Below are positions 1 through 64,000 of a stretch of DNA of 64,000 nucleotides, piece after piece. Within the stretch, counting starts at the first letter, position 1. The number at the start of each line of letters is the position of its first letter. The position numbers and the translations under genes are program-made. Under the pieces are notes generated by a model, which saw nothing but the letters and a program-made list of their open reading frames with translations, did no database searches and had not been told where the DNA came from. This stretch comes from a virus (Duplodnaviria; Caudoviricetes): the IMG/VR virus record IMGVR_UViG_3300006467_000491, positions 6,728 to 70,727 of that record. One strand, written 5' to 3'.

Positions 1-1815
1 CTCTGATTTCAGGCCGGATTCGATCGAAGCACACCAGAACACGTGCTGGAGCTTGAATCGCTTCCGTTTCTGGCCGGACGTGCCCCTGAACACCTCGTCA
101 CCGCGGCCGCTGGCCCGGATCATCTCTAGGATATCGTTGCGGTGGCGACTCTTCTCCAGCTCGTCGCAGAGCATGATTGCCGCCGAAGTCCCAATGTCCT
201 GCCGCAGACCGGCCGCGGAACTGTCCGAGCTGATGTGAGCCAATGGGCCCAGGATCTTCGCGATCTGCTTCAGGAGCGTCGATTTCCCCGCGTAGGACTG
301 TCCGATCAGGAATATCTGCGGGCGCCAGTTCCACAGAGTCTGCAGCCACGTGGCCATGATCATGCCCGTCAGGACGCTGGGAAATGTGTCCGGCCCGTAC
401 GTGAAGTCCCACTGGGCGATGAAATCCCGGCATTCTTCGATGGAATCGTGGTACAGGACGCCGGGTTTGTGTTCTGCACTCTCCAGATCGGCTTTCAATT
501 GCTGGAAGTCGACCCACTCCACCTGCCCGCCGATATCGTAGGCTTTCCCCAGATAGATTGGATCTTGCGTGACCTGCAGCCCAGGCTTGCCATTCAGGAT
601 TCCCAGCTGTTTCGCATTCACGAACACCATCGAATCGTGATTCATCCAGCAACCGAGCCCGAATTTCTCCTCAACGGACGGTGTGGCACCCGCGACCAGC
701 GCGAGAGCTTTCTTAATTTCTCCCAGACTGAAATCACCGTTGTCTTCCGCAGTCTGGCGAACCTTGTGGGCCGCGATCTTGCCGGTTGCCATCAGCAGCT
801 CCTCGTACCGCATTCTGGAGGGTTCGAGTGTTGTGAACTTCTGACTGGTCGCGCTGAAGAACTCTACCTGCGCCAAACCCTCCAGTTGGGCGACGTACGT
901 GATGCCGATCTCGGCGAGTATCTTCTTCTCGTATTCCAGCGGATCGGCGTCAGGGTCCGGTTCTGGCGTTTCAACGCGGGTCTGCAGGCCCGAATCCGGC
1001 CCCCATGGCTTCGCGTCCGCCAGCAGCTTCTGTAACTCTTCCGTGGTGTGCCCGTTTTGCAGCCAGTCGTCGAGCCCCCATTTCGGCTGACAATCCGGCA
1101 ACTCGATGACATGAATGGACTGAGCCACGTCCAGCAGGGAGTCGGCGACCGTTTTCGCGTGATCGGCCCCGACAATCAGGCCGGTCTTTTCATTCGGCGG
1201 GTCGCAGTCCGGAATCACAATTACGTCGCGATCTTTGAAGTGTTTGGCAAATGACTTCAGCCACTTCCCAGCGCCGCCGGGGTTCGTGGTTGCAGTCAGG
1301 CCGTGCTCTTCACGCAGATAGTCGACCTGCTTTTCGCCCTCGACGATGAACACCGGCCCCTTGGAGGCCCGCAGCTCCGGCAGTCGGTACGGGAACTTCT
1401 GCAGCCCTTTCGTCTTCCACGTCCAGCCGCCTTTACCGTCCGGCTGCCGCTGCCGGAAGTCTTTCTTCGCTCCGTTCTTCCCGGGCTCCAGCCGTACCAC
1501 CTGAAACCGAACGGCACGATCCTCGTCTTCGTAGTCGTACGTCGCCGTGATCTTGGAGTCGTACTCCCGCTTCTTCTTCGGCGGAAACATCTTCGTCCAT
1601 GTCAGGCCGGCGGCGTAGACGACCTCCTTCGGGTCACACCCGTTGTGGCAGTTGACGAGGATTCGGCCGTCATCCTCCAGTGAAATGCTCAGGCTGTTGT
1701 TATGCGTGCCACCGTCCGCCTCATGGACCGGGCAGTATGCCGTCCACGAATTGTCACCACCTGCTTTCACGCTCCTCAGATTGGCCAGTAATTCGTGAAT
1801 ATTCTCGTTCTGCAT
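1..1815 (-). CDS. Primase-helicase (Zn-finger + TOPRIM + P-loop), truncated by the left window edge
   Basis: Not in the ORF track because it runs off the window. Manual translation from ATG 1815 gives MQNENIHELL..., CPVHE...CHNGC (Zn finger), VFIVEGEKQVD and IPDCD (TOPRIM), and a later GQSYAGKST Walker A. Confidence 0.85.
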   Translation of the reverse strand, partial: MQNENIHELLANLRSVKAGGDNSWTAYCPVHEADGGTHNNSLSISLEDDGRILVNCHNGCDPKEVVYAAGLTWTKMFPPKKKREYDSKITATYDYEDEDRAVRFQVVRLEPGKNGAKKDFRQRQPDGKGGWTWKTKGLQKFPYRLPELRASKGPVFIVEGEKQVDYLREEHGLTATTNPGGAGKWLKSFAKHFKDRDVIVIPDCDPPNEKTGLIVGADHAKTVADSLLDVAQSIHVIELPDCQPKWGLDDWLQNGHTTEELQKLLADAKPWGPDSGLQTRVETPEPDPDADPLEYEKKILAEIGITYVAQLEGLAQVEFFSATSQKFTTLEPSRMRYEELLMATGKIAAHKVRQTAEDNGDFSLGEIKKALALVAGATPSVEEKFGLGCWMNHDSMVFVNAKQLGILNGKPGLQVTQDPIYLGKAYDIGGQVEWVDFQQLKADLESAEHKPGVLYHDSIEECRDFIAQWDFTYGPDTFPSVLTGMIMATWLQTLWNWRPQIFLIGQSYAGKSTLLKQIAKILGPLAHISSDSSAAGLRQDIGTSAAIMLCDELEKSRHRNDILEMIRASGRGDEVFRGTSGQKRKRFKLQHVFWCASIESGLKSE

Positions 1816-1835
1816 TTCCGGTCACTCCGTTGGTT

Positions 1836-2681
1836 TTAATTTTCGATTGCTCTTTGAGTTTCGATTCCCTCGTGATTCAGTTTCGGTCGCAGCAACCAGA
1901 TGTAATACAGTTCAGCAAAGTGAATGTCTTGTTCTGGCATTTCAATGAAGCAAACTCCGTGATCATCATGCACCTTGTTATGTGCTTTCAGCCGCGATGG
2001 AATGTTGACTGACTTCCCAACGTACTCGCACGACTCACCGCAGAACGCGAAGTAGATCCCTGTCACTGGGCGTTCTATTGCAATCACATGGCTCCATGGA
2101 GCGATAGACTGGACTGGCACTGGAGGCATCCCGTCCGATAACTGTCCAGCGATGACCCGCTCTGGCATCGTGTGCTTGGCCCTTATTTTTCGTTGTCGCA
2201 GATACTTACGGGCACATGCTTTCATTAGTGCGGGCTGAGCATTGATAGCTAGTCGAAAATCCGACTTAGCTACATCAACAAGGTTCCTGATTGCGTACAG
2301 TCGTTCCACCTGATCACTGATTTTTTGCTCGCGTTCTTGGAACAACTTGCCATCTTCGTTGTTGTTCAGTATGGATTCTGCCGCTGCTAACATTCCTTCG
2401 AAATAAGCTCTTGGCTGGAATGCCATCTCGTACACTGCCGCATCAGCAATTGGTTTCCCATTCCGCCATCTACCATTCTGCCAGCGATACACTGCAGTCT
2501 CGCCGTCCGGCCATGTGAAAGTGATGAGGTATCCTGTCGATCTATCGAACGTAATGTTCGTGATCCGTGGGACATCCACGCTTTGAGGCATCCGACTATA
2601 AAAAGCCCTGACCACTTCTTCAGTGCGTCCCGATGAAAGCAGCCAGTGAATCGAAGTGGCATAGTCATCCGCCCGCGTCAT
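1836..2681 (-). CDS. Protein with C-terminal GIY-YIG nuclease domain
   Basis: GIYFAFCGESCEYVGKSVNIPSRLKAH...ELYYIWLLRPKLN matches the GIY-YIG pattern; the gene looks more AT-rich than its flanks. Confidence 0.7.
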   Translation of the reverse strand: MTRADDYATSIHWLLSSGRTEEVVRAFYSRMPQSVDVPRITNITFDRSTGYLITFTWPDGETAVYRWQNGRWRNGKPIADAAVYEMAFQPRAYFEGMLAAAESILNNNEDGKLFQEREQKISDQVERLYAIRNLVDVAKSDFRLAINAQPALMKACARKYLRQRKIRAKHTMPERVIAGQLSDGMPPVPVQSIAPWSHVIAIERPVTGIYFAFCGESCEYVGKSVNIPSRLKAHNKVHDDHGVCFIEMPEQDIHFAELYYIWLLRPKLNHEGIETQRAIEN

Positions 2682-2685
2682 CGCT

Positions 2686-3465
2686 TCACCTCACCTTAGA
2701 AAAAAGGTCTTCCGTTCGACTCTCTGCCGCTTCGGCCGCGAGAGCCCTCTGCTTGTGCCACCAGAACCGTTCCAGCAGCCTGAATGTGGTCTGTTCCGCG
2801 TGATACCGGCCAGCACACATGATCCAATGGACTCCGGGGTATCTCACAGCCCATGCGAAGTACGTCCGGCTGATCGACTTGGCCCGTGCGCCGTGGTCAT
2901 GGCTATCGGCCAGTATGTCTGACCACGAGTGTTCACAGACAATTGCCGCGAATTCGCACATGTCGTTGAGGCGGGCAACTTCAGCTTCGAATGCGTCGCG
3001 CCGCTCTGAAAGTGACGACGCCAGATCATCGGCTTTCCGCTCGATCTGGATATCCGCCTCCATGCCGTCGATCGTGTAATCGCCCAGCCCGTCGCGCCAC
3101 AGCTGGCGGCGAACGATCGGCACGGAAACTGGCTTGTCGTCACGATCGCGAATCGTGTCGAACGCGAACGGAAACGTCTCGTTGTGGTCAATCACGATCG
3201 TGAATGGGCAAACGCCCTGTGTTTCCGCGTCAGGATCGTCGTCCGGTTTCCCCAGCGACCTGATCCAGTAGTCAGGCGGGTTGTCATCGCGCAGGCAGAT
3301 CCCGCGGTGGGCAAGATACAAGCGGAGCTTGTTTAAGGTGCTCTTGCCGCAACCGGGGATTGCCAGAATGTCGGTTGCGCGAATGAGCCGCCATCGCTCG
3401 AGGTCTTCCAGTGGGATCTGGAAGAGATTGCGCAACTTCGTGAGCGTCTTTCCTTTCAGCATCAC
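2686..3465 (-). CDS. ERCC4/XPF-family nuclease with N-terminal RNA polymerase alpha-CTD-like HhH domain
   Basis: GDYTIDGMEADIQIERKADDL fits the GDxnERKx3D motif; the N-terminal DILAIPGCGKSTLNKLRLYLAHRGICL resembles the alpha-CTD HhH. Confidence 0.8.
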   Translation of the reverse strand: MMLKGKTLTKLRNLFQIPLEDLERWRLIRATDILAIPGCGKSTLNKLRLYLAHRGICLRDDNPPDYWIRSLGKPDDDPDAETQGVCPFTIVIDHNETFPFAFDTIRDRDDKPVSVPIVRRQLWRDGLGDYTIDGMEADIQIERKADDLASSLSERRDAFEAEVARLNDMCEFAAIVCEHSWSDILADSHDHGARAKSISRTYFAWAVRYPGVHWIMCAGRYHAEQTTFRLLERFWWHKQRALAAEAAESRTEDLFSKVR

Positions 3466-4217
3466 GGTCGACTCGAACCGAGGTAGACTTTGCCAAATCC
3501 CTTCCGGCTTATCTCGTCGGCAATTTCTCGTTGAGCTGCTTCAAAAGCAACGTCGACATCGCCGTCGTAGACCTTAACCTGAATAACCCCTTCGGATGGA
3601 ACTGGAGTGACGCTGTAAGAGACAGTGAATCGTGACACTCGAATTCCCGTCGACGGATACACGCACCCTGCGACCGAAAACTCACGAGGAACGGAGTTCA
3701 TGTTTGTCACGCGATCTCGAGCTGCCTTACTGATAGCTTCGTCAGCCTCGCCAGTCGAGTAACCCTCCTCCTTGTGGGAAGCGAACTTGACTGATCCGAT
3801 CTTGTTGACATCCTCCTCGTCATATTCACACCCACGAAACGCCATCTTCATTTGACGGGCAACGGCGTTGGGTTTTCCGCTGAATGTCGTTTTTGACAGC
3901 CAGCAGGCGTGTCTGAGTGGGTAGTAGATATCTTGTTTGTCACACGCATAATCTAATGCCATACACCGCACCTCATCTCGTGACACGAGAATGGCACATG
4001 GATTTGGGTGCAGCACTTCACTGGCGAAATCACACAATGAATCCAGTGATCCAGCCTTGAAGAAAAAACCCCGGTGAGGAGTGGCTACCTCTTTCACTTC
4101 GCCCGTTGTGCGATTGAAGAAAACCACCTTGTCTGAAAACCTTTGTACTTCCTTCCATTCTTCCTTCTCGCCGAGTTCAACGAGATATTTCAACGCTTCT
4201 TTTATCATCTCAAACAC
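3462..4217 (-). CDS. Conserved phage hypothetical protein (DUF2303/YfdQ-like, tentative)
   Basis: 251-aa ORF with coupled start/stop; MIKEALKYLVELG start and pairing with a ~120-aa upstream gene recall a common phage gene pair. Confidence 0.45.
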   Translation of the reverse strand: MFEMIKEALKYLVELGEKEEWKEVQRFSDKVVFFNRTTGEVKEVATPHRGFFFKAGSLDSLCDFASEVLHPNPCAILVSRDEVRCMALDYACDKQDIYYPLRHACWLSKTTFSGKPNAVARQMKMAFRGCEYDEEDVNKIGSVKFASHKEEGYSTGEADEAISKAARDRVTNMNSVPREFSVAGCVYPSTGIRVSRFTVSYSVTPVPSEGVIQVKVYDGDVDVAFEAAQREIADEISRKGFGKVYLGSSRP

Positions 4218-4268
4218 TCCATTTCGGGTCGCACAAAATCACCAACTGAACGATTCAGTGGCTTGCTC

Positions 4269-4640
4269 TCAGTCGTCCGATTCTTCGTCGTCCTCGAACC
4301 CCAGTACCGGCTGTTCCGGGTGGTGGTCGATACTGTCGGTGTCTGTTTCGAACCCAAGTCCGCGACTCTTCGGGATGTAGCGGAGGCTCCGCTTCATCAC
4401 TTTCTTCGGCAGCGTCTTCTGAACTGAAAACTGAGTTGCCGTTGATTTGAGTGCATCGGGGTTGTCTTCATCCGGAACTGGGGTCAACTGGATCTCAATC
4501 ACCAGCTTTCTCGGCTTCTTCAGCCCCGGTCGTTGCTCGAGATCTGCTGTGATCTCTGCGAGTTCCTGATCCACTTCTGCGGCCAGTAACCCTCGAGCCA
4601 GTTTTGTCAGCGTTTCGAGTCTCAGAACTTCCATTGTCAT
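4269..4640 (-). CDS. Phage hypothetical protein (partner of the downstream gene)
   Basis: 123-aa ORF with acidic tail; KKPRKLVIEIQLTP motif. Confidence 0.55.
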   Translation of the reverse strand: MTMEVLRLETLTKLARGLLAAEVDQELAEITADLEQRPGLKKPRKLVIEIQLTPVPDEDNPDALKSTATQFSVQKTLPKKVMKRSLRYIPKSRGLGFETDTDSIDHHPEQPVLGFEDDEESDD

Positions 4641-4706
4641 CGTTCACACCTTTGCAAAAAGAAAATCGTAATCCACCTTCGACACTTTCACCTCGTGACC
4701 TGCCTG

Positions 4707-5303
4707 TTAAGCGTGATCGAGGCCTCCCGCCACTCCTTCCCAATACTTCATGCTGCAATCCCACTTGTCTAACCCAAGGAAATTGGCGCACTCTTCGCAA
4801 GCGCGGAGTTCGCCCTCAGCGACTTCGATACCAACCGCTTTCGTGCATGTCTTTGACCTGTTCAGTTTCTCGTTAACCCTGCCGTTCTCATCTTCGTGGC
4901 ATTCGTAGAACAAGACTGTGGCTACACCCACGAACCGGAGGTTTTCTGTTGTGACCTTGAACTTTCCGTCTTCGTGTACGAGCCAGACTGAAACCATATT
5001 TTCAGCAGGGCAGATACTTGTGATTTCGTACTCTCTTCGCACCCAGCCCTTCTTCGGCTTTGGGGGTGTCACCGTGGAAGATGACTGCACGGCCAGTCCT
5101 TTTTGATTCGCAAGCCATTTGCTCACTTCAAGCTGGCCTCGATCATCCTTTTTCGCTGCCTGCCACTCAGGATTGACGTGTCGCCACGGAAACCAGGTTT
5201 TATGCTCGCCCTCAACCTGATGCAGAAGAAAGAGGCCGGCCTTCTCGGTTCTTGCCAACAGCGTGGCTTCGCCAAGATTCGTGAATCCGGTTACGTACAT
5301 CAC
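4707..5303 (-). CDS. Hypothetical protein with Cys-rich C-terminus
   Basis: 198-aa ORF directly abutting the helicase stop at 5304. Confidence 0.6.
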   Translation of the reverse strand: MMYVTGFTNLGEATLLARTEKAGLFLLHQVEGEHKTWFPWRHVNPEWQAAKKDDRGQLEVSKWLANQKGLAVQSSSTVTPPKPKKGWVRREYEITSICPAENMVSVWLVHEDGKFKVTTENLRFVGVATVLFYECHEDENGRVNEKLNRSKTCTKAVGIEVAEGELRACEECANFLGLDKWDCSMKYWEGVAGGLDHA

Positions 5304-7670
5304 TCACACCTTCGCAAAAATTGCATCGAAGTTGATTTTCGTGACTTCAGCCTCGCGATTCGCACGCTCGATCAGGAACGTCTTGCGGTCACTGATCCCA
5401 TCGCGATTCATCATCTTGTCGACTGTGACCTTCCGGCCAACCACCAGCGTTGCCTTCTCTGCACGGCTGATCGCTGTGTAGATCCAGTTGCGGGACTGAA
5501 CCATGTTGCCAGCGCTGCTGCTGTCGACCATCACGATAACGTACTTCCACTGGCTGCCCTGACTGCGATGGCAAGACAGGACGTATCCCAGATCCCAATC
5601 ACCAACCGCGCCTTTGGTTGCGTCCTCACTGTCGGCGATATCTGCTTCATTGGCCTTCACTGGGGCGTGTGGAATTGCGATCGTTCGGAGGGGGTCATCC
5701 AGTCGCACGGTCATAATGCCAGGTCGAAGTGATATCACCTGCCCTAGTTCACCGTTCGCGACGAAATGCTCCTCGTGTTTCGTTTCCGCATCCTGATAGG
5801 TGCCGTTCTTCAAGCACACCACTTTGTCGCCAACACGAAACGGGTTGCCATGCACGGTTTCGCCGTCCGCATTCAGGATTCGTTGCAGCAGGTTGTTCAG
5901 CGGCTTCCGGGACACTTCCCCGCGATTATTCACAGCCGTGATGACTTGCACGTTCCAGACAACGGATTGCACGTCTTCCTGCTGGCCCATCTGGTTGATG
6001 AGGTTCTCCAGCGCGACGACCTGAACATCATCGGCCACTTCAACGAACGGGAGGTTTTCCCCTGCATCCACGTCGAGCTTCGGTGAAGGCACGAACTTCC
6101 GTTGGTCCCGAATGGTCGCGCAGCACTGCACGATTCGACCTGAGTTGCGGCGGATCTCGGTCAGGTGCCCCGTCGGCACGATTGACTGCATGTCGAGAAA
6201 TGGGCGGCCGTGTCCAACTGGAGCAAGTTGGTTGCTGTCTCCGACAAACAACAGATGCGTATCCGGGTCGCACGCACGCATCAGAGACGCCATCAGATCC
6301 ACGTCGATCATTGACGACTCATCGACCACGATGAATCGAAATGGCAGCGGGTTCTGATCGTTGTAGTAGAAACACCAGCCGTCACTGCCTTCCGCGCTTT
6401 CCACGCCCAGCAACCGATGAATTGTTGTTGCCTCTAGCTTGACTTCATTCGACAGGAGGGCTTGCGTCATCCGCACACTCGCCTTGCCGGTTGGGGCGCA
6501 GGCCGCAATTTGATCGCAGCCGTATTTCTCGATCAGGGCTTTCGCGATGCAGGCGACTGCGAATGTCTTCCCGACGCCCGGGGAACCCTGCAGGCAACAA
6601 ATCTTGCCATCGAGTGCTGTTTCGATTGCCCCGAGCTGGTGATCGGACAACTCCAGCCCTTCGGGTGCAAACTGGGCGATGTACTCAACGGTCGGCCAGT
6701 CACCACAATCACCGGACTGTGTTTCAACCAGAGTTTCCGCAATCTCTTGCTCATGCAGGGCACGTCTTGCAATGGCGACCCACTTTCCACCACGCACAAC
6801 CAGCAGGTTGTTCATCACGGCCCACTCGATCGCTTTGTCGGGTTCAGCGCGAGCACGGTCGACGTTGCGGGTTACTGCTGACTTGGCCATCCCGATTGGA
6901 AACCACGTGCTTCCGGATGTGTCCTTGCCAATTTCGTAAGCTGCACACAAGCCTTGCCGTTGCATCGCGGCGAGAGCATCGAGGTATTCCCCGCTCGTCT
7001 TGGCTTTTTCACGGGCCAAATCACAGTAGAGCTTATCCGCGCCCTTGAATCCGATACCGGCCAGCTGCGTCAACTCGTAGGGATTGTCCCTGATGACTTG
7101 TGCGGCGTTTGTCCCAAATGCCTTGATTGCCCGGTTGGCGGTCTGCTTTGGGAACCCACGACCATCCAGCAGTTTGATCAGGTCGAGCTTCGCCCCTCGC
7201 GTGTTTCTGGACCCATTCAGTATCTTCGCCGCAATTGCCGCTTTGCCGGCATCCCAGCGATTGATTCCCTCAGCGGCTTTCACTGGGTCTTCGATCAGCC
7301 CCTCGATCGCACCAACGCCGAATTTTTCAATCAGCTTATGGGCAATCCGAGTAGTCAGGGAGCCCCGCTCCGGGCCGCGACACTGCTGCGTCATGTAGGC
7401 AACCAGCGAGTCTTCGTCGATCGGGCTTGTTTCAACGAATGAGTTGAACTGGAACTGCTCACCGTACGTGTGGTGTGTTCGCATGTGCCCGAAGAAACGG
7501 TAGGTCACTCCGCGAGCTATCTCGTCTTCACCCGCGTATCCCTTGACTGTGACCTTCTCTGTTTTGTCCGGCAAACGAATATCGCCGATGATGCAGCGCC
7601 GATTTGGGCCGTTGTCGAATGCGTAATTGACCCCGAGAAACACTCCAACAAGTTCACGATTTCGCGGCAT
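5304..7670 (-). CDS. recD2: RecD2-like SF1B helicase
   Basis: GSPGVGKT Walker A, IVVDESSM, VGDSNQL, SQGSQW, YTAISRA; long N-terminal extension with HhH (LAGIGFKGAD). Confidence 0.92.
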   Translation of the reverse strand: MPRNRELVGVFLGVNYAFDNGPNRRCIIGDIRLPDKTEKVTVKGYAGEDEIARGVTYRFFGHMRTHHTYGEQFQFNSFVETSPIDEDSLVAYMTQQCRGPERGSLTTRIAHKLIEKFGVGAIEGLIEDPVKAAEGINRWDAGKAAIAAKILNGSRNTRGAKLDLIKLLDGRGFPKQTANRAIKAFGTNAAQVIRDNPYELTQLAGIGFKGADKLYCDLAREKAKTSGEYLDALAAMQRQGLCAAYEIGKDTSGSTWFPIGMAKSAVTRNVDRARAEPDKAIEWAVMNNLLVVRGGKWVAIARRALHEQEIAETLVETQSGDCGDWPTVEYIAQFAPEGLELSDHQLGAIETALDGKICCLQGSPGVGKTFAVACIAKALIEKYGCDQIAACAPTGKASVRMTQALLSNEVKLEATTIHRLLGVESAEGSDGWCFYYNDQNPLPFRFIVVDESSMIDVDLMASLMRACDPDTHLLFVGDSNQLAPVGHGRPFLDMQSIVPTGHLTEIRRNSGRIVQCCATIRDQRKFVPSPKLDVDAGENLPFVEVADDVQVVALENLINQMGQQEDVQSVVWNVQVITAVNNRGEVSRKPLNNLLQRILNADGETVHGNPFRVGDKVVCLKNGTYQDAETKHEEHFVANGELGQVISLRPGIMTVRLDDPLRTIAIPHAPVKANEADIADSEDATKGAVGDWDLGYVLSCHRSQGSQWKYVIVMVDSSSAGNMVQSRNWIYTAISRAEKATLVVGRKVTVDKMMNRDGISDRKTFLIERANREAEVTKINFDAIFAKV

Positions 7671-7742
7671 GGCGGTGCCTTTAAGGGAAGGGGCGCCGTG
7701 CGGGTCGACGATTCACGCAACCTCACCGCACAGCGCCAGCGT

Positions 7743-7776
7743 GAAGAAAGAAGCGACAGAGTCTTCCCGCTGTCGC
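7743..7776 (-). terminator. Weak intrinsic terminator-like hairpin after the SSB-like gene
   Basis: 7-bp stem GCGACAG/CTGTCGC followed on the minus strand by TTCTTTCTTC. Confidence 0.35.
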
Positions 7777-7818
7777 ACCGGGACCGGGAGCCAGGCACCC
7801 GGCAGGCACTGGGTAGCT

Positions 7819-8430
7819 TCAAACCTTGCCCGCGAACGGGTCAGCTGGCCCGGTAGCAGGGGCGGCTGCTGTTGGAGCAGAGCTGCCCTCTTTTGCACCA
7901 TCCCACTCGCCGACCTCGGCAGCCAGCCGGTTCAGCAGTCCCTGATTCCGCGGCCAGTCTTTCGTCTTCGGATCTCCGACGTGATAGAAATCGAGGCCAG
8001 CGCCAGCGACCTTCAGGAACTCTCGGCCACTCTCTTTGTCTTTCTCCATGTGCAGAACAACCATCATCGGACGACCAACAATCGTGGTGTAGTCCAGTTC
8101 TGGCTGGGAACCAGCTGCCTGCCATGCTTTGATATCAGCGTGATTGAACAACCCCGACGCGAGCCCGAGTGCTGTCATCCGCTTGGCTGGATGACCCTTT
8201 CCCGTTGTGTCGTTTGCCCAGATCAGTTCCTTGGTGATCTTTCCGACACTCTCGGGGTCAGTCCACGCCACAACTTCCATCGTCAGTCCGTGTGCCCGTC
8301 CGCCCTGTTCACCGTGCTCAGTGAATTCGTTAATGACGACCATTCCCCTGCCGGGGCTTGGTAAATCGAGTCCACCGGAATGAATCTTTTCCGGATCACC
8401 AACATTCGAAAGGTCAAGATTGATCCCCAT
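7819..8430 (-). CDS. Probable single-stranded DNA-binding protein (OB-fold, DUF669-like)
   Basis: Lies in the recombination cluster; beta-rich core with a flexible tail ending DPFAGKV. Confidence 0.55.
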   Translation of the reverse strand: MGINLDLSNVGDPEKIHSGGLDLPSPGRGMVVINEFTEHGEQGGRAHGLTMEVVAWTDPESVGKITKELIWANDTTGKGHPAKRMTALGLASGLFNHADIKAWQAAGSQPELDYTTIVGRPMMVVLHMEKDKESGREFLKVAGAGLDFYHVGDPKTKDWPRNQGLLNRLAAEVGEWDGAKEGSSAPTAAAPATGPADPFAGKV

Positions 8431-8674
8431 AACTACAGAACCTCCATTGCAAAGGCGGTAAGTGCCGCTTCGATCTGTTCGAACTCACCGGAAGTGGTTG
8501 CCCAGTGTGGTGGATAGCCGAGATCAGCAATCCCCACGGCGTACACTCGCGCTGGCCCGAACAAATCAACCGCGGCGAAGAGTTGATGCGGCCAGGTAAA
8601 CGGGACCGCGTCCGTGTCGATTTCGTGTGAAAGTGAAATTGGAAAACAGCTCCAGATCCATTGCTTCCAAGCGA

Positions 8675-9655
8675 TTACGTCTTCGAGAGTTCGCTTCGGA
8701 ACCGTTCGATCAGCTTCGCGATCTGCTCTGCTGTCGCATCCTTCGGTTGTGTCACATCGCATGCGCGGCACACTCCCTGCGACACTTGTTCCAGCGTCAG
8801 CCCGGTTTGCTTCCCCACGGCCACCAACTCCACAAGCTGCTCGTTGGTGCATTTCGGTGCGGTCGACGCCACTGGCTCGTCAATGATTGGCGATTCTTCA
8901 GCGGCCGGAGCCGCAGGAGTATCAGTTGCGGGTGCTGGCGCTGCCTTTTCTGGCTCCACAGTTGTTACTGGCTGCTCGGAAGCCATCGCCGCAAGTTCTG
9001 CCTGACGATCAGCAACGGCTTTTGCATTTGCTGATGCTGCCACAGCAGCAGCTGACTTGGCGGCTGGTTCGTCGATATCCAGATCGTTGAAATCGTCGTA
9101 TCCGGCGATGATACCGGGGTCGATGATTTTCACGGCCTTGCGGATCAGTGCCGCACGAAGCATGGCGGAGGGGTTTGTCTTCCAGTTGCTGCCATCTTTC
9201 GTGAACTTGTCGCCCACCTGCAGCTTGGCATCATTGAGTGTGTATGACACCCGCATTGGTTCTGGCTGATGTTTCGGGTGGCTGAACAGGGCCACCGCGT
9301 TTCCATCTTCGCCAAGAGACTCCCACTTGATACGACCACCACGAGACTGGAATTCAGCCTGAATGGCGGTTGCCCGCATTGAACCGTCACCGTGGTAACG
9401 CTTCATGTAGTCGGAGAACGAAAGGTTCTCAGTTTGGCACGTCATCGCCATGATGATGCCATGATGTGGCGAGTTCAAATTGAACGCCACATAAAGCGAT
9501 TGGCCCAGCTCCTTTCCGAACGCGAGCGGGTCTTTTACTTTCTCGTACATCGACGCTTTCGCGTGCGTCTCATGCACGACCGAATCAAGCAGTGAATTGG
9601 CAGTAGCTAACGCTGCGGCCTCTCCCTGCGGTTGAGAGGTTGTTGCTGTGCTCAT
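8675..9655 (-). CDS. Single-strand annealing protein (RecT/Red-beta-like)
   Basis: NWKTNPSAMLRAALIRKAVKIIDPGIIAG resembles the RecT core; Ala/Pro/Glu linker and small helical C-domain; adjacent to an exonuclease. Confidence 0.7.
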   Translation of the reverse strand: MSTATTSQPQGEAAALATANSLLDSVVHETHAKASMYEKVKDPLAFGKELGQSLYVAFNLNSPHHGIIMAMTCQTENLSFSDYMKRYHGDGSMRATAIQAEFQSRGGRIKWESLGEDGNAVALFSHPKHQPEPMRVSYTLNDAKLQVGDKFTKDGSNWKTNPSAMLRAALIRKAVKIIDPGIIAGYDDFNDLDIDEPAAKSAAAVAASANAKAVADRQAELAAMASEQPVTTVEPEKAAPAPATDTPAAPAAEESPIIDEPVASTAPKCTNEQLVELVAVGKQTGLTLEQVSQGVCRACDVTQPKDATAEQIAKLIERFRSELSKT

Positions 9656-9671
9656 AATGTGGCGGTGCCCT

Positions 9672-10565
9672 TTACATCACAAAGTAATCAGAGAACAGAT
9701 TGAGCAACTCCAGCTCAATCACAACGTCGGATTCCACGTACGTGGCGATCCCTTCCATGTCTCCGGCTTCGTACAAGTCGAAGACTTTGCTTCCGTCCAT
9801 GTCTTCTCCGGCCGGAGGTGTGATCCCCAGCGCCGCACAAACCTCCTTGCATGGTTTACTGCCGCCCGATGGGAATAAGTGAACCATCATGTCGATGGCT
9901 TCGCGGTTATTGTACTTCCGGCGGTCCAGCGGCCGGGACGGTGGCACATCCAGAATCAGCGATCGGACGACGGCCAGCAGGTCGTCGAACCCGAGAATGT
10001 TGAATCCAGAACGGCGGGTCTTGGTGTCGACCAGCTTCCAGAACGTCTGGAGAATCGCCCGTTCTTCGTCCTCAGTTCGGGCCGTCATGGATTGTGGCTT
10101 TGTGCCCGGTGGCGATGAGTCCACCCAGCCCATAGCGACGATTTTGGCCTGAAATGGATTCACACTCCCCTGTTTCTTCCATGTCTCGAAGGCGTCCGCT
10201 TCAGCCTTCAGGATCTTTGTGGCTGCATCCAGAACGCCCTTGCGGGGTTTTGCCGCACCTTTCTCCGCGTCAATGATCGCGTTGAGTTGTGCGGGTGTCA
10301 GGCCCGATTCGATCACCTCAGTGACTGCCGCGACGTTGCCTTGCAGGGTTTTCGGGATGTCGATTTCCCTCTCTTCGATTTCCGCTGGCATTGGCCGCGG
10401 AAACCGCGACTCGTCCGGCACGGTCTCGAAGTCGTAGACAAATGTTCCCTTCCGCAGTTTCGTGGATGGGGGCTGCCTCGGCGCTGGTTCCTGCGGTGGT
10501 TCCGCAGGCTGTGCCGGATCAAACAAAGTGGCAAATGGATCGTCAGGCATTACGTTCGCTTTCAT
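9672..10565 (-). CDS. DEDD 3'-5' exonuclease (PolB proofreading-like, stand-alone)
   Basis: Exo I YDFETVPD, Exo II GFNILGFD, Exo III YVESDV. Confidence 0.85.
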   Translation of the reverse strand: MKANVMPDDPFATLFDPAQPAEPPQEPAPRQPPSTKLRKGTFVYDFETVPDESRFPRPMPAEIEEREIDIPKTLQGNVAAVTEVIESGLTPAQLNAIIDAEKGAAKPRKGVLDAATKILKAEADAFETWKKQGSVNPFQAKIVAMGWVDSSPPGTKPQSMTARTEDEERAILQTFWKLVDTKTRRSGFNILGFDDLLAVVRSLILDVPPSRPLDRRKYNNREAIDMMVHLFPSGGSKPCKEVCAALGITPPAGEDMDGSKVFDLYEAGDMEGIATYVESDVVIELELLNLFSDYFVM

Positions 10566-10573
10566 TCAAAGGG

Positions 10574-10620
10574 AAAAATGCGGCAGAGCACAGCAGAACC
10601 GCCAAACCTGTGCCCTGCCG
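10574..10620 (-). terminator. Terminator-like hairpin downstream of csrA
   Basis: 13-bp stem (one G-U) CGGCAGGGCACAG/CTGTGCTCTGCCG followed by CATTTTT on the minus strand. Confidence 0.5.
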
Positions 10621-10638
10621 CCAAGCACGAGAAACCCA

Positions 10639-10902
10639 CTACTCCCGAGAACCCGATTCCTCCGGATTGTCGGTCTCCTGATCGCAGTGCTGTTTGCCGA
10701 GTTGCTGCCCGGCATCGCCTCCTGTCGTAGCCTCTCGCGCTCGTTTCTTGACATCCAACCAAATCTCTTTCCGATGCACCGGGACTCCGCGCGGTGCCGA
10801 AATGCCGAGACGCACCTTCTTTGGCTGAATCTCGACAACCATAATCCCGATATCATCACCGATCATGATGATCTCGTCCGTCTTCCGTGAGAGAACAAGC
10901 AT
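10639..10902 (-). CDS. csrA: Carbon storage regulator CsrA/RsmA
   Basis: MLVLSRKTDEIIMIGDDIGIMVVEIQPKKVRLGISAPRGVPVHRKEIW is the canonical CsrA pattern; start refined to the MLVLSRK ATG. Confidence 0.93.
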   Translation of the reverse strand: MLVLSRKTDEIIMIGDDIGIMVVEIQPKKVRLGISAPRGVPVHRKEIWLDVKKRAREATTGGDAGQQLGKQHCDQETDNPEESGSRE

Positions 10903-10929
10903 TTGCGACTCCATTCCGCTCAGTGCATG

Positions 10930-10972
10930 AAAAAACCGTCAGCAGGAGAGGGGTGAGTCTCCCTGCTGACGG
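10930..10972 (-). terminator. Intrinsic terminator ending the late (virion) operon
   Basis: Perfect 11-bp stem CCGTCAGCAGG/CCTGCTGACGG followed by TTTTTT on the minus strand. Confidence 0.8.
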
Positions 10973-11081
10973 CTATGAAATCCGGACGTGCCGGATGCTG
11001 CTATTGTCAACAACTACCGATCTCACCCATCGGGCCGGGCAAGTTAACGGATTGTTGTTTTTGTGGCAACAGTGAAATTTG

Positions 11082-14000
11082 TCAATTCTGATCCGCGTAC
11101 AAAGATCGCAGACGGCGGCGAGCCGCGATGACGTTTTGCTTGGTACGGTATCGGCCACCAACCAGTTCGGTCACACTACCATTGCGAGTGCGGTAGCCGT
11201 CGGTGTAAATCGCGTTTGCTTCTTCGTACGTCGGTGCCATCGCCTTCAGGAGATTCCTCGCAGCCGTGATTGCCGGGTCGGATGCAGGTGACTTCTTCTC
11301 TGTTCGCGGGTCTTCGCTCGACAGCATCGTGGCAGCAAATAGTGCCAAATCACCTCGCTCCTTCTCCATCGCGTCAGCCAATGCTGCAGAGGGAACCTCG
11401 TCCACGATCTTCTGGTAATACTCCGCGTCCCCCGCGTCGGCTGTGCGAAGTGCCTGCTTTGCCGCAAGCGACGCCTGATGCGAGAAATGTCGGTCCAGCA
11501 GACCCTTGATGACATTGTCAGGCTTGCCCTGCTTCCGTGCTGCTCGGATCTCGTTGGCGGCATCCTTACGGGCGTTCACTCGCTCCTCGTATGTCTGCGC
11601 CCCGATCCCGAAGAATGTGGATAGTGCGATCACGGTAGCCAGCGGGACACCCTCGTTTTCGAAGGCCTCGTAAACCTCCTGAATCTGCAGGGGCACCACA
11701 GAATCTCTGACCCAGCCCAATGTGCCGAACTCCTCGCGACCCAGAGACTGACCAGCACGCGCATCGACAATCATGGACGGAAGCGGTGCGAGCTTCCCGC
11801 GTGCGTAAGTCCAGAGCAGCCGAGTCCACTCCACTTCTTCGTCTTCCCAGCGACCGTACGACTTGCCAGAAGCGATCCGTGACATGTACGAAACGTGCTG
11901 GCCGAGACCAGCTGTCACGTCAAACCACGTCTTGCCGACTCGGACTTTGCCGAAGTTTGGGCTGCTTCTTCGCAGCTCGTAATCCCACTCCTCGTCGTCA
12001 CCCGGTTCGCCGAATGCCGCATAGAGACCGGCGATCGCCAACCCCATCACCATGGCCTGAGCAGACAGCTGTTTGCCCATCTCCATCGCGATCATTCTCC
12101 GAACCTCCGCCGATGCCCCCTCACCGCGGAACCACCGTGTTTCGTGCCATATTGGCTGAACTGCCAGCCACTGCAGGCGGCTCGTCCACCAACGAGGCGA
12201 GAAGAACAAAGCCGACATTGCAGTCAGGGCAGAGTCGAATTTCTGGATACTGATTCGGCCGCGACCGCTCGATACGTTTACGAAGTTGCCGATCACGCGC
12301 AGATCAGCGTTCGTGAGGCTTCGGTTCTTCCCATCCAGCGTCGTCGACAGCTTGTCCACGAGATTGCGAAACACCAGTCTTCGCTGCGTATTGATGAATG
12401 CGGACGCTGCTCGCTCACTGGCGGCCACGCCAGGGGCGTATTTGTCGAACCATTCCGGCGTGAACTGGTGTTCTTCTTCCGGATCCAGGCCGCCATGCAC
12501 GCCTGTGATCGCCAGTTTCGCAATCTTCTCCAGTCGCACCCAATGCGAATCGGCGTCGAGTTCTTGCTGGGCGTCGAACAGATCCTGTTCGGTCGTGAAA
12601 ATACTCTTTGCTTCACGGAAGCTGGACGGGAACGCTTTTCGGATGGCTCGGCCATAGAGCTTCGCGTTCGTCGCACCAAGCAGGAAACCCTGTCGAGCGA
12701 TGTACGACTGGTCGATTGACGTGATTCCCTTCCGGAGTATCGCCGTGGGCATCACCAGCCCCCAATACAGCCCCTTGTAGACGATATGGCTTTGATCGAA
12801 GTCCCACTTTTTCTGCTCAGCCCGAAGTTTCTGCTTCTGCTTTTCAATCGACAGTTTCAGCTTCAGCATCTCAGGAGTCAGGTTCCTCTCCGGCCGTTTT
12901 GGAGGTGGAGCGAAGTCCTTTTCCGCAATTCTCCTTGCAAGTGCCGCTTCCCGTTCTTTCAGAGTCCGTTCGTAAGCGGCGTCCGAGCGAGCCTGCGCCT
13001 CACCTGACTGCAACCGCATCTCCTCACGATTGGCCTTGAGGGCGTCCAATTCAGCCCGCTTCGCTTCGAGTGCTGGGGAGGTCAGTTGCTGGCGCGGCGT
13101 TGCGTACAGTTTCCCAGCCTTCAGATCAGCTTCCAGATTTGCGATTGCTCGATCGAGCGCCTTTTCAGCCTGAGCTAATCGCTGCTCTTCGCTGAGTTCC
13201 GGGCGCCCGAATGTTTCGTCATACAGCTTCTGGAGTGCGTCCCGCTCGGATCGCATCTTTTCCAGTTCGGCGTCTGGCTTCAGCAACCGGCGATTTGACG
13301 GGATTCGCTTTCCGGACTCCAACGCCTTCGTTAAGTCCGCAATCCGGTTTCGCGTCCCACGTTTCGCCGCATCCAGTGCTGACTGCAATTGCCCGGCAGA
13401 CGCCTCAACAATTCCGGCTTCCTTCTTCGCTTCGTTTACAATTCGCCGCAATGATCGCTGTTCATCGCTGACTGGCGGTCGTTCTTGGCCGGTTGCCGGA
13501 GGTGCCTGACCTTTTTTCCAGTCTTTGATCTGCTCTAACAGCAACAGCTGTGCTTTTTGATCCCGTCGAATAACCTCAATATCATCCTGCGACAACGGCG
13601 AATAAATCCCGATCCCTGACATCGCTCGGGCGACTTCTTCCTGTGTCAGTTCCGGGATGAAGTCCACCAGAATCTCATGCACAGCGACGACGGCCGCGTT
13701 CCTGCCTTCCGGAGAAGCATCCAGTCCGTCCCGTGCGATCACATATCGGTGTAGATCGCGAGCCACTCGGCCGATGCTGTCGTTGTCAGAAACATCGAGA
13801 TTGCCAGTGATCTGGAACAAATCGTCTTCTGTGACCTGTTCCTGACCAATCACTCGCTTGAATGCGGCCAGTGCTGGTTCTTTTATCTGATTAAATGCCG
13901 GACCAAAATCTTTCCGCAACTGTTTCAGGAAATCAGAAACCTTGACAATCTTGAGGCCCACATACCCGGTTGCCAGTTCTGTGAATGCTTTCCCTGCTTC

Positions 14001-17000
14001 ACCCAGAACACCACCAGCTGAGAAAGCCTGTCCTTCGCGCAGCATCCGCATGATGCGTGCCTTGGCACTCTTGATCTTTTCGCGACTGGCTTTTTCAATT
14101 TTCTCACTGATTGACTGTTTTTTCGGCTGTTCTGGCGCAGCTGGGGGTGGTCCCTGCTCAGCATCGGCCACGGCAGAATCGTGAGCCTCTGCCAGTCGCG
14201 TTTCCAGATCTTCGTTTTTCGCACGCAACTCCTCGATCATCTTTTCGAGCTTGGCGTTGTCCTCTTTCAGCTTGTCAAATTGCTTCTTCCATGCTGCTAT
14301 CTGTTCTGGAGTTGCTGGCTTCCCGTGCGTCGCTTCGTACTGCAGTTGATGCCTCGCCAGCGTGAACATCTGGTCGACAATAGCTTTGCGGGCCTGAAGC
14401 GCTCGGCCGGCTTCCGTTCCAATTGCCTCGAGCATCTCCGTGAGCTTCTGCCACAGGCCACTGATCTCTCTTGCATCAGCCTGAGCAATCGCCACTCCAG
14501 CAGCATCACCTGCGTCATGGGCAGCAACCTGTCTCTGAAGAGTCTCGTCCAATTGATTGCCAAGTTCAGTCGCCCGGAACAACAGCATGTCGTTCTCAAA
14601 CTGACCAACCGCCCGCGGACGCGCCATCAGTTCCGGAATCAGAGTGTTCGTGATGTAATCTGAACCGGATTTCGTTCTCGCATAGGATTCTGCCCGAGAA
14701 ATGCTGTCTTTGCGCTTTGCTTCGGGCACAAGGGGGCGATCGCCCATCCCCAGTTCGTCGCGAACCTGAGCGCTGTATTCGTTCTTCGTCGAGTACATCC
14801 GGCCTTCGGCGGGTTCCGAGACCGCTTCAGGTTCTGGTGTGATCTCCGACTCACCTGCCGCTGGTTCTGGTTCCACCGGCTCAGCTTTCGTGGCCTCAGC
14901 TGCCCGCTCAATGTCATCCTCGTCTTCGGTGTTCGCTGCCAGCACTGCCTCGAAATCGGCGTCGGTTGCTTCGATGAGGTCGTACTTGTCTGCCAGAGCA
15001 TTCCACGACCGAATCACGAATGGCTTAATGACTCGAAGCTGTGCGTCCGATAGCGTTGCTCGCATCTCTCGAACAATAACCTCGATCGACTTTGCACCAG
15101 CCTTGATCGACCCGAGTGTTCGAGCGGCAAACGCCCTCGCCATCTCATCGGTTATACCGGGGAGAATTCCGCCGTGCAGCGATCTCCGGCTACGGAGTTC
15201 CCGGGCAATCACCTTGTCATACTGGCGGTTTCTCAGTTGGATTGCGGCGAGTTCAGCGCGAGCCCGATTGGCTGCTGCACGATCTGGTGTTTCTGGCGGC
15301 GGTGCTGGTGCCGGATTGTCCCGGTCAAACATCTGTTGTTGGATCTGAGCCAACTCGCTCTCAAGATTGTCCAGCTCGATCTGGCCCTCGAATGGCTTAT
15401 CAAGGAACTTCCGCAATCCTTCGTTTTCTCTCGTCAGATTCTCGACGCTTTCCGCCGCACCATCCCGCTCCCGCTTTAGCCATGATGTGAGACCCCTGAA
15501 TTCCTTCATGCTACTACTGAAGACCGTTGTTTGCGTTGTTTCCAGCACCTCGCCATCCATCGAGATGACCGTACCTGCCGCCGCCGTCCACTTGATTGAT
15601 GGGTTCCCATCTTCATCCTGCACGACTTCCGGACGCTCACCATAGAACAGATTGAACTGAACAGGGCCGTACTCAGCCTCGGTGGCATAGTGATCCGGTT
15701 TCTTATTGCTGTACGGGCCGTCCAATGCTGGAATCTGATTCGCCTGCGTCTTCTCACTGATGTCCTTTTTCGCAGCGTCGTATTTCTTCTTCAGCTCAGC
15801 ATCCGCTTCTTTCGCAGTCTTGACCTCCTTCCCCTCAACCTTCATCGGCGAATCATCGGGTATAGCCTCGATCTTTTTAATCAAGCGCTCGCGATCCTCC
15901 ACTCGCTTTTTCAGCATCTTGATCTGGTCAATATTGTGGCGCAAACGACCACGTTCGGTTGATCGCTGTTGGTCGAACGCCTCAACATCCAGCCGCAGCC
16001 CGCGGATTTTGAATTCCAATTCCTTCATTCGGTAGAACAGAGGATCATCATTCATGGCCGCTTCCATATCGGCCATAGACAGAATCGACTCGCTGAACGG
16101 GTCGTCGAACTCGGCACCTGCCTTACCAGACAGCGCCTGCTCTGCGGCTTTCGCTTTTCGCAGGTTCATCGCCATCAGCGTACCGTCAAGAGAACCCTCC
16201 ATCCCCATAACATGAAGTTCAACTTCTTCATTCATGTTCCCCGATCGGACGATACGACCAATGCGCTGCTGCCGTTTTGCAGGCACCATCGGGATATCGA
16301 GTTCCCAAATGTGCTTGAGACGCTCTTGGACATTAACCCCGGTTCCCAGCGTGTCAGAATGCCCGATGACGATGCGTACATCCCCGGCATTCACTTTATC
16401 CTGAAACTCAAGCAACTTATTAGACGTGCTCTTATGGTCATTGATTAACTGGACTTCGGCCTCCGGAATCCCCTTTGCCACCAGTTTCCTTTTAATCTCG
16501 TTGTAAAGCCAACGGTCTTCTTCCTCGACATCACTTGACTCGTCAACCTCAAGCTCAACACCTTCCCCGGCCGCGAACTGACGCAACCTTGTGATATCTC
16601 GCCGGCCAGACAAGTCGGAGAAAATCAGCTGAGTCAGTTTCTGATCGTCTCCCTCCTTGTACGCGCGAAAAACCCCCTCAACCATCTGGTTCATCTTGCT
16701 GTCAGGATCATCCTCAGCAGTTGGATCAATCATTCGTACGTCGATCGACGCGGCCTGGGCTGCCCCGTAGATATTCACCGGGATCCAGCTGTAAAGCCTC
16801 TTGTCCTCGCCTTCCAGTCCTTTGAATGCGTCATACGCCTGCAGGAAGAACTGACCAAACTGGTCAAAGGCTTTGGATTTCGGCACCATCTGCAACTGTT
16901 CTTTGCCGCCCTTAACTTTTGGCACCTTCCCGCCGTCATACTCCCGAATCTGCGTATGCAGGTCGTCACCCAGCAGGACATCCCAGCCAGACTGAATGAA

Positions 17001-20000
17001 CTGCCCAAGCTGGTGGCCGTTCTTGAACTTCGCCAGCCGAGTCACCTTCTGCAGTCGCCCAACAGCATTTGGTTCAAGGGAAACAACAACTTCGGCAAAC
17101 GTACCAACGAACCTGTCGAACGTAGTGACTCCGAATTCCTCAACAACATCTGGCGCCACCATGTTCATCAACAGCCAAGACTCACCCAGCGTGTTCGTGA
17201 TTGGCGTCCCTGTAGCCATAAATGTGTTGCGGCCTCTATTGTTCTTCTGAACGTACCTCATCTTGATCAGTGCAGCCATTGCACGGGCTGACATCTCTGT
17301 ATCCAGCCCTTTAATCTTATTGTCGAGTTTCGTGACAAACGGCGGCTTCTTGTAATCATGGGCTTCATCAAGAAACAGAGCGTCGATGCCCATCTGCTCA
17401 AAAAACACATCACTATCGACAGAGTCCTCAATTCGCTTCTGAATCTTCTCCAGCCGTTTCTTCATGGACTTAATCTGCTGTTCGATCTTCTTAACCGACG
17501 GCGCCCCCTTCCCATCGGCCAACTGTACTTCCGTCATCACGGATTTGAGTTCATCAATCAGCCCCTCAACCATTTCCTCTTCCAGTCGGGGATCGTTCGG
17601 AAGTTTCATGTTGAACGTGGATTTCGCCATGACAACCGCGTCCCAGTTTCCTGTGACAACACGAGCCATGAACTTGGATCGCTTTCTTGGTTCCAAGTCC
17701 TCTTTCGAGGCGACCAGCACCTTGGCTGATGGGTAAATTTCATTGAACGCCCGTGCGAACTGGCCGAGCGTGGAATTCTGAACAACAATACCTGGCTTCG
17801 TCGCCAACCCCAGTCGCTTCAGCTCCATCGCAATGGCAATGATCTCCAGCGTTTTCCCAGCGCCAACGCCATGTGCGATCATTCCCCGGCCTTCACGAAT
17901 CCCCCGCCAGATAGTATTCCGCTGGTACGGACGAACACGCTTCAACCACGTCTCAGACATCCCCGGAAAACTCAAATGCTGCCCGTCGTACTGCGGCTTG
18001 ATATAGAAGTTCTTTTGCTCGTTGAATGCACGCTCAAGCCCCGGGATCATCTCCTCGCTGTTCTTGGCCCAGGCCTTAAACGAATCCCGCATCTTTTCCG
18101 CTTTGGCCTCCGCCGCTTGTGTCGCCGCTAAATCCAGCTCTCGCTTGTCGTCTTCCGTTCGCTTGTAAATCCGGATCGGCGACCCGTTTATCGCTTTGGG
18201 CAACAAGTCCTGAACGTGCATCGCGGCCGTACCCCATTCGTTCTGCACTTCGCGCGGGGTCCGGCCAGGGCGAACCATCCAGACATCAGCGGCCTCACTG
18301 TAGGACACTGTTGCCCCGGGCAACCTCATCACTTCGACCATCCACTGCCGCACCACGTCGGCCGGTATCCAATCTGCCCCGAGACTCGGAGTGATGGAAT
18401 CTATCGTCATCCTGGTTGGCTGGACTGGCTTTAGCGCCTCGACATTCTTCTCGAATCGCTTATCGCCATTCTTTACGGCTGTTTGTGCCGATCGCAGTTT
18501 GGCCTGCACATTGCCGGAAAGATATGTGTCGGCCGGTTCAAGCATTCCGGTTTCCGGATCCTGAAACACTTGGCCAGCTTCCAGTAGTTCCTGTCGCAGT
18601 TCTGCCTCTGGCGTTTTTGTCAGCTCGGCCATCCATGGCAAGTTAATTGATCCCTTCCATGCCAAACTGAGCTTAACTGCCTCTTCAGTCGTGTCAGCTT
18701 CCGTTGGTGACTGGATTACCTTGACGGTACGTTCCCGGAAGACATCTGCTTTAGCGAACTCAACCGAACGGATCCCGTCCTCAAGGCTCTCCTGCTCAGT
18801 TTCCAGCCCAGCAGTCAGGTAGAACCCGGGGTCGCCTTCCAGCCATGAATTCTTCTTCTGGTTTAGTGGGCCATACTTTTTCCGATAAGTGTCATACGCC
18901 TTGTTCAGAGCTGCCTGCGATTCCTGATACTCCTCCTCAGTCGCGTTCTGGTCCCGCATTGTGGCAAGGTGCTTTTCATACGCATTCCGCACCTTCACGT
19001 ACCCGATCCCCTGACGCATAGCCGCAGCGATCTTCTTCTTTTTCGTTTCCTCCTTCAGTTTTCTTGGCTTGCCGTCTTTCCGAAGAATCATGGCGTCTTT
19101 TAGCCACCTCGGAGTGACCCACTTGCCATCTTCAAGCTCCTGCAGCTTCCCGCCTTGGTCTTCAATCCGGCCCTCGACGCCAACTGTGCCAACCGTGATC
19201 GGAGGCAGCGCAGCAGCATTGTCGGCTGTAGCAACACCAACTGGGAGGGCTGCAACAGCTTTCTGTAACTGCTCCGACAAGCTCGCCCCCGTCTTCGGAT
19301 GAACAGTGTATTCACCCAGCCCTTTATTGGCGTCACCGTACTGTGACCCATCCATAGCGTGCGTGCCAAGCACCATCTCCGGATGGGTGACGAAATACTC
19401 GTTGACCGTGATCGGCCAGTTTTCAATCTTCGCCTTCCTCCTGCCTTCTCCCGGGACTGTCACCTGGTACATCTCACCAGTGGACGCAAGGTTCTCCCAC
19501 GCTTCACCCTTAAACGCGGTGCCGTCTGGCTTCCGGAAGAACATAATGTCGGTCGTGACTTCTGTTCCAGCATTTGCCTTAAATGCATTGTTTGGTAGCC
19601 GGATCGCACCCACCAGGTCGGCTTTTCTCGCCAGCATCTTGCGATCTTCGATGTTCGCATCCATTGAGAAATGCGTCGAAATAACCGCGGCAATTCCGCC
19701 CGGACGCAATGAATCCAGAATCCGAGCGATGAAATAGTTGTGCAGGTTCATGTCCCGGCCGTACCGCGCTTTCGCATCAGCAGGGCCAGTCTTGTGGAAC
19801 GGTACATTGGTCGCAGCAACGTCGATCGTTCCAGATGGAATATGGACTTCCTCAAAACCTGCCACGTACACATCGGCTTCGGGGTAAAGCCGCTTCACCA
19901 TCTCACCAGTCAGGGCATCCAGCTCAACGGCGACGACTTCAGCATTGCTTGCAACAGAATCCGGCATCAACCCGATCAGGCTGCCAATCCCAGCCGCTGG

Positions 20001-23000
20001 CTCGAGGAACCGGCCACTGGTTACACCCATGTGCTCCAACGCGCCCCAGATTCCATTGGTGATAACATCCCGACTGGTGAAATGAGCATTTAGCGTACTG
20101 GCAGATGCGCGATTCCACTCATCTGGCGTCAATGTTTCTTTCAGATACTTGTACGCTTCACCCCACTGTTTTTCCCACCGCTCAACCCGAGCCTGTAAAT
20201 CTTCAAGTGAAGAGTGTCTGCCCTCCACTTCATACATCGACGACTTTCGCATGTACTCGCCGTACCGTTCCGGGAGTCCCGGACGCTCGACGTACTGTTG
20301 ACCGCGGTTCTCGTCAAACACGTGCTGAAGTGAACCCCACCCGGTGTATTGCATCAACACTCGTTGCTCATCAGCTGTGGCCGGCCGATTCTCCTTCTGC
20401 AGCTCCCTCAGCAGTTTGATTGCTTGCAAATTGGCATTCAGTTTTCCTTTCACGCCCTTCGGGGCAATCACATCGTCTGGCTTGATTCTCAGGTTCTGGG
20501 ATTCCATCTCTCCCGAAACATCCGCAGCTTGTTCTCCGCTTCTGTTGACAGCGTCGTCTCGTCCGGGTTCAAGTTCTGATCCAGTGTCCGGCTGTATGCT
20601 AGCTCCCTCAACTCCTGTTCCGACGCTCCCGGGTTTGCCTTCCGCAGCGATGTCAGTTCCGCCAAGTACCGATCCGCTGTTTGATCCAGTTCCTTCTTCA
20701 ACTGTCCCGACTTCAGCAGTCCCTCCAGCTTCTTCGGCCAATGTTCCTGTAGATTCGTCAGGGCTTCCGCCCACGCTCTCGTCTCGTGCGACTGTACTTT
20801 CATCGGTTCCCCTTTCTGCAATAACATCAGCAACTTTGCCAACTGGGTCCAGATCCTTGTTGGTCTCGCCAAGAATCCTCCACGCGGATTCAATAACATC
20901 GCTCAACTTCAATGCGATTTCCGGTGACGTGTATTCCACAATCCGAGCCACCAGATCCGCGAAGTTGGTGACGCCCTTCTTGATCTGAGACCGCACCATC
21001 CTGACCGTGGAAGCAATCGCCTTGGCCTGATTCTCGCCCGACTTATCGACGACACTCAATTTCTTGAGGTCGCGCATGTCATCCAGCCAAGCGTCGAGAT
21101 CCGCGTCTGCTTCTTTGGCTGCTTGCTCAGCTGCCTTGCCGAGTTTCTTGCCGACTGCGGTGCGAGGTGGCTTTGCTCCCGGAGATTCAGCAACTACTTC
21201 GATCGCTGATGGCATGCCCGCTGCAGCCTGCCTGTGTGCTTCAGCCGCTGCTTCATATTCTGGAGAATTGGCGCCGTGCTCTCTGGCAACTTCACCCATC
21301 CTCCTGAAAAGGCGATCGACTTTTTCTTTGACCAAATGACGGGCATAGTCAATGCCCATCTTCGTTACGTCCCGCTTATCGAGGAACTCGCCAGTTGGAG
21401 CTTGCAGTTGATCCTGATCGTTGACGGTCCACCCGTCTTCGATTTTCTGCTCAACCAACTCTTTCCGCGTTACCGTCTCGCCCTTGTAATTCAGCGACTT
21501 GCCCAGCACCTTGAGCTGCCGCCCTTTCTTCATGGCGTTGTCACTGAGGAAGCCGCGGAAACTGGCTTCATGCTCCTGCTGCTCCTGATTCGAAGCGGCT
21601 TCATCGGCCTCACGCTGTGCTCCATCAGCCGCCCGGCTCTCCGCGTTGCGCCGCACGATCTCTGCGTGACCTTTCGCTTCGGACTCGGTGTCAAAGAATG
21701 GATCGCCAGCGCCGCCACGGTCGTATTCCTTGATGGAATACTTTGTCTCACCTCTGAAGCGAGTCGGATACACGGAAAACATCGGCAACTCTGAATGCCG
21801 TTTTCTCGTAATCCCAGTCTTGTTGCCTTCTGGCGCTCTTGCTGGTGCAGGTTCGGCAGCCGCTTCCTCAGCTTCCTGTCTGGCAATTTCAGCGCGGACT
21901 GCCGCGTCGAGGTCTGATTCTGGCTTCTTCGGGGACAACTGATCAACCAGCTCATCAACAGCGTCTTTGTGGTTTGACAGTTGAATATCTGATTCAGCAA
22001 CCCACTTCGCGCCACCATCGACCAACCCAACCTGCACACCGCGACTGGCTTGAATCTGCCGGATTGAACCGCGCTCGCCAGTCGAGGCGATTTGCACTTT
22101 ATCGTTGAGCTTCCACGACTGCTGTGATTCACCCTCGTCCACTACTTCCGGACTAACATCTTCCTCTGGTTTTCCAGAATCCGCTGCTTGTACGCCCTCT
22201 TCCTCACTGCGTTTGCGTATTTGGTCAATGCTTGCTGCGTCGACGGCTGGGTCTTGGAGTTGTTCGACTTCATCGCGAGCCTGCCTTTCTTGCTTGTATT
22301 CTTCCCTGATCGCCATCGCCTGCTGAACACGGTCGTCAACAGCTTTGGTCACAACTTCGCGTCGACTTCTCGGCTCCTGCTCTTCAATGGCTGCCTCAAC
22401 AGCCGCCCACGCTTCTGAATCGTGAACGTCGTCCAGATTACTCAATCCCTGCTCGTAGACTGCATTAAGCAGTTCACCAACTGGGTCGTGTATCGCGTCG
22501 ATCGTTGACTGTTCCGTCTCTAAATCGTCGGACAAAGACTGGCTAAGGCGTCGCCGCTCCTCGCGCACGAAATCATTGCGGTTGATCTCTTCAGCCCGGC
22601 CGGATTCCCCCGGGAGAAGTCGTTGACCACGACGAGTGGTCTCTGGTGCTGGTAGTTTGGCCTGTTCAGAAACCGGATCAGCCGCTACGGGCGTTGGCGA
22701 CTGATCCGGTGACACCTCGCCGACTGCGGATTCGGCGGGCGCCTCTGATTCAGTCAGCGGCCCCGGCTGCTGCCCTTGCTCGCTTTCCCTCCGTACCCCT
22801 TCCCCTTCGTTTGGGGTTTGCTGGTCTTGCAACTGCTCTTGCCCGACTTGCCCTTGTGTTTCATCTTGTTCTCCTTGTGCTTCAGCGAGTTTCAGGATTT
22901 CGTTCAGGTACGCATCTTCCGGAACCGTTTCCGGTTGTGCTTCCGGCTCCATCCCCATCTCTTCGTCAGACAGCAATTTGCCGTCAGCGGCCGGTGGGGG

Positions 23001-24497
23001 AACCATTTCATCGGGAAGGTTAACGAGGGTCTCTGGACCACCTTCAACCTCTTCCCGCAGTGACTTCGCGTACTTCTGCCGTACTTCAGTGCTCTCAGCT
23101 CCATCTACCGGGGTGAGCCCAGCCTTCAGTGCCGCTTTGTATTTCTTGCGGGAGGGGTTCTGTATGAACTCTGCGACTTCCGGCGGGATAGGCGGAGGGG
23201 CAGCTTTTGTGCGTTCACCGCTTGTGACAACACGACCGGCCTGCGACGCCCCTTCCGCCATCCCCATCATGAGGACGGTCTGCAGAATGGTGTCCTCGAT
23301 CACTGTGCGGTAATCAACGTCTTCATGCAGCATTGCCTCGCTGGTGTAACCATGAAGAACCTCTGTTGTGACTTCTTCAACGACTTCCGCGCCAAGATCT
23401 TTCGTGAACTTCTTGGTTCCACTTACGAGTGCCTGCCGAATGGATGGATGTTTCGCGATGTTTCTTGCGATTGACTGCCCAAGTACCCGACCCTCCAAAC
23501 CGGCAAGCCCCGGAATCTTGTTGAAAATGGGCATGATCGACGCTTCGATTCCGCCCTGAATTGCCGCGTACTTCTGCAGTTCAGCACCGGCAAGGCCCGC
23601 CTCAGCCGCTTCGTAGGCCGCACGACTGTATTCCTGTGCCCCGTACTGGCCAGCCATGATGCCAAGCCCGACAGCTGGCCCAGCAATCATTGATCCGGCG
23701 ACACCCGGCCCCATCTGCGCAACATTCTGGGCCGCGCCCGCAACAGCCCCAGCTAAACGGGGGTGTGCATACTTCTCTTCTCGATAACGTGCAGCCTCAG
23801 ATTGCACGCCCGCAGTTCTCGCCTCCAGCTCATCGGCTTCTTGCCCAAACCCAAGCATTCTTGCAACAGGAGCTGCGACACCACTGGTAACGCCTTCCGC
23901 AAATGATCGTTCCTCAACACCAACATTCGATTCTTGCTGCTGAATCGCCTCCTGGCCTCGCTTGAACGCCTCAGCACGCTTCTGCTGTTCTTCTCTTGCC
24001 TGAGCTTCTGCTTCTTCCGGGCTGACCCCATCAGCGATCAGCTCTTCTGTCCTGGCACGCCTGACCGCGCGTTCCCTAAGTGGGCTGGATTGGATTCGGG
24101 ATTCCAAATCAACTCGCTGCGGAACCTCCTCCAGCGCCTGCGAAAGAGGTATCAATCTACCATGAACCAGAACCTGCAGTGGTTCCTGATCCTTTGGTGC
24201 CTGCGGAGCTTTCTTGATGCCAGCGCGGCGATCGCCATACGATCTGGTGTCCCGGGGGGCCGCAGGTTTTGTGTCAGCGCGTCGACGCCCATAGTCAATC
24301 CCGGTGCGACGGGCTTCGGCGTCCTCAATCAGCTCCTGGCGGCGCCGCTTGATTTCAGCGTTTCGGCGCGCAATTGCTTCCTTGCGCTCGATCTCCTCCA
24401 GATACCGCCGTTCTGCTTCTTCTCTGGACAGCGGCGGTTCAGGGGTGATCAAGCCATATCCGGAAGTTTGCAGATCGTTGTATCCGGCAGACATCAC
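11082..24497 (-). CDS. Giant 4471-aa polyvalent protein, probably virion-internal/ejected, with adenine methyltransferase + SNF2 helicase (DarB-like) core
   Basis: MTase motif I FLEPAAGIG (~20.0 kb) and NVPF (~19.8 kb); helicase HGVGAGKT (~17.86 kb), LDEAH (~17.36 kb), ATGTP, GTGVNVQ, QRIGRIVRSGN. It is the last gene of the virion operon, after two Gln-rich ejection-type proteins. Confidence 0.88.
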   Translation of the reverse strand: MMSAGYNDLQTSGYGLITPEPPLSREEAERRYLEEIERKEAIARRNAEIKRRRQELIEDAEARRTGIDYGRRRADTKPAAPRDTRSYGDRRAGIKKAPQAPKDQEPLQVLVHGRLIPLSQALEEVPQRVDLESRIQSSPLRERAVRRARTEELIADGVSPEEAEAQAREEQQKRAEAFKRGQEAIQQQESNVGVEERSFAEGVTSGVAAPVARMLGFGQEADELEARTAGVQSEAARYREEKYAHPRLAGAVAGAAQNVAQMGPGVAGSMIAGPAVGLGIMAGQYGAQEYSRAAYEAAEAGLAGAELQKYAAIQGGIEASIMPIFNKIPGLAGLEGRVLGQSIARNIAKHPSIRQALVSGTKKFTKDLGAEVVEEVTTEVLHGYTSEAMLHEDVDYRTVIEDTILQTVLMMGMAEGASQAGRVVTSGERTKAAPPPIPPEVAEFIQNPSRKKYKAALKAGLTPVDGAESTEVRQKYAKSLREEVEGGPETLVNLPDEMVPPPAADGKLLSDEEMGMEPEAQPETVPEDAYLNEILKLAEAQGEQDETQGQVGQEQLQDQQTPNEGEGVRRESEQGQQPGPLTESEAPAESAVGEVSPDQSPTPVAADPVSEQAKLPAPETTRRGQRLLPGESGRAEEINRNDFVREERRRLSQSLSDDLETEQSTIDAIHDPVGELLNAVYEQGLSNLDDVHDSEAWAAVEAAIEEQEPRSRREVVTKAVDDRVQQAMAIREEYKQERQARDEVEQLQDPAVDAASIDQIRKRSEEEGVQAADSGKPEEDVSPEVVDEGESQQSWKLNDKVQIASTGERGSIRQIQASRGVQVGLVDGGAKWVAESDIQLSNHKDAVDELVDQLSPKKPESDLDAAVRAEIARQEAEEAAAEPAPARAPEGNKTGITRKRHSELPMFSVYPTRFRGETKYSIKEYDRGGAGDPFFDTESEAKGHAEIVRRNAESRAADGAQREADEAASNQEQQEHEASFRGFLSDNAMKKGRQLKVLGKSLNYKGETVTRKELVEQKIEDGWTVNDQDQLQAPTGEFLDKRDVTKMGIDYARHLVKEKVDRLFRRMGEVAREHGANSPEYEAAAEAHRQAAAGMPSAIEVVAESPGAKPPRTAVGKKLGKAAEQAAKEADADLDAWLDDMRDLKKLSVVDKSGENQAKAIASTVRMVRSQIKKGVTNFADLVARIVEYTSPEIALKLSDVIESAWRILGETNKDLDPVGKVADVIAERGTDESTVARDESVGGSPDESTGTLAEEAGGTAEVGTVEEGTGSNSGSVLGGTDIAAEGKPGSVGTGVEGASIQPDTGSELEPGRDDAVNRSGEQAADVSGEMESQNLRIKPDDVIAPKGVKGKLNANLQAIKLLRELQKENRPATADEQRVLMQYTGWGSLQHVFDENRGQQYVERPGLPERYGEYMRKSSMYEVEGRHSSLEDLQARVERWEKQWGEAYKYLKETLTPDEWNRASASTLNAHFTSRDVITNGIWGALEHMGVTSGRFLEPAAGIGSLIGLMPDSVASNAEVVAVELDALTGEMVKRLYPEADVYVAGFEEVHIPSGTIDVAATNVPFHKTGPADAKARYGRDMNLHNYFIARILDSLRPGGIAAVISTHFSMDANIEDRKMLARKADLVGAIRLPNNAFKANAGTEVTTDIMFFRKPDGTAFKGEAWENLASTGEMYQVTVPGEGRRKAKIENWPITVNEYFVTHPEMVLGTHAMDGSQYGDANKGLGEYTVHPKTGASLSEQLQKAVAALPVGVATADNAAALPPITVGTVGVEGRIEDQGGKLQELEDGKWVTPRWLKDAMILRKDGKPRKLKEETKKKKIAAAMRQGIGYVKVRNAYEKHLATMRDQNATEEEYQESQAALNKAYDTYRKKYGPLNQKKNSWLEGDPGFYLTAGLETEQESLEDGIRSVEFAKADVFRERTVKVIQSPTEADTTEEAVKLSLAWKGSINLPWMAELTKTPEAELRQELLEAGQVFQDPETGMLEPADTYLSGNVQAKLRSAQTAVKNGDKRFEKNVEALKPVQPTRMTIDSITPSLGADWIPADVVRQWMVEVMRLPGATVSYSEAADVWMVRPGRTPREVQNEWGTAAMHVQDLLPKAINGSPIRIYKRTEDDKRELDLAATQAAEAKAEKMRDSFKAWAKNSEEMIPGLERAFNEQKNFYIKPQYDGQHLSFPGMSETWLKRVRPYQRNTIWRGIREGRGMIAHGVGAGKTLEIIAIAMELKRLGLATKPGIVVQNSTLGQFARAFNEIYPSAKVLVASKEDLEPRKRSKFMARVVTGNWDAVVMAKSTFNMKLPNDPRLEEEMVEGLIDELKSVMTEVQLADGKGAPSVKKIEQQIKSMKKRLEKIQKRIEDSVDSDVFFEQMGIDALFLDEAHDYKKPPFVTKLDNKIKGLDTEMSARAMAALIKMRYVQKNNRGRNTFMATGTPITNTLGESWLLMNMVAPDVVEEFGVTTFDRFVGTFAEVVVSLEPNAVGRLQKVTRLAKFKNGHQLGQFIQSGWDVLLGDDLHTQIREYDGGKVPKVKGGKEQLQMVPKSKAFDQFGQFFLQAYDAFKGLEGEDKRLYSWIPVNIYGAAQAASIDVRMIDPTAEDDPDSKMNQMVEGVFRAYKEGDDQKLTQLIFSDLSGRRDITRLRQFAAGEGVELEVDESSDVEEEDRWLYNEIKRKLVAKGIPEAEVQLINDHKSTSNKLLEFQDKVNAGDVRIVIGHSDTLGTGVNVQERLKHIWELDIPMVPAKRQQRIGRIVRSGNMNEEVELHVMGMEGSLDGTLMAMNLRKAKAAEQALSGKAGAEFDDPFSESILSMADMEAAMNDDPLFYRMKELEFKIRGLRLDVEAFDQQRSTERGRLRHNIDQIKMLKKRVEDRERLIKKIEAIPDDSPMKVEGKEVKTAKEADAELKKKYDAAKKDISEKTQANQIPALDGPYSNKKPDHYATEAEYGPVQFNLFYGERPEVVQDEDGNPSIKWTAAAGTVISMDGEVLETTQTTVFSSSMKEFRGLTSWLKRERDGAAESVENLTRENEGLRKFLDKPFEGQIELDNLESELAQIQQQMFDRDNPAPAPPPETPDRAAANRARAELAAIQLRNRQYDKVIARELRSRRSLHGGILPGITDEMARAFAARTLGSIKAGAKSIEVIVREMRATLSDAQLRVIKPFVIRSWNALADKYDLIEATDADFEAVLAANTEDEDDIERAAEATKAEPVEPEPAAGESEITPEPEAVSEPAEGRMYSTKNEYSAQVRDELGMGDRPLVPEAKRKDSISRAESYARTKSGSDYITNTLIPELMARPRAVGQFENDMLLFRATELGNQLDETLQRQVAAHDAGDAAGVAIAQADAREISGLWQKLTEMLEAIGTEAGRALQARKAIVDQMFTLARHQLQYEATHGKPATPEQIAAWKKQFDKLKEDNAKLEKMIEELRAKNEDLETRLAEAHDSAVADAEQGPPPAAPEQPKKQSISEKIEKASREKIKSAKARIMRMLREGQAFSAGGVLGEAGKAFTELATGYVGLKIVKVSDFLKQLRKDFGPAFNQIKEPALAAFKRVIGQEQVTEDDLFQITGNLDVSDNDSIGRVARDLHRYVIARDGLDASPEGRNAAVVAVHEILVDFIPELTQEEVARAMSGIGIYSPLSQDDIEVIRRDQKAQLLLLEQIKDWKKGQAPPATGQERPPVSDEQRSLRRIVNEAKKEAGIVEASAGQLQSALDAAKRGTRNRIADLTKALESGKRIPSNRRLLKPDAELEKMRSERDALQKLYDETFGRPELSEEQRLAQAEKALDRAIANLEADLKAGKLYATPRQQLTSPALEAKRAELDALKANREEMRLQSGEAQARSDAAYERTLKEREAALARRIAEKDFAPPPKRPERNLTPEMLKLKLSIEKQKQKLRAEQKKWDFDQSHIVYKGLYWGLVMPTAILRKGITSIDQSYIARQGFLLGATNAKLYGRAIRKAFPSSFREAKSIFTTEQDLFDAQQELDADSHWVRLEKIAKLAITGVHGGLDPEEEHQFTPEWFDKYAPGVAASERAASAFINTQRRLVFRNLVDKLSTTLDGKNRSLTNADLRVIGNFVNVSSGRGRISIQKFDSALTAMSALFFSPRWWTSRLQWLAVQPIWHETRWFRGEGASAEVRRMIAMEMGKQLSAQAMVMGLAIAGLYAAFGEPGDDEEWDYELRRSSPNFGKVRVGKTWFDVTAGLGQHVSYMSRIASGKSYGRWEDEEVEWTRLLWTYARGKLAPLPSMIVDARAGQSLGREEFGTLGWVRDSVVPLQIQEVYEAFENEGVPLATVIALSTFFGIGAQTYEERVNARKDAANEIRAARKQGKPDNVIKGLLDRHFSHQASLAAKQALRTADAGDAEYYQKIVDEVPSAALADAMEKERGDLALFAATMLSSEDPRTEKKSPASDPAITAARNLLKAMAPTYEEANAIYTDGYRTRNGSVTELVGGRYRTKQNVIAARRRLRSLYADQN

Positions 24498-26203
24498 TAT
24501 TGCCTTATCTTGAATCCGGCACGCTCAAGGATCTCTTGGGCTTCGTCGAAATCAGGGTCACTGGTGTCACCCGTCCTCATGGCGTTGATTACGATATCTG
24601 CCGCCAATGTCACTGTCTGGTCTGCAACACTTCCTGACGACATGTGCCGATCACGCAACCTTGCCAACTCTTCACCGCCAGGCATCTCGCGAAGCTCGCT
24701 GACAACCTCTTTGGGCAGTGGAACAGTTGATGAAAGAACTGGTGTTTTGGTGGCTCCCGCCGAGGTAGCTGACTGGCTTCCTGTAGCCTGCTGCTGAGGA
24801 TTCGCTGGGGCAGCCTCCTCCCAGCCGATCGCCGACGAACCGGAATACCGACTCCGCTCGGCATCAGCTTCTGCCTGATATGGTGGCAGTGGCTCCAGAC
24901 CGTATTCGCTGCGATAGTATTCTTCGTCCATCGCAAACTGATCCATCGCCGCTTTCATCACAGCGTTTTTGTTCGGATAGAGGAGACCGCCGACACCCGG
25001 CTTCTCTGCTGTTGAAAGTTTGTCAACCAGATCATTGAAGCGATCCAGTCGATCTCGCCGTGCCTTCCGGATGGCTTCTTGCTGCCTCTCTGCCTGCTTG
25101 TCTTCTCCACCACCGGAACTGCCCATCCCGAGTGGTTCCCAGTCCGGCCGGCCTTGAGAGTCGAGGTGACGCTTCATCGGCCCCCACTCAGGGTCCATGC
25201 GGAACTGCTGGGAGATCTCTTCTTCCGGGCTCGTGATTCGTTGCTCAGGAATGATGGCTGACAGCTTCTTTTGGTACTCGACCATCGCCCGCTGCTTCAA
25301 ACCTTCCTCCCAGTCACCATTCAGCACGTTTTTCCGGAAAGCAGACTCCATTTCCTGCATTTCTTTGCGCTGCCGATCACTGAAATCGAATCCCGCGTTT
25401 TTCGCCTGCGCCACCTGCTGCTGCCACCGCATCGAAATGTCAGCAGCTTCACGCTGATACATGTTTTCCTGCGTGAAATCCTGCTGCAGCTCTGCGCGGT
25501 CGATTGAGAAGTCCTGCTGAAGACGATCCCGCTCCAGCGTGTTCTGCTGCCGCCGATCGTCAGCTTGAATGTCGAACTGATTCAGGCGGTTGTCGCGCTG
25601 CCGCTGCTGGACATCACGAAGCGTGTCCCGCTCAAGCAGGTTCTGCTGCTGCTGGTCATCGCGCAGGGTCGAGAACCCGAACTGCATCGCGTCCCGATTC
25701 AGCAGGTTTTCGTTCTGGATAGCATCCCGGGCTTGCGTGTAACCCTGCTGGGTTGCATCACGAACCAGTTGATTCTGAAACTGGGACGTGTCCCGCTGTT
25801 GAGTCTGCTCAAACAGGCGACGGTCCCTCTCCTCCTGCTCGCGAGCCTGCTGTCGAGCCTGTGCTTCCGCGAACCGATTCTGCAGGGTATCGCGTTTCAG
25901 TGTGCCTTCGCGGTCGTCTTCGGCCAGCTGGGACCGATACCCGAAGTCTCGTTGAGCCTGATTCGCGGCGATCCCCGCACGCTGGCCCGTGTTCTGGACC
26001 TCGAATTCCTGCAGGAGCTTGTCTCGTTCCCGCTGTGCGTTGATCTGCTGCTGAGCCAGCGCAGCCTTCAGCGCAGCTTCCTCCTCGGCCGCTTGGCGAC
26101 GGGCTTTCGCCTCGAGTCGGCGACGGAATCGCTCTGGGAGACCACCGCTGCCGGGAAGTTTGCGAGCGACAGCACGATCTCGCATTTTTTGCAAATCACT
26201 CAT
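24497..26203 (-). CDS. Gln/Arg-rich coiled-coil protein, probable internal virion/ejection protein
   Basis: 568 aa, low complexity, 11-residue periodic RDxxQ repeats; position before the giant gene. Confidence 0.6.
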   Translation of the reverse strand: MSDLQKMRDRAVARKLPGSGGLPERFRRRLEAKARRQAAEEEAALKAALAQQQINAQRERDKLLQEFEVQNTGQRAGIAANQAQRDFGYRSQLAEDDREGTLKRDTLQNRFAEAQARQQAREQEERDRRLFEQTQQRDTSQFQNQLVRDATQQGYTQARDAIQNENLLNRDAMQFGFSTLRDDQQQQNLLERDTLRDVQQRQRDNRLNQFDIQADDRRQQNTLERDRLQQDFSIDRAELQQDFTQENMYQREAADISMRWQQQVAQAKNAGFDFSDRQRKEMQEMESAFRKNVLNGDWEEGLKQRAMVEYQKKLSAIIPEQRITSPEEEISQQFRMDPEWGPMKRHLDSQGRPDWEPLGMGSSGGGEDKQAERQQEAIRKARRDRLDRFNDLVDKLSTAEKPGVGGLLYPNKNAVMKAAMDQFAMDEEYYRSEYGLEPLPPYQAEADAERSRYSGSSAIGWEEAAPANPQQQATGSQSATSAGATKTPVLSSTVPLPKEVVSELREMPGGEELARLRDRHMSSGSVADQTVTLAADIVINAMRTGDTSDPDFDEAQEILERAGFKIRQ

Positions 26204-26212
26204 GCCGATTCC

Positions 26213-27025
26213 TTACCACTTCGTGCGGGCTCGTCCGATCACTCGGTTTGATTGCGGCCGGTAAAGACCGGGATTCCTCGCACGTCGATCCTTCTGTGCC
26301 TCAGCATTTGCGTTCTGCATCTGCCACAATTGGGTGTAAAGGTCGGCGACGGTCCTGAAACCTTCCTGATCGTCCTGAATCCCGCCGATGTACCCGAGCT
26401 GGTTCTGCACGAGTGCGTTGTCTCGCTCGGCGTCAGTGTTCCGCTGGGAATTCAGCGCCTGAGCCCTGTTCTGCAACGCACCCTGATAGACACCGCTCAA
26501 CTGGGAATCCGTCGCGATCCTGTTCTGGAGCAACTGGTCTTCGAGTGAAAGCTGCTGCCGGGTGTTGTCGAAATTCTGGCCGCGAACGAGAGAGTCCTGA
26601 ATCGTCGTGTTCCCGAGACCACGCTGAATTGCCGACTGACGCGCCGCAGCCAGCCGCTGCTGGTTCTGGATGTCGAGATCCTGCCGCATCGAGTTCCCGT
26701 ACTGATCAATGCGGTCCATGTTCCGCTGACGTGTGGCCAGCGCATCAGCCGCCAGCGCGTCGTAATCTGACTTCAACTGGGCGTATCCCTGCTGGCCGCG
26801 TGCCCGAGAGGCAGCAATCTGCTGATCGTACCCGCCAATGACAGCGTTCTGCCGTTCTGCGGCCCGCTGCATGTTCATCTGCCGTTCTTGATCGGCAGCC
26901 TGAGCCAGACCCGCGTACGACTGCGCAATCTGGAGCGGATGACCACCGTACCCGTATGGCTGGGTTGCGGTTGTCTGCGGAGTGACCCGGTATCCGCTTG
27001 AGGGTTGTCTTGAAGAACCGTACAT
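26213..27025 (-). CDS. Gln/Ala-rich probable DNA ejection protein
   Basis: 270 aa, helical low complexity, downstream of the nozzle-like genes. Confidence 0.55.
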   Translation of the reverse strand: MYGSSRQPSSGYRVTPQTTATQPYGYGGHPLQIAQSYAGLAQAADQERQMNMQRAAERQNAVIGGYDQQIAASRARGQQGYAQLKSDYDALAADALATRQRNMDRIDQYGNSMRQDLDIQNQQRLAAARQSAIQRGLGNTTIQDSLVRGQNFDNTRQQLSLEDQLLQNRIATDSQLSGVYQGALQNRAQALNSQRNTDAERDNALVQNQLGYIGGIQDDQEGFRTVADLYTQLWQMQNANAEAQKDRRARNPGLYRPQSNRVIGRARTKW

Positions 27026-27034
27026 GTCTTGCTC

Positions 27035-27919
27035 CTAAGTGACTGTTGTTTCATCGTCAATACGATGAATCAGGATCATCCAGTCGTCATTGAACCCCAG
27101 CATTGCGTTGACCCACCCGATTCGAATCGCCAGCTGGTTCGTCGCACTGATCCTTGCGCTCCAGCACATCAACTGCACTGGAGGTGCAACAGTTGGACAC
27201 ACAGTAATCATGTCCTGCCCGGGACGGATATCATACGCCGAACTGACAGGTATGTATGTGGATGCCGCCTCTTGAAAAGTCACCGCACCCGATGAACCGC
27301 CACCAGTGAAATTGTACGCAACCTTAATGGCCATGATCTGCTCGATCACAGTTCCATTGTTCAGGCGAAACCCACCTTCGTTATCTCCGTACGTCCCGTC
27401 ACCCGTCATCAGGTGAAACCCCGGGGCAGTACCAACCGAGTACATCTCATGCACGCCGGTTGAAAGCACTCTTGATGATCCGAAGTTCTCCGTGTCATAC
27501 GCCAGCCGCATTTGGGCTGTTTTTGAGTTCACTTGCAGCATCGCGTCTTCGAGTAGGAATTCCGACGATGAGATCCCACCCAAGTCTTCCGTTCCGATCG
27601 CCAAGCCACTTTCAAAGAAGTTCGGAGCGGTTCCGGTCAGTCTTGCATTCCAGTCTCGATTGCCTGTCGCTTCAGAACCAGCATTCACATAGCTGTCAAC
27701 TCCGAATTCTTCTGTCGTGACGACAGATATGCCGTTTTCATCTTCAGACAACCCCCCACCAGGATTCAGCCTGAGAGTGATTCGGCCGTCATCGTCAATC
27801 GTGATCCCTTTGTCGTGAACCAACAAGCCCGGAGTCGACAACGCACCCAGCGCCTTGCGAACGAGGATTGATGCGTTCGGATCGTTCGTGATCTTGCCGA
27901 GCCCGACCGACATTGTCAT
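27035..27919 (-). CDS. Tail-associated/fibre-like protein
   Basis: Likely start ATG 27919 (ATGA overlap with the upstream stop), not 27994; GITIDDDGRITLRLNPGGGL beta-rich fibre-like segment. Confidence 0.5.
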   Translation of the reverse strand: MTMSVGLGKITNDPNASILVRKALGALSTPGLLVHDKGITIDDDGRITLRLNPGGGLSEDENGISVVTTEEFGVDSYVNAGSEATGNRDWNARLTGTAPNFFESGLAIGTEDLGGISSSEFLLEDAMLQVNSKTAQMRLAYDTENFGSSRVLSTGVHEMYSVGTAPGFHLMTGDGTYGDNEGGFRLNNGTVIEQIMAIKVAYNFTGGGSSGAVTFQEAASTYIPVSSAYDIRPGQDMITVCPTVAPPVQLMCWSARISATNQLAIRIGWVNAMLGFNDDWMILIHRIDDETTVT

Positions 27920-29799
27920 TTGAGAGTCCTCATCACCCGGCGAGTTGTGTCGTTCACCTGCTCCATCACGGCTTCCAGTTTCTCCAGCGCCCATGGCCCG
28001 GAAGCCGACAACCGCAAGTATCCCTCTTCAATATACGTTCGCGGCCACTGTGAGAAGTTCCGGCCCCGCTTAAACCGCCCCGATGACCGCGTCTTGGCGC
28101 TGAGTGCCCTCTCGAGGTTTGACGCACTTCGGACGGCCCACGTCACCTGACCGCTGGTGTCGCTCAGAGTTGCTTCGATCTCTGTGAGCATCACCTGGCT
28201 AAACGGCCCCATGAACACGAAACTCTCGATCGGCTCGCCGTCATCGGACGCTGCATCAGAATCCACCTCGCGAACATAGCCATCTTGGCCGTATTCCAGA
28301 ACCCTCCGCTCCGTCTCGGCTCCTCCGTACAACAGGTGGACCGCGAGAGGGTTGTGGTCGTTGTCTGAGTACGAAAATGGCCACCACGCTTCATTTCGCA
28401 CATCCCAGATGTAGTGCGTCGTCGCGCTGCCGTCAGTTGGCGTGATGTAGATTCGCACGGCAATTGCACGGTCATCCCAGATCAGCCGAACGACGTTGTT
28501 GTCCAGATTGATGTTTGCCAGCTTCTCGTCGATCGTCAGGGCTGTGATCCGGCTGGGAATGCCTCCCTCTGGCTCCATCTTGTAAACGCCACCTCGCGAC
28601 CCGAAGAAGTAGATGACGCCCTCCGGGGACTGACACCACGCCTTTCCTTCAGCGATCCCTGTGATATCCGTGACGTTCGCGTTGATTCCGCCTTCCGCTG
28701 GGTTTCCGACGAACTTCCGGATCGAGTGCGTGCCTCCGATCAGCAGGATGTCGTCCGTGTACGGAATCAAGGCCGTCACGATGTCGCTGTTTTTCCCGTA
28801 TCCGCTGGTGACGTTGCCCGCAACCGCCTGCTGCACGGTTTGCACGGCTGGTGAGTAATCCCAGTCAAACGGATCGCCGACAGCCGACATGAAGATGTTG
28901 TTGGGGTCGGTGGTCAGCCCACTGAGGACGACTCGTCCGCCCCAGATCGCAATCAACGAGCACCGCGACCCCACGCGCCGCATGATGCAGGTGCCGCCGC
29001 TGGTGTACGATCCGTTTCCGGTTGACCCGTCGAGAGAAAACGTATCGCTGTCGACCTTCGTAATGACGAAATCGCCATTGGCAGCCGTGTTCCCCAGCAC
29101 GTCGGTGATTACGACCTGATCGCCGGTCACGTACCCGTGGCCAGTGATCGTGATGACAATCGGGGATGCGTTCGTGGCACCTTCCACGTCCTTTGGGTCA
29201 TCCGCCTGTTTCGGCATCGTCCCGCCGTTGTACGCTTCCCACGTCGAGATAACATTGGCCGAAACGTCGAAATACTTGTAGTTCGCGCCATCGACGAAAT
29301 ACAGATCCTGAAAGAATGCCTCCGCGTAGATGACGCTCGGCAGGGATGACAGGGCGTCTTCGCCGGATTCGATCGCTGTGACACCTGCTGTTGAAATCGT
29401 CGCGATGTCTCCGCCGGCCACGGCCGCGATCGTTGTTGTTCGATCCCCGACGGGAACTGATGTCGCTGGCCCAAGATCGCGAGCCACGCCAGATCCGGTC
29501 AACCGGAGTTCACTGGCTGGAGAGCTGCTGGCTCCCGTCACACGGTTGTCGACTTCTGGAGATCCGACCACATGAGCCACGCACTGACCTGCTGCAGATC
29601 CGTTCACCTGATCCGGGCAGAATTTCTCGGTCCCAGCGCGAGACGATCCGCGGTTCCGGCCGGTTGTCGGATCAAATCCCAGCACATTCATGCAACTGGC
29701 GGTCGTGTACGCACCTTCCCTGCCGCCTCGCTGCCGAGTGAATGCGTTCCCCTCGTCGAGCCCCTTGAACGGCCAGTGAATTGTGATTGGCTGTTTCAT
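27916..29799 (-). CDS. Tail nozzle/stabilisation protein (P22 gp10/T7 gp12-like) with FCCH-like insertion
   Basis: 627 aa, beta-propeller-like repeats (WGGRVVLSG, IYFFGSRGGVY, WDVRNEAWWPF); insert TNASPIVITITGHGYVTGDQVVI at ~28990-29190. Confidence 0.7.
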   Translation of the reverse strand: MKQPITIHWPFKGLDEGNAFTRQRGGREGAYTTASCMNVLGFDPTTGRNRGSSRAGTEKFCPDQVNGSAAGQCVAHVVGSPEVDNRVTGASSSPASELRLTGSGVARDLGPATSVPVGDRTTTIAAVAGGDIATISTAGVTAIESGEDALSSLPSVIYAEAFFQDLYFVDGANYKYFDVSANVISTWEAYNGGTMPKQADDPKDVEGATNASPIVITITGHGYVTGDQVVITDVLGNTAANGDFVITKVDSDTFSLDGSTGNGSYTSGGTCIMRRVGSRCSLIAIWGGRVVLSGLTTDPNNIFMSAVGDPFDWDYSPAVQTVQQAVAGNVTSGYGKNSDIVTALIPYTDDILLIGGTHSIRKFVGNPAEGGINANVTDITGIAEGKAWCQSPEGVIYFFGSRGGVYKMEPEGGIPSRITALTIDEKLANINLDNNVVRLIWDDRAIAVRIYITPTDGSATTHYIWDVRNEAWWPFSYSDNDHNPLAVHLLYGGAETERRVLEYGQDGYVREVDSDAASDDGEPIESFVFMGPFSQVMLTEIEATLSDTSGQVTWAVRSASNLERALSAKTRSSGRFKRGRNFSQWPRTYIEEGYLRLSASGPWALEKLEAVMEQVNDTTRRVMRTLK

Positions 29800-29801
29800 G
29801 C

Positions 29802-30659
29802 TTATGGAACAACGAAGACCATACAGACCACGGGATAGGTGCCCGTTCCTCCGGTCGTTGTGACGACCAACCGAATCGTCTGCTTGTCCTGAATCGTCAC
29901 GTTGGCCTGAATTAAGTCACCAAGGGCGTTTTCGACGAACGCACCGTGCGTTGTGGCTGTCCCGGCCGCCGGAGTCACTCCAGCTGTCGACACGTTTGAT
30001 CCGCCACCCAACTGGAGGTTCACGACCGTTGTTGATGAGGTGTGCATGTGTGACACGGAAAACGAAGCCAGATGCCCTGTCTTTCCTCGCCAGCGGTGTG
30101 TCAATCCGTACTCAACTGGCGTGCTCGACCCCAACGTCGTGTAGTCACCAGAGAACACGTGCTGCATTTTGACGAATTTCACCTTGTCCGGCGTCCCGAC
30201 AGACAGGCTGGTGATTGCTGACAGCGGGAGGATGGCGCCAGCGATTGTGAGCAGGGTGGAGCTGACCGCATCACAAACCCCGTAGTAGTAGACCCCTCCA
30301 ATGACCACGCGAACGGGATCGCCGACGGAGAAATAGTCAGTCGCGCGGAGGGCGACTCCGCCGGAAGGGGCTCCGCCAGCGAACGTGATCGTGGATGATG
30401 ACGCGGGAGATGACTCGCCGTACGCATCCTGGTGGATAACTCGCCAACCATCCCAGCCGCCGGGCGCCCAATCCGATCCGTCGTAAACGAGCACATCGCC
30501 CTGCTGAGGGCTTTCGAACGAGTATGCCGGATCGTCGAACAGTAACTGCCGCAACTGGGCTTTATTCAGTCGCTTGCTGACACCCGCATCTTCGATCTCG
30601 AATTCTGCCGCTTCCGGGAAGTCCGACGCCGCCGTCAGTCCTGAAATTGCTACGCCCAC
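29802..30659 (-). CDS. Tail fibre-like structural protein
   Basis: ISGLTAASD...EIEDAGVSKRL N-terminus and GDVLVYDGSDW motif typical of phage fibres. Confidence 0.5.
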   Translation of the reverse strand: MGVAISGLTAASDFPEAAEFEIEDAGVSKRLNKAQLRQLLFDDPAYSFESPQQGDVLVYDGSDWAPGGWDGWRVIHQDAYGESSPASSSTITFAGGAPSGGVALRATDYFSVGDPVRVVIGGVYYYGVCDAVSSTLLTIAGAILPLSAITSLSVGTPDKVKFVKMQHVFSGDYTTLGSSTPVEYGLTHRWRGKTGHLASFSVSHMHTSSTTVVNLQLGGGSNVSTAGVTPAAGTATTHGAFVENALGDLIQANVTIQDKQTIRLVVTTTGGTGTYPVVCMVFVVP

Positions 30660-30669
30660 AGTTTTCTCC

Positions 30670-31026
30670 TCATGTCACCCGGTCAACAATCGTTACGGGG
30701 ATTGACCGTCTCGCGGTGTGCCCGCTGGCTGTCGCGTTGATTTCGATCGTGTACTCCAGCGACAGGTCCAGATCGACCGACGCCGGCATCTTCCCCTGAT
30801 ACTTGCCGTTGCTGCCAGTCACGTAGTCCATCGACGCCGGGCCGTACACCGTCGCGTTCACCGCTCCGGATGGAGTTGTCAGCGCCCCGGTTGTTGAAAC
30901 CAGTGAGTACCCTGAATACAGCGTGAAAGTGACAGTCCCATCATTAACGTACGCACCGTCCGACGAATCGCTGAGCCATGTCCACTCAATGAGAGTGTCA
31001 TTCTTTCGGTAGATTTTGTGGCTCAT
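30670..31026 (-). CDS. Small beta-rich (Ig-like) structural protein
   Basis: 118 aa, Thr/Ser/Val-rich, within the tail cluster. Confidence 0.45.
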   Translation of the reverse strand: MSHKIYRKNDTLIEWTWLSDSSDGAYVNDGTVTFTLYSGYSLVSTTGALTTPSGAVNATVYGPASMDYVTGSNGKYQGKMPASVDLDLSLEYTIEINATASGHTARRSIPVTIVDRVT

Positions 31027-31037
31027 TGGACGATGTC

Positions 31038-31298
31038 CTACGGGTTCACTTCAACTGAACCAGACAGGTAGCTCTCGATCTGCACGTCTCCGGACAGGAA
31101 AACACACGTCGCCAGTGATCCGTGCATGAAGTCCGGTTCGTTACCCCTCACGAATGAACCATAACGCACACCAACGTACGACGAAAACGTCAGGATCTGG
31201 GTCAGCCCCACTTCACCGCCGCGAGTCGCCTCGTCTTTCGCCGAGAATGAGTACCCGGCACCCATTACGCCATTCGGTGAGCGTGCGGTTATGCTCAC
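31038..31298 (-). CDS. Hypothetical structural protein
   Basis: 86 aa, coupled to neighbouring genes. Confidence 0.45.
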   Translation of the reverse strand: MSITARSPNGVMGAGYSFSAKDEATRGGEVGLTQILTFSSYVGVRYGSFVRGNEPDFMHGSLATCVFLSGDVQIESYLSGSVEVNP

Positions 31299-32590
31299 AA
31301 GATGATCCCCGTATCGTTGTTCGACGGCGCGTCGGTCATTGCTGTCACAGTGAACTGTCCGATACCGCCCACTGCTTCATAATCACTGATGTCTGTCGCC
31401 TGACCAGCCAGAACCCCTGATGTCCAGACGACAATTCGGCCATTGTAGTGATCGCCAGTCGCTTCCGTGATGTCATCCGCCTGAAACTCGGTCGTTGTCG
31501 GGGTGTGCGTATTTGTCGCAGTGTCGACGGTGAACGGGATGATCTGGCCGGCGGACAGAGCCAACCGTGCGGCGGCCGTTGCTCCAAGAGTGTCCGTGAT
31601 GACCTTGATGGCGTCAATCAGGAGGTCCAGCCGTCCTCCGTCAGTCAGGTCTCCCTGTATCTCACTGGTGTCAGTCTCAATCGCGTCGATGCTCGACTGT
31701 GTGGCCGAAAGCAAGTTCACCCCGTCCGCACCTGTGATAATGTCCAGATCTGACTGTGCGGTGTCCAGCTTCGTTTCGTTGGTATCGCCCTGAGTTGTCA
31801 GTTCGTCAAAAATCAGGTCCAGCCGTCCGCCATTCGCTAAATCCTGCTGCATTTCATCCGTATCAGCCACGATTGCAGCCAATTGCGTGCTATTGCTGTC
31901 GATTTCTAACCTGATGGCCGCTGCCGTCGGAGCACTGCCACCCACCGCAGCAAGGATGTCGATCGTGTCACCAACCGCCATAGTAAAAATGCCAGGATCA
32001 GCAGACAGTGTCACCGTCTTACTTGACCCCGTGTAATCACTGATGGTTCCTACGGCCTTCTGTGTGCTGGTCGACTGATCGGTCACGATGGCAATTGCAC
32101 CGTTGTACGCATCGTCATCTGCTGAACCGGCCGTGAGCGTGAACGATGTCTGAGACGCGAGTGTGGCGATCGTCGTAGCCTGCAGCAGTTGCGGAGAAGA
32201 CCCGGAGGTTGCCTCGACCTGCATGTATCCGGTGTCCTTGGCCTCATACAGTGAGTCGTAAGCCGCTTCAGACAGAACGCGATACACAGCTCGCACAGGC
32301 CGGCAAAGTGATACATCCCAGACTGAAATCGTCAACTGACCCTCAGTGTCTGTATTGCTCGCTGTCAGTGACAAGTTGTAGTAGCCATCCATCCCGACGA
32401 CAGCGGCCCATGTCGATCCGGTAATGTCTACTGGTGAAGCTGAGCCATGCTTTAGCAGTTCAGCCCCATCCACTGACAGGAACGACACCCCAGTCTCGAG
32501 TGTCAGCTCATCTGTTGCATCGACAAATGGCCCCAACACCACGTCAATCGCTGTGTTTGCTCGCAAGTCCTGCATCAGAAACCCCGTCAC
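31295..32590 (-). CDS. Structural protein with duplicated beta modules and a helical stalk
   Basis: 431 aa; DLANGGRLDL/DLTDGGRLDL repeats; two related YNGxI modules. Confidence 0.55.
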   Translation of the reverse strand: MTGFLMQDLRANTAIDVVLGPFVDATDELTLETGVSFLSVDGAELLKHGSASPVDITGSTWAAVVGMDGYYNLSLTASNTDTEGQLTISVWDVSLCRPVRAVYRVLSEAAYDSLYEAKDTGYMQVEATSGSSPQLLQATTIATLASQTSFTLTAGSADDDAYNGAIAIVTDQSTSTQKAVGTISDYTGSSKTVTLSADPGIFTMAVGDTIDILAAVGGSAPTAAAIRLEIDSNSTQLAAIVADTDEMQQDLANGGRLDLIFDELTTQGDTNETKLDTAQSDLDIITGADGVNLLSATQSSIDAIETDTSEIQGDLTDGGRLDLLIDAIKVITDTLGATAAARLALSAGQIIPFTVDTATNTHTPTTTEFQADDITEATGDHYNGRIVVWTSGVLAGQATDISDYEAVGGIGQFTVTAMTDAPSNNDTGIIL

Positions 32591-33141
32591 ACAATCTTGA
32601 AGATATCGCCGCTCGACGGCGCGGTCGTGAGTTCGCCGAACGTCAGGAGCGGCAACGCTGCCGCGCTGCTGACACTGATCGTCGTGATCTGGCCGCGAAG
32701 TGCAGCCGTCGTGGTCTGATTATCAAACACGATGATTCGATTGATCAACTGATTCGCCGCCGATGCCTCCGTGGACATGTACGAAGGAGTGAACTGCGTT
32801 GTGCTCGGGGTTGTCGCCGCACCGACCGTCCCGCTGATGAATGTGCGGTTTTGGGCTTCGAACACTTCGTCAACGCGGGACATCCCGGCCCGTAGGATTC
32901 CATCGTACACCAGCGAGGCAGCCGACTCTGACGCCCCGCTGTAAATCGCCACGTCGTAATTCACGTTTTCAGCTCGGGGTTCGGCCAACGTGAAAGACCA
33001 CAATGACGTTGAACCACTTTCCGTGATGGTGTCGCCACCAGTGTTCAGCAACGCGCCAGTTGTGGGGTGCCGCAGGAACGCCGTGAACGTGCCTGCATCA
33101 CCTGAAATGTCTGGGAATCGGACGTAGATGGTTTCGCTCAT
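32587..33141 (-). CDS. Structural protein whose C-domain is paralogous to that of the downstream gene
   Basis: 184 aa; PSTTQF...LRGQITTI...TAPSSGDIFKIV. Confidence 0.55.
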   Translation of the reverse strand: MSETIYVRFPDISGDAGTFTAFLRHPTTGALLNTGGDTITESGSTSLWSFTLAEPRAENVNYDVAIYSGASESAASLVYDGILRAGMSRVDEVFEAQNRTFISGTVGAATTPSTTQFTPSYMSTEASAANQLINRIIVFDNQTTTAALRGQITTISVSSAAALPLLTFGELTTAPSSGDIFKIV

Positions 33142-33947
33142 GCCAGTAACCCCAGTCCTCGCAAGGCCGAAACGACCTGGCGAATCGTGTATCCGTCAAA
33201 CGTGCTATCATCCGTAACGGCTACGCCAGAGTTCGCCGTGAATGTCGATTCTGCGTACCCTGTTGTTGGCTGCGCGATTGCTGTCGTTCCGTAGAACCCG
33301 ATTTTGTTGCCAGACACTCCGAGATGAATATCCCGCAGCGTCCCGGCCCCCGAGTTGTAAGTCCCGATCGTGAACACGTTCGAGATGAAACCAACATTCG
33401 CCCGTTCGTAGTTCGAGGCACTCGTGTAGGTGTTGTAGATCCGATGGGTGTGCGGCTGGGTTCCAACGCGAGACGCGATCACACCGGCCGCTCCGTCGCG
33501 AACCATCCCTGTCTCGAGCGTGCTTGTTCCATTGGCCGCGCCGGCCGATGTCCATCCATACGATCCGCTGGCCCACATTGTCGCGTTGAATGTTGACGTG
33601 AGCGCCCAGCTCCCAGACCCCATCACGATCCGACCCTCAGCGTCGATAGCTGTAACAACTGCGGCCGAGGTGTTCCGGAAGACAACCTGATTGACCGTCT
33701 GACTGGAGTACGGTGTAACGTCCAACTGGAAGGTGTCAGAAACGCCGGTCAGTGTGATCTGGGTGTCAGTGCCGAGGATCGCATTCGTTTGCGCAGCAGT
33801 CAGCTCTTCCGCTTCACCGGAACCGACTGTTGTGCGACCCAGAATGCGATCAGTTGGGATCGGGTATATCTGGGCGGTCTTGATAATCTTCGAGCCCATG
33901 GCTTTCGCGGCCTTCCTTGTCCCGTCACAAAATACCAATCGCCACAA
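33138..33947 (-). CDS. Tail fibre-like protein
   Basis: 269 aa; ILGRTTVGSGEAEELTAAQ and KIGFYGTTAIAQP fibre motifs. Confidence 0.55.
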   Translation of the reverse strand: MWRLVFCDGTRKAAKAMGSKIIKTAQIYPIPTDRILGRTTVGSGEAEELTAAQTNAILGTDTQITLTGVSDTFQLDVTPYSSQTVNQVVFRNTSAAVVTAIDAEGRIVMGSGSWALTSTFNATMWASGSYGWTSAGAANGTSTLETGMVRDGAAGVIASRVGTQPHTHRIYNTYTSASNYERANVGFISNVFTIGTYNSGAGTLRDIHLGVSGNKIGFYGTTAIAQPTTGYAESTFTANSGVAVTDDSTFDGYTIRQVVSALRGLGLLA

Positions 33948-36603
33948 GTGGCCCCGGCACTAACTCTGCCCCACCAGCCGCAGGCACCGCATCCACAGCC
34001 CCCGCAACGTAAGTCCCCGACCGTGCGTTGCCGTAGTAGTCTTCCGGCACTGCTCCCATTTCGGTCGGCGCTGAGAACAAGATGTCCGAATCGTCCGTGT
34101 CGTCAGGACGGTATGTACTGGCGTTGTAACTGATTGACTTACTCAGATTGCCCGTCCCGATGTTCGGGGATGCTCGGGCATTGAACGTGGCCCAGTCGTC
34201 CCGAGTCGCACTGCCATTCACACGCACGTCATCATCGGATGTTGCTGGTGGCGATACCGTGTTTTCCAGCAACGGTGTCGCGCTGTCGTCCGTCACTACA
34301 AGCGTTTCGGTTTTGCTCGTGTACTCCAGCAACAGGCAGTTCTTCAGCCCGCAACCGCTGTATTCGTCGCGGACCTGCACATGTGCCGCTGCCGTGTTTC
34401 GCTCAATGACAGTGCAATGCACAAGATAATCGTTGACCGCTGGATATGAGGCCGCGAGACCACCAATCCTGACATCGCCGAGAATGATGCAGTTTCGAAC
34501 CCTGACGTTTTCTGACTCTTGATTAGTTCCGCCGATCTTGAGTGCAATTTGCCCTGATGTCAGCGAAGAATCCAGCCCTATGGTGAGTCGTTCCACAATC
34601 GCCAACATCGGACCCTCTGCATGCACTCCTGAAGTGTGCCCAATCTGCATCGCCGTTGTGCTGGTGTTAGTCGCCGCTGATGTCGCCGTCACGCTCGCAT
34701 CCGATGACCCCTCACCGTCGATGTAAAGCCCGCTGCCACCCGTGTACGACAACGCCGTTTTTCCGTCTGGCGTGTTCGCGTATTCCAGTTTTGGCTTTAC
34801 GAATGTCGGGTCTGTTCCCTCACCTCTCGCCGGCCTTTGGTCCCCGGCGAACAACAGTGATTGAGCACCGAGAAACACCAGGTAGTCACCATCGAACCAA
34901 ATGTCATTGGTGGCAGTGTGACCGTTGGTTGTGACGTCCTGAGACACCATGTGAGACGACGTTGAATCGCCCACGAAATGGCAACAGTCCACGTGATTGC
35001 CAGTGCAGTCGAGCAACCAGCTATCCGTTTTCGTACCAGCTCGAATGTCGAGCAACCGAACAGCACCGCCGACCGATGATGCTGACACGTTGCAATCCCG
35101 CAGGCCAATACCACCACCCTCGACAATCGCGCCGACTGACGTGCTGACGTTGAACTTCGTACCCGCGACAGTTGAGCGAACGATGACGTTGCTGGCACCT
35201 GAACCACCGGGAGTATCAGCCCAAGCGTGCGTTTTGCTCGCTGTGCACTGAATCTCTAAATCCGTTTCCGTCTCACCGCCCAGACAATTAGCTATTGTGT
35301 CGTATGGATCGCCCGAATCTGTGGGGTCTGTAGGTGATGCTGAACCGTCGTCAGGATCGACAAACACGACTCGCCGCGTATTCGGTGTCACTCGGACAGT
35401 TCGCGTAGCACTCGCTGACAAACCCGCTGAATTCGTGATCGTGCAGGTGACTGTGTAATCGGTGTTCTCGCCGGGTTCTGTGTCGTAAATGTGCCCGCCA
35501 GAAAACCCCCTGTGCTCATTGTAGTCGCTGCCCGTGTCGCCAAAATCCCATTCGACTTTTGCATCACACCACGCACCCGATCCGATAAACGAACCAGAAC
35601 GGCAGGACATCACAACGCCCCACGGTCCCATCACCGAATAGGTTCCACTCGTTTCCCCGTCAGGGTCAGCAATCACCACCAGCGGATCGCCCGTTGCTGT
35701 CACACTGATTTCGTTGCTGTTGGCTGTGTCGCTGCCGTCGTCGTACTCCAACACGTAATAGTAGGTTGTGTCTTCGGTCAACCCCGTGTCAGCCAACGTC
35801 AGGCTTGTCGCGCCACTAACCACGTTCCCTGGTCCCGGCGTGAATCCAGAACTGGTGTCTCGATGCCATTGGTACGTATAGCTTCCACTGCCGCCGGTTG
35901 CGTCCGTCGCGGAAACACTGGCTGTAGTCGCCGTCCTGTCAGTGACAGATGCCGTTCCCGCTGTCAATGGTCCGTTGTGCACAGCCAGGATGACGCCAGC
36001 GACCTGGCACCCCGCCTCCGCTGTTGATATCGAACTTTCCACCGTTGTGGACGCAGCAATACCCGTCTTGTCGGCAATCTTGCACCACTGCAAAGCTGCC
36101 GGGCTGTGGACTCCCGTGTACTCGCTGAATGAGTTGCTATAGCTCGGACTGCCGTATGACGACTCATCTTCGCCGAGCCACATCGCAATGCCGAGCGTGT
36201 TGCCCTGGTCCGTCGCCGCTGTTGTCCCTGTCGTCTGCGATGTCGTGTCGCCCGAAGACTCCGCCGTGGCTGTCACGTCAATCGCGTCAGCGTCATCAAT
36301 CCCCCCGTACTCAGCAACCGCCATGCAGGCCTTTCGGCTGCCCGTCCACGTGATTGTGATTGTGGCAGACTCACCAGCACCCGCGACCTTGTAGGCGAAC
36401 ACGCCATATGCCGCACTATTGCTCGTCGGTGTCAGAACAGCCGTCCAACCAGATGGCAACGTAATCGTTCCTGGGCTGAACAAGCATGACACAACAGCCA
36501 CCAACAAGTTGCCCTCTGTTGGCGCTGCGTCCAGCGTCACTTCAGCCTGTCCGACATTGGAAGACTCGCTGTTGTACGTCTTGGTTTGGACTCGTGCTGC
36601 CAT
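33925..36603 (-). CDS. Multidomain tail spike (beta-sandwich + Fn3 + PKD + beta-helix-like)
   Basis: Fn3-like YTYQWHR...GLTEDTTYYYVL; PKD-like EWDFGD...HIY...YTVTCTIT; repetitive beta-helix-like C-half. Confidence 0.65.
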   Translation of the reverse strand: MAARVQTKTYNSESSNVGQAEVTLDAAPTEGNLLVAVVSCLFSPGTITLPSGWTAVLTPTSNSAAYGVFAYKVAGAGESATITITWTGSRKACMAVAEYGGIDDADAIDVTATAESSGDTTSQTTGTTAATDQGNTLGIAMWLGEDESSYGSPSYSNSFSEYTGVHSPAALQWCKIADKTGIAASTTVESSISTAEAGCQVAGVILAVHNGPLTAGTASVTDRTATTASVSATDATGGSGSYTYQWHRDTSSGFTPGPGNVVSGATSLTLADTGLTEDTTYYYVLEYDDGSDTANSNEISVTATGDPLVVIADPDGETSGTYSVMGPWGVVMSCRSGSFIGSGAWCDAKVEWDFGDTGSDYNEHRGFSGGHIYDTEPGENTDYTVTCTITNSAGLSASATRTVRVTPNTRRVVFVDPDDGSASPTDPTDSGDPYDTIANCLGGETETDLEIQCTASKTHAWADTPGGSGASNVIVRSTVAGTKFNVSTSVGAIVEGGGIGLRDCNVSASSVGGAVRLLDIRAGTKTDSWLLDCTGNHVDCCHFVGDSTSSHMVSQDVTTNGHTATNDIWFDGDYLVFLGAQSLLFAGDQRPARGEGTDPTFVKPKLEYANTPDGKTALSYTGGSGLYIDGEGSSDASVTATSAATNTSTTAMQIGHTSGVHAEGPMLAIVERLTIGLDSSLTSGQIALKIGGTNQESENVRVRNCIILGDVRIGGLAASYPAVNDYLVHCTVIERNTAAAHVQVRDEYSGCGLKNCLLLEYTSKTETLVVTDDSATPLLENTVSPPATSDDDVRVNGSATRDDWATFNARASPNIGTGNLSKSISYNASTYRPDDTDDSDILFSAPTEMGAVPEDYYGNARSGTYVAGAVDAVPAAGGAELVPGPLVAIGIL

Positions 36604-36807
36604 CTATTTCCGCCCCGACAGTTTCTCTTTAAGGTTCCCGAGTCTCTCAACACCCAACGCACCAATGATCAACGCCACAAACGTCCCGAGCGATTTCATC
36701 TCCGTCTCGTCGAAGTCATTCGCGAACAACCACAGCGAAAAGCACAACGCCGTCATTAGAACGGTGAAACGTAGTAGCCCGTAGATGGGGTGCGTTGGGT
36801 TATTCAT
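36604..36807 (-). CDS. Holin-like 2-TM protein
   Basis: 67 aa from ATG 36807; two hydrophobic segments and a basic tail KEKLSGRK. Confidence 0.55.
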   Translation of the reverse strand: MNNPTHPIYGLLRFTVLMTALCFSLWLFANDFDETEMKSLGTFVALIIGALGVERLGNLKEKLSGRK

Positions 36808-37165
36808 TTTCAACCTTTCGGCAAGACACCATTGCTGCAACCGTCGCCCAACTGATCACGGCAGTAAGGCCGCTCCAGATTGCGAACAGGTGATACGCCG
36901 GCCATTGAAACACGATCACATGCTCCAGATGCCCAAGGCCACATGACGTAATAAACCCCGCGAACAGGCACCGACACAATAAGCTGCGGTACATCTGCGA
37001 CCAGGAAACGTCCACGACGAACATGGCGAGAGGAATTGCAACATAGGCTCCCGTGATTGCAAGGTTTGACCACTGATACAGCAGCCTCAGCGCTGTGTGC
37101 CAGTCGCCACAATGCCCACGGGGCAGAAATCGCGTTGCGTCGAAAATCAAGTCCACTGACGTCAC
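36800..37165 (-). CDS. Stand-alone ethylene-receptor-type (ETR1-like) 3-TM sensor domain
   Basis: GTG 37165 overlaps the upstream TGA. FLPRGHCGDW, SNLAITGAYVAIP, LFAGFITSCGLGHL (CxxxH), PAYHL and LTAVIS match the ethylene-binding domain. Confidence 0.8.
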   Translation of the reverse strand: MTSVDLIFDATRFLPRGHCGDWHTALRLLYQWSNLAITGAYVAIPLAMFVVDVSWSQMYRSLLCRCLFAGFITSCGLGHLEHVIVFQWPAYHLFAIWSGLTAVISWATVAAMVSCRKVENE

Positions 37166-37584
37166 CCTGTTACAAGCAATCCTGTTGCCCACATCACGCC
37201 CGCGATTCCCGACATAAGCAGAACCAACCGCCAAATACTGTCTGATCGTTTCGTCGAAGCCGCCTTGACGTGACAGCATGCCGCTACGATTCCCGGTATT
37301 TGCCGAAAGAATATGTTGAACGTCGGACCCCATGTCATGAACCATTGTGTTGTGGGAAGGTCCAGAGCGTCCGATGTCCATGCAAGCTGCCAAAATATGT
37401 TGTCTAACGCAGCACCCATGAACGAGATGAACACTCCCACAACAAACCATTCCGTGTCTTGCTTGTCACGTACCTTTATGGCGTTGTGTGCCGCCCGCAT
37501 CCACGTCTGGCAGACCAAAATCGCGAGAGCGATCGTCGGCAACGTGAGAGCGATGGACACCAACGCGAGCCCCTGTGGGATCAT
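37162..37584 (-). CDS. Uncharacterised 4-TM membrane protein
   Basis: Start at ATG 37584 (GAGGG RBS); four hydrophobic segments; ALDNIFW and NIFFRQ...AACCH motifs. Confidence 0.6.
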   Translation of the reverse strand: MIPQGLALVSIALTLPTIALAILVCQTWMRAAHNAIKVRDKQDTEWFVVGVFISFMGAALDNIFWQLAWTSDALDLPTTQWFMTWGPTFNIFFRQIPGIVAACCHVKAASTKRSDSIWRLVLLMSGIAGVMWATGLLVTG

Positions 37585-37909
37585 TAGTTTTACCCTCATA
37601 CGCAGAATGCACTATCGACAGAACATCCTCATGCAATGCCGTCAGCCGATCCGCGACCTCGTTTCGTTCGTCCATGCGCCCCCGGAGTTCCATCACCTGG
37701 CCCGTCAGCGAGATAAACTTTTCGTTGGTTTGCGCGTGGCCCTTTTCGCATGCGTTCAGCTTCTCCTCCGTTTTGCTGGCTTGCTTTTGAAAGTAAGACC
37801 AGAAGACCTTGAGAGCCCCGACAAGACCAATAATTGCCGACGTGAACGCCGCCAGAATATAAGGTTGCCCGGACGTCTCGACAGTGTCGGCTAGAGTCAG
37901 CAAATCCAT
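37466..37909 (-). CDS. Single-TM + coiled-coil protein
   Basis: YILAAFTSAIIGLVGALKVFW TM followed by a heptad region; the last ~40 codons overlap the next gene. Confidence 0.55.
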   Translation of the reverse strand: MDLLTLADTVETSGQPYILAAFTSAIIGLVGALKVFWSYFQKQASKTEEKLNACEKGHAQTNEKFISLTGQVMELRGRMDERNEVADRLTALHEDVLSIVHSAYEGKTNDPTGARVGVHRSHVADDRSRDFGLPDVDAGGTQRHKGT

Positions 37910-38020
37910 GATTGAAATTCTCCGGCCAACCGGCCGGCTGGGTGGTTCAAGGTTTGGTGATTCCGGGATTGAGCAACAACAACTTGATCACGTTGTTCCA
38001 AAATAGTGAATACTGTTTTA

Positions 38021-38410
38021 TCACCTCACGTACAGAACGACAGTCCCGGCCTTCGTATCCCCGGCACTCGCAACCGTCAGCGTCAACACGCCATCCACGA
38101 ACATCGGGATCACGCTGGTGGTTGTGCCGTCAGTAAGCGGGGTTCCGGGACAAGTGTTCAATGACGAACTGTTCGACAAATTGGCCCCAAGCCCTGCCAG
38201 CACGTCCACACTATTCGGGTCAGTCAACGTAATGTCATACAGGTTAGTTGGCGCCGCTGTTGCCGATGGGATAAACACCACCCGGATGATGACCCCGCTG
38301 ACAGCCTGTGGTGAGACCACACTGGCGTCGCCACTTCCGTCGCTTTCCCACTCGATCGTGTGTCTCACGATATCCGTGCCGTTCACCCGATAAGCTGTAT
38401 CCCATCCCAT
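38021..38410 (-). CDS. Small beta-rich structural protein
   Basis: 129 aa within the late operon. Confidence 0.55.
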   Translation of the reverse strand: MGWDTAYRVNGTDIVRHTIEWESDGSGDASVVSPQAVSGVIIRVVFIPSATAAPTNLYDITLTDPNSVDVLAGLGANLSNSSSLNTCPGTPLTDGTTTSVIPMFVDGVLTLTVASAGDTKAGTVVLYVR

Positions 38411-38485
38411 GAGGCTGATTCCTTAAAAGATAAAGCCGCCGAGGTGACGAGACACACGACGGCCCTGAGTGACTGAGCGAGTGAA

Positions 38486-38710
38486 TCAGCTGGTTGTCGC
38501 AGCATCGAAGTTGCACGACGCCTTTGTTCCAACATTGATGTAAATCGTGTTGTCCAGTGTTGTGCCGTCAGTCTTGATGAACAGACAACCAGGTGCGTAC
38601 CCGATTGTCGCATCGGTCGGCACGGTCGTCCCGTACGCGATCAGAATGCCGACGTTCGGGTCTTTCGCGATCTGGCCAAGGCCATCGTGAATGTTGACTG
38701 CGTGTGACAT
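38486..38710 (-). CDS. Small structural/decoration-like protein
   Basis: 74 aa; GYAPGCLFIKTDG...IYINVG motif seen in phage decoration proteins. Confidence 0.5.
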   Translation of the reverse strand: MSHAVNIHDGLGQIAKDPNVGILIAYGTTVPTDATIGYAPGCLFIKTDGTTLDNTIYINVGTKASCNFDAATTS

Positions 38711-38797
38711 GATTACCTCAGCTTTCGAAACGGTTCACAACGGTGGTGCCTTGTACGTGGCACTCTTTCAGGATCAATCCAACGCTCTCGTTGTGCC

Positions 38798-39805
38798 TTA
38801 CGACACGTTCTCATTGTACGTGGTGTCTCCGAGACCAACGTGCATCACTCGCGGCCCCAGTCGAGACCATTTCGCGCGATTACTGCTGTTGTCCAGATTC
38901 TGGCCCAGCAGGCCGGGATTGCTCACTCGCCGATCGTAGGAAACCGCCGCCTGGAGCTTCGCCCGAAACAGTTGGTTGTGAACGCCGGCCTCGCCTTTGA
39001 ACTCCACTTCAGCCGCCGCTAATACCGCTTCGCGCAGACACTCGGAAAGCGGCAACCCACCCATCGGATACGGCAGGGACGATGTCAGTCGGTACGGGTT
39101 CCAGACATAGAACCCCGTGATCGTGTAAACGGCATCCGGATACGGCCAGACCGTTATTTGCCATTTCTGGTCTGCGGCGCCAGTCTGGTCTTTCGCGAAG
39201 ATCGCGTACCGTGCTGGCTGAGAAGCGAAGTCAGCCACACCGCTCTTCTGGAGCTGCAGAAGCTCCTCTTTGCTGCCCCGCTCCAGAATGTATCCCAGCG
39301 ATGTGTTCGTCTGGTTCAAATACAGATCACCGCGAAACCCGCCGAACAGATCCGGCAGTGTGTAGTCGATCTGCTGCAGCGTATAGACACTCCCGGCCGC
39401 GGCAGTGACCGTTGTGTCTTCCAGTGTCAACTGCGTGTCGCTGTCACGTGAACTGACCGCATAGCCGATTCCGCCAACAACAAACTCGCCGTCTGCTGCC
39501 CAACTGGGGAAAACTGTCCCGTCACCAGTCACTACACCGCTCGCGACAGTGCATGTCCCGGTCGCGTACGGCTGATTGAGCGTGAAGGATAGCAGTTTTG
39601 GCTGCATGAAGGACCAGATATGGACCTCCGCGTCACCCGGGATCAGCTCTGGCTCGTAAACCCACCGACACCCGATATCCACGACCATATCAACGCGGGT
39701 CGCGAAATCGGAATCCCACGACGTGGTGTCAATGCCAAGGCCAAGGAGGTTTCCCACTGCCTTCCGCAAATCATCACGAGTGAGTGTCAGCGTCGATTCG
39801 GCCAC
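38798..39805 (-). CDS. Head-tail adaptor (P22 gp4/T7 gp11-like) with an inserted beta domain
   Basis: LTRDDLRKAV N-terminal helix, WPYPDAVYTI, ECLREAVLAAAE; position after the capsid genes. Confidence 0.65.
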   Translation of the reverse strand: MAESTLTLTRDDLRKAVGNLLGLGIDTTSWDSDFATRVDMVVDIGCRWVYEPELIPGDAEVHIWSFMQPKLLSFTLNQPYATGTCTVASGVVTGDGTVFPSWAADGEFVVGGIGYAVSSRDSDTQLTLEDTTVTAAAGSVYTLQQIDYTLPDLFGGFRGDLYLNQTNTSLGYILERGSKEELLQLQKSGVADFASQPARYAIFAKDQTGAADQKWQITVWPYPDAVYTITGFYVWNPYRLTSSLPYPMGGLPLSECLREAVLAAAEVEFKGEAGVHNQLFRAKLQAAVSYDRRVSNPGLLGQNLDNSSNRAKWSRLGPRVMHVGLGDTTYNENVS

Positions 39806-39808
39806 AGC

Positions 39809-40258
39809 CTACGCTCCAATGACTTGAACTTTGCTCGCCCGGAAGTGACGGACTTCTCCGTCAACCCGAACGTCGATCCAGCTGCCACGGCACTCCATGA
39901 ACTCGCCTTTGACCGTCGAGTTGTCTTTGAGGAGGACGTAGACAGGGGTTTCCTGCACCACTTTTGTCCAGTCGAAACTCGGATCACCTTCGGTCGTGTC
40001 CTCACCGAAGTAATGGCCGAACATGCCGCCCAGTGGGAGGTTTTCGCACGAGAACTGCCGCCCGTCTTCTGTTGTGCTCAACCACGTCAGGGCAACACAG
40101 AGGGCGGTTGTCTTCGAGAGAGTTCCGTTGAGCCCCAGCGCCAAATGCCGCTTGATCACCCACTGATGCAACCGTGCCAATGAATCTGGAAGCTGCCGCG
40201 GTTCAAGCCCGTCCGTAAACAGCACTGCCCGATAGTAACTCGCCGTTGTAGGGTCCAT
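39809..40258 (-). CDS. Hypothetical protein
   Basis: 149 aa with its own RBS after the terminator. Confidence 0.6.
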   Translation of the reverse strand: MDPTTASYYRAVLFTDGLEPRQLPDSLARLHQWVIKRHLALGLNGTLSKTTALCVALTWLSTTEDGRQFSCENLPLGGMFGHYFGEDTTEGDPSFDWTKVVQETPVYVLLKDNSTVKGEFMECRGSWIDVRVDGEVRHFRASKVQVIGA

Positions 40259-40272
40259 CTGTCACCTCAAGA

Positions 40273-40318
40273 GAAAAGGCGACGCAGGATCGCTCACCAG
40301 AAACGCCCTGCGCCGCCT
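40273..40318 (-). terminator. Intrinsic terminator after the capsid/decoration genes
   Basis: 12-bp stem AGGCGGCGCAGG/CCTGCGTCGCCT (one G-U) followed by TTT. Confidence 0.75.
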
Positions 40319-40337
40319 GAAAACACAAGCCAAGCTA

Positions 40338-41195
40338 TCAGAGCAGCTGGGCACATCTCCACCAGTCCATGTAGGCGTAGTTCGCCGTTCCGCCGGTGTC
40401 AGCGAACTGGGCGAACACCGGGCCCATGTTGCTCGCGTCAAGGTGAGTCAGTGCGGCCCATGTCGCCTTTGACACGGGAGATCCGCCTTTAACACCATTG
40501 ACGAAGAACTCCAAACAACTTGATCCACGTGCTGGATCGAACGTAAACCCGACTTTCACCCAGGTGTTAGCGGCAATCGCGCCAAGGCCTGTTTCGGCAT
40601 GGGTGTAAGTTGCTGCTTCGTCTGTGTACGAAGCGTTCAGGACGCCAAGACCGTCTTCCAGCCGGGTAATACCAGCCAAAGCGACGGCTGTTCCAGTCGC
40701 ATCAGCATCAGCCAAGGGAATCGCAGCCCCAAACGTCACATCTCCGACGTTGCCAAGACCACAGAAGATGTGGGTCATGTTCGTCGCGATTGACGTTGTC
40801 GCAATTCGGGCCTCGAACCACAGTTTCTTTGCTGTCGTTGCGAGCGAAAACGGAGCCTGCGCTGTTCCAATCACAGCCTGATCACCAGCCGTGTCACACA
40901 GCATCGAAATGGCACCGCCTGCTTGAGTACCGCCTGACGCATGTGGCATTGAGTCTCGGATCACGGTGCCAGCGGTCGTGGCGTAGACCTTGTAGCCATC
41001 GCCAAAACCAATCTCCGTCGTCTGAGTCCCGGCGGCGAGCGGAAAGCGAAGGAAGTCGTCAAAGAAGGTGATCCCGTCTTTCACGCCAGCCTGAATTTCA
41101 AGCCACGGACAATCAGCCCAGATGCTCGGACTGTTCCCGCGGCCGGTATTGGAGAGCCCAGAGTTCTGGGAACCCTTGTATTGTGTCACGTTCAT
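40338..41195 (-). CDS. Minor capsid/decoration protein (ConA/LamG-like fold)
   Basis: FFDDF...LWFEARI...VGFTFD...FFVNG pattern; follows the major capsid gene. Confidence 0.6.
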   Translation of the reverse strand: MNVTQYKGSQNSGLSNTGRGNSPSIWADCPWLEIQAGVKDGITFFDDFLRFPLAAGTQTTEIGFGDGYKVYATTAGTVIRDSMPHASGGTQAGGAISMLCDTAGDQAVIGTAQAPFSLATTAKKLWFEARIATTSIATNMTHIFCGLGNVGDVTFGAAIPLADADATGTAVALAGITRLEDGLGVLNASYTDEAATYTHAETGLGAIAANTWVKVGFTFDPARGSSCLEFFVNGVKGGSPVSKATWAALTHLDASNMGPVFAQFADTGGTANYAYMDWWRCAQLL

Positions 41196-41394
41196 CGTAC
41201 TTGCCTTTCAAGGTTGCCACCAAACCCCTCTGGTGGTCATTCGTTGCCTTGCGAGCAACTGGGGTCCGCCCCCGGCAGCGGCACTCCTTCCCGATCACGC
41301 GACCGGGCCGGGAATCGAATTACCAAAACAGCGGGGGAGGCGGCACGCCTGGAGCACGGTCAGAACGTGCCACCCCTCCCAAGGTGCTTCATAC

Positions 41395-41423
41395 TTGCAA
41401 CACAACATGTTGCTGTGTATCTT
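41395..41423 (+). promoter_or_regulatory. sigma70-like promoter for the HNH gene
   Basis: TTGCAA-17 nt-TATCTT; the spacer contains the palindrome CAACATGTTG. Confidence 0.5.
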
Positions 41424-41465
41424 CGTGCGGCCAGTCAAACACCCTCTTTCCAACGAAGACATCAA

Positions 41466-42320
41466 ATGGCGCGCACGAAAAAGTTCAAAGATCTCACTGG
41501 GGAGCGTTTCGGACGGTACACCGTCCTCTCCCATGTCATTGGTCAATACTGGCTCTGCCGGTGTGACTGCGGCGTCGAAAAGAAACTGTTCAGCCCAAAC
41601 TTCACCAAGAGCAAATCGCCCATGTGCCGCGAATGCTCCGACAAAGAACGAATCGTAGACCTGACCGGCCAGCGTTTCGGAAAGTGGACTGTCCTGAAAC
41701 TCGATAGCAAGAGAAAGTGGCTCTGCCGTTGTGACTGCGGAGCTGAACACATCGTCGATCGAGGAAACTTGCAGCAAGGCTCTTCGACTCAATGCACCGC
41801 GTGCTACCACACCAACCGGCCAACGAAACATGGCCACTCCACGAAAGGGCAGTGGTCGCCAACCTACCAAACATGGGTGAGCATCAAACAGCGATGCCTT
41901 AACCCCAACCATGGTGTCTACCATCACTACGGAGACGCCGGAATTCGCATGTGCCAAGGATGGCAAGACTCCTTCCCCCTGTTCCTCGAACTCATGGGAG
42001 AACGAACCAGCCAGCATCTGTCCATCGACCGCGCGGACACTGACGAATCGACTCGCCACTATTCCTGCGGCCAGTGCGATGAATGCAAAGAGAATGGATG
42101 GGTGTTTCATTGCCGATGGGCCACAAAGTCTGAACAGTCAAAAAACCGGATCGTTCCAGCCAGGAATTTTTACACCCACAACGGGAAAACAATGAGCCTG
42201 AAAGAGTGGTCTGAAGAACTCAACATACCACTATCAACCCTGTCAAACCGGATGTCCGTTTACAAATGGTCTGTTGAAAAAACACTCTCCACCCCTCGTC
42301 GCAAATACAACAAGGGGTGA
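41466..42320 (+). CDS. Free-standing HNH-type homing endonuclease with duplicated Cys-rich N-terminal repeats
   Basis: True start MARTKK at 41466; two DLTGxRFGxxTVL...WLCRCDCG repeats; TYQTWVSIKQRC, SIDR...CRWATKSEQSKNR; C-terminal HTH (SLKEWSEELNIP). Confidence 0.85.
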   Translation: MARTKKFKDLTGERFGRYTVLSHVIGQYWLCRCDCGVEKKLFSPNFTKSKSPMCRECSDKERIVDLTGQRFGKWTVLKLDSKRKWLCRCDCGAEHIVDRGNLQQGSSTQCTACYHTNRPTKHGHSTKGQWSPTYQTWVSIKQRCLNPNHGVYHHYGDAGIRMCQGWQDSFPLFLELMGERTSQHLSIDRADTDESTRHYSCGQCDECKENGWVFHCRWATKSEQSKNRIVPARNFYTHNGKTMSLKEWSEELNIPLSTLSNRMSVYKWSVEKTLSTPRRKYNKG

Positions 42321-42337
42321 AGAGAGTGATGGAAATA

Positions 42338-43438
42338 TCACTTGCCGAAGACAGCGCATCGACGCCTATTCGTGCATATGATATTATAAGTTAAATCCAA
42401 GAAGACCCGAAACATGTTGTGCTGATTCGGAGCCACAACAGGCCCGGTCTCACGGAGGTAATCCCCCTTGAGGCAGTACGGATAGAACACGCCGTGATCA
42501 ACCTGATAAACCGGACTGGTCGCGGCAGTGAACACGTCCGTGTCGTCCAGCTGGGGGACGTACACAATTGGGTTCTTCTTGAACGTCAGAGTCCCGTCCA
42601 CTTCCTGAACCCCGCCATTGCCTGCACCGGCAGTGTACGGAGCCAGATCGCGACCGAGGTTCTCGTTCTGAGCCTCGCCGACGTTTTCAAAGTCGGAACA
42701 GGTCTGCTCGTCGCAGTAGTAGCGACGGTCATTCCCGCGCGGGGTCGACATGTCTTCCTTCGTCACGGGGCTGCGGAAGTTGGTTTTCCGCAAGGCCGTT
42801 CGCATCTTCGGAAGCAAGTCCTGCTTACTGACACTGACGTAATTCGCGGTGTAGTTCTTGAACTTCGGCGAATCGGTCAGACTGAGACCAGCGATGGACG
42901 TGTGAGCAACGGCGTCTGGCCCGGTGGGATATCCACCGTTGAATCCAGTCGTGGCGTTGTAGACGATCCAGTACGGCAGGCCGTACGGGTTCAGCTTGTC
43001 AGTGGAGTTCGGCACCTGCCACGCCTTCTGCTCCAGCTCTTCAGCCAGATCAATCATGGCAGCATGGCGTCGCGGCTTGACGGTGTCGTTGATGGACGAC
43101 TTCCCGCGGTTCATCAGAATGTCAGTCTGGTAGTGGTATCCCCACTTCGACTGAGCGTGACGCCACGGCACAGTGATGTCATCCATCAGGTCCGGGATGT
43201 CAACGTCATCCGTGTCTGTCATTCCCGTATGGGATGCAGCTCCGGACAGCGAAGACAGCAGGTTTTTCCGGATGGCGATACCATCACCGAAGACGATCTT
43301 GTCGTCTTTCAGCCAATGGCTCATCATCTCGTAATCCTGCAGGTTCTGGGCAATTTGCTCCCAGTTCATGCGGTCCAGATCTGGCAGAATACTTGCTACC
43401 AGATCCGCAACGTCTTGAGGAGTAACGGCGCCGGACAT
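42338..43438 (-). CDS. Major capsid protein
   Basis: 366 aa, directly after a scaffold-like gene and before the decoration gene and terminator. Confidence 0.8.
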   Translation of the reverse strand: MSGAVTPQDVADLVASILPDLDRMNWEQIAQNLQDYEMMSHWLKDDKIVFGDGIAIRKNLLSSLSGAASHTGMTDTDDVDIPDLMDDITVPWRHAQSKWGYHYQTDILMNRGKSSINDTVKPRRHAAMIDLAEELEQKAWQVPNSTDKLNPYGLPYWIVYNATTGFNGGYPTGPDAVAHTSIAGLSLTDSPKFKNYTANYVSVSKQDLLPKMRTALRKTNFRSPVTKEDMSTPRGNDRRYYCDEQTCSDFENVGEAQNENLGRDLAPYTAGAGNGGVQEVDGTLTFKKNPIVYVPQLDDTDVFTAATSPVYQVDHGVFYPYCLKGDYLRETGPVVAPNQHNMFRVFLDLTYNIICTNRRRCAVFGK

Positions 43439-43471
43439 GATTGTCGGCCCTTTCTATGAAGACGAGACCGA

Positions 43472-44500
43472 TCAGGAATGCTCTCGCCAGAATGCCTCTT
43501 CTTTCGCCAACGCACTGGCCGAACCCGTGAGGGGCTTTTCCCCACCAGATCGCGGACGTGACAGGGCTTGAGAACCGGCGTTCTTGATTTGGTTCTTGAT
43601 CGAGTTTCGTGCGATTTTTTGAGTCTTGTCGTAAAATGCGGCCTGTACCGCACTTTTGATCAGTTCTGAGTCAGGAGGAACCTGCTCACCACTCGCCTCG
43701 TATCCGCGACGAAGGATGGACATCATCGCGTAGGCTTTCCCGCGGTTTCGAAATGCGTCCGGCTGCGATTCTTTCAAATCCTCAGCACTGCCCTTGCCGA
43801 ACAACGAGACGTAATCAGTCATGTCGTTCAGCGCAGAATCGAACTTTGCAATGTGAGCCTGAGCGGCACGCACTCGCTCCGCTTCCTTCAACTGCTTGAC
43901 TTCTGCCTCCGCCGCAGCCGCGCGTTGCCAGTTACTTTTCTGCAGGGCAATGATGTCCGGATCGTGACCGTCCTCAATCAGCTGATCCCAATCGGGTTCG
44001 TTTGACTGTTCTTCGGCCGTCTCCCCGGCGGACTCACCGTTCGCCGATTTACCCTGCATCCGAGTCTGCAACTTCTCGACACGCACAACGGCCCGCTCAA
44101 ACGCCTTCGCGTCCGTCAGGTCTTTCACGTCATCGAGTTCGAAGCCGACAGCGATTGCTCGATCCAGCAGTTCATCGCTGATTTCATCATCAGCGGAATC
44201 AGTGGCGGCATCGCCTTCACCAGTCGGAGTTTCTTCCGACTCCTCAGTGCTTCCGTCGGTTTCGTCGCCTCCAGCGTCGTCACTGACTTCAGAACTGGCA
44301 TCGCCCGATGATTCCTCACCGGACGGTTTCCCCTTTGTGTTCTCGGCCCGCAGTGCCGCCAGCTCGTCTTCAGCTGGCTCAATTGTTTCGTAGCCCGGGT
44401 CCGTCACGCCATAACCAGACGTGGATTCGGTAGCCGTCCCGGTTGTTGCCGCATCCGAAACGGTTTCTTCTGTCGAAGTGCTTTCAACGTCAGTGCTCAT
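43472..44500 (-). CDS. Scaffold protein
   Basis: Start refined to ATG 44500 (MSTDVES); highly acidic disordered N-half, coiled-coil centre. Confidence 0.7.
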   Translation of the reverse strand: MSTDVESTSTEETVSDAATTGTATESTSGYGVTDPGYETIEPAEDELAALRAENTKGKPSGEESSGDASSEVSDDAGGDETDGSTEESEETPTGEGDAATDSADDEISDELLDRAIAVGFELDDVKDLTDAKAFERAVVRVEKLQTRMQGKSANGESAGETAEEQSNEPDWDQLIEDGHDPDIIALQKSNWQRAAAAEAEVKQLKEAERVRAAQAHIAKFDSALNDMTDYVSLFGKGSAEDLKESQPDAFRNRGKAYAMMSILRRGYEASGEQVPPDSELIKSAVQAAFYDKTQKIARNSIKNQIKNAGSQALSRPRSGGEKPLTGSASALAKEEAFWREHS

Positions 44501-44516
44501 TTCACAGTCCTCAACG

Positions 44517-44556
44517 AAAAAAGGGGGACGCACGAACGAGTCGCGCATCCCCCTTT
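44517..44556 (-). terminator. Terminator/attenuator-like hairpin just upstream of the scaffold gene
   Basis: Minus strand AAAGGGGGATGCGC...GTGCGTCCCCCTTTTTT. Confidence 0.6.
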
Positions 44557-44654
44557 ATGGACTGCGAAGTAAAGGCTTCTCTCGGGTAGCTACTCCCGAT
44601 TCTGCCCTGAGTTGGATCACGACAGTGGCCGCGATCCCCCTTGTTTCAACTCAA

Positions 44655-44683
44655 ACGGTATTGCAACGCACAATACCTGTCAA
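44655..44683 (-). promoter_or_regulatory. sigma70-like promoter with an overlapping palindromic operator
   Basis: Minus strand TTGACA-17 nt-TACCGT; inverted repeat GGTATTG-N7-CAATACC at 44657-44677. Confidence 0.65.
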
Positions 44684-44690
44684 ACCCCAA

Positions 44691-45098
44691 TTACCGATAC
44701 CGCCGCACGTTTGCCGTTCTGTGCTTCGGTGCCGGATCGGAATATCCGCCATTTCGATCGAACAGACCGAGCGCTTCACACACTTTTCTTCGCTGCGTCT
44801 TGTCCTCGAAAATCACCTGCCCGTCCTTGGTATGGTTCACCTGGCCACACCCCATTGCCCGAAGGTGCTCCATGTGATCTTTGATCTGACTGGGGTGAAC
44901 CCCGACGAAATCGCAGACCATCGGATAGTTGGCCGGGACAGACCGCATCTTGTTGTGCTGCTGCCACTCATAAACGGCCTCGCGCCCATCATCGAGCGTG
45001 ATCTTGCCGTCGATTACTCGCTTTTCGAACTCGGCCATCGACAGGAAGACTTCAACCACTTCGTTGTCGGCCGGGACCGTGAATTCATACATCGGCAT
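44691..45098 (-). CDS. Protein with FmdB-like N-terminus (MPMYEF), lacking the zinc-ribbon CxxC
   Basis: Start refined to 45098; such genes are common between portal and scaffold. Confidence 0.5.
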   Translation of the reverse strand: MPMYEFTVPADNEVVEVFLSMAEFEKRVIDGKITLDDGREAVYEWQQHNKMRSVPANYPMVCDFVGVHPSQIKDHMEHLRAMGCGQVNHTKDGQVIFEDKTQRRKVCEALGLFDRNGGYSDPAPKHRTANVRRYR

Positions 45099-45342
45099 TG
45101 TCACTGCCCTCCAAACCCTCAAGGACAAACTTAGCTGCACGCTGCTCACCGGGGACATCGAATCGCTGCGTAACAATGGTCTGATCCATGTTATAGGGAC
45201 GCGGTTTCACACGAATCAGGATCTCCCGTCCATCCATCAGCATATAAGATAGCTGACCAGTGCAGCTCTCGTTTCTCTGCAAAAAACCGATCAGATCAGT
45301 GAGGATACCTGCCGCCATTGGCTCTCTTGAAAGATCACTCAT
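45085..45342 (-). CDS. Hypothetical protein
   Basis: 77-85 aa, coupled to the portal stop. Confidence 0.5.
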   Translation of the reverse strand: MSDLSREPMAAGILTDLIGFLQRNESCTGQLSYMLMDGREILIRVKPRPYNMDQTIVTQRFDVPGEQRAAKFVLEGLEGSDNADV

Positions 45343-47084
45343 CCCTCTCCCCCAGCGCCCGCAAGAGCCATCATTTCACGCTGCTGATCCATTCCGCGAT
45401 CGCTCATCCCGTGGCTGACGTTCTCCCGGGTATATTGTCCGTTCGGCTTATCCGGCCGGGGACCGCCCCCGCCGGCCAGCTGCTCTCGTGGGTCCATGGC
45501 TTCCTGCGTCATCTTCACGATTTCTCGCAGTTCCGGGAGGTCGTAATACTTCGCCAGCTTCGAAAGGTACGTGTAAACGTCCGGCTGAACACCCAACTGA
45601 ATTGCCGGAAGAATGTCCTCTCGCCAAATCTGACGCAGCAAGGACGCCCGTTCCCCGGGAGAAATCTCGGTCATCGAATACGGCTGAATCGCGATGTCGT
45701 ACTCGTGGTAACTGCCGCGGCGAACATCCTCCTCCTCACCGTATCCGTTGTCGCGGTACGGCCACTTCACCGGCAGTTTCATGTCGGTGCCAGTGATTTC
45801 GACGGTCAGGTCGTAGTCGACGGTCGGGTGGTGATGCAGATAGAACGCGATGTCTCGGAGCACACCCTGAGTGGCGGTCAATAACACGCCCTGCATCGAG
45901 CCGATCCGCACATTGGATGCTTGTCGGATCATCTTCTCCTGCCCCAGCGTCTGCGCAGAGGCACCGAGACCCATCTGTGCGGACAGATTTCCCATCACGA
46001 AATCGGCCATGGATCGCACGTTGAGCGCGAAACCAAGTGTTTGCTGGTTCACGCCGCCAAAACTGGCCTCTTTGAACGAATTCGGGCTCCCAACCGCAAT
46101 CACATCGCCATCGCTGGTCTTAATGATGTTCTGGCCGTCCTGAACTGCCGCATTGTCGCAAATCCCGATCGTCTTCTGCCGAGATGCCTGTCGGCCGAGC
46201 TTCGAATACAGCTTGTTCTCGAGGTCATCCAGATCAATCCAGTTGGCGATCGGCGGCAACGGCATGATGTTGTTCAAAACGGGATTGAACCCGACAAGAT
46301 GGTACGGGCCACGCGCCGGGCCTCGCCATTTCACCGTTTTCAGCGGCTGATCGCCGTCACGTGAAAACTTAACCAGCTCATTCGTCTGGGGGACGAATAT
46401 CTGCCAGATCTCGGCCATTTCCTCGAATGCTTCGCCCTGCCCGACGCTGCCGGATTGCTTGGAAATGGACGCCGATTCATCCCGGCCGGGCTTTTCCATT
46501 GGCTTCAGGGACTCTCGAGCCGACTTATTGAACGATTTGTCCTTCTTCGCTTCTTCCAGATTCACACGGAACTTGTGCCCCCAGAACCCGACCTGCCTGC
46601 GGTCCCACTTCTTCGCGGTTGTGTCGAACACGAAGTCATCGAACATGATCGTCTCGACGAAAACCTCCGTTACCGGCAGTGGCTCGCCGTCAACTTCCGG
46701 AGAATCGACGATGTTCAGGCCGACCTCCATGATCCCAATGGAAAAGATCGCCGACAGCACCCACAAGCGGTGCTCCTCCTCGAATCGCATCCGTTTCAGG
46801 GCTTCGTTTAAAGCCAGCTCCATCTCAATTGCTGATGAAGCAAGTTCCGGCTTGTGTGTCGTGCATAGAACCTGTGGCGCACGGGAGGACAGCTGTTGCA
46901 GCAGCGACTCGACCGAGAGCTGCAGCATGTTAATCGGCCGCTCGTCGACGGTGCCTTTGCCGTAATGAGGGCCGGTGTACGACTTCAGGGCGTTAGAAAG
47001 CTCTTCTCGGAACGGCTCAAGGTGCTTGCGGCATGGGTCGATTGCGTTTTTCAGGGCAATGAATCGTTTCTGATCCATGGTCAA
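45339..47084 (-). CDS. Portal protein (podovirus-like)
   Basis: 581 aa, directly downstream of the terminase; helical N-terminus with FDDFVFD and GSAQT-like wing/clip segments. Confidence 0.85.
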   Translation of the reverse strand: MTMDQKRFIALKNAIDPCRKHLEPFREELSNALKSYTGPHYGKGTVDERPINMLQLSVESLLQQLSSRAPQVLCTTHKPELASSAIEMELALNEALKRMRFEEEHRLWVLSAIFSIGIMEVGLNIVDSPEVDGEPLPVTEVFVETIMFDDFVFDTTAKKWDRRQVGFWGHKFRVNLEEAKKDKSFNKSARESLKPMEKPGRDESASISKQSGSVGQGEAFEEMAEIWQIFVPQTNELVKFSRDGDQPLKTVKWRGPARGPYHLVGFNPVLNNIMPLPPIANWIDLDDLENKLYSKLGRQASRQKTIGICDNAAVQDGQNIIKTSDGDVIAVGSPNSFKEASFGGVNQQTLGFALNVRSMADFVMGNLSAQMGLGASAQTLGQEKMIRQASNVRIGSMQGVLLTATQGVLRDIAFYLHHHPTVDYDLTVEITGTDMKLPVKWPYRDNGYGEEEDVRRGSYHEYDIAIQPYSMTEISPGERASLLRQIWREDILPAIQLGVQPDVYTYLSKLAKYYDLPELREIVKMTQEAMDPREQLAGGGGPRPDKPNGQYTRENVSHGMSDRGMDQQREMMALAGAGGEG

Positions 47085-49135
47085 TACTCCGGACTCCAGT
47101 AGGACTTTTTGTTTCTCTGCTGCAGCGCTCGCTCATATTGCTGTCGCCGCCACAGGAAAGACTGGTACGGTGCTTCCGATTTCACCTCTTCCTCTGGTGT
47201 GATCGGAATTTCGTCAATCCCATACGCCGCACAGCCCAGCGCGATTGCCGCATCACCGTGAGCCAACCCCTTGCCCGCACCGTCGTCTGTTGCCTGTTCC
47301 GCGGAGTGAACCAGTTTGCCATTCTTCAGGAAATAGCGACTGCACTCGTTCAACGCTATTTCTGAATTCGGGTGAACCCGGGCGTTCCGGATCTGTGATT
47401 CGAGGTTCTTCAAAAGTTCAATTCCGCGATCCGCGTTGATATATCCTACTCTTTCTGTCGCTTCACGGTATGCCACATTTGGTTTCACCCGTCGATAAAT
47501 GTTCCCGTACTTCAAATCCCGAGTCACCTTATTGATGAAGAGCTGACCCAGCGGGCCGTTGATTTCCGGGACCAGATACGCCTGATGGAACCACTTCATC
47601 ACCCACACGCACAAGTCGCCGAACTGGATCGGGTCCATGCGGTTTGTTCGGAACTCGAAAACCTGCTCCCCCGTCTTCTTGTTCAGTCCCTCCAGCGCCG
47701 AATAACTCGACCACTCCCCGCCCGTGCCGGCCGAAATGTCTGCTCCAAACACGTACTCCGCCTCCGGTGGCATCACACCGTCTGGCCCCTCGACCAGATC
47801 CATCCACAAGTTGACATGCCCGCCGACAGCCAGTGGCTCAAATTTCCAGCCAGCGTTGTCGCCCAACACATGAACGAAATCACCCACTTTTAACGGCTTT
47901 TTCGCCCTCTCGATCGCTCGTTGCAGCAATTGCGGGTTGAAAATCTGGGCTGTCGCGCCGCCGAAGTTGCGATCCAGTTCTGCCGCGACTGATTGCGGAG
48001 TTGATCCCGGCCGATGCCAGACGTGGTCGTAATAGAGCGACCTGATCCTGTCGTCCAGAATGAACGGGTAGTTGATTGCCCCTTCCGGAAGAGCCTGACC
48101 CTTCGGGAGATTCTTCTTCACTTGATCCGGAAACGGGTGGCGATACGTGCCGTCACCATTGTCGTACTCGTCCCAGAACTCGTGATCGTCGATGACCAGC
48201 TGGTACGTCTCTGTCCCGTCGATCAGCTCCGCGTGATACAGACCGCGGGCTTTGTCCGGATCGTCCTTCCAGTCAATGACGATCAACGCTCCGTTTTTCG
48301 TCGCGTCCGAGACCACGTCGTAGAACGCACCGGCCATACCGCGATCGCGATTGGCGGTCGACACGAACACTCGGCAGGGAGTCACGTGGACGGTGGAGTC
48401 GAGGGCCGCGTAGTCATCACCCTGCTCGAAGAAATGGAACTCGTCCATCAGCATCCATGCTTTACGACCACCACGGCCGATATCGGCTTTGGCCGCGTAA
48501 GCAGTCAGCGAAGACTTGTTCCGCAAGTTTCGGAAGGTGTTCTTCGTGATGTTCCGCTCGTAGTCCGTCGGAGCCAGCATCCAGTACGGAAGGTGCTCCA
48601 ACAGGAAGTGGAACTTCGAAAACAGGGCGTCGGGGTCGTCGGGGTTGTTCGCCGACAGCAAGTCTTTCGACACAAACCCGATGTGCGTCTGGTCATGGAA
48701 AATCCAGTCCCACGCGGCCAATGCGCCGCCGATCATCCATGAAATCCCGGTTTCGCGGCTCTTTGGGATCACGATGTCCTGCCGCCCGAGGAACTGCAGA
48801 GCGTCTAGGATTAGTGTGTCCTGGTACCCTCGCGTAATGAACGGGATCACTTTGTTCGTCCCGTAACGGTCAACGGTGTCCCAGTCCTGTTTGCCGCGAG
48901 TCTCCAGCAGGTACGCGAACGTGTTCAGGAAAAACAGCGGGTCGCGAGAACAGATCATCCAGAGTTCGTGAGCTGCGTCCGGTTTCTCGTAGCCGATGTC
49001 CACGCACGTCTGGCGAAACTTCATGTTCAGCCACGGATTTTTCAGCGACAAAGACGAGTACATCGCCACGTCGCGATCAGGAACCCCGAGCAGGGTCAGC
49101 GCCCTCAGCGCTTCGTCAATGGACTTCTGAATCAC
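47081..49135 (-). CDS. terL: Terminase large subunit
   Basis: IPKSRETGISW (Walker A variant), MDEFHF (Walker B), nuclease motifs FGADISAGTG and HGDAAIALG. Confidence 0.9.
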   Translation of the reverse strand: MIQKSIDEALRALTLLGVPDRDVAMYSSLSLKNPWLNMKFRQTCVDIGYEKPDAAHELWMICSRDPLFFLNTFAYLLETRGKQDWDTVDRYGTNKVIPFITRGYQDTLILDALQFLGRQDIVIPKSRETGISWMIGGALAAWDWIFHDQTHIGFVSKDLLSANNPDDPDALFSKFHFLLEHLPYWMLAPTDYERNITKNTFRNLRNKSSLTAYAAKADIGRGGRKAWMLMDEFHFFEQGDDYAALDSTVHVTPCRVFVSTANRDRGMAGAFYDVVSDATKNGALIVIDWKDDPDKARGLYHAELIDGTETYQLVIDDHEFWDEYDNGDGTYRHPFPDQVKKNLPKGQALPEGAINYPFILDDRIRSLYYDHVWHRPGSTPQSVAAELDRNFGGATAQIFNPQLLQRAIERAKKPLKVGDFVHVLGDNAGWKFEPLAVGGHVNLWMDLVEGPDGVMPPEAEYVFGADISAGTGGEWSSYSALEGLNKKTGEQVFEFRTNRMDPIQFGDLCVWVMKWFHQAYLVPEINGPLGQLFINKVTRDLKYGNIYRRVKPNVAYREATERVGYINADRGIELLKNLESQIRNARVHPNSEIALNECSRYFLKNGKLVHSAEQATDDGAGKGLAHGDAAIALGCAAYGIDEIPITPEEEVKSEAPYQSFLWRRQQYERALQQRNKKSYWSPEY

Positions 49136-49734
49136 AGCGGCTTCTCTTCAAAGTACGCTTTCCATGCCTTTTTCCGCTTCCGGCACGCATCCAGCAGGTC
49201 GTGAGAGCACTTATCCATCAGTTCAAGAGCGATGGCTTCCACGTCCATCTTCAGCTGATTCGCGATTCGTTCAATGACCGCAAACTGCTGCCGCCTGTCA
49301 TCCTCCATCCGCTGGTTCGATATCAGGCCGGCCTGCTTCGCCTTAGCATCCTCGCGTTTCGCGCAGATCTCAAGGAATTTTGTCGGGTTGTCCTGAGCGT
49401 ATTCGTACCAGCGCCACGCCCCGACGCTGGGGGCCATCTTGGGTGTGAGGCTCGGATTACCCGAGTTCTTGTAGGCCCAGTCGATATCGCGATCCGCGTC
49501 GGTTGGATCACCGGCCGTCTTTGTCGCCAGAAACGCCAGTTCGGACGCGATCATCTTTTCGCGATTACCGCCAGCTTCCGCGATCGCCTTCGCCGCAATC
49601 TCCTGCGCTCTCTCGAGCTTCCGCTTTACCTCGCGGTTGGCAACTTCCTTCTTGCGGTTGCGCTTCTTCTTGACCGGCGCCGTCTTCTTCGGCCCGGAAC
49701 TGGCTGTCTTCTTTGGTGGAGTTTCGTCAGTCAT
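49132..49734 (-). CDS. Probable terminase small subunit
   Basis: 200 aa, basic N-terminus, coupled upstream of terL; positional call only. Confidence 0.5.
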   Translation of the reverse strand: MTDETPPKKTASSGPKKTAPVKKKRNRKKEVANREVKRKLERAQEIAAKAIAEAGGNREKMIASELAFLATKTAGDPTDADRDIDWAYKNSGNPSLTPKMAPSVGAWRWYEYAQDNPTKFLEICAKREDAKAKQAGLISNQRMEDDRRQQFAVIERIANQLKMDVEAIALELMDKCSHDLLDACRKRKKAWKAYFEEKPL

Positions 49735-49930
49735 GCCTCACCAAGTAGTCGATCACGAACCCATGCGGACTCGCTTTTCGCGCGTGCCCGTTTCGCGAGT
49801 TTCGCGATTTTCTTGCGCTCCTTCTCCGTAACCCGGACTCGGATAACAACGCCACGGTACTGATCTGGTGGTGATTTGGGTCTTGCCATAGTGGAGAACA
49901 GTATAGCGGGAAGGTTTTCCGTGGCAACAG

Positions 49931-49963
49931 TTTACTTCCGGCGTAAATGTGGGTACATTTACG
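49931..49963 (+). promoter_or_regulatory. Promoter of the recombinase overlapped by a perfect 9-bp inverted repeat (res/att-like)
   Basis: TTTACT-17 nt-TACATT; CGTAAATGT-gggt-ACATTTACG at 49942-49963. Confidence 0.55.
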
Positions 49964-49980
49964 GGAGGAGGTACAGGAAC

Positions 49981-50694
49981 ATGACCAACGCCATCAGTTA
50001 CACCCGATACTCACCTCGACCAGTCAAAGAGGGCGACGAAGAACGCGCCGCAGCTCAGGAGGACGCGGAGTCCATCCAGCTGCAAATGGAGATGAACCAG
50101 CGTTACGCCGTGATGAAGGGGCTGACGATCACCGAGGTCATCAAAGATCCGGAAACGTCAGCCCGCAAAACGCGATTGTTCGAACGCGAAGGTGGGTCGA
50201 AGCTGCAGTTTCTGCCCAAGGGATCGCACGTGATCTGCATGAGGCTGGATCGGATGTTCCGCTCCACGGTAGACGGCCTGCAAACCGTCGAGTTCTTCCA
50301 GAAAAAAGGCATCATCCTGCATTTTGCCGACCAGTCCGGCTGCACGCTGGATCTGAGCACTGGCGAAGGCCGCTTTATGTTCACGATGCTGCTGTCGGCC
50401 GCGGAGTTCGAACCGCATCGCACCGCCGACCGAACATCCAAGGGGATGAAGCACCGCCAGAAGAACGGCCAGCGGATGACCAGCAAGCAGACCGTGCCGT
50501 TCGGGCAAATGGTCGATCCGGAAGATGATTCACGGACAATCCCGTGTGAATCAGAGCTTTGGAAAGCCAATGAAGCAATCGCACTGAAAGCACGCGGCTT
50601 CTCGCTACGTGACATTGCACGACAGATCGGCCCCATTCGCGAAAAGATCCTCTCTCCCCAGTCCGTGAAGAACTTGATGAAAGCGGTGAAGTGA
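49981..50694 (+). CDS. Small serine recombinase (resolvase/invertase family)
   Basis: Start ATG 49981 with GGAGGAGG RBS; ISYTRYS catalytic Ser, RLDRMFRS, AEFE...RTSKG, C-terminal PFG and HTH. Confidence 0.88.
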   Translation: MTNAISYTRYSPRPVKEGDEERAAAQEDAESIQLQMEMNQRYAVMKGLTITEVIKDPETSARKTRLFEREGGSKLQFLPKGSHVICMRLDRMFRSTVDGLQTVEFFQKKGIILHFADQSGCTLDLSTGEGRFMFTMLLSAAEFEPHRTADRTSKGMKHRQKNGQRMTSKQTVPFGQMVDPEDDSRTIPCESELWKANEAIALKARGFSLRDIARQIGPIREKILSPQSVKNLMKAVK

Positions 50695-51390
50695 TCACTC
50701 CCCGTCCAGCCTGAGCTTGCTCTCGTCGGCCTTCAGGAGGTCAATCCAGCTGGCCTCAACACCAGTCGGCTTCAGCGTTCCGATCGTCCGGAAGACTTCG
50801 CTTTCCTCGTACACGTTCCCGGTGGCGTCCTTGTTGTCGCCCATCACCTGAGTGGAACTGAGAAGCGCGGCGCCCATAAGGCGGAAATGACTCGTTCCGG
50901 TCTGCAGGTCAATGTCTGCTGTCGTGTTCGTTTCGAAGTGGCCGCCAATGACGGACGTACGAATTGCGGATTCAGCCGTCATCCCTTTGCCGTTGCTCTC
51001 TGATCCGCAGCTGATGAACGTGTTCGTCGACGCCCGGATGATTTCGAATCCCACCGTCGAGCAGAACCGGGCCGAACATCCCACGAAGATATTGCCGTTG
51101 CAGCGGTTCTGGTCCAGCGGGTCCACGGTGTAGATCTGGAACCCTTTCGCCGGCCCCGTGCCACCCAGCCCGGTATGCAGGCCAATAAACGAGTTGTTGT
51201 AGATCCCGGCGCCAACGTCAGCCTCGATGATGAATCCGTCGCGAGCATAGATGCCGATCAGGTCACACTGGTCGAGATTCGTGATTGTGACGGTTCCGTT
51301 GACGTGATAGCCGCTGATCGTCAGGCCGGTGCCCGTGATCGTCGCGTCATCGTTGATGGTTGTTCGGGCGCCAGTGATTGCTGTCGGCAT
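50695..51390 (-). CDS. Stand-alone right-handed beta-helix (pectin-lyase-like) protein
   Basis: Repeating NxFxGC/NTFISC/GGHFE turns. Confidence 0.65.
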   Translation of the reverse strand: MPTAITGARTTINDDATITGTGLTISGYHVNGTVTITNLDQCDLIGIYARDGFIIEADVGAGIYNNSFIGLHTGLGGTGPAKGFQIYTVDPLDQNRCNGNIFVGCSARFCSTVGFEIIRASTNTFISCGSESNGKGMTAESAIRTSVIGGHFETNTTADIDLQTGTSHFRLMGAALLSSTQVMGDNKDATGNVYEESEVFRTIGTLKPTGVEASWIDLLKADESKLRLDGE

Positions 51391-51423
51391 CGTGGTACTG
51401 CTCTCAGTTCATACCAGTAATTG

Positions 51424-51460
51424 AAAAAGCACTCGCGACGATTGTGACACCGCGAGTGCT
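51424..51460 (-). terminator. Intrinsic terminator
   Basis: Perfect 10-bp stem AGCACTCGCG/CGCGAGTGCT followed by TTTT on the minus strand. Confidence 0.75.
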
Positions 51461-51495
51461 CGTTTGCGACCTGAATTCATGCCATCTGCGGACAA

Positions 51496-51906
51496 TCATG
51501 GGGCAGGCTGGTCCTGGCAGTTCGCCTCCACCCAGTTGATCAGTTCTGAACGTGATGCCATCAGTTGCTGAAACTGCGCGTCCAACGCCGCAATCTCCGC
51601 CTGAATCAACTGGACCTGTAACAAAAGCTGCTGAGTCAGCGGGTCATCCGGTCCCAACTCCTGCAACGCCAGAAGGTGCTGAGCCATCGCAACAGCAAGG
51701 TCTGCAATCAACTGCTCAATCTCCGCGTTGATGTCGTTGAGCTGACCGTCGATGTTTGCAATCGAACTGATTGCCACAGCACACGCAATCTCATCAACAC
51801 CGTCATACGCCGACTGGTCCGTCTGTTCCAGCTGCGGATCAGGGACGGGTTCCGGAACAGCGTCACCAAGTGGCAGGAACAGCAGAGAAAACAAAAACAA
51901 CTTCAT
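51496..51906 (-). CDS. Secreted helical-hairpin/coiled-coil protein
   Basis: ATG 51906 with GGAGG RBS; signal peptide MKLFLFSLLFLPLG; two Cys flank a long helical hairpin. Confidence 0.65.
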   Translation of the reverse strand: MKLFLFSLLFLPLGDAVPEPVPDPQLEQTDQSAYDGVDEIACAVAISSIANIDGQLNDINAEIEQLIADLAVAMAQHLLALQELGPDDPLTQQLLLQVQLIQAEIAALDAQFQQLMASRSELINWVEANCQDQPAP

Positions 51907-52241
51907 CAAATGTGCCTCCATCCGGGATGTGAATTGAATCGGCCAACAGCACCCGGTTGCTGGTGACTTCGGTGCTCATTCTATTGGATCGGTCACGATT
52001 CGAACGTGATTTGCAGCATTGCCAGTTACTGGGTGCCTCACGTCCCAGCCTGAGTCTTTGTGCCCGGCTTGGCACAAGGCTTGCAAACTATCTGCATTAC
52101 GGTTTTTCAGCGTTTCCCACACGCCGCCGATCCATTGCCCGTCGTGACGTCACGGGCGTGCAGAGCAAGGTTGACGCTAACAGGCGTTACCCTGCCAATG
52201 CTCCAGACGCTACCCCCTTGTCGATGAGGCAGAAGCTCATT

Positions 52242-52397
52242 TCACTCCGGCGCTTCAGTCGTCCCGCTGGACGTGACAACGCCAGGCGTGATCGTTCCGA
52301 CACGGCCCCCCGATGAACCAAACACCGGGATTGCCTCAGCTGACTCCTGATCTGAATCAACCTGATCGTCGGCTTGCTGCTGATCTTCTTTGCTCAT
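52242..52397 (-). CDS. Small acidic hypothetical protein (51 aa)
   Basis: Manual translation MSKEDQQQADDQ...TEAPE; AGGAG RBS. Confidence 0.45.
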   Translation of the reverse strand: MSKEDQQQADDQVDSDQESAEAIPVFGSSGGRVGTITPGVVTSSGTTEAPE

Positions 52398-52435
52398 GGT
52401 TGAGTCTCCTTGCAGTTGACATCAGTGAATGAAAG

Positions 52436-52732
52436 TCAGTCACCCGGCCCGAGTGGGAGCGTGAATGTGACCGACTCCTCTCTGACCCCTCCCGGATTCC
52501 TCCGATCCTCGAGTTCCATCGCCCGAACAACGGCGTCTTTCGCCTCAGACAAGTCCTGCATCGTGTCGCCCTTGCCGCGAAGGCCGGAGCACAGCAGTTT
52601 CTTGATCGCGTGAGCCCGGGCCGGACACCGCACGTCGAATGCGTCCAGCACAGAATACACATCAGCCACGACGCTGGAAGTGCGGTCCTGCTTAGAGTGA
52701 ATCGTCCTGTTGTACTTGTTGCCTGAACTCAC
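52436..52732 (-). CDS. DUF3310-like phage protein
   Basis: DVYSVLDAFDVRCPARAHAIKKLLCSGLRGKGDTMQDLSEA is a widespread phage motif. Confidence 0.7.
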   Translation of the reverse strand: MSSGNKYNRTIHSKQDRTSSVVADVYSVLDAFDVRCPARAHAIKKLLCSGLRGKGDTMQDLSEAKDAVVRAMELEDRRNPGGVREESVTFTLPLGPGD

Positions 52733-52851
52733 GGCCCAACCCTTCCGTTCTCGCAGAATGCGCGGTGCGATACGGGCATCTCCTCCGCGAAGATCGCTTC
52801 AACCTGACGCGCCGCGTTGTCAATCTCACTCTTCAGAACGATTTCCGTCAC
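52729..52851 (-). CDS. Small hypothetical protein (40 aa)
   Basis: GTG start with AGGAGG RBS; stop overlaps the next GTG. Confidence 0.4.
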   Translation of the reverse strand: MTEIVLKSEIDNAARQVEAIFAEEMPVSHRAFCENGRVGP

Positions 52852-52945
52852 TTCCGCAGTCCTCCTGAAAACACCTGTCAGAACAGTAGTCGACGCCCGG
52901 CTCCGGCCTCGGAACTGGCTTGCCGCAAATCACGCATTCACGCAC
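52826..52945 (-). CDS. Small zinc-finger protein (TRASH-like, 39 aa)
   Basis: Manual translation MRECVICGKPVPRPEPGVDYCSDRCF; GGAGG RBS. Confidence 0.55.
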   Translation of the reverse strand: MRECVICGKPVPRPEPGVDYCSDRCFQEDCGSDGNRSEE

Positions 52946-53049
52946 GCCGGAACCTCCATTTCGCGTCAAAAGAATCACCTCACAATAACGACGCTACAAA
53001 AACCCAGCAAGACTTCCCCGGTGCTTTTCTTTGTGTTGCCACAGAATCG

Positions 53050-53800
53050 GCGAGGAGGTAGAGTGACGCGAGGTGTCCGGCCGGGAGGGAAGCGAGGGCC
53101 GGAAATTTCGTTTTTCAAAAATTTCAGAGGAGGGGATGGTGGCTAACCGCACGGCACCCGCCCGGTCGGCGGTGGGGGTCCGGGAAAAACGCTGCTGGCC
53201 TCCCCCTCCCTCGCTCCACTTCGATTCGCACCTCGCTCGCCGTTGCTCTTGGCCGAGGATCGTTGCAGCCTCGCCTCGCGCCGCTGCCTCGCTTCGAAGG
53301 CCTGTTGTCAACGACCGTTCCCTCGTTGACAAGCGATGCATTGATCCTCACCGGTCAGCGGCTGCGGCCACCTCGCCAATGCGATGGCCATCGGTCCTGG
53401 ACGAGGGTAGTCGAGGGGGGTGGCACCGGACTTTGCGGATCTGGCGACACGTCACCGTATGGTTACGTAACCGGCCGGTGACACGACAGGCCAGCACACC
53501 GCAGAAATGTAGCCTAGGCTACAATTCGCCCTCGCTCCCTCTCGGCCTACCTACTCCTCCCCTCCCACCTGCCTCGCCCAAGCCATCACCTACCCGACCT
53601 CGCTCCTCCTCGCGTCATTCCGGGCTTGCATCCGAGCTTGCTTCCGGTCTCGCTTCCGGTCTCGCGTTTGGCCTCGCATCCCGCCTCGCGTCCGACCTCA
53701 CATCCGGCCTGCCGACCTGCCGCAGCTGCTGTGTGGTGGGTGTGGTGGCTGCCCCGCAACCGCACAAAACAGGGGGATTTCGCGCTTCTCCTCGCGTCCG
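53050..53800. repeat. Dispersed CCTCGC/GCGAGG hexamer array
   Basis: 13 CCTCGC copies on + at 53209-53795; 3 inverted GCGAGG copies at 53050, 53068, 53092. Confidence 0.8.
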
Positions 53801-53844
53801 AGAGCCCGCGGCAGCGGTTCGGCATGCCTCATAGACACATAGAG

Positions 53845-53965
53845 TGTGGGTGTGGGGTTGAGGGTGGGATTGTGTGGGTGGGATTGGGAGTGGGATTGTG
53901 TGGGAGAGGGCGGGAGAGGGCGGGAGAGGGCGAGGCAGAAGGAGTGGGGCAGAGCGTGAGAGGGT
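53845..53965 (+). repeat. G-tract cluster with GGGCGGGAGA and GTGGGATT repeats
   Basis: About 16 runs of 3 or more G in ~120 nt. Confidence 0.8.
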
Positions 53966-54204
53966 GAGACGGTGAGTCGGAAGGAGTGTTGGGGAGATCG
54001 TTGGGAGGAGCGAGAACGGGAGCCCGAGCGTGCAGATCCGGCCACGAAATCAGGGGGAACGAGGGACTGAGAGAGAGAATTTGGAAGAATCTTGGAAATA
54101 TGTCCGGAATAAAGGAAACATTTCCCGGGGTTTGACGTTATATGTACGGGAGGAGTTGTTGTAGCGACAAGTATCCGGAAGTGATTGAGAGAATGGGAGT
54201 TGAA

Positions 54205-54519
54205 ACGATGAAGACAGCCGAACTGACAATGCAGGACGTTCTCGACGCCCTGCCGATCGACTTCGAGGGCGTGACATTCAGCCTGCCTGGATGGGTCGAC
54301 CTGAACGACCGTAAGACCCTGTATCGTGCCGCGATTGTGGCTCTGATGGAGGCAGCGGAAGACGACGGGTATGAGATCGTGAACGAAGCCAATGCCCTGC
54401 CTGTGCTCGCGAATGCAGTCACTGTGCAGACTGATTCCGAGAAGGTGCAGTGGGAGGGCGAGGCTGCCTGCGAGGATTGCACGGCGATGGTCGAAGACGC
54501 GATTGGAGGAAGACGATGA
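54205..54519 (+). CDS. Early-region hypothetical protein
   Basis: MKTAELTMQD..., 104 aa, first gene of the plus-strand block. Confidence 0.65.
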   Translation, partial: TMKTAELTMQDVLDALPIDFEGVTFSLPGWVDLNDRKTLYRAAIVALMEAAEDDGYEIVNEANALPVLANAVTVQTDSEKVQWEGEAACEDCTAMVEDAIGGRR

Positions 54520-54776
54520 GCACAACGCACGAAACGACCGCACAGAAGATGTTTGGGTGGGCAATCGAGCAACTCGACCAGGGGCGAACGGTCGCCCTGA
54601 CGACACACCTCAGGTCAACGCGGATCACACCGAGCAACTACAGCAAGTCCGTAGCAGCTGGTTGCCCGCTCCTGAAGCTCTCAGCCAGTGGCGAGGTACT
54701 GTTGATGCGAGAGGGCCGGAGCTACGTCAACGCCAACTACTGCAAGCTCTCAGCCTTTGTTGATGATGATGAGTGA
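54516..54776 (+). CDS. Early-region hypothetical protein
   Basis: MSTTHETTAQ..., ATGA-coupled. Confidence 0.6.
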   Translation: MSTTHETTAQKMFGWAIEQLDQGRTVALTTHLRSTRITPSNYSKSVAAGCPLLKLSASGEVLLMREGRSYVNANYCKLSAFVDDDE

Positions 54777-54862
54777 AGTGATCCGCGCCGTGCCTCTCTG
54801 CGGAGGGGCATCCGCAGGCACCTTCGCCTGGCAATTACCGACCGAGAAAGGGTGAGAACACG

Positions 54863-55570
54863 ATGAGCACAACGATTGACACGACAGCCAGAACGACCGG
54901 AGAACCGACCGTCAGCAGCGCGAGCTTTGGCCGGTTGACCGATCACAACTACGCAGAGTCTGCCTGCCGAGGAAACTGGGGATACGTCCATTTTTCTGAG
55001 TCCGGCAAGCTGCGATTGCTGCACACGATCGGATGGCTGGAAGCGATGGAAGTGAGTGATCCCGAGACTGCCTACAGCCTCGCGTCCGACCTTTGCCGCT
55101 ACCTCGACAGATTCGGCGAATACGGCGGCATGATCGACTCACCGGAAGGCAGGACGGACGTGCATGGTCAGCCCCTGCAATTCCCTCGCTACCGACTCGT
55201 TTTGAGTGATGACGGCGGACTGGGATCGTTCGGTGTGCTGTGGTACGTCGCTTTGCCGCACGAGGATTTCATGGAGGCTGCCGAGCGGATCGCGGACGAG
55301 ATCACAGCGGAGAGGCATGGCGGCAAGACGTACGCGGATCTGGATCGGGAGAATGCGGACGTGATCTGGCAAGACGCGCTGGACGCCACGCGACGGCATT
55401 TCCGGATCGACGAGGAGTTGACGGTCGATCGCGGGTACTTCCCCGACTGGGACAAGGATCGGAAGTGGTACAGCCGCGAATACATGTACTACGCATTCTC
55501 CCACAACGGAGCTCTGGTGTACCACTATGGCGATGACATCACCGGCGGCAGCTGGTCATCGCACACGTGA
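54863..55570 (+). CDS. Early-region hypothetical protein
   Basis: 235 aa, preceded by the hairpin repeat and ACACGATG. Confidence 0.7.
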   Translation: MSTTIDTTARTTGEPTVSSASFGRLTDHNYAESACRGNWGYVHFSESGKLRLLHTIGWLEAMEVSDPETAYSLASDLCRYLDRFGEYGGMIDSPEGRTDVHGQPLQFPRYRLVLSDDGGLGSFGVLWYVALPHEDFMEAAERIADEITAERHGGKTYADLDRENADVIWQDALDATRRHFRIDEELTVDRGYFPDWDKDRKWYSREYMYYAFSHNGALVYHYGDDITGGSWSSHT

Positions 55571-55657
55571 CGTGATTGACGGGGTGATTGTCCGACACGG
55601 CGCTGGAGATCGGCCAGCGTCGAATCAGGCAATTCCGCCGCTGGAGGGTGAGACACG

Positions 55658-55981
55658 ATGAAAACACACACACTTGAATCGCCGGTCGAATGCAGCAATC
55701 CGCCGAACGTGCTGCGCGATGATATCGACTGGCAGATCGTCACAGCTGGCTTCGAGCGTTTCCGCAACTACAAGGGTGGCCCCTCGATCCTCTGCGCGGT
55801 CTGCACAGCGAGATCAGGCGATGGACGACGGCACTACACGATTACCGACATCGCCACACGTATGAAGATTGCCGACTGGCTGATCCGGCAGGGCGTCCAT
55901 GATGGCGCGGACCTGCCTGATTGGATCATGAGCAATCGAGACGAATGGTACGGACCTCGCGGTCGCGGGTTTGCGGTTTGA
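55658..55981 (+). CDS. Early-region hypothetical protein
   Basis: 107 aa, preceded by the repeat and a GGAGG RBS. Confidence 0.65.
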   Translation: MKTHTLESPVECSNPPNVLRDDIDWQIVTAGFERFRNYKGGPSILCAVCTARSGDGRRHYTITDIATRMKIADWLIRQGVHDGADLPDWIMSNRDEWYGPRGRGFAV

Positions 55982-56024
55982 TTTGATGGCAATGGGCACA
56001 GCACACTTTTAGGAGCACAGCACG

Positions 56025-56258
56025 ATGACAATGGGGTGGGCGTTTCAGGACGGCAAAGACTGGACGGTAGAGTGGTCACCAGACGGCAACACGCGATGGT
56101 TGATCCATTCGTACTACCACACGCGACAGGCTGCTGTGGCAGCGCAGGCGAAGATCCTCGACACACCGGGCATGGATGGCGATCCGGCACATTGGCGAGT
56201 GCTGGGACCACCAACTGAGAGCATTGTGACTCGATTGGAAAGGCAGGCAGCACGATGA
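56025..56258 (+). CDS. Early-region hypothetical protein
   Basis: 77 aa, AGGAG RBS. Confidence 0.6.
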   Translation: MTMGWAFQDGKDWTVEWSPDGNTRWLIHSYYHTRQAAVAAQAKILDTPGMDGDPAHWRVLGPPTESIVTRLERQAAR

Positions 56259-56494
56259 GCACGATCAAGTCGCCACATGTTTACCGAGTTATTCAGGTGC
56301 CACCTGATCCGCACCAGCGGATGTTTCTTCCGGACCTGAAGGTTGGAATGCTGCTGTGGCTGAACGGAAACCGCCGTTCATCGCTTGGCAGCTACATCGG
56401 CAGGTTCAGCAGTGTGTATGAGCATCGTGGGTACTACATGCCGCGAAACGGGGAGTTCGAGATGCTGATGGAGTACGTGGAACCGGCTGTGTGA
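56255..56494 (+). CDS. Early-region hypothetical protein
   Basis: 79 aa, ATGA-coupled. Confidence 0.6.
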   Translation: MSTIKSPHVYRVIQVPPDPHQRMFLPDLKVGMLLWLNGNRRSSLGSYIGRFSSVYEHRGYYMPRNGEFEMLMEYVEPAV

Positions 56495-56586
56495 GAGCCC
56501 AGGCCTGAGAGCATCGGCCAACATTGTCGGTGCTCGATGGCCTGCACTGTCGCAGGGATTTACCGCCAAACTGAGGAGATTCAGAG

Positions 56587-56988
56587 ATGTCGAAACGAAC
56601 GATCACACTGACAAACCGACCACCTGTGTCTGTCTGTGAAGACGCCTGGCCAGTCATCGCAAGCGCTGATGACGAGTGGTTCGAGGGTGAATTCGAGTTC
56701 CAGGCAAATCGAAAAACAAGATGGTTCATCCGGGCGAGACAGCACGATGATGGCCGGGCGATCGTCTACGGGGGATATTCGCACGTGACACACTGGCGGA
56801 ACGAAAGTAACCAGCACGCCCGGCATGGTGTGACGTTGCCAGCAGGCAGTGATACGGCCGCAGTGTGCGAAGCGATCCGTGAAGTCTGCCAGTCGCTGGC
56901 CAATGACCCGCAATGCCCGGATGACGGGCGATGGGAGACACTCGCGAATCGGTGCCAGGCAGGCATGCCAGCGGAAGAGATCGACTGA
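56587..56988 (+). CDS. Early-region hypothetical protein
   Basis: 133 aa, flanked by 20-bp direct repeats. Confidence 0.65.
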   Translation: MSKRTITLTNRPPVSVCEDAWPVIASADDEWFEGEFEFQANRKTRWFIRARQHDDGRAIVYGGYSHVTHWRNESNQHARHGVTLPAGSDTAAVCEAIREVCQSLANDPQCPDDGRWETLANRCQAGMPAEEID

Positions 56989-57086
56989 ACGGCTGAACGG
57001 CTGAATGATCCGACACAGCGCGGGCGACTTTCCCGCGCTGACTCGGGCAATTCCGCCCATTACCGCCAAACTGAGGAGAGCACACG

Positions 57087-57698
57087 ATGAGCACGATGAG
57101 CACGACGACATGCAACACTGAGCACGATATCCCCGACGGATGGTTCGCAGCTGGAACCGCCGTCCCAAACAGCACGGAATACTGGATCAACCCGTTTTCC
57201 GGCCTGATTGTGTGTGGACCTGAAGCGCCACCAATTCGCGATATCGAGGTCGCACAGATCCCGACGGAGCCACGGTTGCTGGTCGTTCCCGAGGATCAGA
57301 CCGAACCGACCCGCGACATCGCGACCGAACTGGCACACTGCACCGGCAGCGACACCACCTACCGACACAGTTTTATGCGATGGTTTGAGTACACAGAAGG
57401 TGCCCGAACACTCGCCGAGATGGCAGGCGCGTACTGGCTCATCGACGTTGTCGCAAGCCACCAGATCAAACCACGAGTTCGCAGAGAGCAGTTCCAGCTC
57501 TGGTCGATCCGTAAACTTCCGCCCACCGCGAAGAATGCCGCCGTCGTCGAATGCAGGACCGACTCCAACCGCCCTGTGTTGTGCAAGCAATTCATCCCGT
57601 ACACCGACTTCCCATTTGCAGCACTAGGCGACACATTCGAGTGGTACGTCTGCCGCGCGGAACGAGGCCCGCGAATGCTGCTGAAATCGGAGTATTGA
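57087..57698 (+). CDS. DUF6876-like protein
   Basis: LAHCTGSDTTYRH...YTEGARTLAEMAGAYWLIDVVASHQ...QFIPYTDFP. Confidence 0.65.
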   Translation: MSTMSTTTCNTEHDIPDGWFAAGTAVPNSTEYWINPFSGLIVCGPEAPPIRDIEVAQIPTEPRLLVVPEDQTEPTRDIATELAHCTGSDTTYRHSFMRWFEYTEGARTLAEMAGAYWLIDVVASHQIKPRVRREQFQLWSIRKLPPTAKNAAVVECRTDSNRPVLCKQFIPYTDFPFAALGDTFEWYVCRAERGPRMLLKSEY

Positions 57699-57701
57699 GC
57701 C

Positions 57702-58004
57702 ATGACCATGCGACAAATCACACTCGCAGAATACGAAGCGATTCACCCGGATTTTCGCGGCATCTGGACGACAGAGCGCGACGACTGGCCTGGTTGGCCG
57801 GAGATCCGGCACCAATACATCGGCAAGCGAACGATGATGGCCGGAGACGGCAAATGCACGCTGCTGGTGGAGGGGCTCGGGTTCGAAGTAATCGAGCCTG
57901 AGAAATACCCGCAAGGTTCCGCCGCTTGTCCGGCCTGCGGTTCCGTCTGGCTTGATAGCGACCACGCTGCGAGCTGCTGCCCGGAATCCCGATACGCCGA
58001 ATGA
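57702..58004 (+). CDS. Early-region hypothetical protein with C-terminal CxxC
   Basis: 100 aa; its TGA is part of the hairpin repeat. Confidence 0.6.
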   Translation: MTMRQITLAEYEAIHPDFRGIWTTERDDWPGWPEIRHQYIGKRTMMAGDGKCTLLVEGLGFEVIEPEKYPQGSAACPACGSVWLDSDHAASCCPESRYAE

Positions 58005-58078
58005 TCCGATACGGCGCTGGAGATCGGCCAGCGTCGACTCGGGCAATTCTACCCATCACAGACAAAGGAGAGCACACG

Positions 58079-58420
58079 ATGAAGACGGCCGCAGACATCT
58101 ACCAACAGATCGAGAAAGAACGACAGATCGAGAAAGCTGTTGACGTTGCCGAGAAATGGCTGGAGGAATCCGGATTCGATCAACCGGAGTTTGATGGATC
58201 ATTGTGGAGCGGTATTTTTTGGGAGGCAAGAGTCACGATCACAGGGATTCACGTGAACTGGGACATCAAGGACAACAAAGGTGAATGGATTTCCGGTAAC
58301 GATTCCGGGGTGAATCAAGATTCCTATAGCCTCGACGACAAAGACGGTGTTGAGCTGTTGTTTGCTTGGGTCTGCCGATCAGCATGGCTGACTGAGTCAG
58401 AACGTCCGGCGCAACCGTGA
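58079..58420 (+). CDS. Early-region hypothetical protein
   Basis: Start refined to MKTAADIY (AAGGAG RBS). Confidence 0.6.
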   Translation: MKTAADIYQQIEKERQIEKAVDVAEKWLEESGFDQPEFDGSLWSGIFWEARVTITGIHVNWDIKDNKGEWISGNDSGVNQDSYSLDDKDGVELLFAWVCRSAWLTESERPAQP

Positions 58421-58504
58421 ATGTGGCTGCCGGAATGATCCGATACAGCGCAGGAGATTGGCCTGTGCTGACTCGGGCAATTCCGCCTGATGGAGTACGG
58501 CACG

Positions 58505-59044
58505 ATGCGATTCACAGCACTGAAAGAAATTATCCGGCTCTTTGCTCACAATCACGATTTCGCGCCGTCGGACGCGACTGAAGCACTGAGCGAACTCGAC
58601 CAGTTAGCGACATGGTTGCAGCGAATCACGCCGCCGCACATCAAGCAGGAGGAACTGACGGGCGAATCAGAGCCCACACCGGAAACCGTTAATCTCGCAG
58701 CCGATGACCTCATTGACCGGATTGATGCCCTGATTGGCGTGTACTCCCTGCCGGTGTTTGTAGCAGCATTCTGCGAATACCTTGAAGAACACGATGGAGA
58801 CGAAACCTTCAATTCGTGGGAGCCGCAGATTCAGCGACTCTACGAAAACCTGAACATGAACATCAGCACATTTGTTCGAGCGCATAAAGCAATCGCTAAA
58901 AGCGGGGAGTTCAAACCAAGCTGGTCAACCGACCCGTTTTTCAAGTATGACGAATGGCTGCTGGAGATCGTGAAAGGATCTACAAGGCTGGGGTATGACG
59001 AATGGGTATGTGCCCAACCTGAGAACACTCCCGCGCCGGAATAA
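58505..59044 (+). CDS. Early-region hypothetical protein
   Basis: Start MRFTAL; C-terminal YDEWLLEIVKGSTRLGYDEWV motif; its TAA is part of the hairpin repeat. Confidence 0.6.
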   Translation: MRFTALKEIIRLFAHNHDFAPSDATEALSELDQLATWLQRITPPHIKQEELTGESEPTPETVNLAADDLIDRIDALIGVYSLPVFVAAFCEYLEEHDGDETFNSWEPQIQRLYENLNMNISTFVRAHKAIAKSGEFKPSWSTDPFFKYDEWLLEIVKGSTRLGYDEWVCAQPENTPAPE

Positions 59045-59105
59045 TCCGATCCGTGCCTCAGTGCGCTGGGGCATCATCGGGCAATTCCGCCTGGAGGAGT
59101 ACAGC

Positions 59106-59360
59106 ATGATCAGCAAACCAGCATATGTAGGCGATGGCGTATACATCCAGCATCGCCCAAACGGAGACGTAACACTGACGACCGGCTGCCACCTGCCACA
59201 AACACCGGCCGAGGCACACGTCGGTCAACCGGGCAACACGATCGTACTGGAGCCAGAAGTCCTGATCGGTGCGATGAACTGGCTGATAATGAGTGATCCG
59301 ACAGCACGATCGTGGTTCGAGGCAATGAGGAATCGAGCAAGATGGAGTGAAGACGCATGA
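59106..59360 (+). CDS. Early-region hypothetical protein
   Basis: YVGDGVYI...IVLEPEV motif; GGAGGAG RBS. Confidence 0.6.
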   Translation: MISKPAYVGDGVYIQHRPNGDVTLTTGCHLPQTPAEAHVGQPGNTIVLEPEVLIGAMNWLIMSDPTARSWFEAMRNRARWSEDA

Positions 59361-59452
59361 ACGAACCACTCATTATCGGCATCTGCATCCTGGCCGGCTT
59401 GATTGCCGGCGTGATTGTCGGTGATCGCACAATCGGGCGGCGAGACCGCTGA
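59357..59452 (+). CDS. 31-aa single-TM peptide
   Basis: MNEPLIIGICILAGLIAGVIVGDRTIGRRDR; ATGA-coupled. Confidence 0.45.
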   Translation: MNEPLIIGICILAGLIAGVIVGDRTIGRRDR

Positions 59453-59472
59453 TCACGTTAAGGAGAGCACAC

Positions 59473-59730
59473 GTGACACACAAAAAACCGCCAACCAACG
59501 ACAGTATTTGCCGAGACTGCGGCTGCCAGATAAGTACGGACGAAGGAAAGAATTTCGGGCACTGCGGTTTCTGCCATATCGTCCTCATGCACCGCCAGCA
59601 GGGGTTTATCGAACTCGGCAGCAATGAGGTGTACGTCATCGACGATCACGCAGCTGACCAGCGGACCCGCCGCGCTGAATCATCTGAGATCCAGTACCAC
59701 GGCGGTCAGTTCAATAGAGGAGAATGGTAA
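59473..59730 (+). CDS. Small zinc-finger protein
   Basis: CRDC...CGFC; AAGGAG RBS. Confidence 0.55.
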   Translation: MTHKKPPTNDSICRDCGCQISTDEGKNFGHCGFCHIVLMHRQQGFIELGSNEVYVIDDHAADQRTRRAESSEIQYHGGQFNRGEW

Positions 59731-59732
59731 CA

Positions 59733-59987
59733 ATGGCCAACATCTTCACAGCCGCAGAAGTGGCGAGGATCTGCAACGTCGCCCCGCGAACCGTCAACAA
59801 GTGGTTCGACGCCGGGAGACTGCGGGGATACCGGATTCCGGGAACAATGGACCGCAGGATTCCCTTTGCGGACCTGCTGGCGTTCCTCACCGAACACGGG
59901 TTTCCACGCGAAGACTTAGCATTCCGCGCTGGACGCACCGAAGTCAGCGAACTCGACAACGAAAGTGAGGCCGACGGTGACACCTGA
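59733..59987 (+). CDS. Excisionase-like (HTH_17/MerR-like) DNA-binding protein
   Basis: FTAAEVARICNVAPRTVNKWFDAGRLRGYRIPGTMDRRIP. Confidence 0.85.
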   Translation: MANIFTAAEVARICNVAPRTVNKWFDAGRLRGYRIPGTMDRRIPFADLLAFLTEHGFPREDLAFRAGRTEVSELDNESEADGDT

Positions 59988-60168
59988 GCGAGCCACCGAG
60001 ATTATCCAACAAGCACGAGAGCGAGCAGGTCACGGCCCGTGGTCTGACCAGCTGCAACACGTGATGACGCTGGACGAACGGCGAGAGTTGCTGGCAGTCT
60101 GGAAAACGATGCCCGGCCACACCGCGTTCGTGGATGTCCTCAACCGCGTAGCAACTGGAGGAGATTGA
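59965..60168 (+). CDS. Hypothetical protein
   Basis: ~63-67 aa; PWSDQLQHVMT...VW motif. Confidence 0.5.
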   Translation: MRPTVTPERATEIIQQARERAGHGPWSDQLQHVMTLDERRELLAVWKTMPGHTAFVDVLNRVATGGD

Positions 60169-60171
60169 CAC

Positions 60172-60387
60172 ATGCACGCACGAAACCAACCTCGACGGTT
60201 CGCTGTGCTCGTCTGCCGCACGGTCAAATCCTACGCCACGATCGACGTGGAGGGCGTGACCAGCTAGCAGGAAGCACGACGAATCGCACTGGAGATCGCC
60301 AGAGCTGAGGACGACGGGGATCGCAATTACACAGAGACCGCTCCACCAGCGTACACCGTCAGGAGCATAGCCAAGGAAATCACCTGA
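60172..60387 (+). pseudogene. 71-codon ORF interrupted by an in-frame TAG at codon 32
   Basis: MHARN...TIDVEGVTS*QEARRIALEIARAE...KEIT; GGAGGAG RBS; terminal TGA abuts the next ATG. Confidence 0.6.
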
Positions 60388-60389
60388 CC

Positions 60390-60644
60390 ATGACTGCGGA
60401 AAAGACCCTGACCGTCATCGAGGCGGCAATCGAACTGGACGTTGACACGTCGCGAATCCAGAAGCTGTGCAGACAGGGGCGACTCGGTTACACGCACGGG
60501 AAACACGGTCGCGCGTGGATCATCACTGCGGAGGAGGTAGCGAAGTACAAGGAGATCGGCCCGCTGAAGCCTCCCGGCCGACCGCCGAAGAAGAAACTGG
60601 CGAAGATCCGACTGGACGGTACACCGGTTTACGAGACCGACTGA
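60390..60644 (+). CDS. Second HTH_17-like DNA-binding protein with AT-hook-like PGRPPK
   Basis: LTVIEAAIELDVDTSRIQKLCRQGRL...WII. Confidence 0.8.
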   Translation: MTAEKTLTVIEAAIELDVDTSRIQKLCRQGRLGYTHGKHGRAWIITAEEVAKYKEIGPLKPPGRPPKKKLAKIRLDGTPVYETD

Positions 60645-60913
60645 ATCATCGCTGCCTTTTGCTCCCGCAGTTTCCCGATAGCGGCATTCATCTCATTGAT
60701 GACTTTTTGAAAGTCGTCAAAAGATGGTGCCGCTTTTTCCATCGTCGGCTCGCCAGCTTGGCCCTGCTGGCACATAGCAAGCGCCTGCATTGCTGCCTGC
60801 ATCTGGCCAACCAAGCCAGCAATCCTCCAGACGATCGTATCGTACTCGTCCGATGCTGCGTCCAAGAGCCCCGAGATCTGGTCGACGTTCTGCTGTTCCA
60901 TTTCGCAGGCCAT
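60629..60913 (-). CDS. Helical-hairpin/coiled-coil protein
   Basis: Start MACEME at 60913 with GGAG RBS. Confidence 0.55.
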   Translation of the reverse strand: MACEMEQQNVDQISGLLDAASDEYDTIVWRIAGLVGQMQAAMQALAMCQQGQAGEPTMEKAAPSFDDFQKVINEMNAAIGKLREQKAAMIQSVS

Positions 60914-61712
60914 TTGAATCTCCGAATACAAGAGTGTTCCCAGCTGGAGTCACCAATGTGGCTGGTAATGTGGCTGGGCTATGCCGGAGAGGCTGGTGCG
61001 GAGTTGCCATAGCAATCCCGTCTGCCGGTTGTGGCACAAGCTCAACTGACGGCGGAGGATCAGACAGAGAGGTTTTGATCCCCGCGATGTTCTTGAGTAT
61101 CGACAGAGCGTTCGCGGATACAATCAGCGACGCGACTGCAATCACAATTGCCCATGCGGTACGTGGATGTTTGATGATTTGCTTTCCAGATAAAAGCCAC
61201 AACCGTTCTGCATCACTGATCTTGTCTCGTGCCGCAAGTCGTTTGTCGAGTTCTTGTATTGCTTGTCGATGTGTATCCAGCATTGCCGTAGCCTCGTTGA
61301 TGTGCTTCAGGGCGACATCCAGCGCGGCTGTATTGTCCCCTGAGATTGGATTCCAATTGAAACAGAACCACTTCATCTCGCCGCTCAGAGGATATCGCAC
61401 TGCTGACAGTTCGCCCGTTCTTGGGCGGCCGCCTTTCGGAACCAACTTTGTCCGCACAGAAAATGATACCCGCTTCCCCAGTTGGCAATCCTTCGCAACC
61501 TCTTCGCCAGCGATAAAATCGTCGTCTCGCGCTGACAGTCGTGACCAGCCCAGTCGTTGCAGCTCGTATGCCGTGTAACCCGACCATCGCTCAAAAGCCT
61601 GATTGGCAGCATGAATCTCGCCATTGCCGCCGCATATTAACAAGCAAGCAGGGGATTCCGTAAACCACACGCGAAACACTTCGGATGTCTCATCGGCCAG
61701 AAAACTCAACAT
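60717..61712 (-). CDS. PAS-domain + coiled-coil + TM protein lacking an output domain
   Basis: FTESPACLLICGGNGEIHAANQAFERWSGYTAYEL (PAS), KGGRPRTGELSA (PAC-like), heptads, TM TAWAIVIAVASLIVSA. Confidence 0.8.
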   Translation of the reverse strand: MLSFLADETSEVFRVWFTESPACLLICGGNGEIHAANQAFERWSGYTAYELQRLGWSRLSARDDDFIAGEEVAKDCQLGKRVSFSVRTKLVPKGGRPRTGELSAVRYPLSGEMKWFCFNWNPISGDNTAALDVALKHINEATAMLDTHRQAIQELDKRLAARDKISDAERLWLLSGKQIIKHPRTAWAIVIAVASLIVSANALSILKNIAGIKTSLSDPPPSVELVPQPADGIAMATPHQPLRHSPATLPATLVTPAGNTLVFGDSNGLRNGTAERRPDLGALGRSIGRVRYDRLEDCWLGWPDAGSNAGACYVPAGPSWRADDGKSGTIF

Positions 61713-61775
61713 GATCAGACCTCGTTCATTCCCAATCGAACCGCTCAGGCAGTTGGGAGTGCGACGGCGGGAGAA

Positions 61776-62000
61776 TTATCCAACGGTTCCGCGACGAGGA
61801 GGCTTCGCCCCCTGCTGCTCGCTTGTGACTCCCTGATCACGTGAATTGAAGCCGAGTGATATCAGGCCGAAGGCAGCCACAATCACTGTGTATTCGGGGT
61901 TTGTGCTCGGATCATCGTCCAGCAACGTCTGCGCTTGCCCGAGCAGCAGTGTGATGCCAGCGAAGATCCCGGATAGAGTTGTTCGCCACGATTTGCTCAT
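61776..62000 (-). CDS. Holin-like 2-TM protein
   Basis: MSKSWRTTLSGIFAGITLLLG...VIVAAFGLISLGFNSRD; the KSWRTTL-G start is typical of small phage holin-like proteins. Confidence 0.6.
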   Translation of the reverse strand: MSKSWRTTLSGIFAGITLLLGQAQTLLDDDPSTNPEYTVIVAAFGLISLGFNSRDQGVTSEQQGAKPPRRGTVG

Positions 62001-63030
62001 GCTTCTCCCCTGACTCATAGAACCACGTCTCACCGACGCGGTACATTGGCAGCCCCGGAATTGGATGATAGGGGCTCGCGACCAATCGAAGCCCCTTGAG
62101 TCTGGGAGCCAGTTTAGCGAGTAAAGGCGGGTACAGGTAGGTGGTAACGGCCGTGACGCGACTCAGATCGAAATCGAGGACATCACCGGTCTCAATTGTC
62201 ACGAGGTGCTCGAATCCGGCTTCTCGGACGTTTCTGCGGGCAATGTCGGCCCGAACAGGATCGAGTTCGACTCCGATCCCCCGGATGCCACGTCGCGCGG
62301 CGGCGAGGAGGATTCGACCATCCCCGCAACCAAGATCCGCAAGAATGTCCCCACTGCGTAAGTCAGCCTGATCCAGTAGATTTTCAACCACAGCATGGGG
62401 TGTGCCCTCCTGATCGGGTGGAACGGCGGTTTGTGACTGCTGCCAATTGTTGAGCTGGCGACGATAATCACGCTGCATGGCGCGAATCTGAATGCACATC
62501 GAGCAATTGCAGTCGCGAGAGTAGGTTTCAAGATCAATCGTTCCCCAGCCCGGCCACTCAATGAAACGGGCGGGAGGCGACAGTGTTTGCGTTGCCACCT
62601 CCCGCTGACTCTCCCTTATTGTCGGCCCGTCCAGCATCCTCACTGCTGCGGCCTTCGATATCGAGCCAACTGTGACCGGCGATAACCATTCACCCGTCTC
62701 GTAGTCAATGACCGCGAAACTGGGGTATCTGGAAATCCGCGTGCGATACTTCTGGTAGATGGCCGGATCGGTCATCTCGAATTCACGAACGGTGTAGCCG
62801 TCGCGTCGGAGCTGGGGGAGAACTGTTTGCTTCCAGGCCTGGCATGGCCCGCACCATGAGGCAGTAAACATCGCCAGGTAGGCGCGATTGGTTGCTGGCT
62901 GCTCGTCAGGGATAACCAACTGCGGAGTTGGTGGCGGGTTCGGCTTGACGACTTCCACCGTGAATCGTGGCGACTCGACAGAAACCGTGAACTGGCCGAT
63001 TAAAACCAGCGCGACGAATTTGCTCAACAT
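61912..63030 (-). CDS. Signal peptide + thioredoxin-like domain + class I SAM methyltransferase fusion
   Basis: MLSKFVALVLIG; FTASWCGPC; CNCSMC; LADLGCGDGRI, GVELDP, TIETGD. Confidence 0.8.
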   Translation of the reverse strand: MLSKFVALVLIGQFTVSVESPRFTVEVVKPNPPPTPQLVIPDEQPATNRAYLAMFTASWCGPCQAWKQTVLPQLRRDGYTVREFEMTDPAIYQKYRTRISRYPSFAVIDYETGEWLSPVTVGSISKAAAVRMLDGPTIRESQREVATQTLSPPARFIEWPGWGTIDLETYSRDCNCSMCIQIRAMQRDYRRQLNNWQQSQTAVPPDQEGTPHAVVENLLDQADLRSGDILADLGCGDGRILLAAARRGIRGIGVELDPVRADIARRNVREAGFEHLVTIETGDVLDFDLSRVTAVTTYLYPPLLAKLAPRLKGLRLVASPYHPIPGLPMYRVGETWFYESGEKHEQIVANNSIRDLRWHHTAARASADVAGR

Positions 63031-63141
63031 GAGTCACAATTCCCCCTTGGTGTGTGGTGCGTTTTCGCACAGTATTATCCGCAGTCAGCGCGGTCTTTCT
63101 GGATTAGACCGCGATGGGGCGGAAGAAAAACAAGTTATCCG

Positions 63142-63369
63142 TCAACACTTCCGCAATCCGTGCATCGACAATTCAACCGTTACCCACGGTTTCCCGCCGT
63201 CTTCCGGTCGCAACACGAAATGATCGTAATACGACTCGCACGAAAAACACTTTTCTCCGTCGGTTACTCGAAATACTGACTTTGGTTCAGGTCGCCGCAT
63301 TAGTCGCCGCCAAAGACGGATAACAAATGCGTGAACCCGAGCACTCATTGTCGCGTGTTCTGTATTCAT
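63142..63369 (-). CDS. Hypothetical protein
   Basis: Start MNTEH; 75 aa. Confidence 0.45.
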   Translation of the reverse strand: MNTEHATMSARVHAFVIRLWRRLMRRPEPKSVFRVTDGEKCFSCESYYDHFVLRPEDGGKPWVTVELSMHGLRKC

Positions 63370-63403
63370 CGTCTTGCTTTCGTGCCGGGTTACGCCGGTA
63401 TCG

Positions 63404-63607
63404 TTACCTGTCCTGATCTTTTGGCTTTGGTCGTTTCCCAACCGTTGGGCGATCACTCAACCCTTCCGCCAAATCCGCGTCAAGATTTGCAGCGGCACAC
63501 TCGCCGAGCCACCGGCTGAGATTCTTTACACCATCGCGGTTCATTTGTTCGTCGATCGCAGCCCAGAGATCGTCGGGCTGCGTTACGTTTTTTCTTTGGC
63601 TGCTCAT
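63404..63607 (-). CDS. Ribbon-helix-helix-like DNA-binding protein
   Basis: RKNVTQPDDLWAAIDEQMNRDGVKNLSRWL. Confidence 0.6.
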   Translation of the reverse strand: MSSQRKNVTQPDDLWAAIDEQMNRDGVKNLSRWLGECAAANLDADLAEGLSDRPTVGKRPKPKDQDR

Positions 63608-63792
63608 GCGGTTTTCAGCCTATCCGCTTTTTTTTCTGCTCGTAGCCGAGACGTTGGCAAGTCAACACCCTTGATTGCTTCTTTCGCTTCGTCGACTGTC
63701 AATTTCGTTGTTCCACTGCATGCGCCTTTGTTGTGCCGAAAAATAAATCGAGTCGTGCCGTTGTCGTCGTAAATTGTGTCTGTGTTTTTCAT
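63604..63792 (-). CDS. Hypothetical protein
   Basis: MKNTDTIY..., coupled to the RHH gene. Confidence 0.45.
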   Translation of the reverse strand: MKNTDTIYDDNGTTRFIFRHNKGACSGTTKLTVDEAKEAIKGVDLPTSRLRAEKKADRLKTA

Positions 63793-63835
63793 CGCTTTAG
63801 CTTTCGAAAAGTGGTTTAGTTGCCTGACACTCGTA

Positions 63836-63864
63836 ATACTACACACGAAATCGACAGCAGTAAA
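63836..63864 (-). promoter_or_regulatory. Possible sigma70-like promoter
   Basis: Minus strand TTTACT-17 nt-TAGTAT in an AT-rich stretch. Confidence 0.35.
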
Positions 63865-64000
63865 GTTATAATACACACTAAATCGAAAGGTTCCTCAAAA
63901 CAGCCGACGGCAGGTAACAATCGCATCCAGCGGAGGCCGGTCGACGCGAAAAAAACGTGGGCAATCGCACATCCGGCCCGCGCTGATGCAAAGCGTTATC

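Follow-up and report, generated by a model that had tools for sequence, protein, structure and literature searches.

The window, by which we mean the whole 64,000-nucleotide stretch of DNA analysed here, contains a gene that, judging from profile matches and a predicted structure, encodes a true ETR1_N (ethylene-binding) domain without any output module: a three-helix membrane bundle with its Cys/His pair. The ethylene-binding domain is a classic plant hormone sensor. On the alignment and tree described below, the window protein is a member of a distinct, mostly output-less lineage in which Asp25, Thr68, an arginine and Lys91 (ETR1 numbering where given) are replaced mostly by Asn, Gly, His and His, respectively. 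The reading that we favour, with a probability of about 0.4, is that of a metal-site membrane sensor or gate that would work late in infection by way of the small membrane proteins coupled to it, perhaps in the timing of lysis.

The source record is a 70,727 bp IMG/VR entry with direct terminal repeats and is rated 100% complete by CheckV. It encodes a large terminase subunit (terL, 47081-49135), a RecD2-type helicase and an exonuclease, and gives a weak tail-protein match at 27916-29799; the minus-strand ORFs run unbroken from 49.7 kb to 11 kb. By these features, the record is a complete, very divergent tailed-phage genome with the ETR1_N gene inside a late structural operon. The cassette comes after three putative head-side genes and ahead of the gene for an 892-aa fibre-like protein. 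The relevant features are as follows.

33925-36603, 892-aa fibre-like protein, after the ETR1_N cassette
36604..36807, minus strand, protein of 67 aa, hydrophobic in two segments and charged at the C-terminus, weakly holin/antiholin-like
36800..37165, minus strand, stand-alone ETR1_N gene with two candidate starts, GTG 37165 (121 aa) and GTG 37156 (118 aa)
37162..37599, minus strand, 145-aa protein with three to four hydrophobic segments by hydropathy
37466..37909, minus strand, 147-aa protein with an N-terminal TM helix (~17-37) followed by a coiled coil, by hydropathy

The last four genes of this list form a run of overlapping small membrane-protein genes. A promoter and terminator scan around the cassette gave nothing above chance. 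The genome yields a single ARAGORN tRNA call, a 97-nt tRNA-Pro that lies within an ORF and looks unreliable.

The first possible start of the ETR1_N gene, GTG 37165, shares the tetranucleotide GTGA with the TGA stop of the 145-aa gene upstream. The alternative start, GTG 37156, is located 8 nt past an AGGG, and its 118-aa product begins MDLIFD, which may be compared with MIDFFFD in the homologues. At the other end, the TAA stop (36802-36800) falls within ATGAATAA, so that the 67-aa gene (ATG 36807) begins before the ETR1_N gene ends. As far as these overlaps indicate, translation couples the ETR1_N gene to a small membrane-protein gene on either side. Three related metagenome contigs (L015-L017, 93-96% identical) carry it uninterrupted and with every motif, at ~6 synonymous and 5 non-synonymous codon changes. 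A longer ORF of 216 aa, which starts from an ATG and reaches 37450, was rejected. Its extension lies across the 145-aa gene in a different frame and is unconstrained, with 12 amino-acid changes over 95 codons in a relative of 93% identity; P0001, a gene call of 193 aa, was rejected as a true gene on the same grounds.

The window ORF matches the Pfam profile ETR1_N (PF25487) with a score of 53.6 bits (E 2.8e-14, cut-off 27) over profile positions 4-89 of 97. A six-frame profile search of the genome for ETR1_N gave 53 bits, and PF25487 is matched by all 17 of the 17 aligned relatives. In a phmmer search of 1.84 billion proteins (representatives), 2248 matches were obtained at E<=1e-3. The AlphaFold2 model, computed from an alignment of relatives, has a mean pLDDT of 90.5 and a pTM of 0.80, with predicted transmembrane helices at residues 24-50, 62-84 and 91-114, in agreement with hydropathy. 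The N-terminal region carries an invariant motif, R16-x2-C19-G20-x-W22. Since the C-terminus comes 7 residues after helix 3, the protein has no further domain, and the GAF, PAS, histidine kinase or receiver output is absent. An N-out/C-in topology, as in ETR1, would fit the charge distribution. Fold searches with the model against the PDB and BFVD returned nothing at E<=0.001, as expected for a three-helix bundle without a solved relative; a profile search of PDB sequences and the fold search found no solved structure of an ETR1_N domain.

Residues of the pocket were mapped onto ETR1 through a profile alignment of 150 domains, consisting of the window protein and 149 of the best among the 2248 phmmer matches. 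The correspondences (window protein first) are as follows.

N34, Asp25 of ETR1
Y41, Tyr32
I44 and P45, Ile35 and Pro36
I72, Ile62
C75, Cys65
G78, Thr68
H79, His69
S98, Lys91
H92, a further position included in the mapping

Of the two copper ligands in helix 2 of ETR1, the Cys65 equivalent is kept in all 150 domains and the His69 equivalent in 149 of them. The other residues that we take to be needed for ethylene binding in ETR1, Y32, I35, P36 and I62, have their equivalents in the window protein (Y41, I44, P45 and I72). We divided the aligned domains by what follows them into long forms (more than 100 residues after the domain, n = 75) and short forms (tails of <=45 residues, n = 46). At window positions 34, 78, 92 and 98 the long forms have D (74/75), T (52/75), R (72/75) and K (69/75), and the short forms have N (26/46), G (35/46), H (24/46) and H (31/46); the set found in the window protein is Asn/Gly/His/Ser. 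Taken as pairs at positions 34 and 98, Asp/Lys occurs in 69 of the 75 long forms versus 4/45 short forms, and Asn/His in 19/45 short forms (own-record duplicate dropped). The lineage thus shares a set of substitutions, and N34 and S98 belong to a coordinated change of the pocket.

The same separation appears in the ranking and in the tree. The 12 best phmmer matches past the window's own protein are all 121-155 aa in length, and multidomain proteins of 500-1400 aa appear from rank 13. In a FastTree phylogeny of the 150 domains, the window protein is located inside a group with an SH-like support of 96 that comprises 38 short forms, 21 'mid' forms in which a coiled-coil tail only (~45-95 residues) is fused directly to the ETR1_N domain, and two long forms. 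Several claims of an earlier note on this DNA, made by eye from the sequence, can be judged on these data. The homology to the ethylene-binding domain that it proposed is upheld by the profile, as is the stand-alone architecture in a phage, given a protein that ends after helix 3 in a complete phage record. The motifs that it quoted (FLPRGHCGDW, SN..I..AY..IP, LFAGFITSCGLGHL, P.Y.L and LTAVIS) are all there, and the ETR1_N stop does overlap the start of the next gene. Its assignments of a retained Cys65/His69 pair and of the Asp25-to-Asn and Lys91-to-Ser changes agree with the alignment, the last two against 75 multidomain homologues. Of the profile and structure searches that it proposed, the former placed the protein above the cut-off and the latter gave no PDB match, there being no solved relative.

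The domain recurs in other viruses. IMG/VR was scanned with a degenerate DNA motif for C-G-x-x-H / P-x-Y / T-A, which allowed the TGC codon only and no indels. It matched 24 stretches, 17 of which encode true homologues (L014 and 16 new records). All 16 new records score above the Pfam cut-off (37.7-126 bits), and seven of them are genomes of 60-488 kb that are >=90% complete. The encoded ORFs are short (<=182 aa in 14 of the 17, L014's included), and both canonical (D/T/K) and altered pockets occur among them. A peptide-pattern scan of IMG/VR based on the A2 alignment recovered L014 only, and scans with patterns from the single window protein, A4, P0022 and A6 recovered nothing. No match was found by tblastn with four family members among GenBank phages (50,697 records), the BFVD fold search gave no phage case and two clade-specific pattern scans of 185,579 species genomes found no clade member, which is weak evidence of absence as the patterns are narrow. 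The literature searched describes no phage-borne ETR1_N.

The genomic contexts recovered for the lineage are all phage-like or unassignable. ETR1_N is accompanied by Mu Gp48 baseplate and Gp80 matches in L009, by terminase-like and portal-like ORFs in L014 (a 58-kb IMG/VR record, 95% complete), by a Laminin_G_3 fibre, YqaJ and RecT in L020 (a 52-kb contig), by a Collar domain and an SU10 adaptor in L021 (a 52-kb contig) and by a fibre-like protein in L012. The GC content of the ETR1_N-bearing contigs ranges from 41% to 68%, so that many hosts are involved.

Wherever the flanks of a lineage could be read, a gene for a small membrane-anchored protein touches or overlaps ETR1_N. In six lineages it encodes a conserved single-TM coiled-coil protein of 69-106 aa directly downstream (L002, L006, L008, L012, L014 and L021), with the motif E-A-x-K-Q-x-P-x-L-x-V-L-V. 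This family, which neither Pfam nor PHROG assigns, comprises 29 clusters, all unnamed; ~10 of them also carry HDATV[KR]G as a second motif. In L009-L011 the neighbour is a PAS protein (PAS_9 and PAS_4 score above their cut-offs) that is anchored at its C-terminus and stops 1 nt ahead of ETR1_N. In L018/L019 the upstream neighbour is a 255-aa TM-coiled-coil protein; the L018 protein gave no significant BLASTP match to PAS proteins, and its AlphaFold2 model has a pLDDT of <50 across the C-terminal domain. L003/L007 have a 2-TM protein of 251 aa downstream, with sub-threshold similarity to SLATT, and in L014 and L020 a lipoprotein and anchored proteins of spanin-like architecture lie beside ETR1_N.

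The neighbours in the window can be compared with this pattern. The 147-aa protein is built like the anchored coiled-coil neighbours of ETR1_N in other phages; its Pfam matches are to coiled coils only, all sub-threshold, and it matches the TM-coiled-coil part of the 255-aa protein of L018 with a BLASTP E of 0.004. It was rejected as a member of the conserved partner family (HMM E 4.5), and a search of window positions 30001-42000 with the HMM of that family found no ORF. The 145-aa protein has no Pfam or PHROG match, and its gene differs from that of L017 by 13 synonymous and 7 non-synonymous changes. For both the 67- and the 145-aa protein, the ESM Atlas returned unnamed clusters only, with scores under a useful level.

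The 67-aa protein is possibly holin-like, on the following matches. It aligns to phrog_126 (holin/antiholin) with an E of 0.0018, and three of five family members match this profile (best E 6.6e-4). The match to Pfam Phage_holin_3_1 (PF05106) has a score of 14.7 bits, under the cut-off of 23.8. The relatives of the protein are close ones only (63-94% identity), and its gene differs from those of L016/L017 by 12 synonymous and 5 non-synonymous codon changes. No counterpart was found beside ETR1_N in the other lineages. No endolysin was recognised among the ~45 ORFs of the genome scanned with Pfam or PHROGs or, for PF00959, PF01510, PF01464 and PF13539, in whole-genome six-frame searches. None was recognised in the genome of L014 either, and of 16 other ETR1_N-bearing virus records only in G014 could an endolysin be recognised within 4 kb, namely an Amidase_2 located 3.8 kb downstream. 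The link to lysis is circumstantial, as an endolysin is unrecognised here and in L014 and is nearby in only 1/16 records. The coupling to a holin put forward in the earlier note is accordingly not sustained, the profile matches being marginal, the gene not recurrent and no endolysin recognised. In the gene neighbourhoods, which it proposed to survey, the 67-aa protein does not recur beside ETR1_N in other lineages, and small membrane-anchored neighbours do. The sensing of a gas, copper or redox state and the titration of a host receptor, which it also put forward, would be candidate functions. That it knew of no described phage case agrees with the literature searched, the 50,697 GenBank phages and BFVD.

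The favoured reading, that of a metal-site sensor or gate, can be put as a sequence of steps. The ETR1_N protein would reside in the host inner membrane, N-out/C-in and probably as a dimer. Its pocket, in the outer-leaflet half of the bundle, may hold Cu(I), or else another metal or protons, to which the additional histidines of the clade would point. Since the protein has no output domain, the state of the pocket would be passed within the membrane to the anchored neighbours, namely the 145-aa and 67-aa proteins and perhaps the 147-aa TM-coiled-coil protein. A late membrane event would be tuned in this way, most plausibly the timing of holin-type permeabilisation, by analogy with the gating of holins by antiholins. 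A lysis flavour is lent to this reading by the weak but repeatable holin/antiholin match of the 67-aa gene and by the spanin-like neighbours in L014 and L020. Against it, the downstream 67-aa gene is not conserved past close relatives, the conserved partner family is absent here and the cassette is located between head and tail-fibre genes and not at the end of the operon. A bolder version, which we hold to be improbable, is a minimal, self-contained phage receptor or gate, in which the metal pocket would read a diffusible hydrophobic ligand, copper or redox state and decide on the breach of the membrane; it could then act either as an ion-permeable dimer or via the single-pass coiled-coil partner.

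The alternative that survives best, in our view still unlikely, is that the protein is itself the pore: its dimers or oligomers would provide an ion pathway of the holin or viroporin kind, gated or structurally supported by the metal site and modulated by the neighbours. In size, number of helices, predicted N-out/C-in topology and its short, basic C-terminus it is like the class I holins, and its gene is clustered with others for small membrane proteins within the late operon. Moreover, ETR1/ERS1 are reported to conduct Ca2+, with a conductance that for ETR1 is reported to depend on dimerisation and to be enhanced by ethylene (2025 preprint, 10.1101/2025.10.20.683334); the ETR1_N bundle is presumably the sole membrane-embedded part of these receptors. 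However, the channel claim comes from one preprint on full-length plant proteins, no similarity of the ETR1_N protein to any holin family was found and no endolysin is adjacent. Holins also need neither an invariant Cys/His pocket nor the R-x2-CG-x-W motif that is common to the phage proteins and sensors with cytoplasmic output.

The position of the gene admits a different and rather improbable explanation, namely a superinfection-exclusion or moron-type membrane protein that protects the infected cell or alters its envelope and uses the ETR1_N fold as a scaffold. Exclusion genes such as cor and llp adjoin tail-fibre genes. ETR1_N is found repeatedly beside tail-fibre or baseplate genes (33925-36603 in the window, L012, L020, L021, L009, L026/L035 and L028), and lipoproteins occur near it in L014 and L020. 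The cassette has no promoter or terminator of its own above chance, though, and since its starts and stops overlap, it is likely to be translated together with late genes; the conservation of the metal pocket would also be left unexplained.

It is more doubtful that the protein serves as a decoy, a dominant-negative subunit that would heterodimerize with an ETR1_N kinase or cyclase of the host and silence or lock the host pathway. ETR1-type receptors are dimers that form through this domain (PMC10266040). The window protein retains the invariant Cys near the N-terminus, and its identity with the domains found in long bacterial sensors is 40-45%. A decoy is harder to reconcile with a clade that forms its own branch and has diverged at exactly the coupled pocket residues, and with an ETR1_N protein that comes with phage-encoded partners.

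It is very unlikely that the protein is a fully competent receptor domain of high affinity, with which the phage reads ethylene. Six of the seven residues that we take to be required for binding are kept (the equivalents of Y32, I35, P36, I62, C65 and H69). Such a set of seven has been defined in ETR1, and the isolated 130-residue domain is enough for ethylene binding (PMC11819568). In ETR1, Asp25 of helix 1 is needed for copper binding and high affinity and is paired with Lys91 of helix 3 in signal transmission; the Asp25 equivalent here is Asn. Asp25 and Lys91 form a co-evolving polar pair, and ETR1 D25N retains only minimal residual copper binding in vitro; its ethylene binding is undetectable in the standard assay, yet signalling in plants persists (PMC10266040). 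PMC11971883 puts the loss of affinity at ~100-fold. Lys91 transmits the signal, and binding falls when the basic residue is lost (PMC10266040), as it is here with Ser. Gly replaces Thr68, whose distance to the copper is 2.7 A in the published model (PMC10266040). Asn at the Asp25 position is a natural variant in 3.67% of ethylene-binding domains, mostly cyanobacterial, according to PMC10266040 and PMC11971883.

Because Asp25, Thr68 and Lys91 are all changed, high-affinity (nanomolar) ethylene binding by the window protein is unlikely, and a lower-affinity olefin, gas, redox or metal signal would be more plausible. Nor can a Cu(I) site be assumed, since ETR1 D25N holds so little copper in vitro (PMC10266040). 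A metal site of altered chemistry is plausible in this lineage, as the clade appears to gain one or two histidines near the pocket. That the ORF is spurious, or host DNA mis-binned into a viral contig, is hardly credible, as nothing except the poor annotation of the genome speaks for it and the record has terminal repeats and is rated complete, with the gene embedded among phage structural genes, intact in three diverged relatives and represented by homologues in 17 other virus records.

Phages are not known to carry ETR1_N; new here is a virus-borne variant that lacks an output, whose pocket is altered and whose partners are new. That at least 18 genomes of uncultured viruses encode the domain, in most cases with no output module and beside small membrane proteins, points to an undescribed membrane mechanism of late infection. 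If the bolder receptor or gate reading is true, it would represent a new class of environmental input to the timing of phage lysis, and the protein would serve as a minimal model, found in nature, of a structurally unsolved domain. A natural stand-alone version of ~120 residues, with many diverged phage variants, is attractive for structural work and for the engineering of gas or metal sensors. The exchange of the coupled Asp25-Lys91 pair for Asn-His (Asn-Ser here) would be a natural experiment on how the pocket tunes metal or ligand binding.

The closest known systems are the ethylene receptors ETR1/ERS1 of Arabidopsis, SynEtr1 of Synechocystis and AzoEtr1 of Azospirillum. They have in common with the window protein the three-helix fold, Cys65/His69 and the equivalents of Y32/I35/P36/I62, and the bacterial-type N-terminal motif with its invariant Cys is likewise common to the receptor family and the window protein. 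Unlike ETR1, SynEtr1 and AzoEtr1, the window protein is without GAF, PAS, kinase or receiver domains, has Asn/Gly/Ser at the positions of Asp25/Thr68/Lys91 and is encoded by a phage, between small membrane-protein genes. The D25N variant of ETR1 resembles it in having Asn at this position with Cys/His intact, and that variant is functional in plants with ~100-fold weaker binding (PMC11971883). However, plant and cyanobacterial D25N variants keep Lys91 and the output module, whereas the window protein has Ser at Lys91 (His in most clade members) and Gly at Thr68. With respect to the lambda S-type family (phrog_126; PF05106), the two segments and charged tail of the 67-aa protein align to the TM2-TM3-tail part of the profile, but the protein is without the first helix of the family and without a neighbouring endolysin.

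Antiholin-holin pairs are encoded by tightly linked genes, such as T4 RI and holin T, P1 LydB and LydA, and lambda S107 and S105. The resemblance would be one of concept: in such pairs a holin is gated by a small membrane protein of the phage, which responds to a condition and touches the holin directly, in the membrane or the periplasm. These proteins have no sequence or fold relation to the ETR1_N protein, the holin role of the 67-aa protein is only putative and no endolysin is nearby. VqmA of phage VP882 and AimR of the arbitrium system are phage receptors for small signals that act as soluble, DNA-binding regulators of the lysis-lysogeny decision. The likeness is that the sensor of a chemical cue is encoded by the phage itself; in contrast to these regulators, the window protein, which has no DNA-binding or enzymatic output, is an integral membrane domain encoded in a late operon.

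In six lineages the phage ETR1_N genes, which encode the ethylene-receptor-type membrane domain, are directly adjoined downstream by a conserved, unannotated family of single-pass coiled-coil proteins, whose members occur on the homologue-bearing stretches (L-numbers) as follows.

L014, 5380-5601: partner-family gene
L021, 6393-6638: partner-family gene
L008, 779-988: partner-family gene
L012, 2322-2543: partner-family gene
L006, 721-1041: partner-family gene
L002, 643-885: partner-family gene

The family is marked by the N-terminal motif EAxKQxPxLxVLV, with a second motif, HDATV[KR]G, in about ten members, and it comprises 29 clusters in a large protein database, none of which is named. Other membrane-associated genes lie beside ETR1_N on two of the stretches.

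L014, about 4393-4873: lipoprotein with a C-terminal transmembrane helix
L020, 4661-4912 and 5031-5375: lipoprotein and N-anchored protein pair

The L014 product has a unimolecular-spanin-like architecture. No family matches were found for this lipoprotein or for the L020 pair, and no endolysin was recognised by six-frame searches (PF00959, PF01510, PF01464 and PF13539) in either the window's own record or that of L014, both of which are complete or near-complete phage genomes.

PAS proteins also occur in phages with stand-alone ETR1_N genes, and the two kinds of protein may together form a split PAS + ETR1_N sensor. On L009-L011 the ETR1_N gene is immediately preceded by a C-terminally anchored PAS protein, and the phage of the window carries a PAS protein gene of its own, separated from ETR1_N by 24 kb.

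L009, 4645-5136: PAS protein with C-terminal anchor, directly upstream of ETR1_N
L010, 187-747: PAS protein with C-terminal anchor, directly upstream of ETR1_N
Window, 60717-61712 (-): 331-residue protein with a PAS match

The PAS domain of the 331-residue protein was confirmed by a checked match, while its coiled coil-TM remainder is as described from the sequence in the earlier note. When aligned, its PAS domain and that of the L009-L011 type are 26% identical (E = 1e-4).

A further class of proteins (164-222 residues; P0044, P0074, P0097 and 18 others) combines ETR1_N with nothing more than a coiled coil at the C-terminus, roughly 45-95 residues long, and these proteins share a tree group with the stand-alone forms. 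Canonical-pocket or long ETR1_N proteins are encoded by very large IMG/VR records.

L027 (record G003, 350 kb): ETR1_N
L032 (record G016, 279 kb): ETR1_N
L042 (record G017, 488 kb): ETR1_N protein of 568 residues, with adjoining ORFs that appear receiver-like by eye only

Phage-borne ETR1_N therefore extends beyond the altered stand-alone clade.

A tRNA-Pro(CGG) of 97 nt called by ARAGORN at window 39809-39905 (-) lies wholly within a 149-residue ORF and is probably false.

An in-frame TTG 5' of the start of the 67-residue protein would prepend MQQWCLAERLK (window 36808-36840, -). This positively charged extension resembles those of dual-start holin/antiholin pairs; located within the ETR1_N gene, it may be a chance occurrence. 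On L003 (6455-8856) and L007 (6401-8453), carried by contigs of 68 kb and 177 kb, the gene after ETR1_N encodes a 2-TM protein whose SLATT-like matches fall below threshold, and the one after that a 2H-SAK/InPase protein; these two genes resemble parts of nucleotide-centred conflict systems.

Follow-up and report, generated by a model that had tools for sequence, protein, structure and literature searches.

The operon and its hairpins

The window (the whole stretch of phage DNA analysed, 64,000 nt) contains an operon of approximately 18 small, mostly orphan genes (g1–g18), which is divergent from the terminase and structural genes on the - strand. The terminase of the phage shares no more than 31% identity with that of any cultured phage. 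Family matches within the operon are confined to g8 (57087–57698, DUF6876) and two HTH_17 proteins, and the genes of the array are not paralogous to each other. The coordinates of the features are summarized in Table 1.

Table 1. Features of the operon and its intercistronic hairpins.
Feature	Position in window	Strand	Basis
Operon of ~18 small, mostly orphan genes (g1–g18), holding the hairpins	54208..60644	+	ORF map, gaps
Hairpin F, type II, UGCG tetraloop, basal stem GAAG/CUUC (not GAAU/AUUC), between g2 and g3	54775..54825	+	fold
Hairpin E, type I, between g3 and g4	55586..55635	+	pattern match, fold, covariance model
Hairpin G, ~29 helical steps, between g6 and g7	56493..56551	+	fold -40 kcal/mol, z -4.3
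20-nt leader module TTACCGCCAAACTGAGGAGA, SD included, first copy	56560..56579	+	exact direct repeat with 57060–57079
Hairpin A, type I, loop CGACUUU, between g7 and g8	57003..57053	+	pattern match, fold, covariance model
20-nt leader module, second copy, bounds the g7 and hairpin A cassette	57060..57079	+	exact direct repeat
Hairpin B, type I, loop AGAUCGG	57999..58049	+	pattern match, fold, covariance model
Hairpin C, type I, loop AGAUUGG, between g10 and g11	58433..58483	+	pattern match, fold, covariance model
Hairpin D, type II, UGCG tetraloop	59039..59087	+	pattern match, fold, covariance model

The intergenic gaps of the operon hold five strict copies of a hairpin on the + strand (A–E). 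These copies and their structure, which had been described in the initial annotation, are borne out by pattern matches, folds and covariance-model scores. The pattern TCCGA-N(20-34)-TCRGGCAATTC matches the window five times, always on the + strand (55591, 57009, 58005, 58439 and 59045), with 0.01 matches expected from shuffles, and a search of the whole 70,727-bp genome revealed no match beyond these five. The copies fold with energies of -27 to -34 kcal/mol (z -3.0 to -5.5) and more weakly on the reverse strand; the covariance-model scores are 59–85 bits on the + strand versus 15–46 bits on the - strand. No Rfam family matches the window at the gathering score, and the sole match at E < 1 between 54000 and 60700 is unrelated. 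A search of 185,579 species genomes for the hairpin returned nothing above chance-level single matches.

The fold of the strict copies comprises 4 + 5 + 9 bp, with two 2x2 internal loops in between and a 7-nt apical loop; hairpin D departs from it with 4 + 6 + 9 bp and a UGCG tetraloop. From base to tip, a 4-bp GAAU/AUUC stem is followed by a 2x2 loop, a 5–6-bp middle stem with a U11-G49 wobble in 16 of 17 copies, a second internal loop (2x2 or 2x1) that is separated from the apical loop by 9 bp, and an upper stem of 9 bp whose sequence is free. Either an AGAYYGG loop (type I) or a UGCG tetraloop of the UNCG class (type II) caps the rod. GAAUGAUCCGA / UCGGGCAAUUC form the arms, the loops are symmetric, and the rod measures 22 helical steps (4+2+5+2+9), approximately two turns (22–23 steps in type II). 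On the 3´ side, a near-invariant GGCAAUUCCGCC precedes the SD and AUG of the next gene. In hairpin E, an altered 5´ arm closes the first internal loop. Two divergent hairpins had also been proposed. The one near 54779 (hairpin F) is a true but divergent family member with the upper-stem type of hairpin D, a 19-bit R1 match in the identical contig L145 and orthologues in L142 (4617) and L156 (8986). The one near 56500 (hairpin G) shares the three-tier design but is unrelated in sequence, and is kept at 87–91% in L142/L143. All hairpins of the array, together with differently sequenced ones in the relative L154, span 21–29 helical steps and contain internal loops.

Between 54776 and 59106, a hairpin is present in all seven intergenic gaps of at least 60 nt, and in neither the one 43-nt gap nor any overlapping or abutting gene pair; none is located within a gene. 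Where no hairpin intervenes, gene pairs overlap (ATGA) and are coupled in the classical way. Downstream of each copy lie a Shine-Dalgarno sequence, which starts 2–20 nt past the conserved 3´ flank, and an ATG 18–33 nt from the hairpin, in agreement with the repeated hairpin-RBS-ORF-stop unit proposed initially. The stop codons that had been placed inside two copies are also correct: the TGA of g9 (58002–58004) is the U-R-R triplet in hairpin B, and the TAA of g11 (59042–59044) lies within hairpin D. The upstream ORF terminates at such a built-in UGA, UAA or UAG in 10 of 16 copies, where the U-R-R triplet of the first internal loop supplies it; in the other six the stop is 3–25 nt upstream or in a different frame.

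Covariation and variable gene content among relatives

Syntenic relatives from at least three lineages (L142/L143/L144/L157, L156 and L190) were located via their DUF6876 and PAS proteins, and also carry the hairpin. Pair changes were counted in hairpin copies from three lineages, with slid registers as controls. Both sides changed in 12 of 37 pairs (8/19 in type II and 4/18 in type I), compared with 0–2 two-sided changes in the slid registers, and approximately 95–96% of the cells are paired. The covariation noted earlier thus holds with homologues from other phages, and so does its RNA-type asymmetry: the U11-G49 wobble and the conserved G-U pairs fit the sense strand only, and further G-U pairs of the sense strand would be C-A mismatches on the other. 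Taken together, the compensatory changes, the ~96% pairing and the sense-only G-U pairs point to a single-strand fold under selection, most likely in mRNA; ssDNA of the sense strand could fold alike.

The hairpins are 86–94% identical between lineages, whereas the flanking genes are approximately 70% identical or unrelated. For example, hairpin B shares 94% identity with L142 6678–6728 versus 72% for the flanking gene; hairpin D is orthologous to L142 7848 (86% over 71 nt). A comparison of gene content in relatives, as suggested in the initial annotation, shows that neither the content nor the order of the genes between hairpins is invariant among lineages; as with the covariation, the outcome named there as refuting was not obtained. 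g2, g4, g7 with hairpin A, g10 with hairpin C, g12 and g13 are without counterpart in L142, in which an unrelated 106-aa gene and a type II hairpin occupy the site of g10 and hairpin C. In L156, the g1 homologue sits after the g3 homologue. The indel of g7 and hairpin A is flanked by the exact 20-nt repeat TTACCGCCAAACTGAGGAGA; at this junction, L142 has a single copy of the leader module, no g7 and no hairpin A. The hairpins are mosaics. In hairpin E, the lower stem is identical to the positional orthologue in L142 at 25 of 26 positions, and the upper stem to copy B of the same genome at 25 of 25. Since the upper stem tracks the genome and the lower stem tracks the position, gene conversion is indicated. 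The cassette junctions observed lie in the 20-nt leader repeat, in the start context CACGATGA and at the hairpin edge on the 5´ side. HTH_17 proteins adjoin the array in every lineage. Phage accessory regions often vary in gene content whether or not special joints are present, and the independent exchange events are few because only four lineages were found. The difference in gene content around conserved hairpins suggests that the hairpin probably punctuates the mRNA and marks sites of cassette exchange.

Candidate roles of the hairpin

The best explanation, to which we tentatively give a little less than an even chance, is an intercistronic signal of two helical turns for mRNA stabilisation or RNase III-type processing, whose conserved DNA would double as a homology patch in cassette exchange, like the T4 PeSLs. 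The repeat would be a structured RNA that acts in cis from the intercistronic spacers of a single long polycistronic mRNA. As at the RNase III sites of the T7 early region, the two-turn helix may be recognised by host RNase III or by a different factor specific for double strands, and the internal loops would limit the cutting to one strand. The upstream message would keep a protective hairpin at its 3´ end and the downstream one would begin with a uniform leader, by which the operon would be cut into mono- to tri-cistronic units, each with independent stability. The U-R-R triplet would provide a ready-made stop for any ORF joined upstream. As the same 50–70 bp recur at many gene junctions, this DNA may act as homology patches, and recombination and gene conversion between copies would add, remove, swap and rearrange the flanked ORFan cassettes, like the PeSLs of T4-type phages.

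E. coli RNase III substrates typically span two helical turns, for which coaxially stacked short helices suffice, and internal loops confine the cleavage to one strand and leave protective 3´ hairpins (PMC1540722). Judged by these E. coli rules, which may not be those of the host, the hairpin has the length of an RNase III site (22 helical steps). In keeping with the T7 early type, it also has an internal loop 9 bp under the apical loop and an intercistronic location ahead of the RBS. The phage genome contains no RNase III gene of its own. Counting against the RNase III-type signal, the 3´ arm and flank GGCAAUUCCGCC is conserved above pairing needs. The type I loop AGAYYGG is kept across four lineages, even over wholly different upper stems; because RNase III does not require a loop sequence, this suggests an additional reader of the loop. 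A more specific version, which we regard as rather doubtful, assigns two roles to one element with a built-in stop: operon punctuation as RNA, and, as DNA, a joint for the capture, exchange and reordering of ORFan cassettes through homologous recombination and gene conversion. If this is true, an ORF joined to the 5´ arm would be automatically terminated, and the next ORF automatically supplied with a leader and SD.

A stop codon in the hairpin requires that terminating ribosomes melt it, and the stop fits a translational role at least as well as a processing role. An unlikely reading is a translational hand-over, in which the upstream ORF ends in or just before the hairpin base and the refolded hairpin sets the stop beside the SD. 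Ribosomes that finish the upstream ORF would be handed on over the structured spacer to the next cistron, or coupling would be insulated on purpose. The use of all three stop codons at the U-R-R triplet, the proximity of the SD to the conserved 3´ flank and the classical coupling of gene pairs without a hairpin argue for it. However, the stop lies elsewhere or in another frame in 6/16 copies, the hairpin never sequesters the SD, the constant two-turn length is left unexplained, and we know of no bacterial precedent for such ribosome shunting.

The conservation above pairing needs (the U-G pair, the CA of the 3´ internal loop and the GGCAAUUCCGCC motif) and the AGAYYGG loop retained over unrelated upper stems in L190 would also fit an operator RNA, which we consider quite unlikely. 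A phage- or host-encoded protein would bind the conserved lower stem, the internal loops and 3´ flank, or the AGAYYGG loop, and time or shut off the operon. The phage CsrA homologue (window 10747–10902, - strand) is an example: it has a full CsrA domain (78–79 bits), GGAGA is located at the apex of most type I copies, and a GGAG SD is present in every unit, within the CsrA two-site range. In contrast to the GGA exposed in a loop that characterizes CsrA/RsmA sites, the type II copies, which make up half of the total, carry UGCG and no GGA in the loop, copy A and the L190 loops also lack GGA, and the GG is paired in the stem elsewhere in type I. The best-conserved parts of the hairpin contain no GGA, and no other RNA-binding protein was identified.

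Stable hairpins directly 3´ of stop codons could act as U-tract-less attenuators that grade expression along the operon; an antiterminator, for instance the HTH_17 (AlpA/Xis-type) proteins g15 and g18, might override them. PeSL stem-loops function as terminators (PMC2839356), and the HTH_17 proteins adjoin the array in all lineages. Nevertheless, attenuation is very unlikely: none of the copies is followed by a U-tract, the terminator scan calls none, the A-U-rich, loop-interrupted stem base is the opposite of that in intrinsic terminators, and the HTH_17 genes are distal members of that operon. An intrinsic (rho-independent) terminator was rejected on the same U-tract and scan results, together with the 3´ flank CCGCC of nearly all copies.

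The conserved arms with a variable but paired centre, the presence of one element per cassette, and the gain, loss and reordering of cassettes between lineages would be expected of an attC-type DNA site that folds as ssDNA and is moved by a site-specific recombinase, although this is very improbable. No tyrosine integrase (PF00589) is detectable in the complete genome, the R´/R´´ core motifs (no GTTRRRY) and asymmetric extrahelical bases are lacking, and the sense strand is the better-folding strand. In addition, the observed junctions lie at differing places instead of one fixed crossover point, and the mosaic stems fit homologous gene conversion. An attC site was rejected, with its core sites (RYYYAAC / GTTRRRY), extrahelical bases, bottom-strand fold and IntI all absent. 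Least of all do we expect a selfish or neutral miniature repeat (MITE/REP-like) spread through intergenic spacers without a phage function, since its multiple, genome-homogenised copies in one hyperplastic region are offset by strict orientation, strictly intercistronic placement, fixed spacing to the SD, compensatory evolution, 86–94% identity beside genes diverged to ~70%, and the absence of terminal inverted repeats, target duplications or a transposase.

Comparison with known systems

The T7/T3 early RNase III sites (R0.3, R0.5, R1, R1.1 and R1.3) are likewise several related ~50–60-nt hairpins between the cistrons of a single operon of early type, with approximately two turns, internal loops, the ribosome-binding site of the next gene behind them, shared sequence, and pairing kept by compensatory change. 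The hairpins of this unrelated, uncultured 70.7-kb phage show no sequence similarity to them, and contain two symmetric 2x2 loops where the T7/T3 sites have a single asymmetric one; they also include a stop codon of their own and keep a conserved apical loop.

T4-type PeSLs (promoter-early stem-loop; PMC2839356, PMC4122927) are similar in that the ORFans of a hyperplastic region lie between conserved intergenic modules with an SD at their end, with indels, replacements and two flanking modules versus one between relatives, and no dedicated recombinase. A PeSL is defined by a strong sigma-70-type promoter and a terminator stem-loop (PMC2839356, PMC4122927). Here, the exchange is evident from ORFan indels and replacements between relatives with junctions in the modules, but the stable hairpin has a weak base and no U-tract, being a long irregular covarying RNA helix, and no sigma-70 hexamers or promoter-like sites were detected at any hairpin. 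The T4 comparison of the initial annotation therefore stands for the shuffling behaviour and fails for the promoter, for which the 18–33 nt before the ATG leave too little room; a PeSL in the strict sense was rejected, as the module has no sigma-70-type promoter.

The SAS/ESAS of Cluster K mycobacteriophages (PMC3203893) are also imperfect inverted repeats, with arms of ~17 bp separated by a short, variable spacer. They immediately precede a conserved start-associated sequence with its start codon, at a subset of genes and in one orientation. They differ in sequence, host and phage group, the ESAS arms follow a fixed consensus whereas the upper stem here is free in sequence, and no cassette shuffling is reported at ESAS sites (PMC3203893). 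Bacterial REP/BIME and Neisseria Correia (NEMIS) elements are repeated intercistronic palindromes that fold in mRNA and alter its stability; these are chromosome-wide host repeats, in contrast to the present element, which is limited to a single phage operon. The Correia hairpins serve as substrates of RNase III.

The RecT-like protein to which cassette shuffling had been ascribed is putative, RecT (PF03837) being undetectable in the genome. The accompanying likeness to an integron is an analogy only, because the defining features of attC are absent. Integron attC/CALIN arrays share a structured imperfect palindrome per cassette, conserved outer arms, a variable paired centre and promoterless ORFs; the phage array has no IntI, R/L boxes or extrahelical bases, and its sense strand, not the bottom strand, folds best. 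If the dual role is true, the element would be an integrase-free functional analogue of the integron attC system.

The hairpin family and its genomic setting

A strict pattern of the hairpin occurs five times in the window, always on the plus strand and within a single operon, whereas 0.01 occurrences are expected. All five strict copies adopt the three-tier fold described in the initial annotation. Hairpin F is a further member of the family: like hairpin D, it is of type II, with the same kind of upper stem and a UGCG tetraloop (copies A, B, C and E are type I), and it has two pairs of the basal stem swapped compensatorily (GAAG/CUUC). Hairpin G has the same design with a sequence of its own. 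Between 54776 and 59106, every intercistronic gap of at least 60 nt holds one hairpin, and none is located at overlapping or abutting genes or in the sole 43-nt gap. The motif, which matches no Rfam family, is a well-supported structured RNA absent from that database. Directly 5´ of hairpin A, a tandem duplication (CGGCTGAA twice) together with the hairpin's own TGA creates stops in all three frames.

Coordinates of the hairpins and associated features (window positions unless a contig is named; single values are start positions)
Feature	Position	Strand	Class or content
Non-coding region	53000-54150		between divergent operons
Conserved part of this region	53104-53248
Operon g1-g18	~54.2-60.6 kb	+	small genes
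Hairpin F	54775-54825	+	type II
Hairpin E	55586	+	type I
Hairpin G	56493-56551	+	own sequence
Leader module, copy 1	56560-56579		20-nt repeat including Shine-Dalgarno
Tandem duplication	56989-57004
Hairpin A	57003	+	type I
Leader module, copy 2	57060-57079		20-nt repeat including Shine-Dalgarno
g8	57087-57698	+	DUF6876
Hairpin B	57999	+	type I
Hairpin C	58433	+	type I
Hairpin D	59039	+	type II
g17	60172-60387	+
TAG in g17	60265-60267	+	in frame
CsrA/RsmA-type domain	10747-10902	-
End overlap	63874-64000		repeats genome 1-127
Chimeric gene, L142	7131-7853
Chimeric gene, L156	4758-5612
Spacer, L156	6478-6658	-	decayed hairpin
Repeated leaders, L134	2900-4500	-

The operon encodes approximately 18 small proteins, nearly all of which are orphans except for g8 and two HTH_17 proteins. 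One of its genes, g17, contains an in-frame TAG after codon 31, followed by 39 open codons; when read past this TAG, it aligns end to end with intact homologues of 70 aa in the related contigs L142 and L156, which indicates either a recent nonsense mutation or read-through. The 1.1-kb non-coding region upstream of the operon contains C-rich and then G-rich repeat tracts (CCTCGC and GGGAGAGGGCGG arrays) and an AT-rich patch immediately 5´ of g1. This candidate origin or regulatory region includes a part that is 82% conserved in L142.

The complete virus record comprises 70,727 bp (the window being bases 6728-70727). Its ends overlap by exactly 127 bp, which resembles the k-mer overlap that an assembler leaves on a circular contig more than a proven physical terminal repeat. 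The minus strand carries most genes, including those for a primase, a RecD-type helicase, a giant protein of 4,471 aa containing SNF2 helicase domains, tail proteins and the large terminase. The replication module comprises the primase, the RecD-like helicase, an ERCC4-type nuclease and a PolB-type exonuclease, together with weak PD-(D/E)XK and GIY-YIG matches. The stretch between the 13.4-kb giant gene and the replication genes encodes a CsrA/RsmA-type RNA-binding domain in full length (78-79 bits), and CsrA is also encoded by the unrelated DUF6876-carrying phage contigs L147, L148 and L151. The terminase shares at most 31% identity with those of cultured phages, and a blastn search of GenBank phages with the array DNA gave no match; the phage lineage has no close cultured relatives.

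Distribution, covariation and conserved elements

The hairpin is absent from all 17 loci found by a terminase-based search (63–75% identity), which bear other repeated leaders. In one of these contigs, L134 (terminase 63% identical), the leader GGAGACTTTCCACTATG is repeated 5´ of at least four small genes, each time with a variable G+C-rich hairpin upstream. Hairpin-bearing relatives were reached by exact-protein look-ups that started with g8 homologues and with homologues of a PAS protein encoded downstream of the array. L145 and L146 are identical to the window; L142, L143, L144 and L157 (contigs of ~70 kb) form one syntenic lineage, and L156 represents a third. A covariance model built from five window copies has five sense-strand matches in L142 and five in L156. 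A refined pattern scan identified two copies in a fourth lineage, L190 from IMG/VR. This brings the uncultured phage lineages with the hairpin to at least four. In L154, a fragment that is more distantly related, hairpins agree in design and position and differ in sequence. In viral contigs, a loosely defined pattern matched ~118 times, singly and at chance level, and no g3 relative was found; the strict pattern was missing from the viral and metagenome contigs scanned. The 32 single matches in genome_contigs score 17–31 bits, as expected of forced matches, and therefore give no clue to the host. A 180-nt spacer in L156 contains an apparent decayed type I hairpin, with the 5´ arm GATGATCCGACACAGC intact and the 3´ arm degenerate.

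The covariation noted in the initial annotation extends to homologues, with compensatory changes in both hairpin types. In the type II alignment, which spans three lineages, 8 of 19 pairs have changed at both positions, with 95.4% of cells paired; the corresponding values for type I are 4 of 18 pairs and 96.3%. When the 3´ partners are slid by 1–3 columns as a control, only 30–54% of cells are paired, with 0–2 double changes. All but one of 17 copies have a U-G pair at the base of the middle stem, and several other G-U pairs recur often. These become C-A mismatches on the complementary strand, which is consistent with the poorer fold and far lower score of the reverse strand. The aligned copies argue that the fold is selected in a single strand. 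Because the genes lie on the same strand as the fold, mRNA would be its natural carrier, with sense-strand ssDNA formally possible.

Conservation also exceeds the needs of pairing. The 3´ arm and its flank, GGCAAUUCCGCC, are almost invariant, and in E-type copies the change falls in the 5´ arm so as to pair with this 3´ arm. The type I loop AGAYYGG is found in 10 of 11 copies, including L190 copies with unrelated upper stems. In most copies, columns 8–10 form a stop codon (UGA, UAA or UAG), and the upstream ORF terminates exactly at this stop in 10 of 16; g9, which encodes 100 aa in the window versus 65 aa in L142, ends at the hairpin's own stop codon in both. In a search for a trans-acting RNA, antisense GGCAATTC complementary to the 3´ motif occurred at chance level, and no ribozyme-family candidate was found.

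Cassette behaviour and chimeric hairpins

Gene duplication as a source of the repeats is ruled out because the array genes are not paralogues of one another. Between the window and L142, hairpins are 86–94% identical and shared genes ~70–87%, and several genes are unshared: g2, g4, g7 with hairpin A, g10 with hairpin C, g12 and g13 lack an L142 counterpart. At the site of g10 and hairpin C, L142 has an unrelated gene of 106 aa accompanied by a type II hairpin. The g7-hairpin A unit is flanked by the two exact copies of the leader module, of which L142 has one at that place, and the g4 indel is bounded by a shared start context, CACGATGA. In addition, g6 is missing from L143, and the g1 homologue lies downstream of the g3 homologue in L156, in contrast to its upstream position in the window. 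Gene order in relatives is clearly variable, through gain, loss, replacement and reordering, so that the cassette array of the initial annotation is justified as a description of the pattern.

Chimerism also extends to the hairpins. Copy E has a lower stem identical at 25 of 26 positions to that of its L142 positional orthologue and an upper stem identical at 25 of 25 to that of copy B in the same genome. Similarly, the D copy of L142 matches window D in its lower stem (26/27) and the F copy of L142 in its upper stem (21/22). Such chimeras indicate that short tracts have been converted among the copies within a genome. Chimeric proteins of 240–284 aa in L142 and L156 have one segment resembling the g8 N-terminus (39–50% identity) and otherwise resemble g11 (26–33%); shuffling therefore occurs inside genes as well. 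The RecT-like protein formerly proposed as shuffling agent gains no support: neither RecT nor another recombinase was found in the replication module, and RecT, integrase and RNase III were undetectable in the phage genome.

Proposed function and comparison with known systems

All the hairpins, including those of different sequence, form a helix of 21–29 steps interrupted by small internal loops. Substrates of bacterial RNase III are described in these terms, and their single-strand cleavage yields a protective 3´ hairpin (PMC1540722). Because the helix matches such substrates and the arrangement of T7 early sites, we favour the reading that the hairpin would be a processing and stabilising punctuation signal of the operon mRNA, the conserved DNA of which may secondarily act as PeSL-like homology (PMC2839356, PMC4122927).

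RNase III alone leaves the conserved loop, the 3´ motif and the internal stop unexplained, and two rivals are therefore kept alive. The hairpin could be a translational hand-over element, or it could be bound by a dedicated RNA-binding protein. The phage encodes a CsrA homologue as a possible binder, but exposed GGA motifs are missing in half of the hairpin copies. A promoter within the unit is unlikely, since no hexamers were found and the ATG follows the hairpin after only 18–33 nt; an intrinsic terminator is likewise unlikely given a weak, loop-interrupted stem base and no U-tract. An attC-type site is also improbable: integrase and core boxes are absent, the folding strand is the sense strand and the junctions are scattered. 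An N4-type hairpin promoter for a virion RNA polymerase was rejected, as the 4,471-aa protein has SNF2 helicase domains and the template strand folds worse; a T7-type RNA polymerase was not found, a weak negative since the PF00940 control matched in no genome.

In the literature, we found no description of this motif, of the stop codon built into it or of the gene-conversion pattern of its chimeras. The motif joins two usually separate questions, the RNA-level punctuation of long small-gene operons and the plasticity of ORFan regions without dedicated recombinases, and the chimeric hairpins, repeat-bounded indel and built-in stop offer concrete, testable predictions for both. The hairpin-bounded layout may be more than a peculiarity of one genome, namely a general and under-described principle in the design of phage accessory operons. 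Of three systems, none of whose defining features it shows in full, the hairpin is closest in action to the T7 RNase III sites, resembles the T4 PeSLs (PMC2839356, PMC4122927) in evolutionary behaviour, and in anatomy recalls the ESAS/SAS elements that occur in Cluster K mycobacteriophages (PMC3203893).
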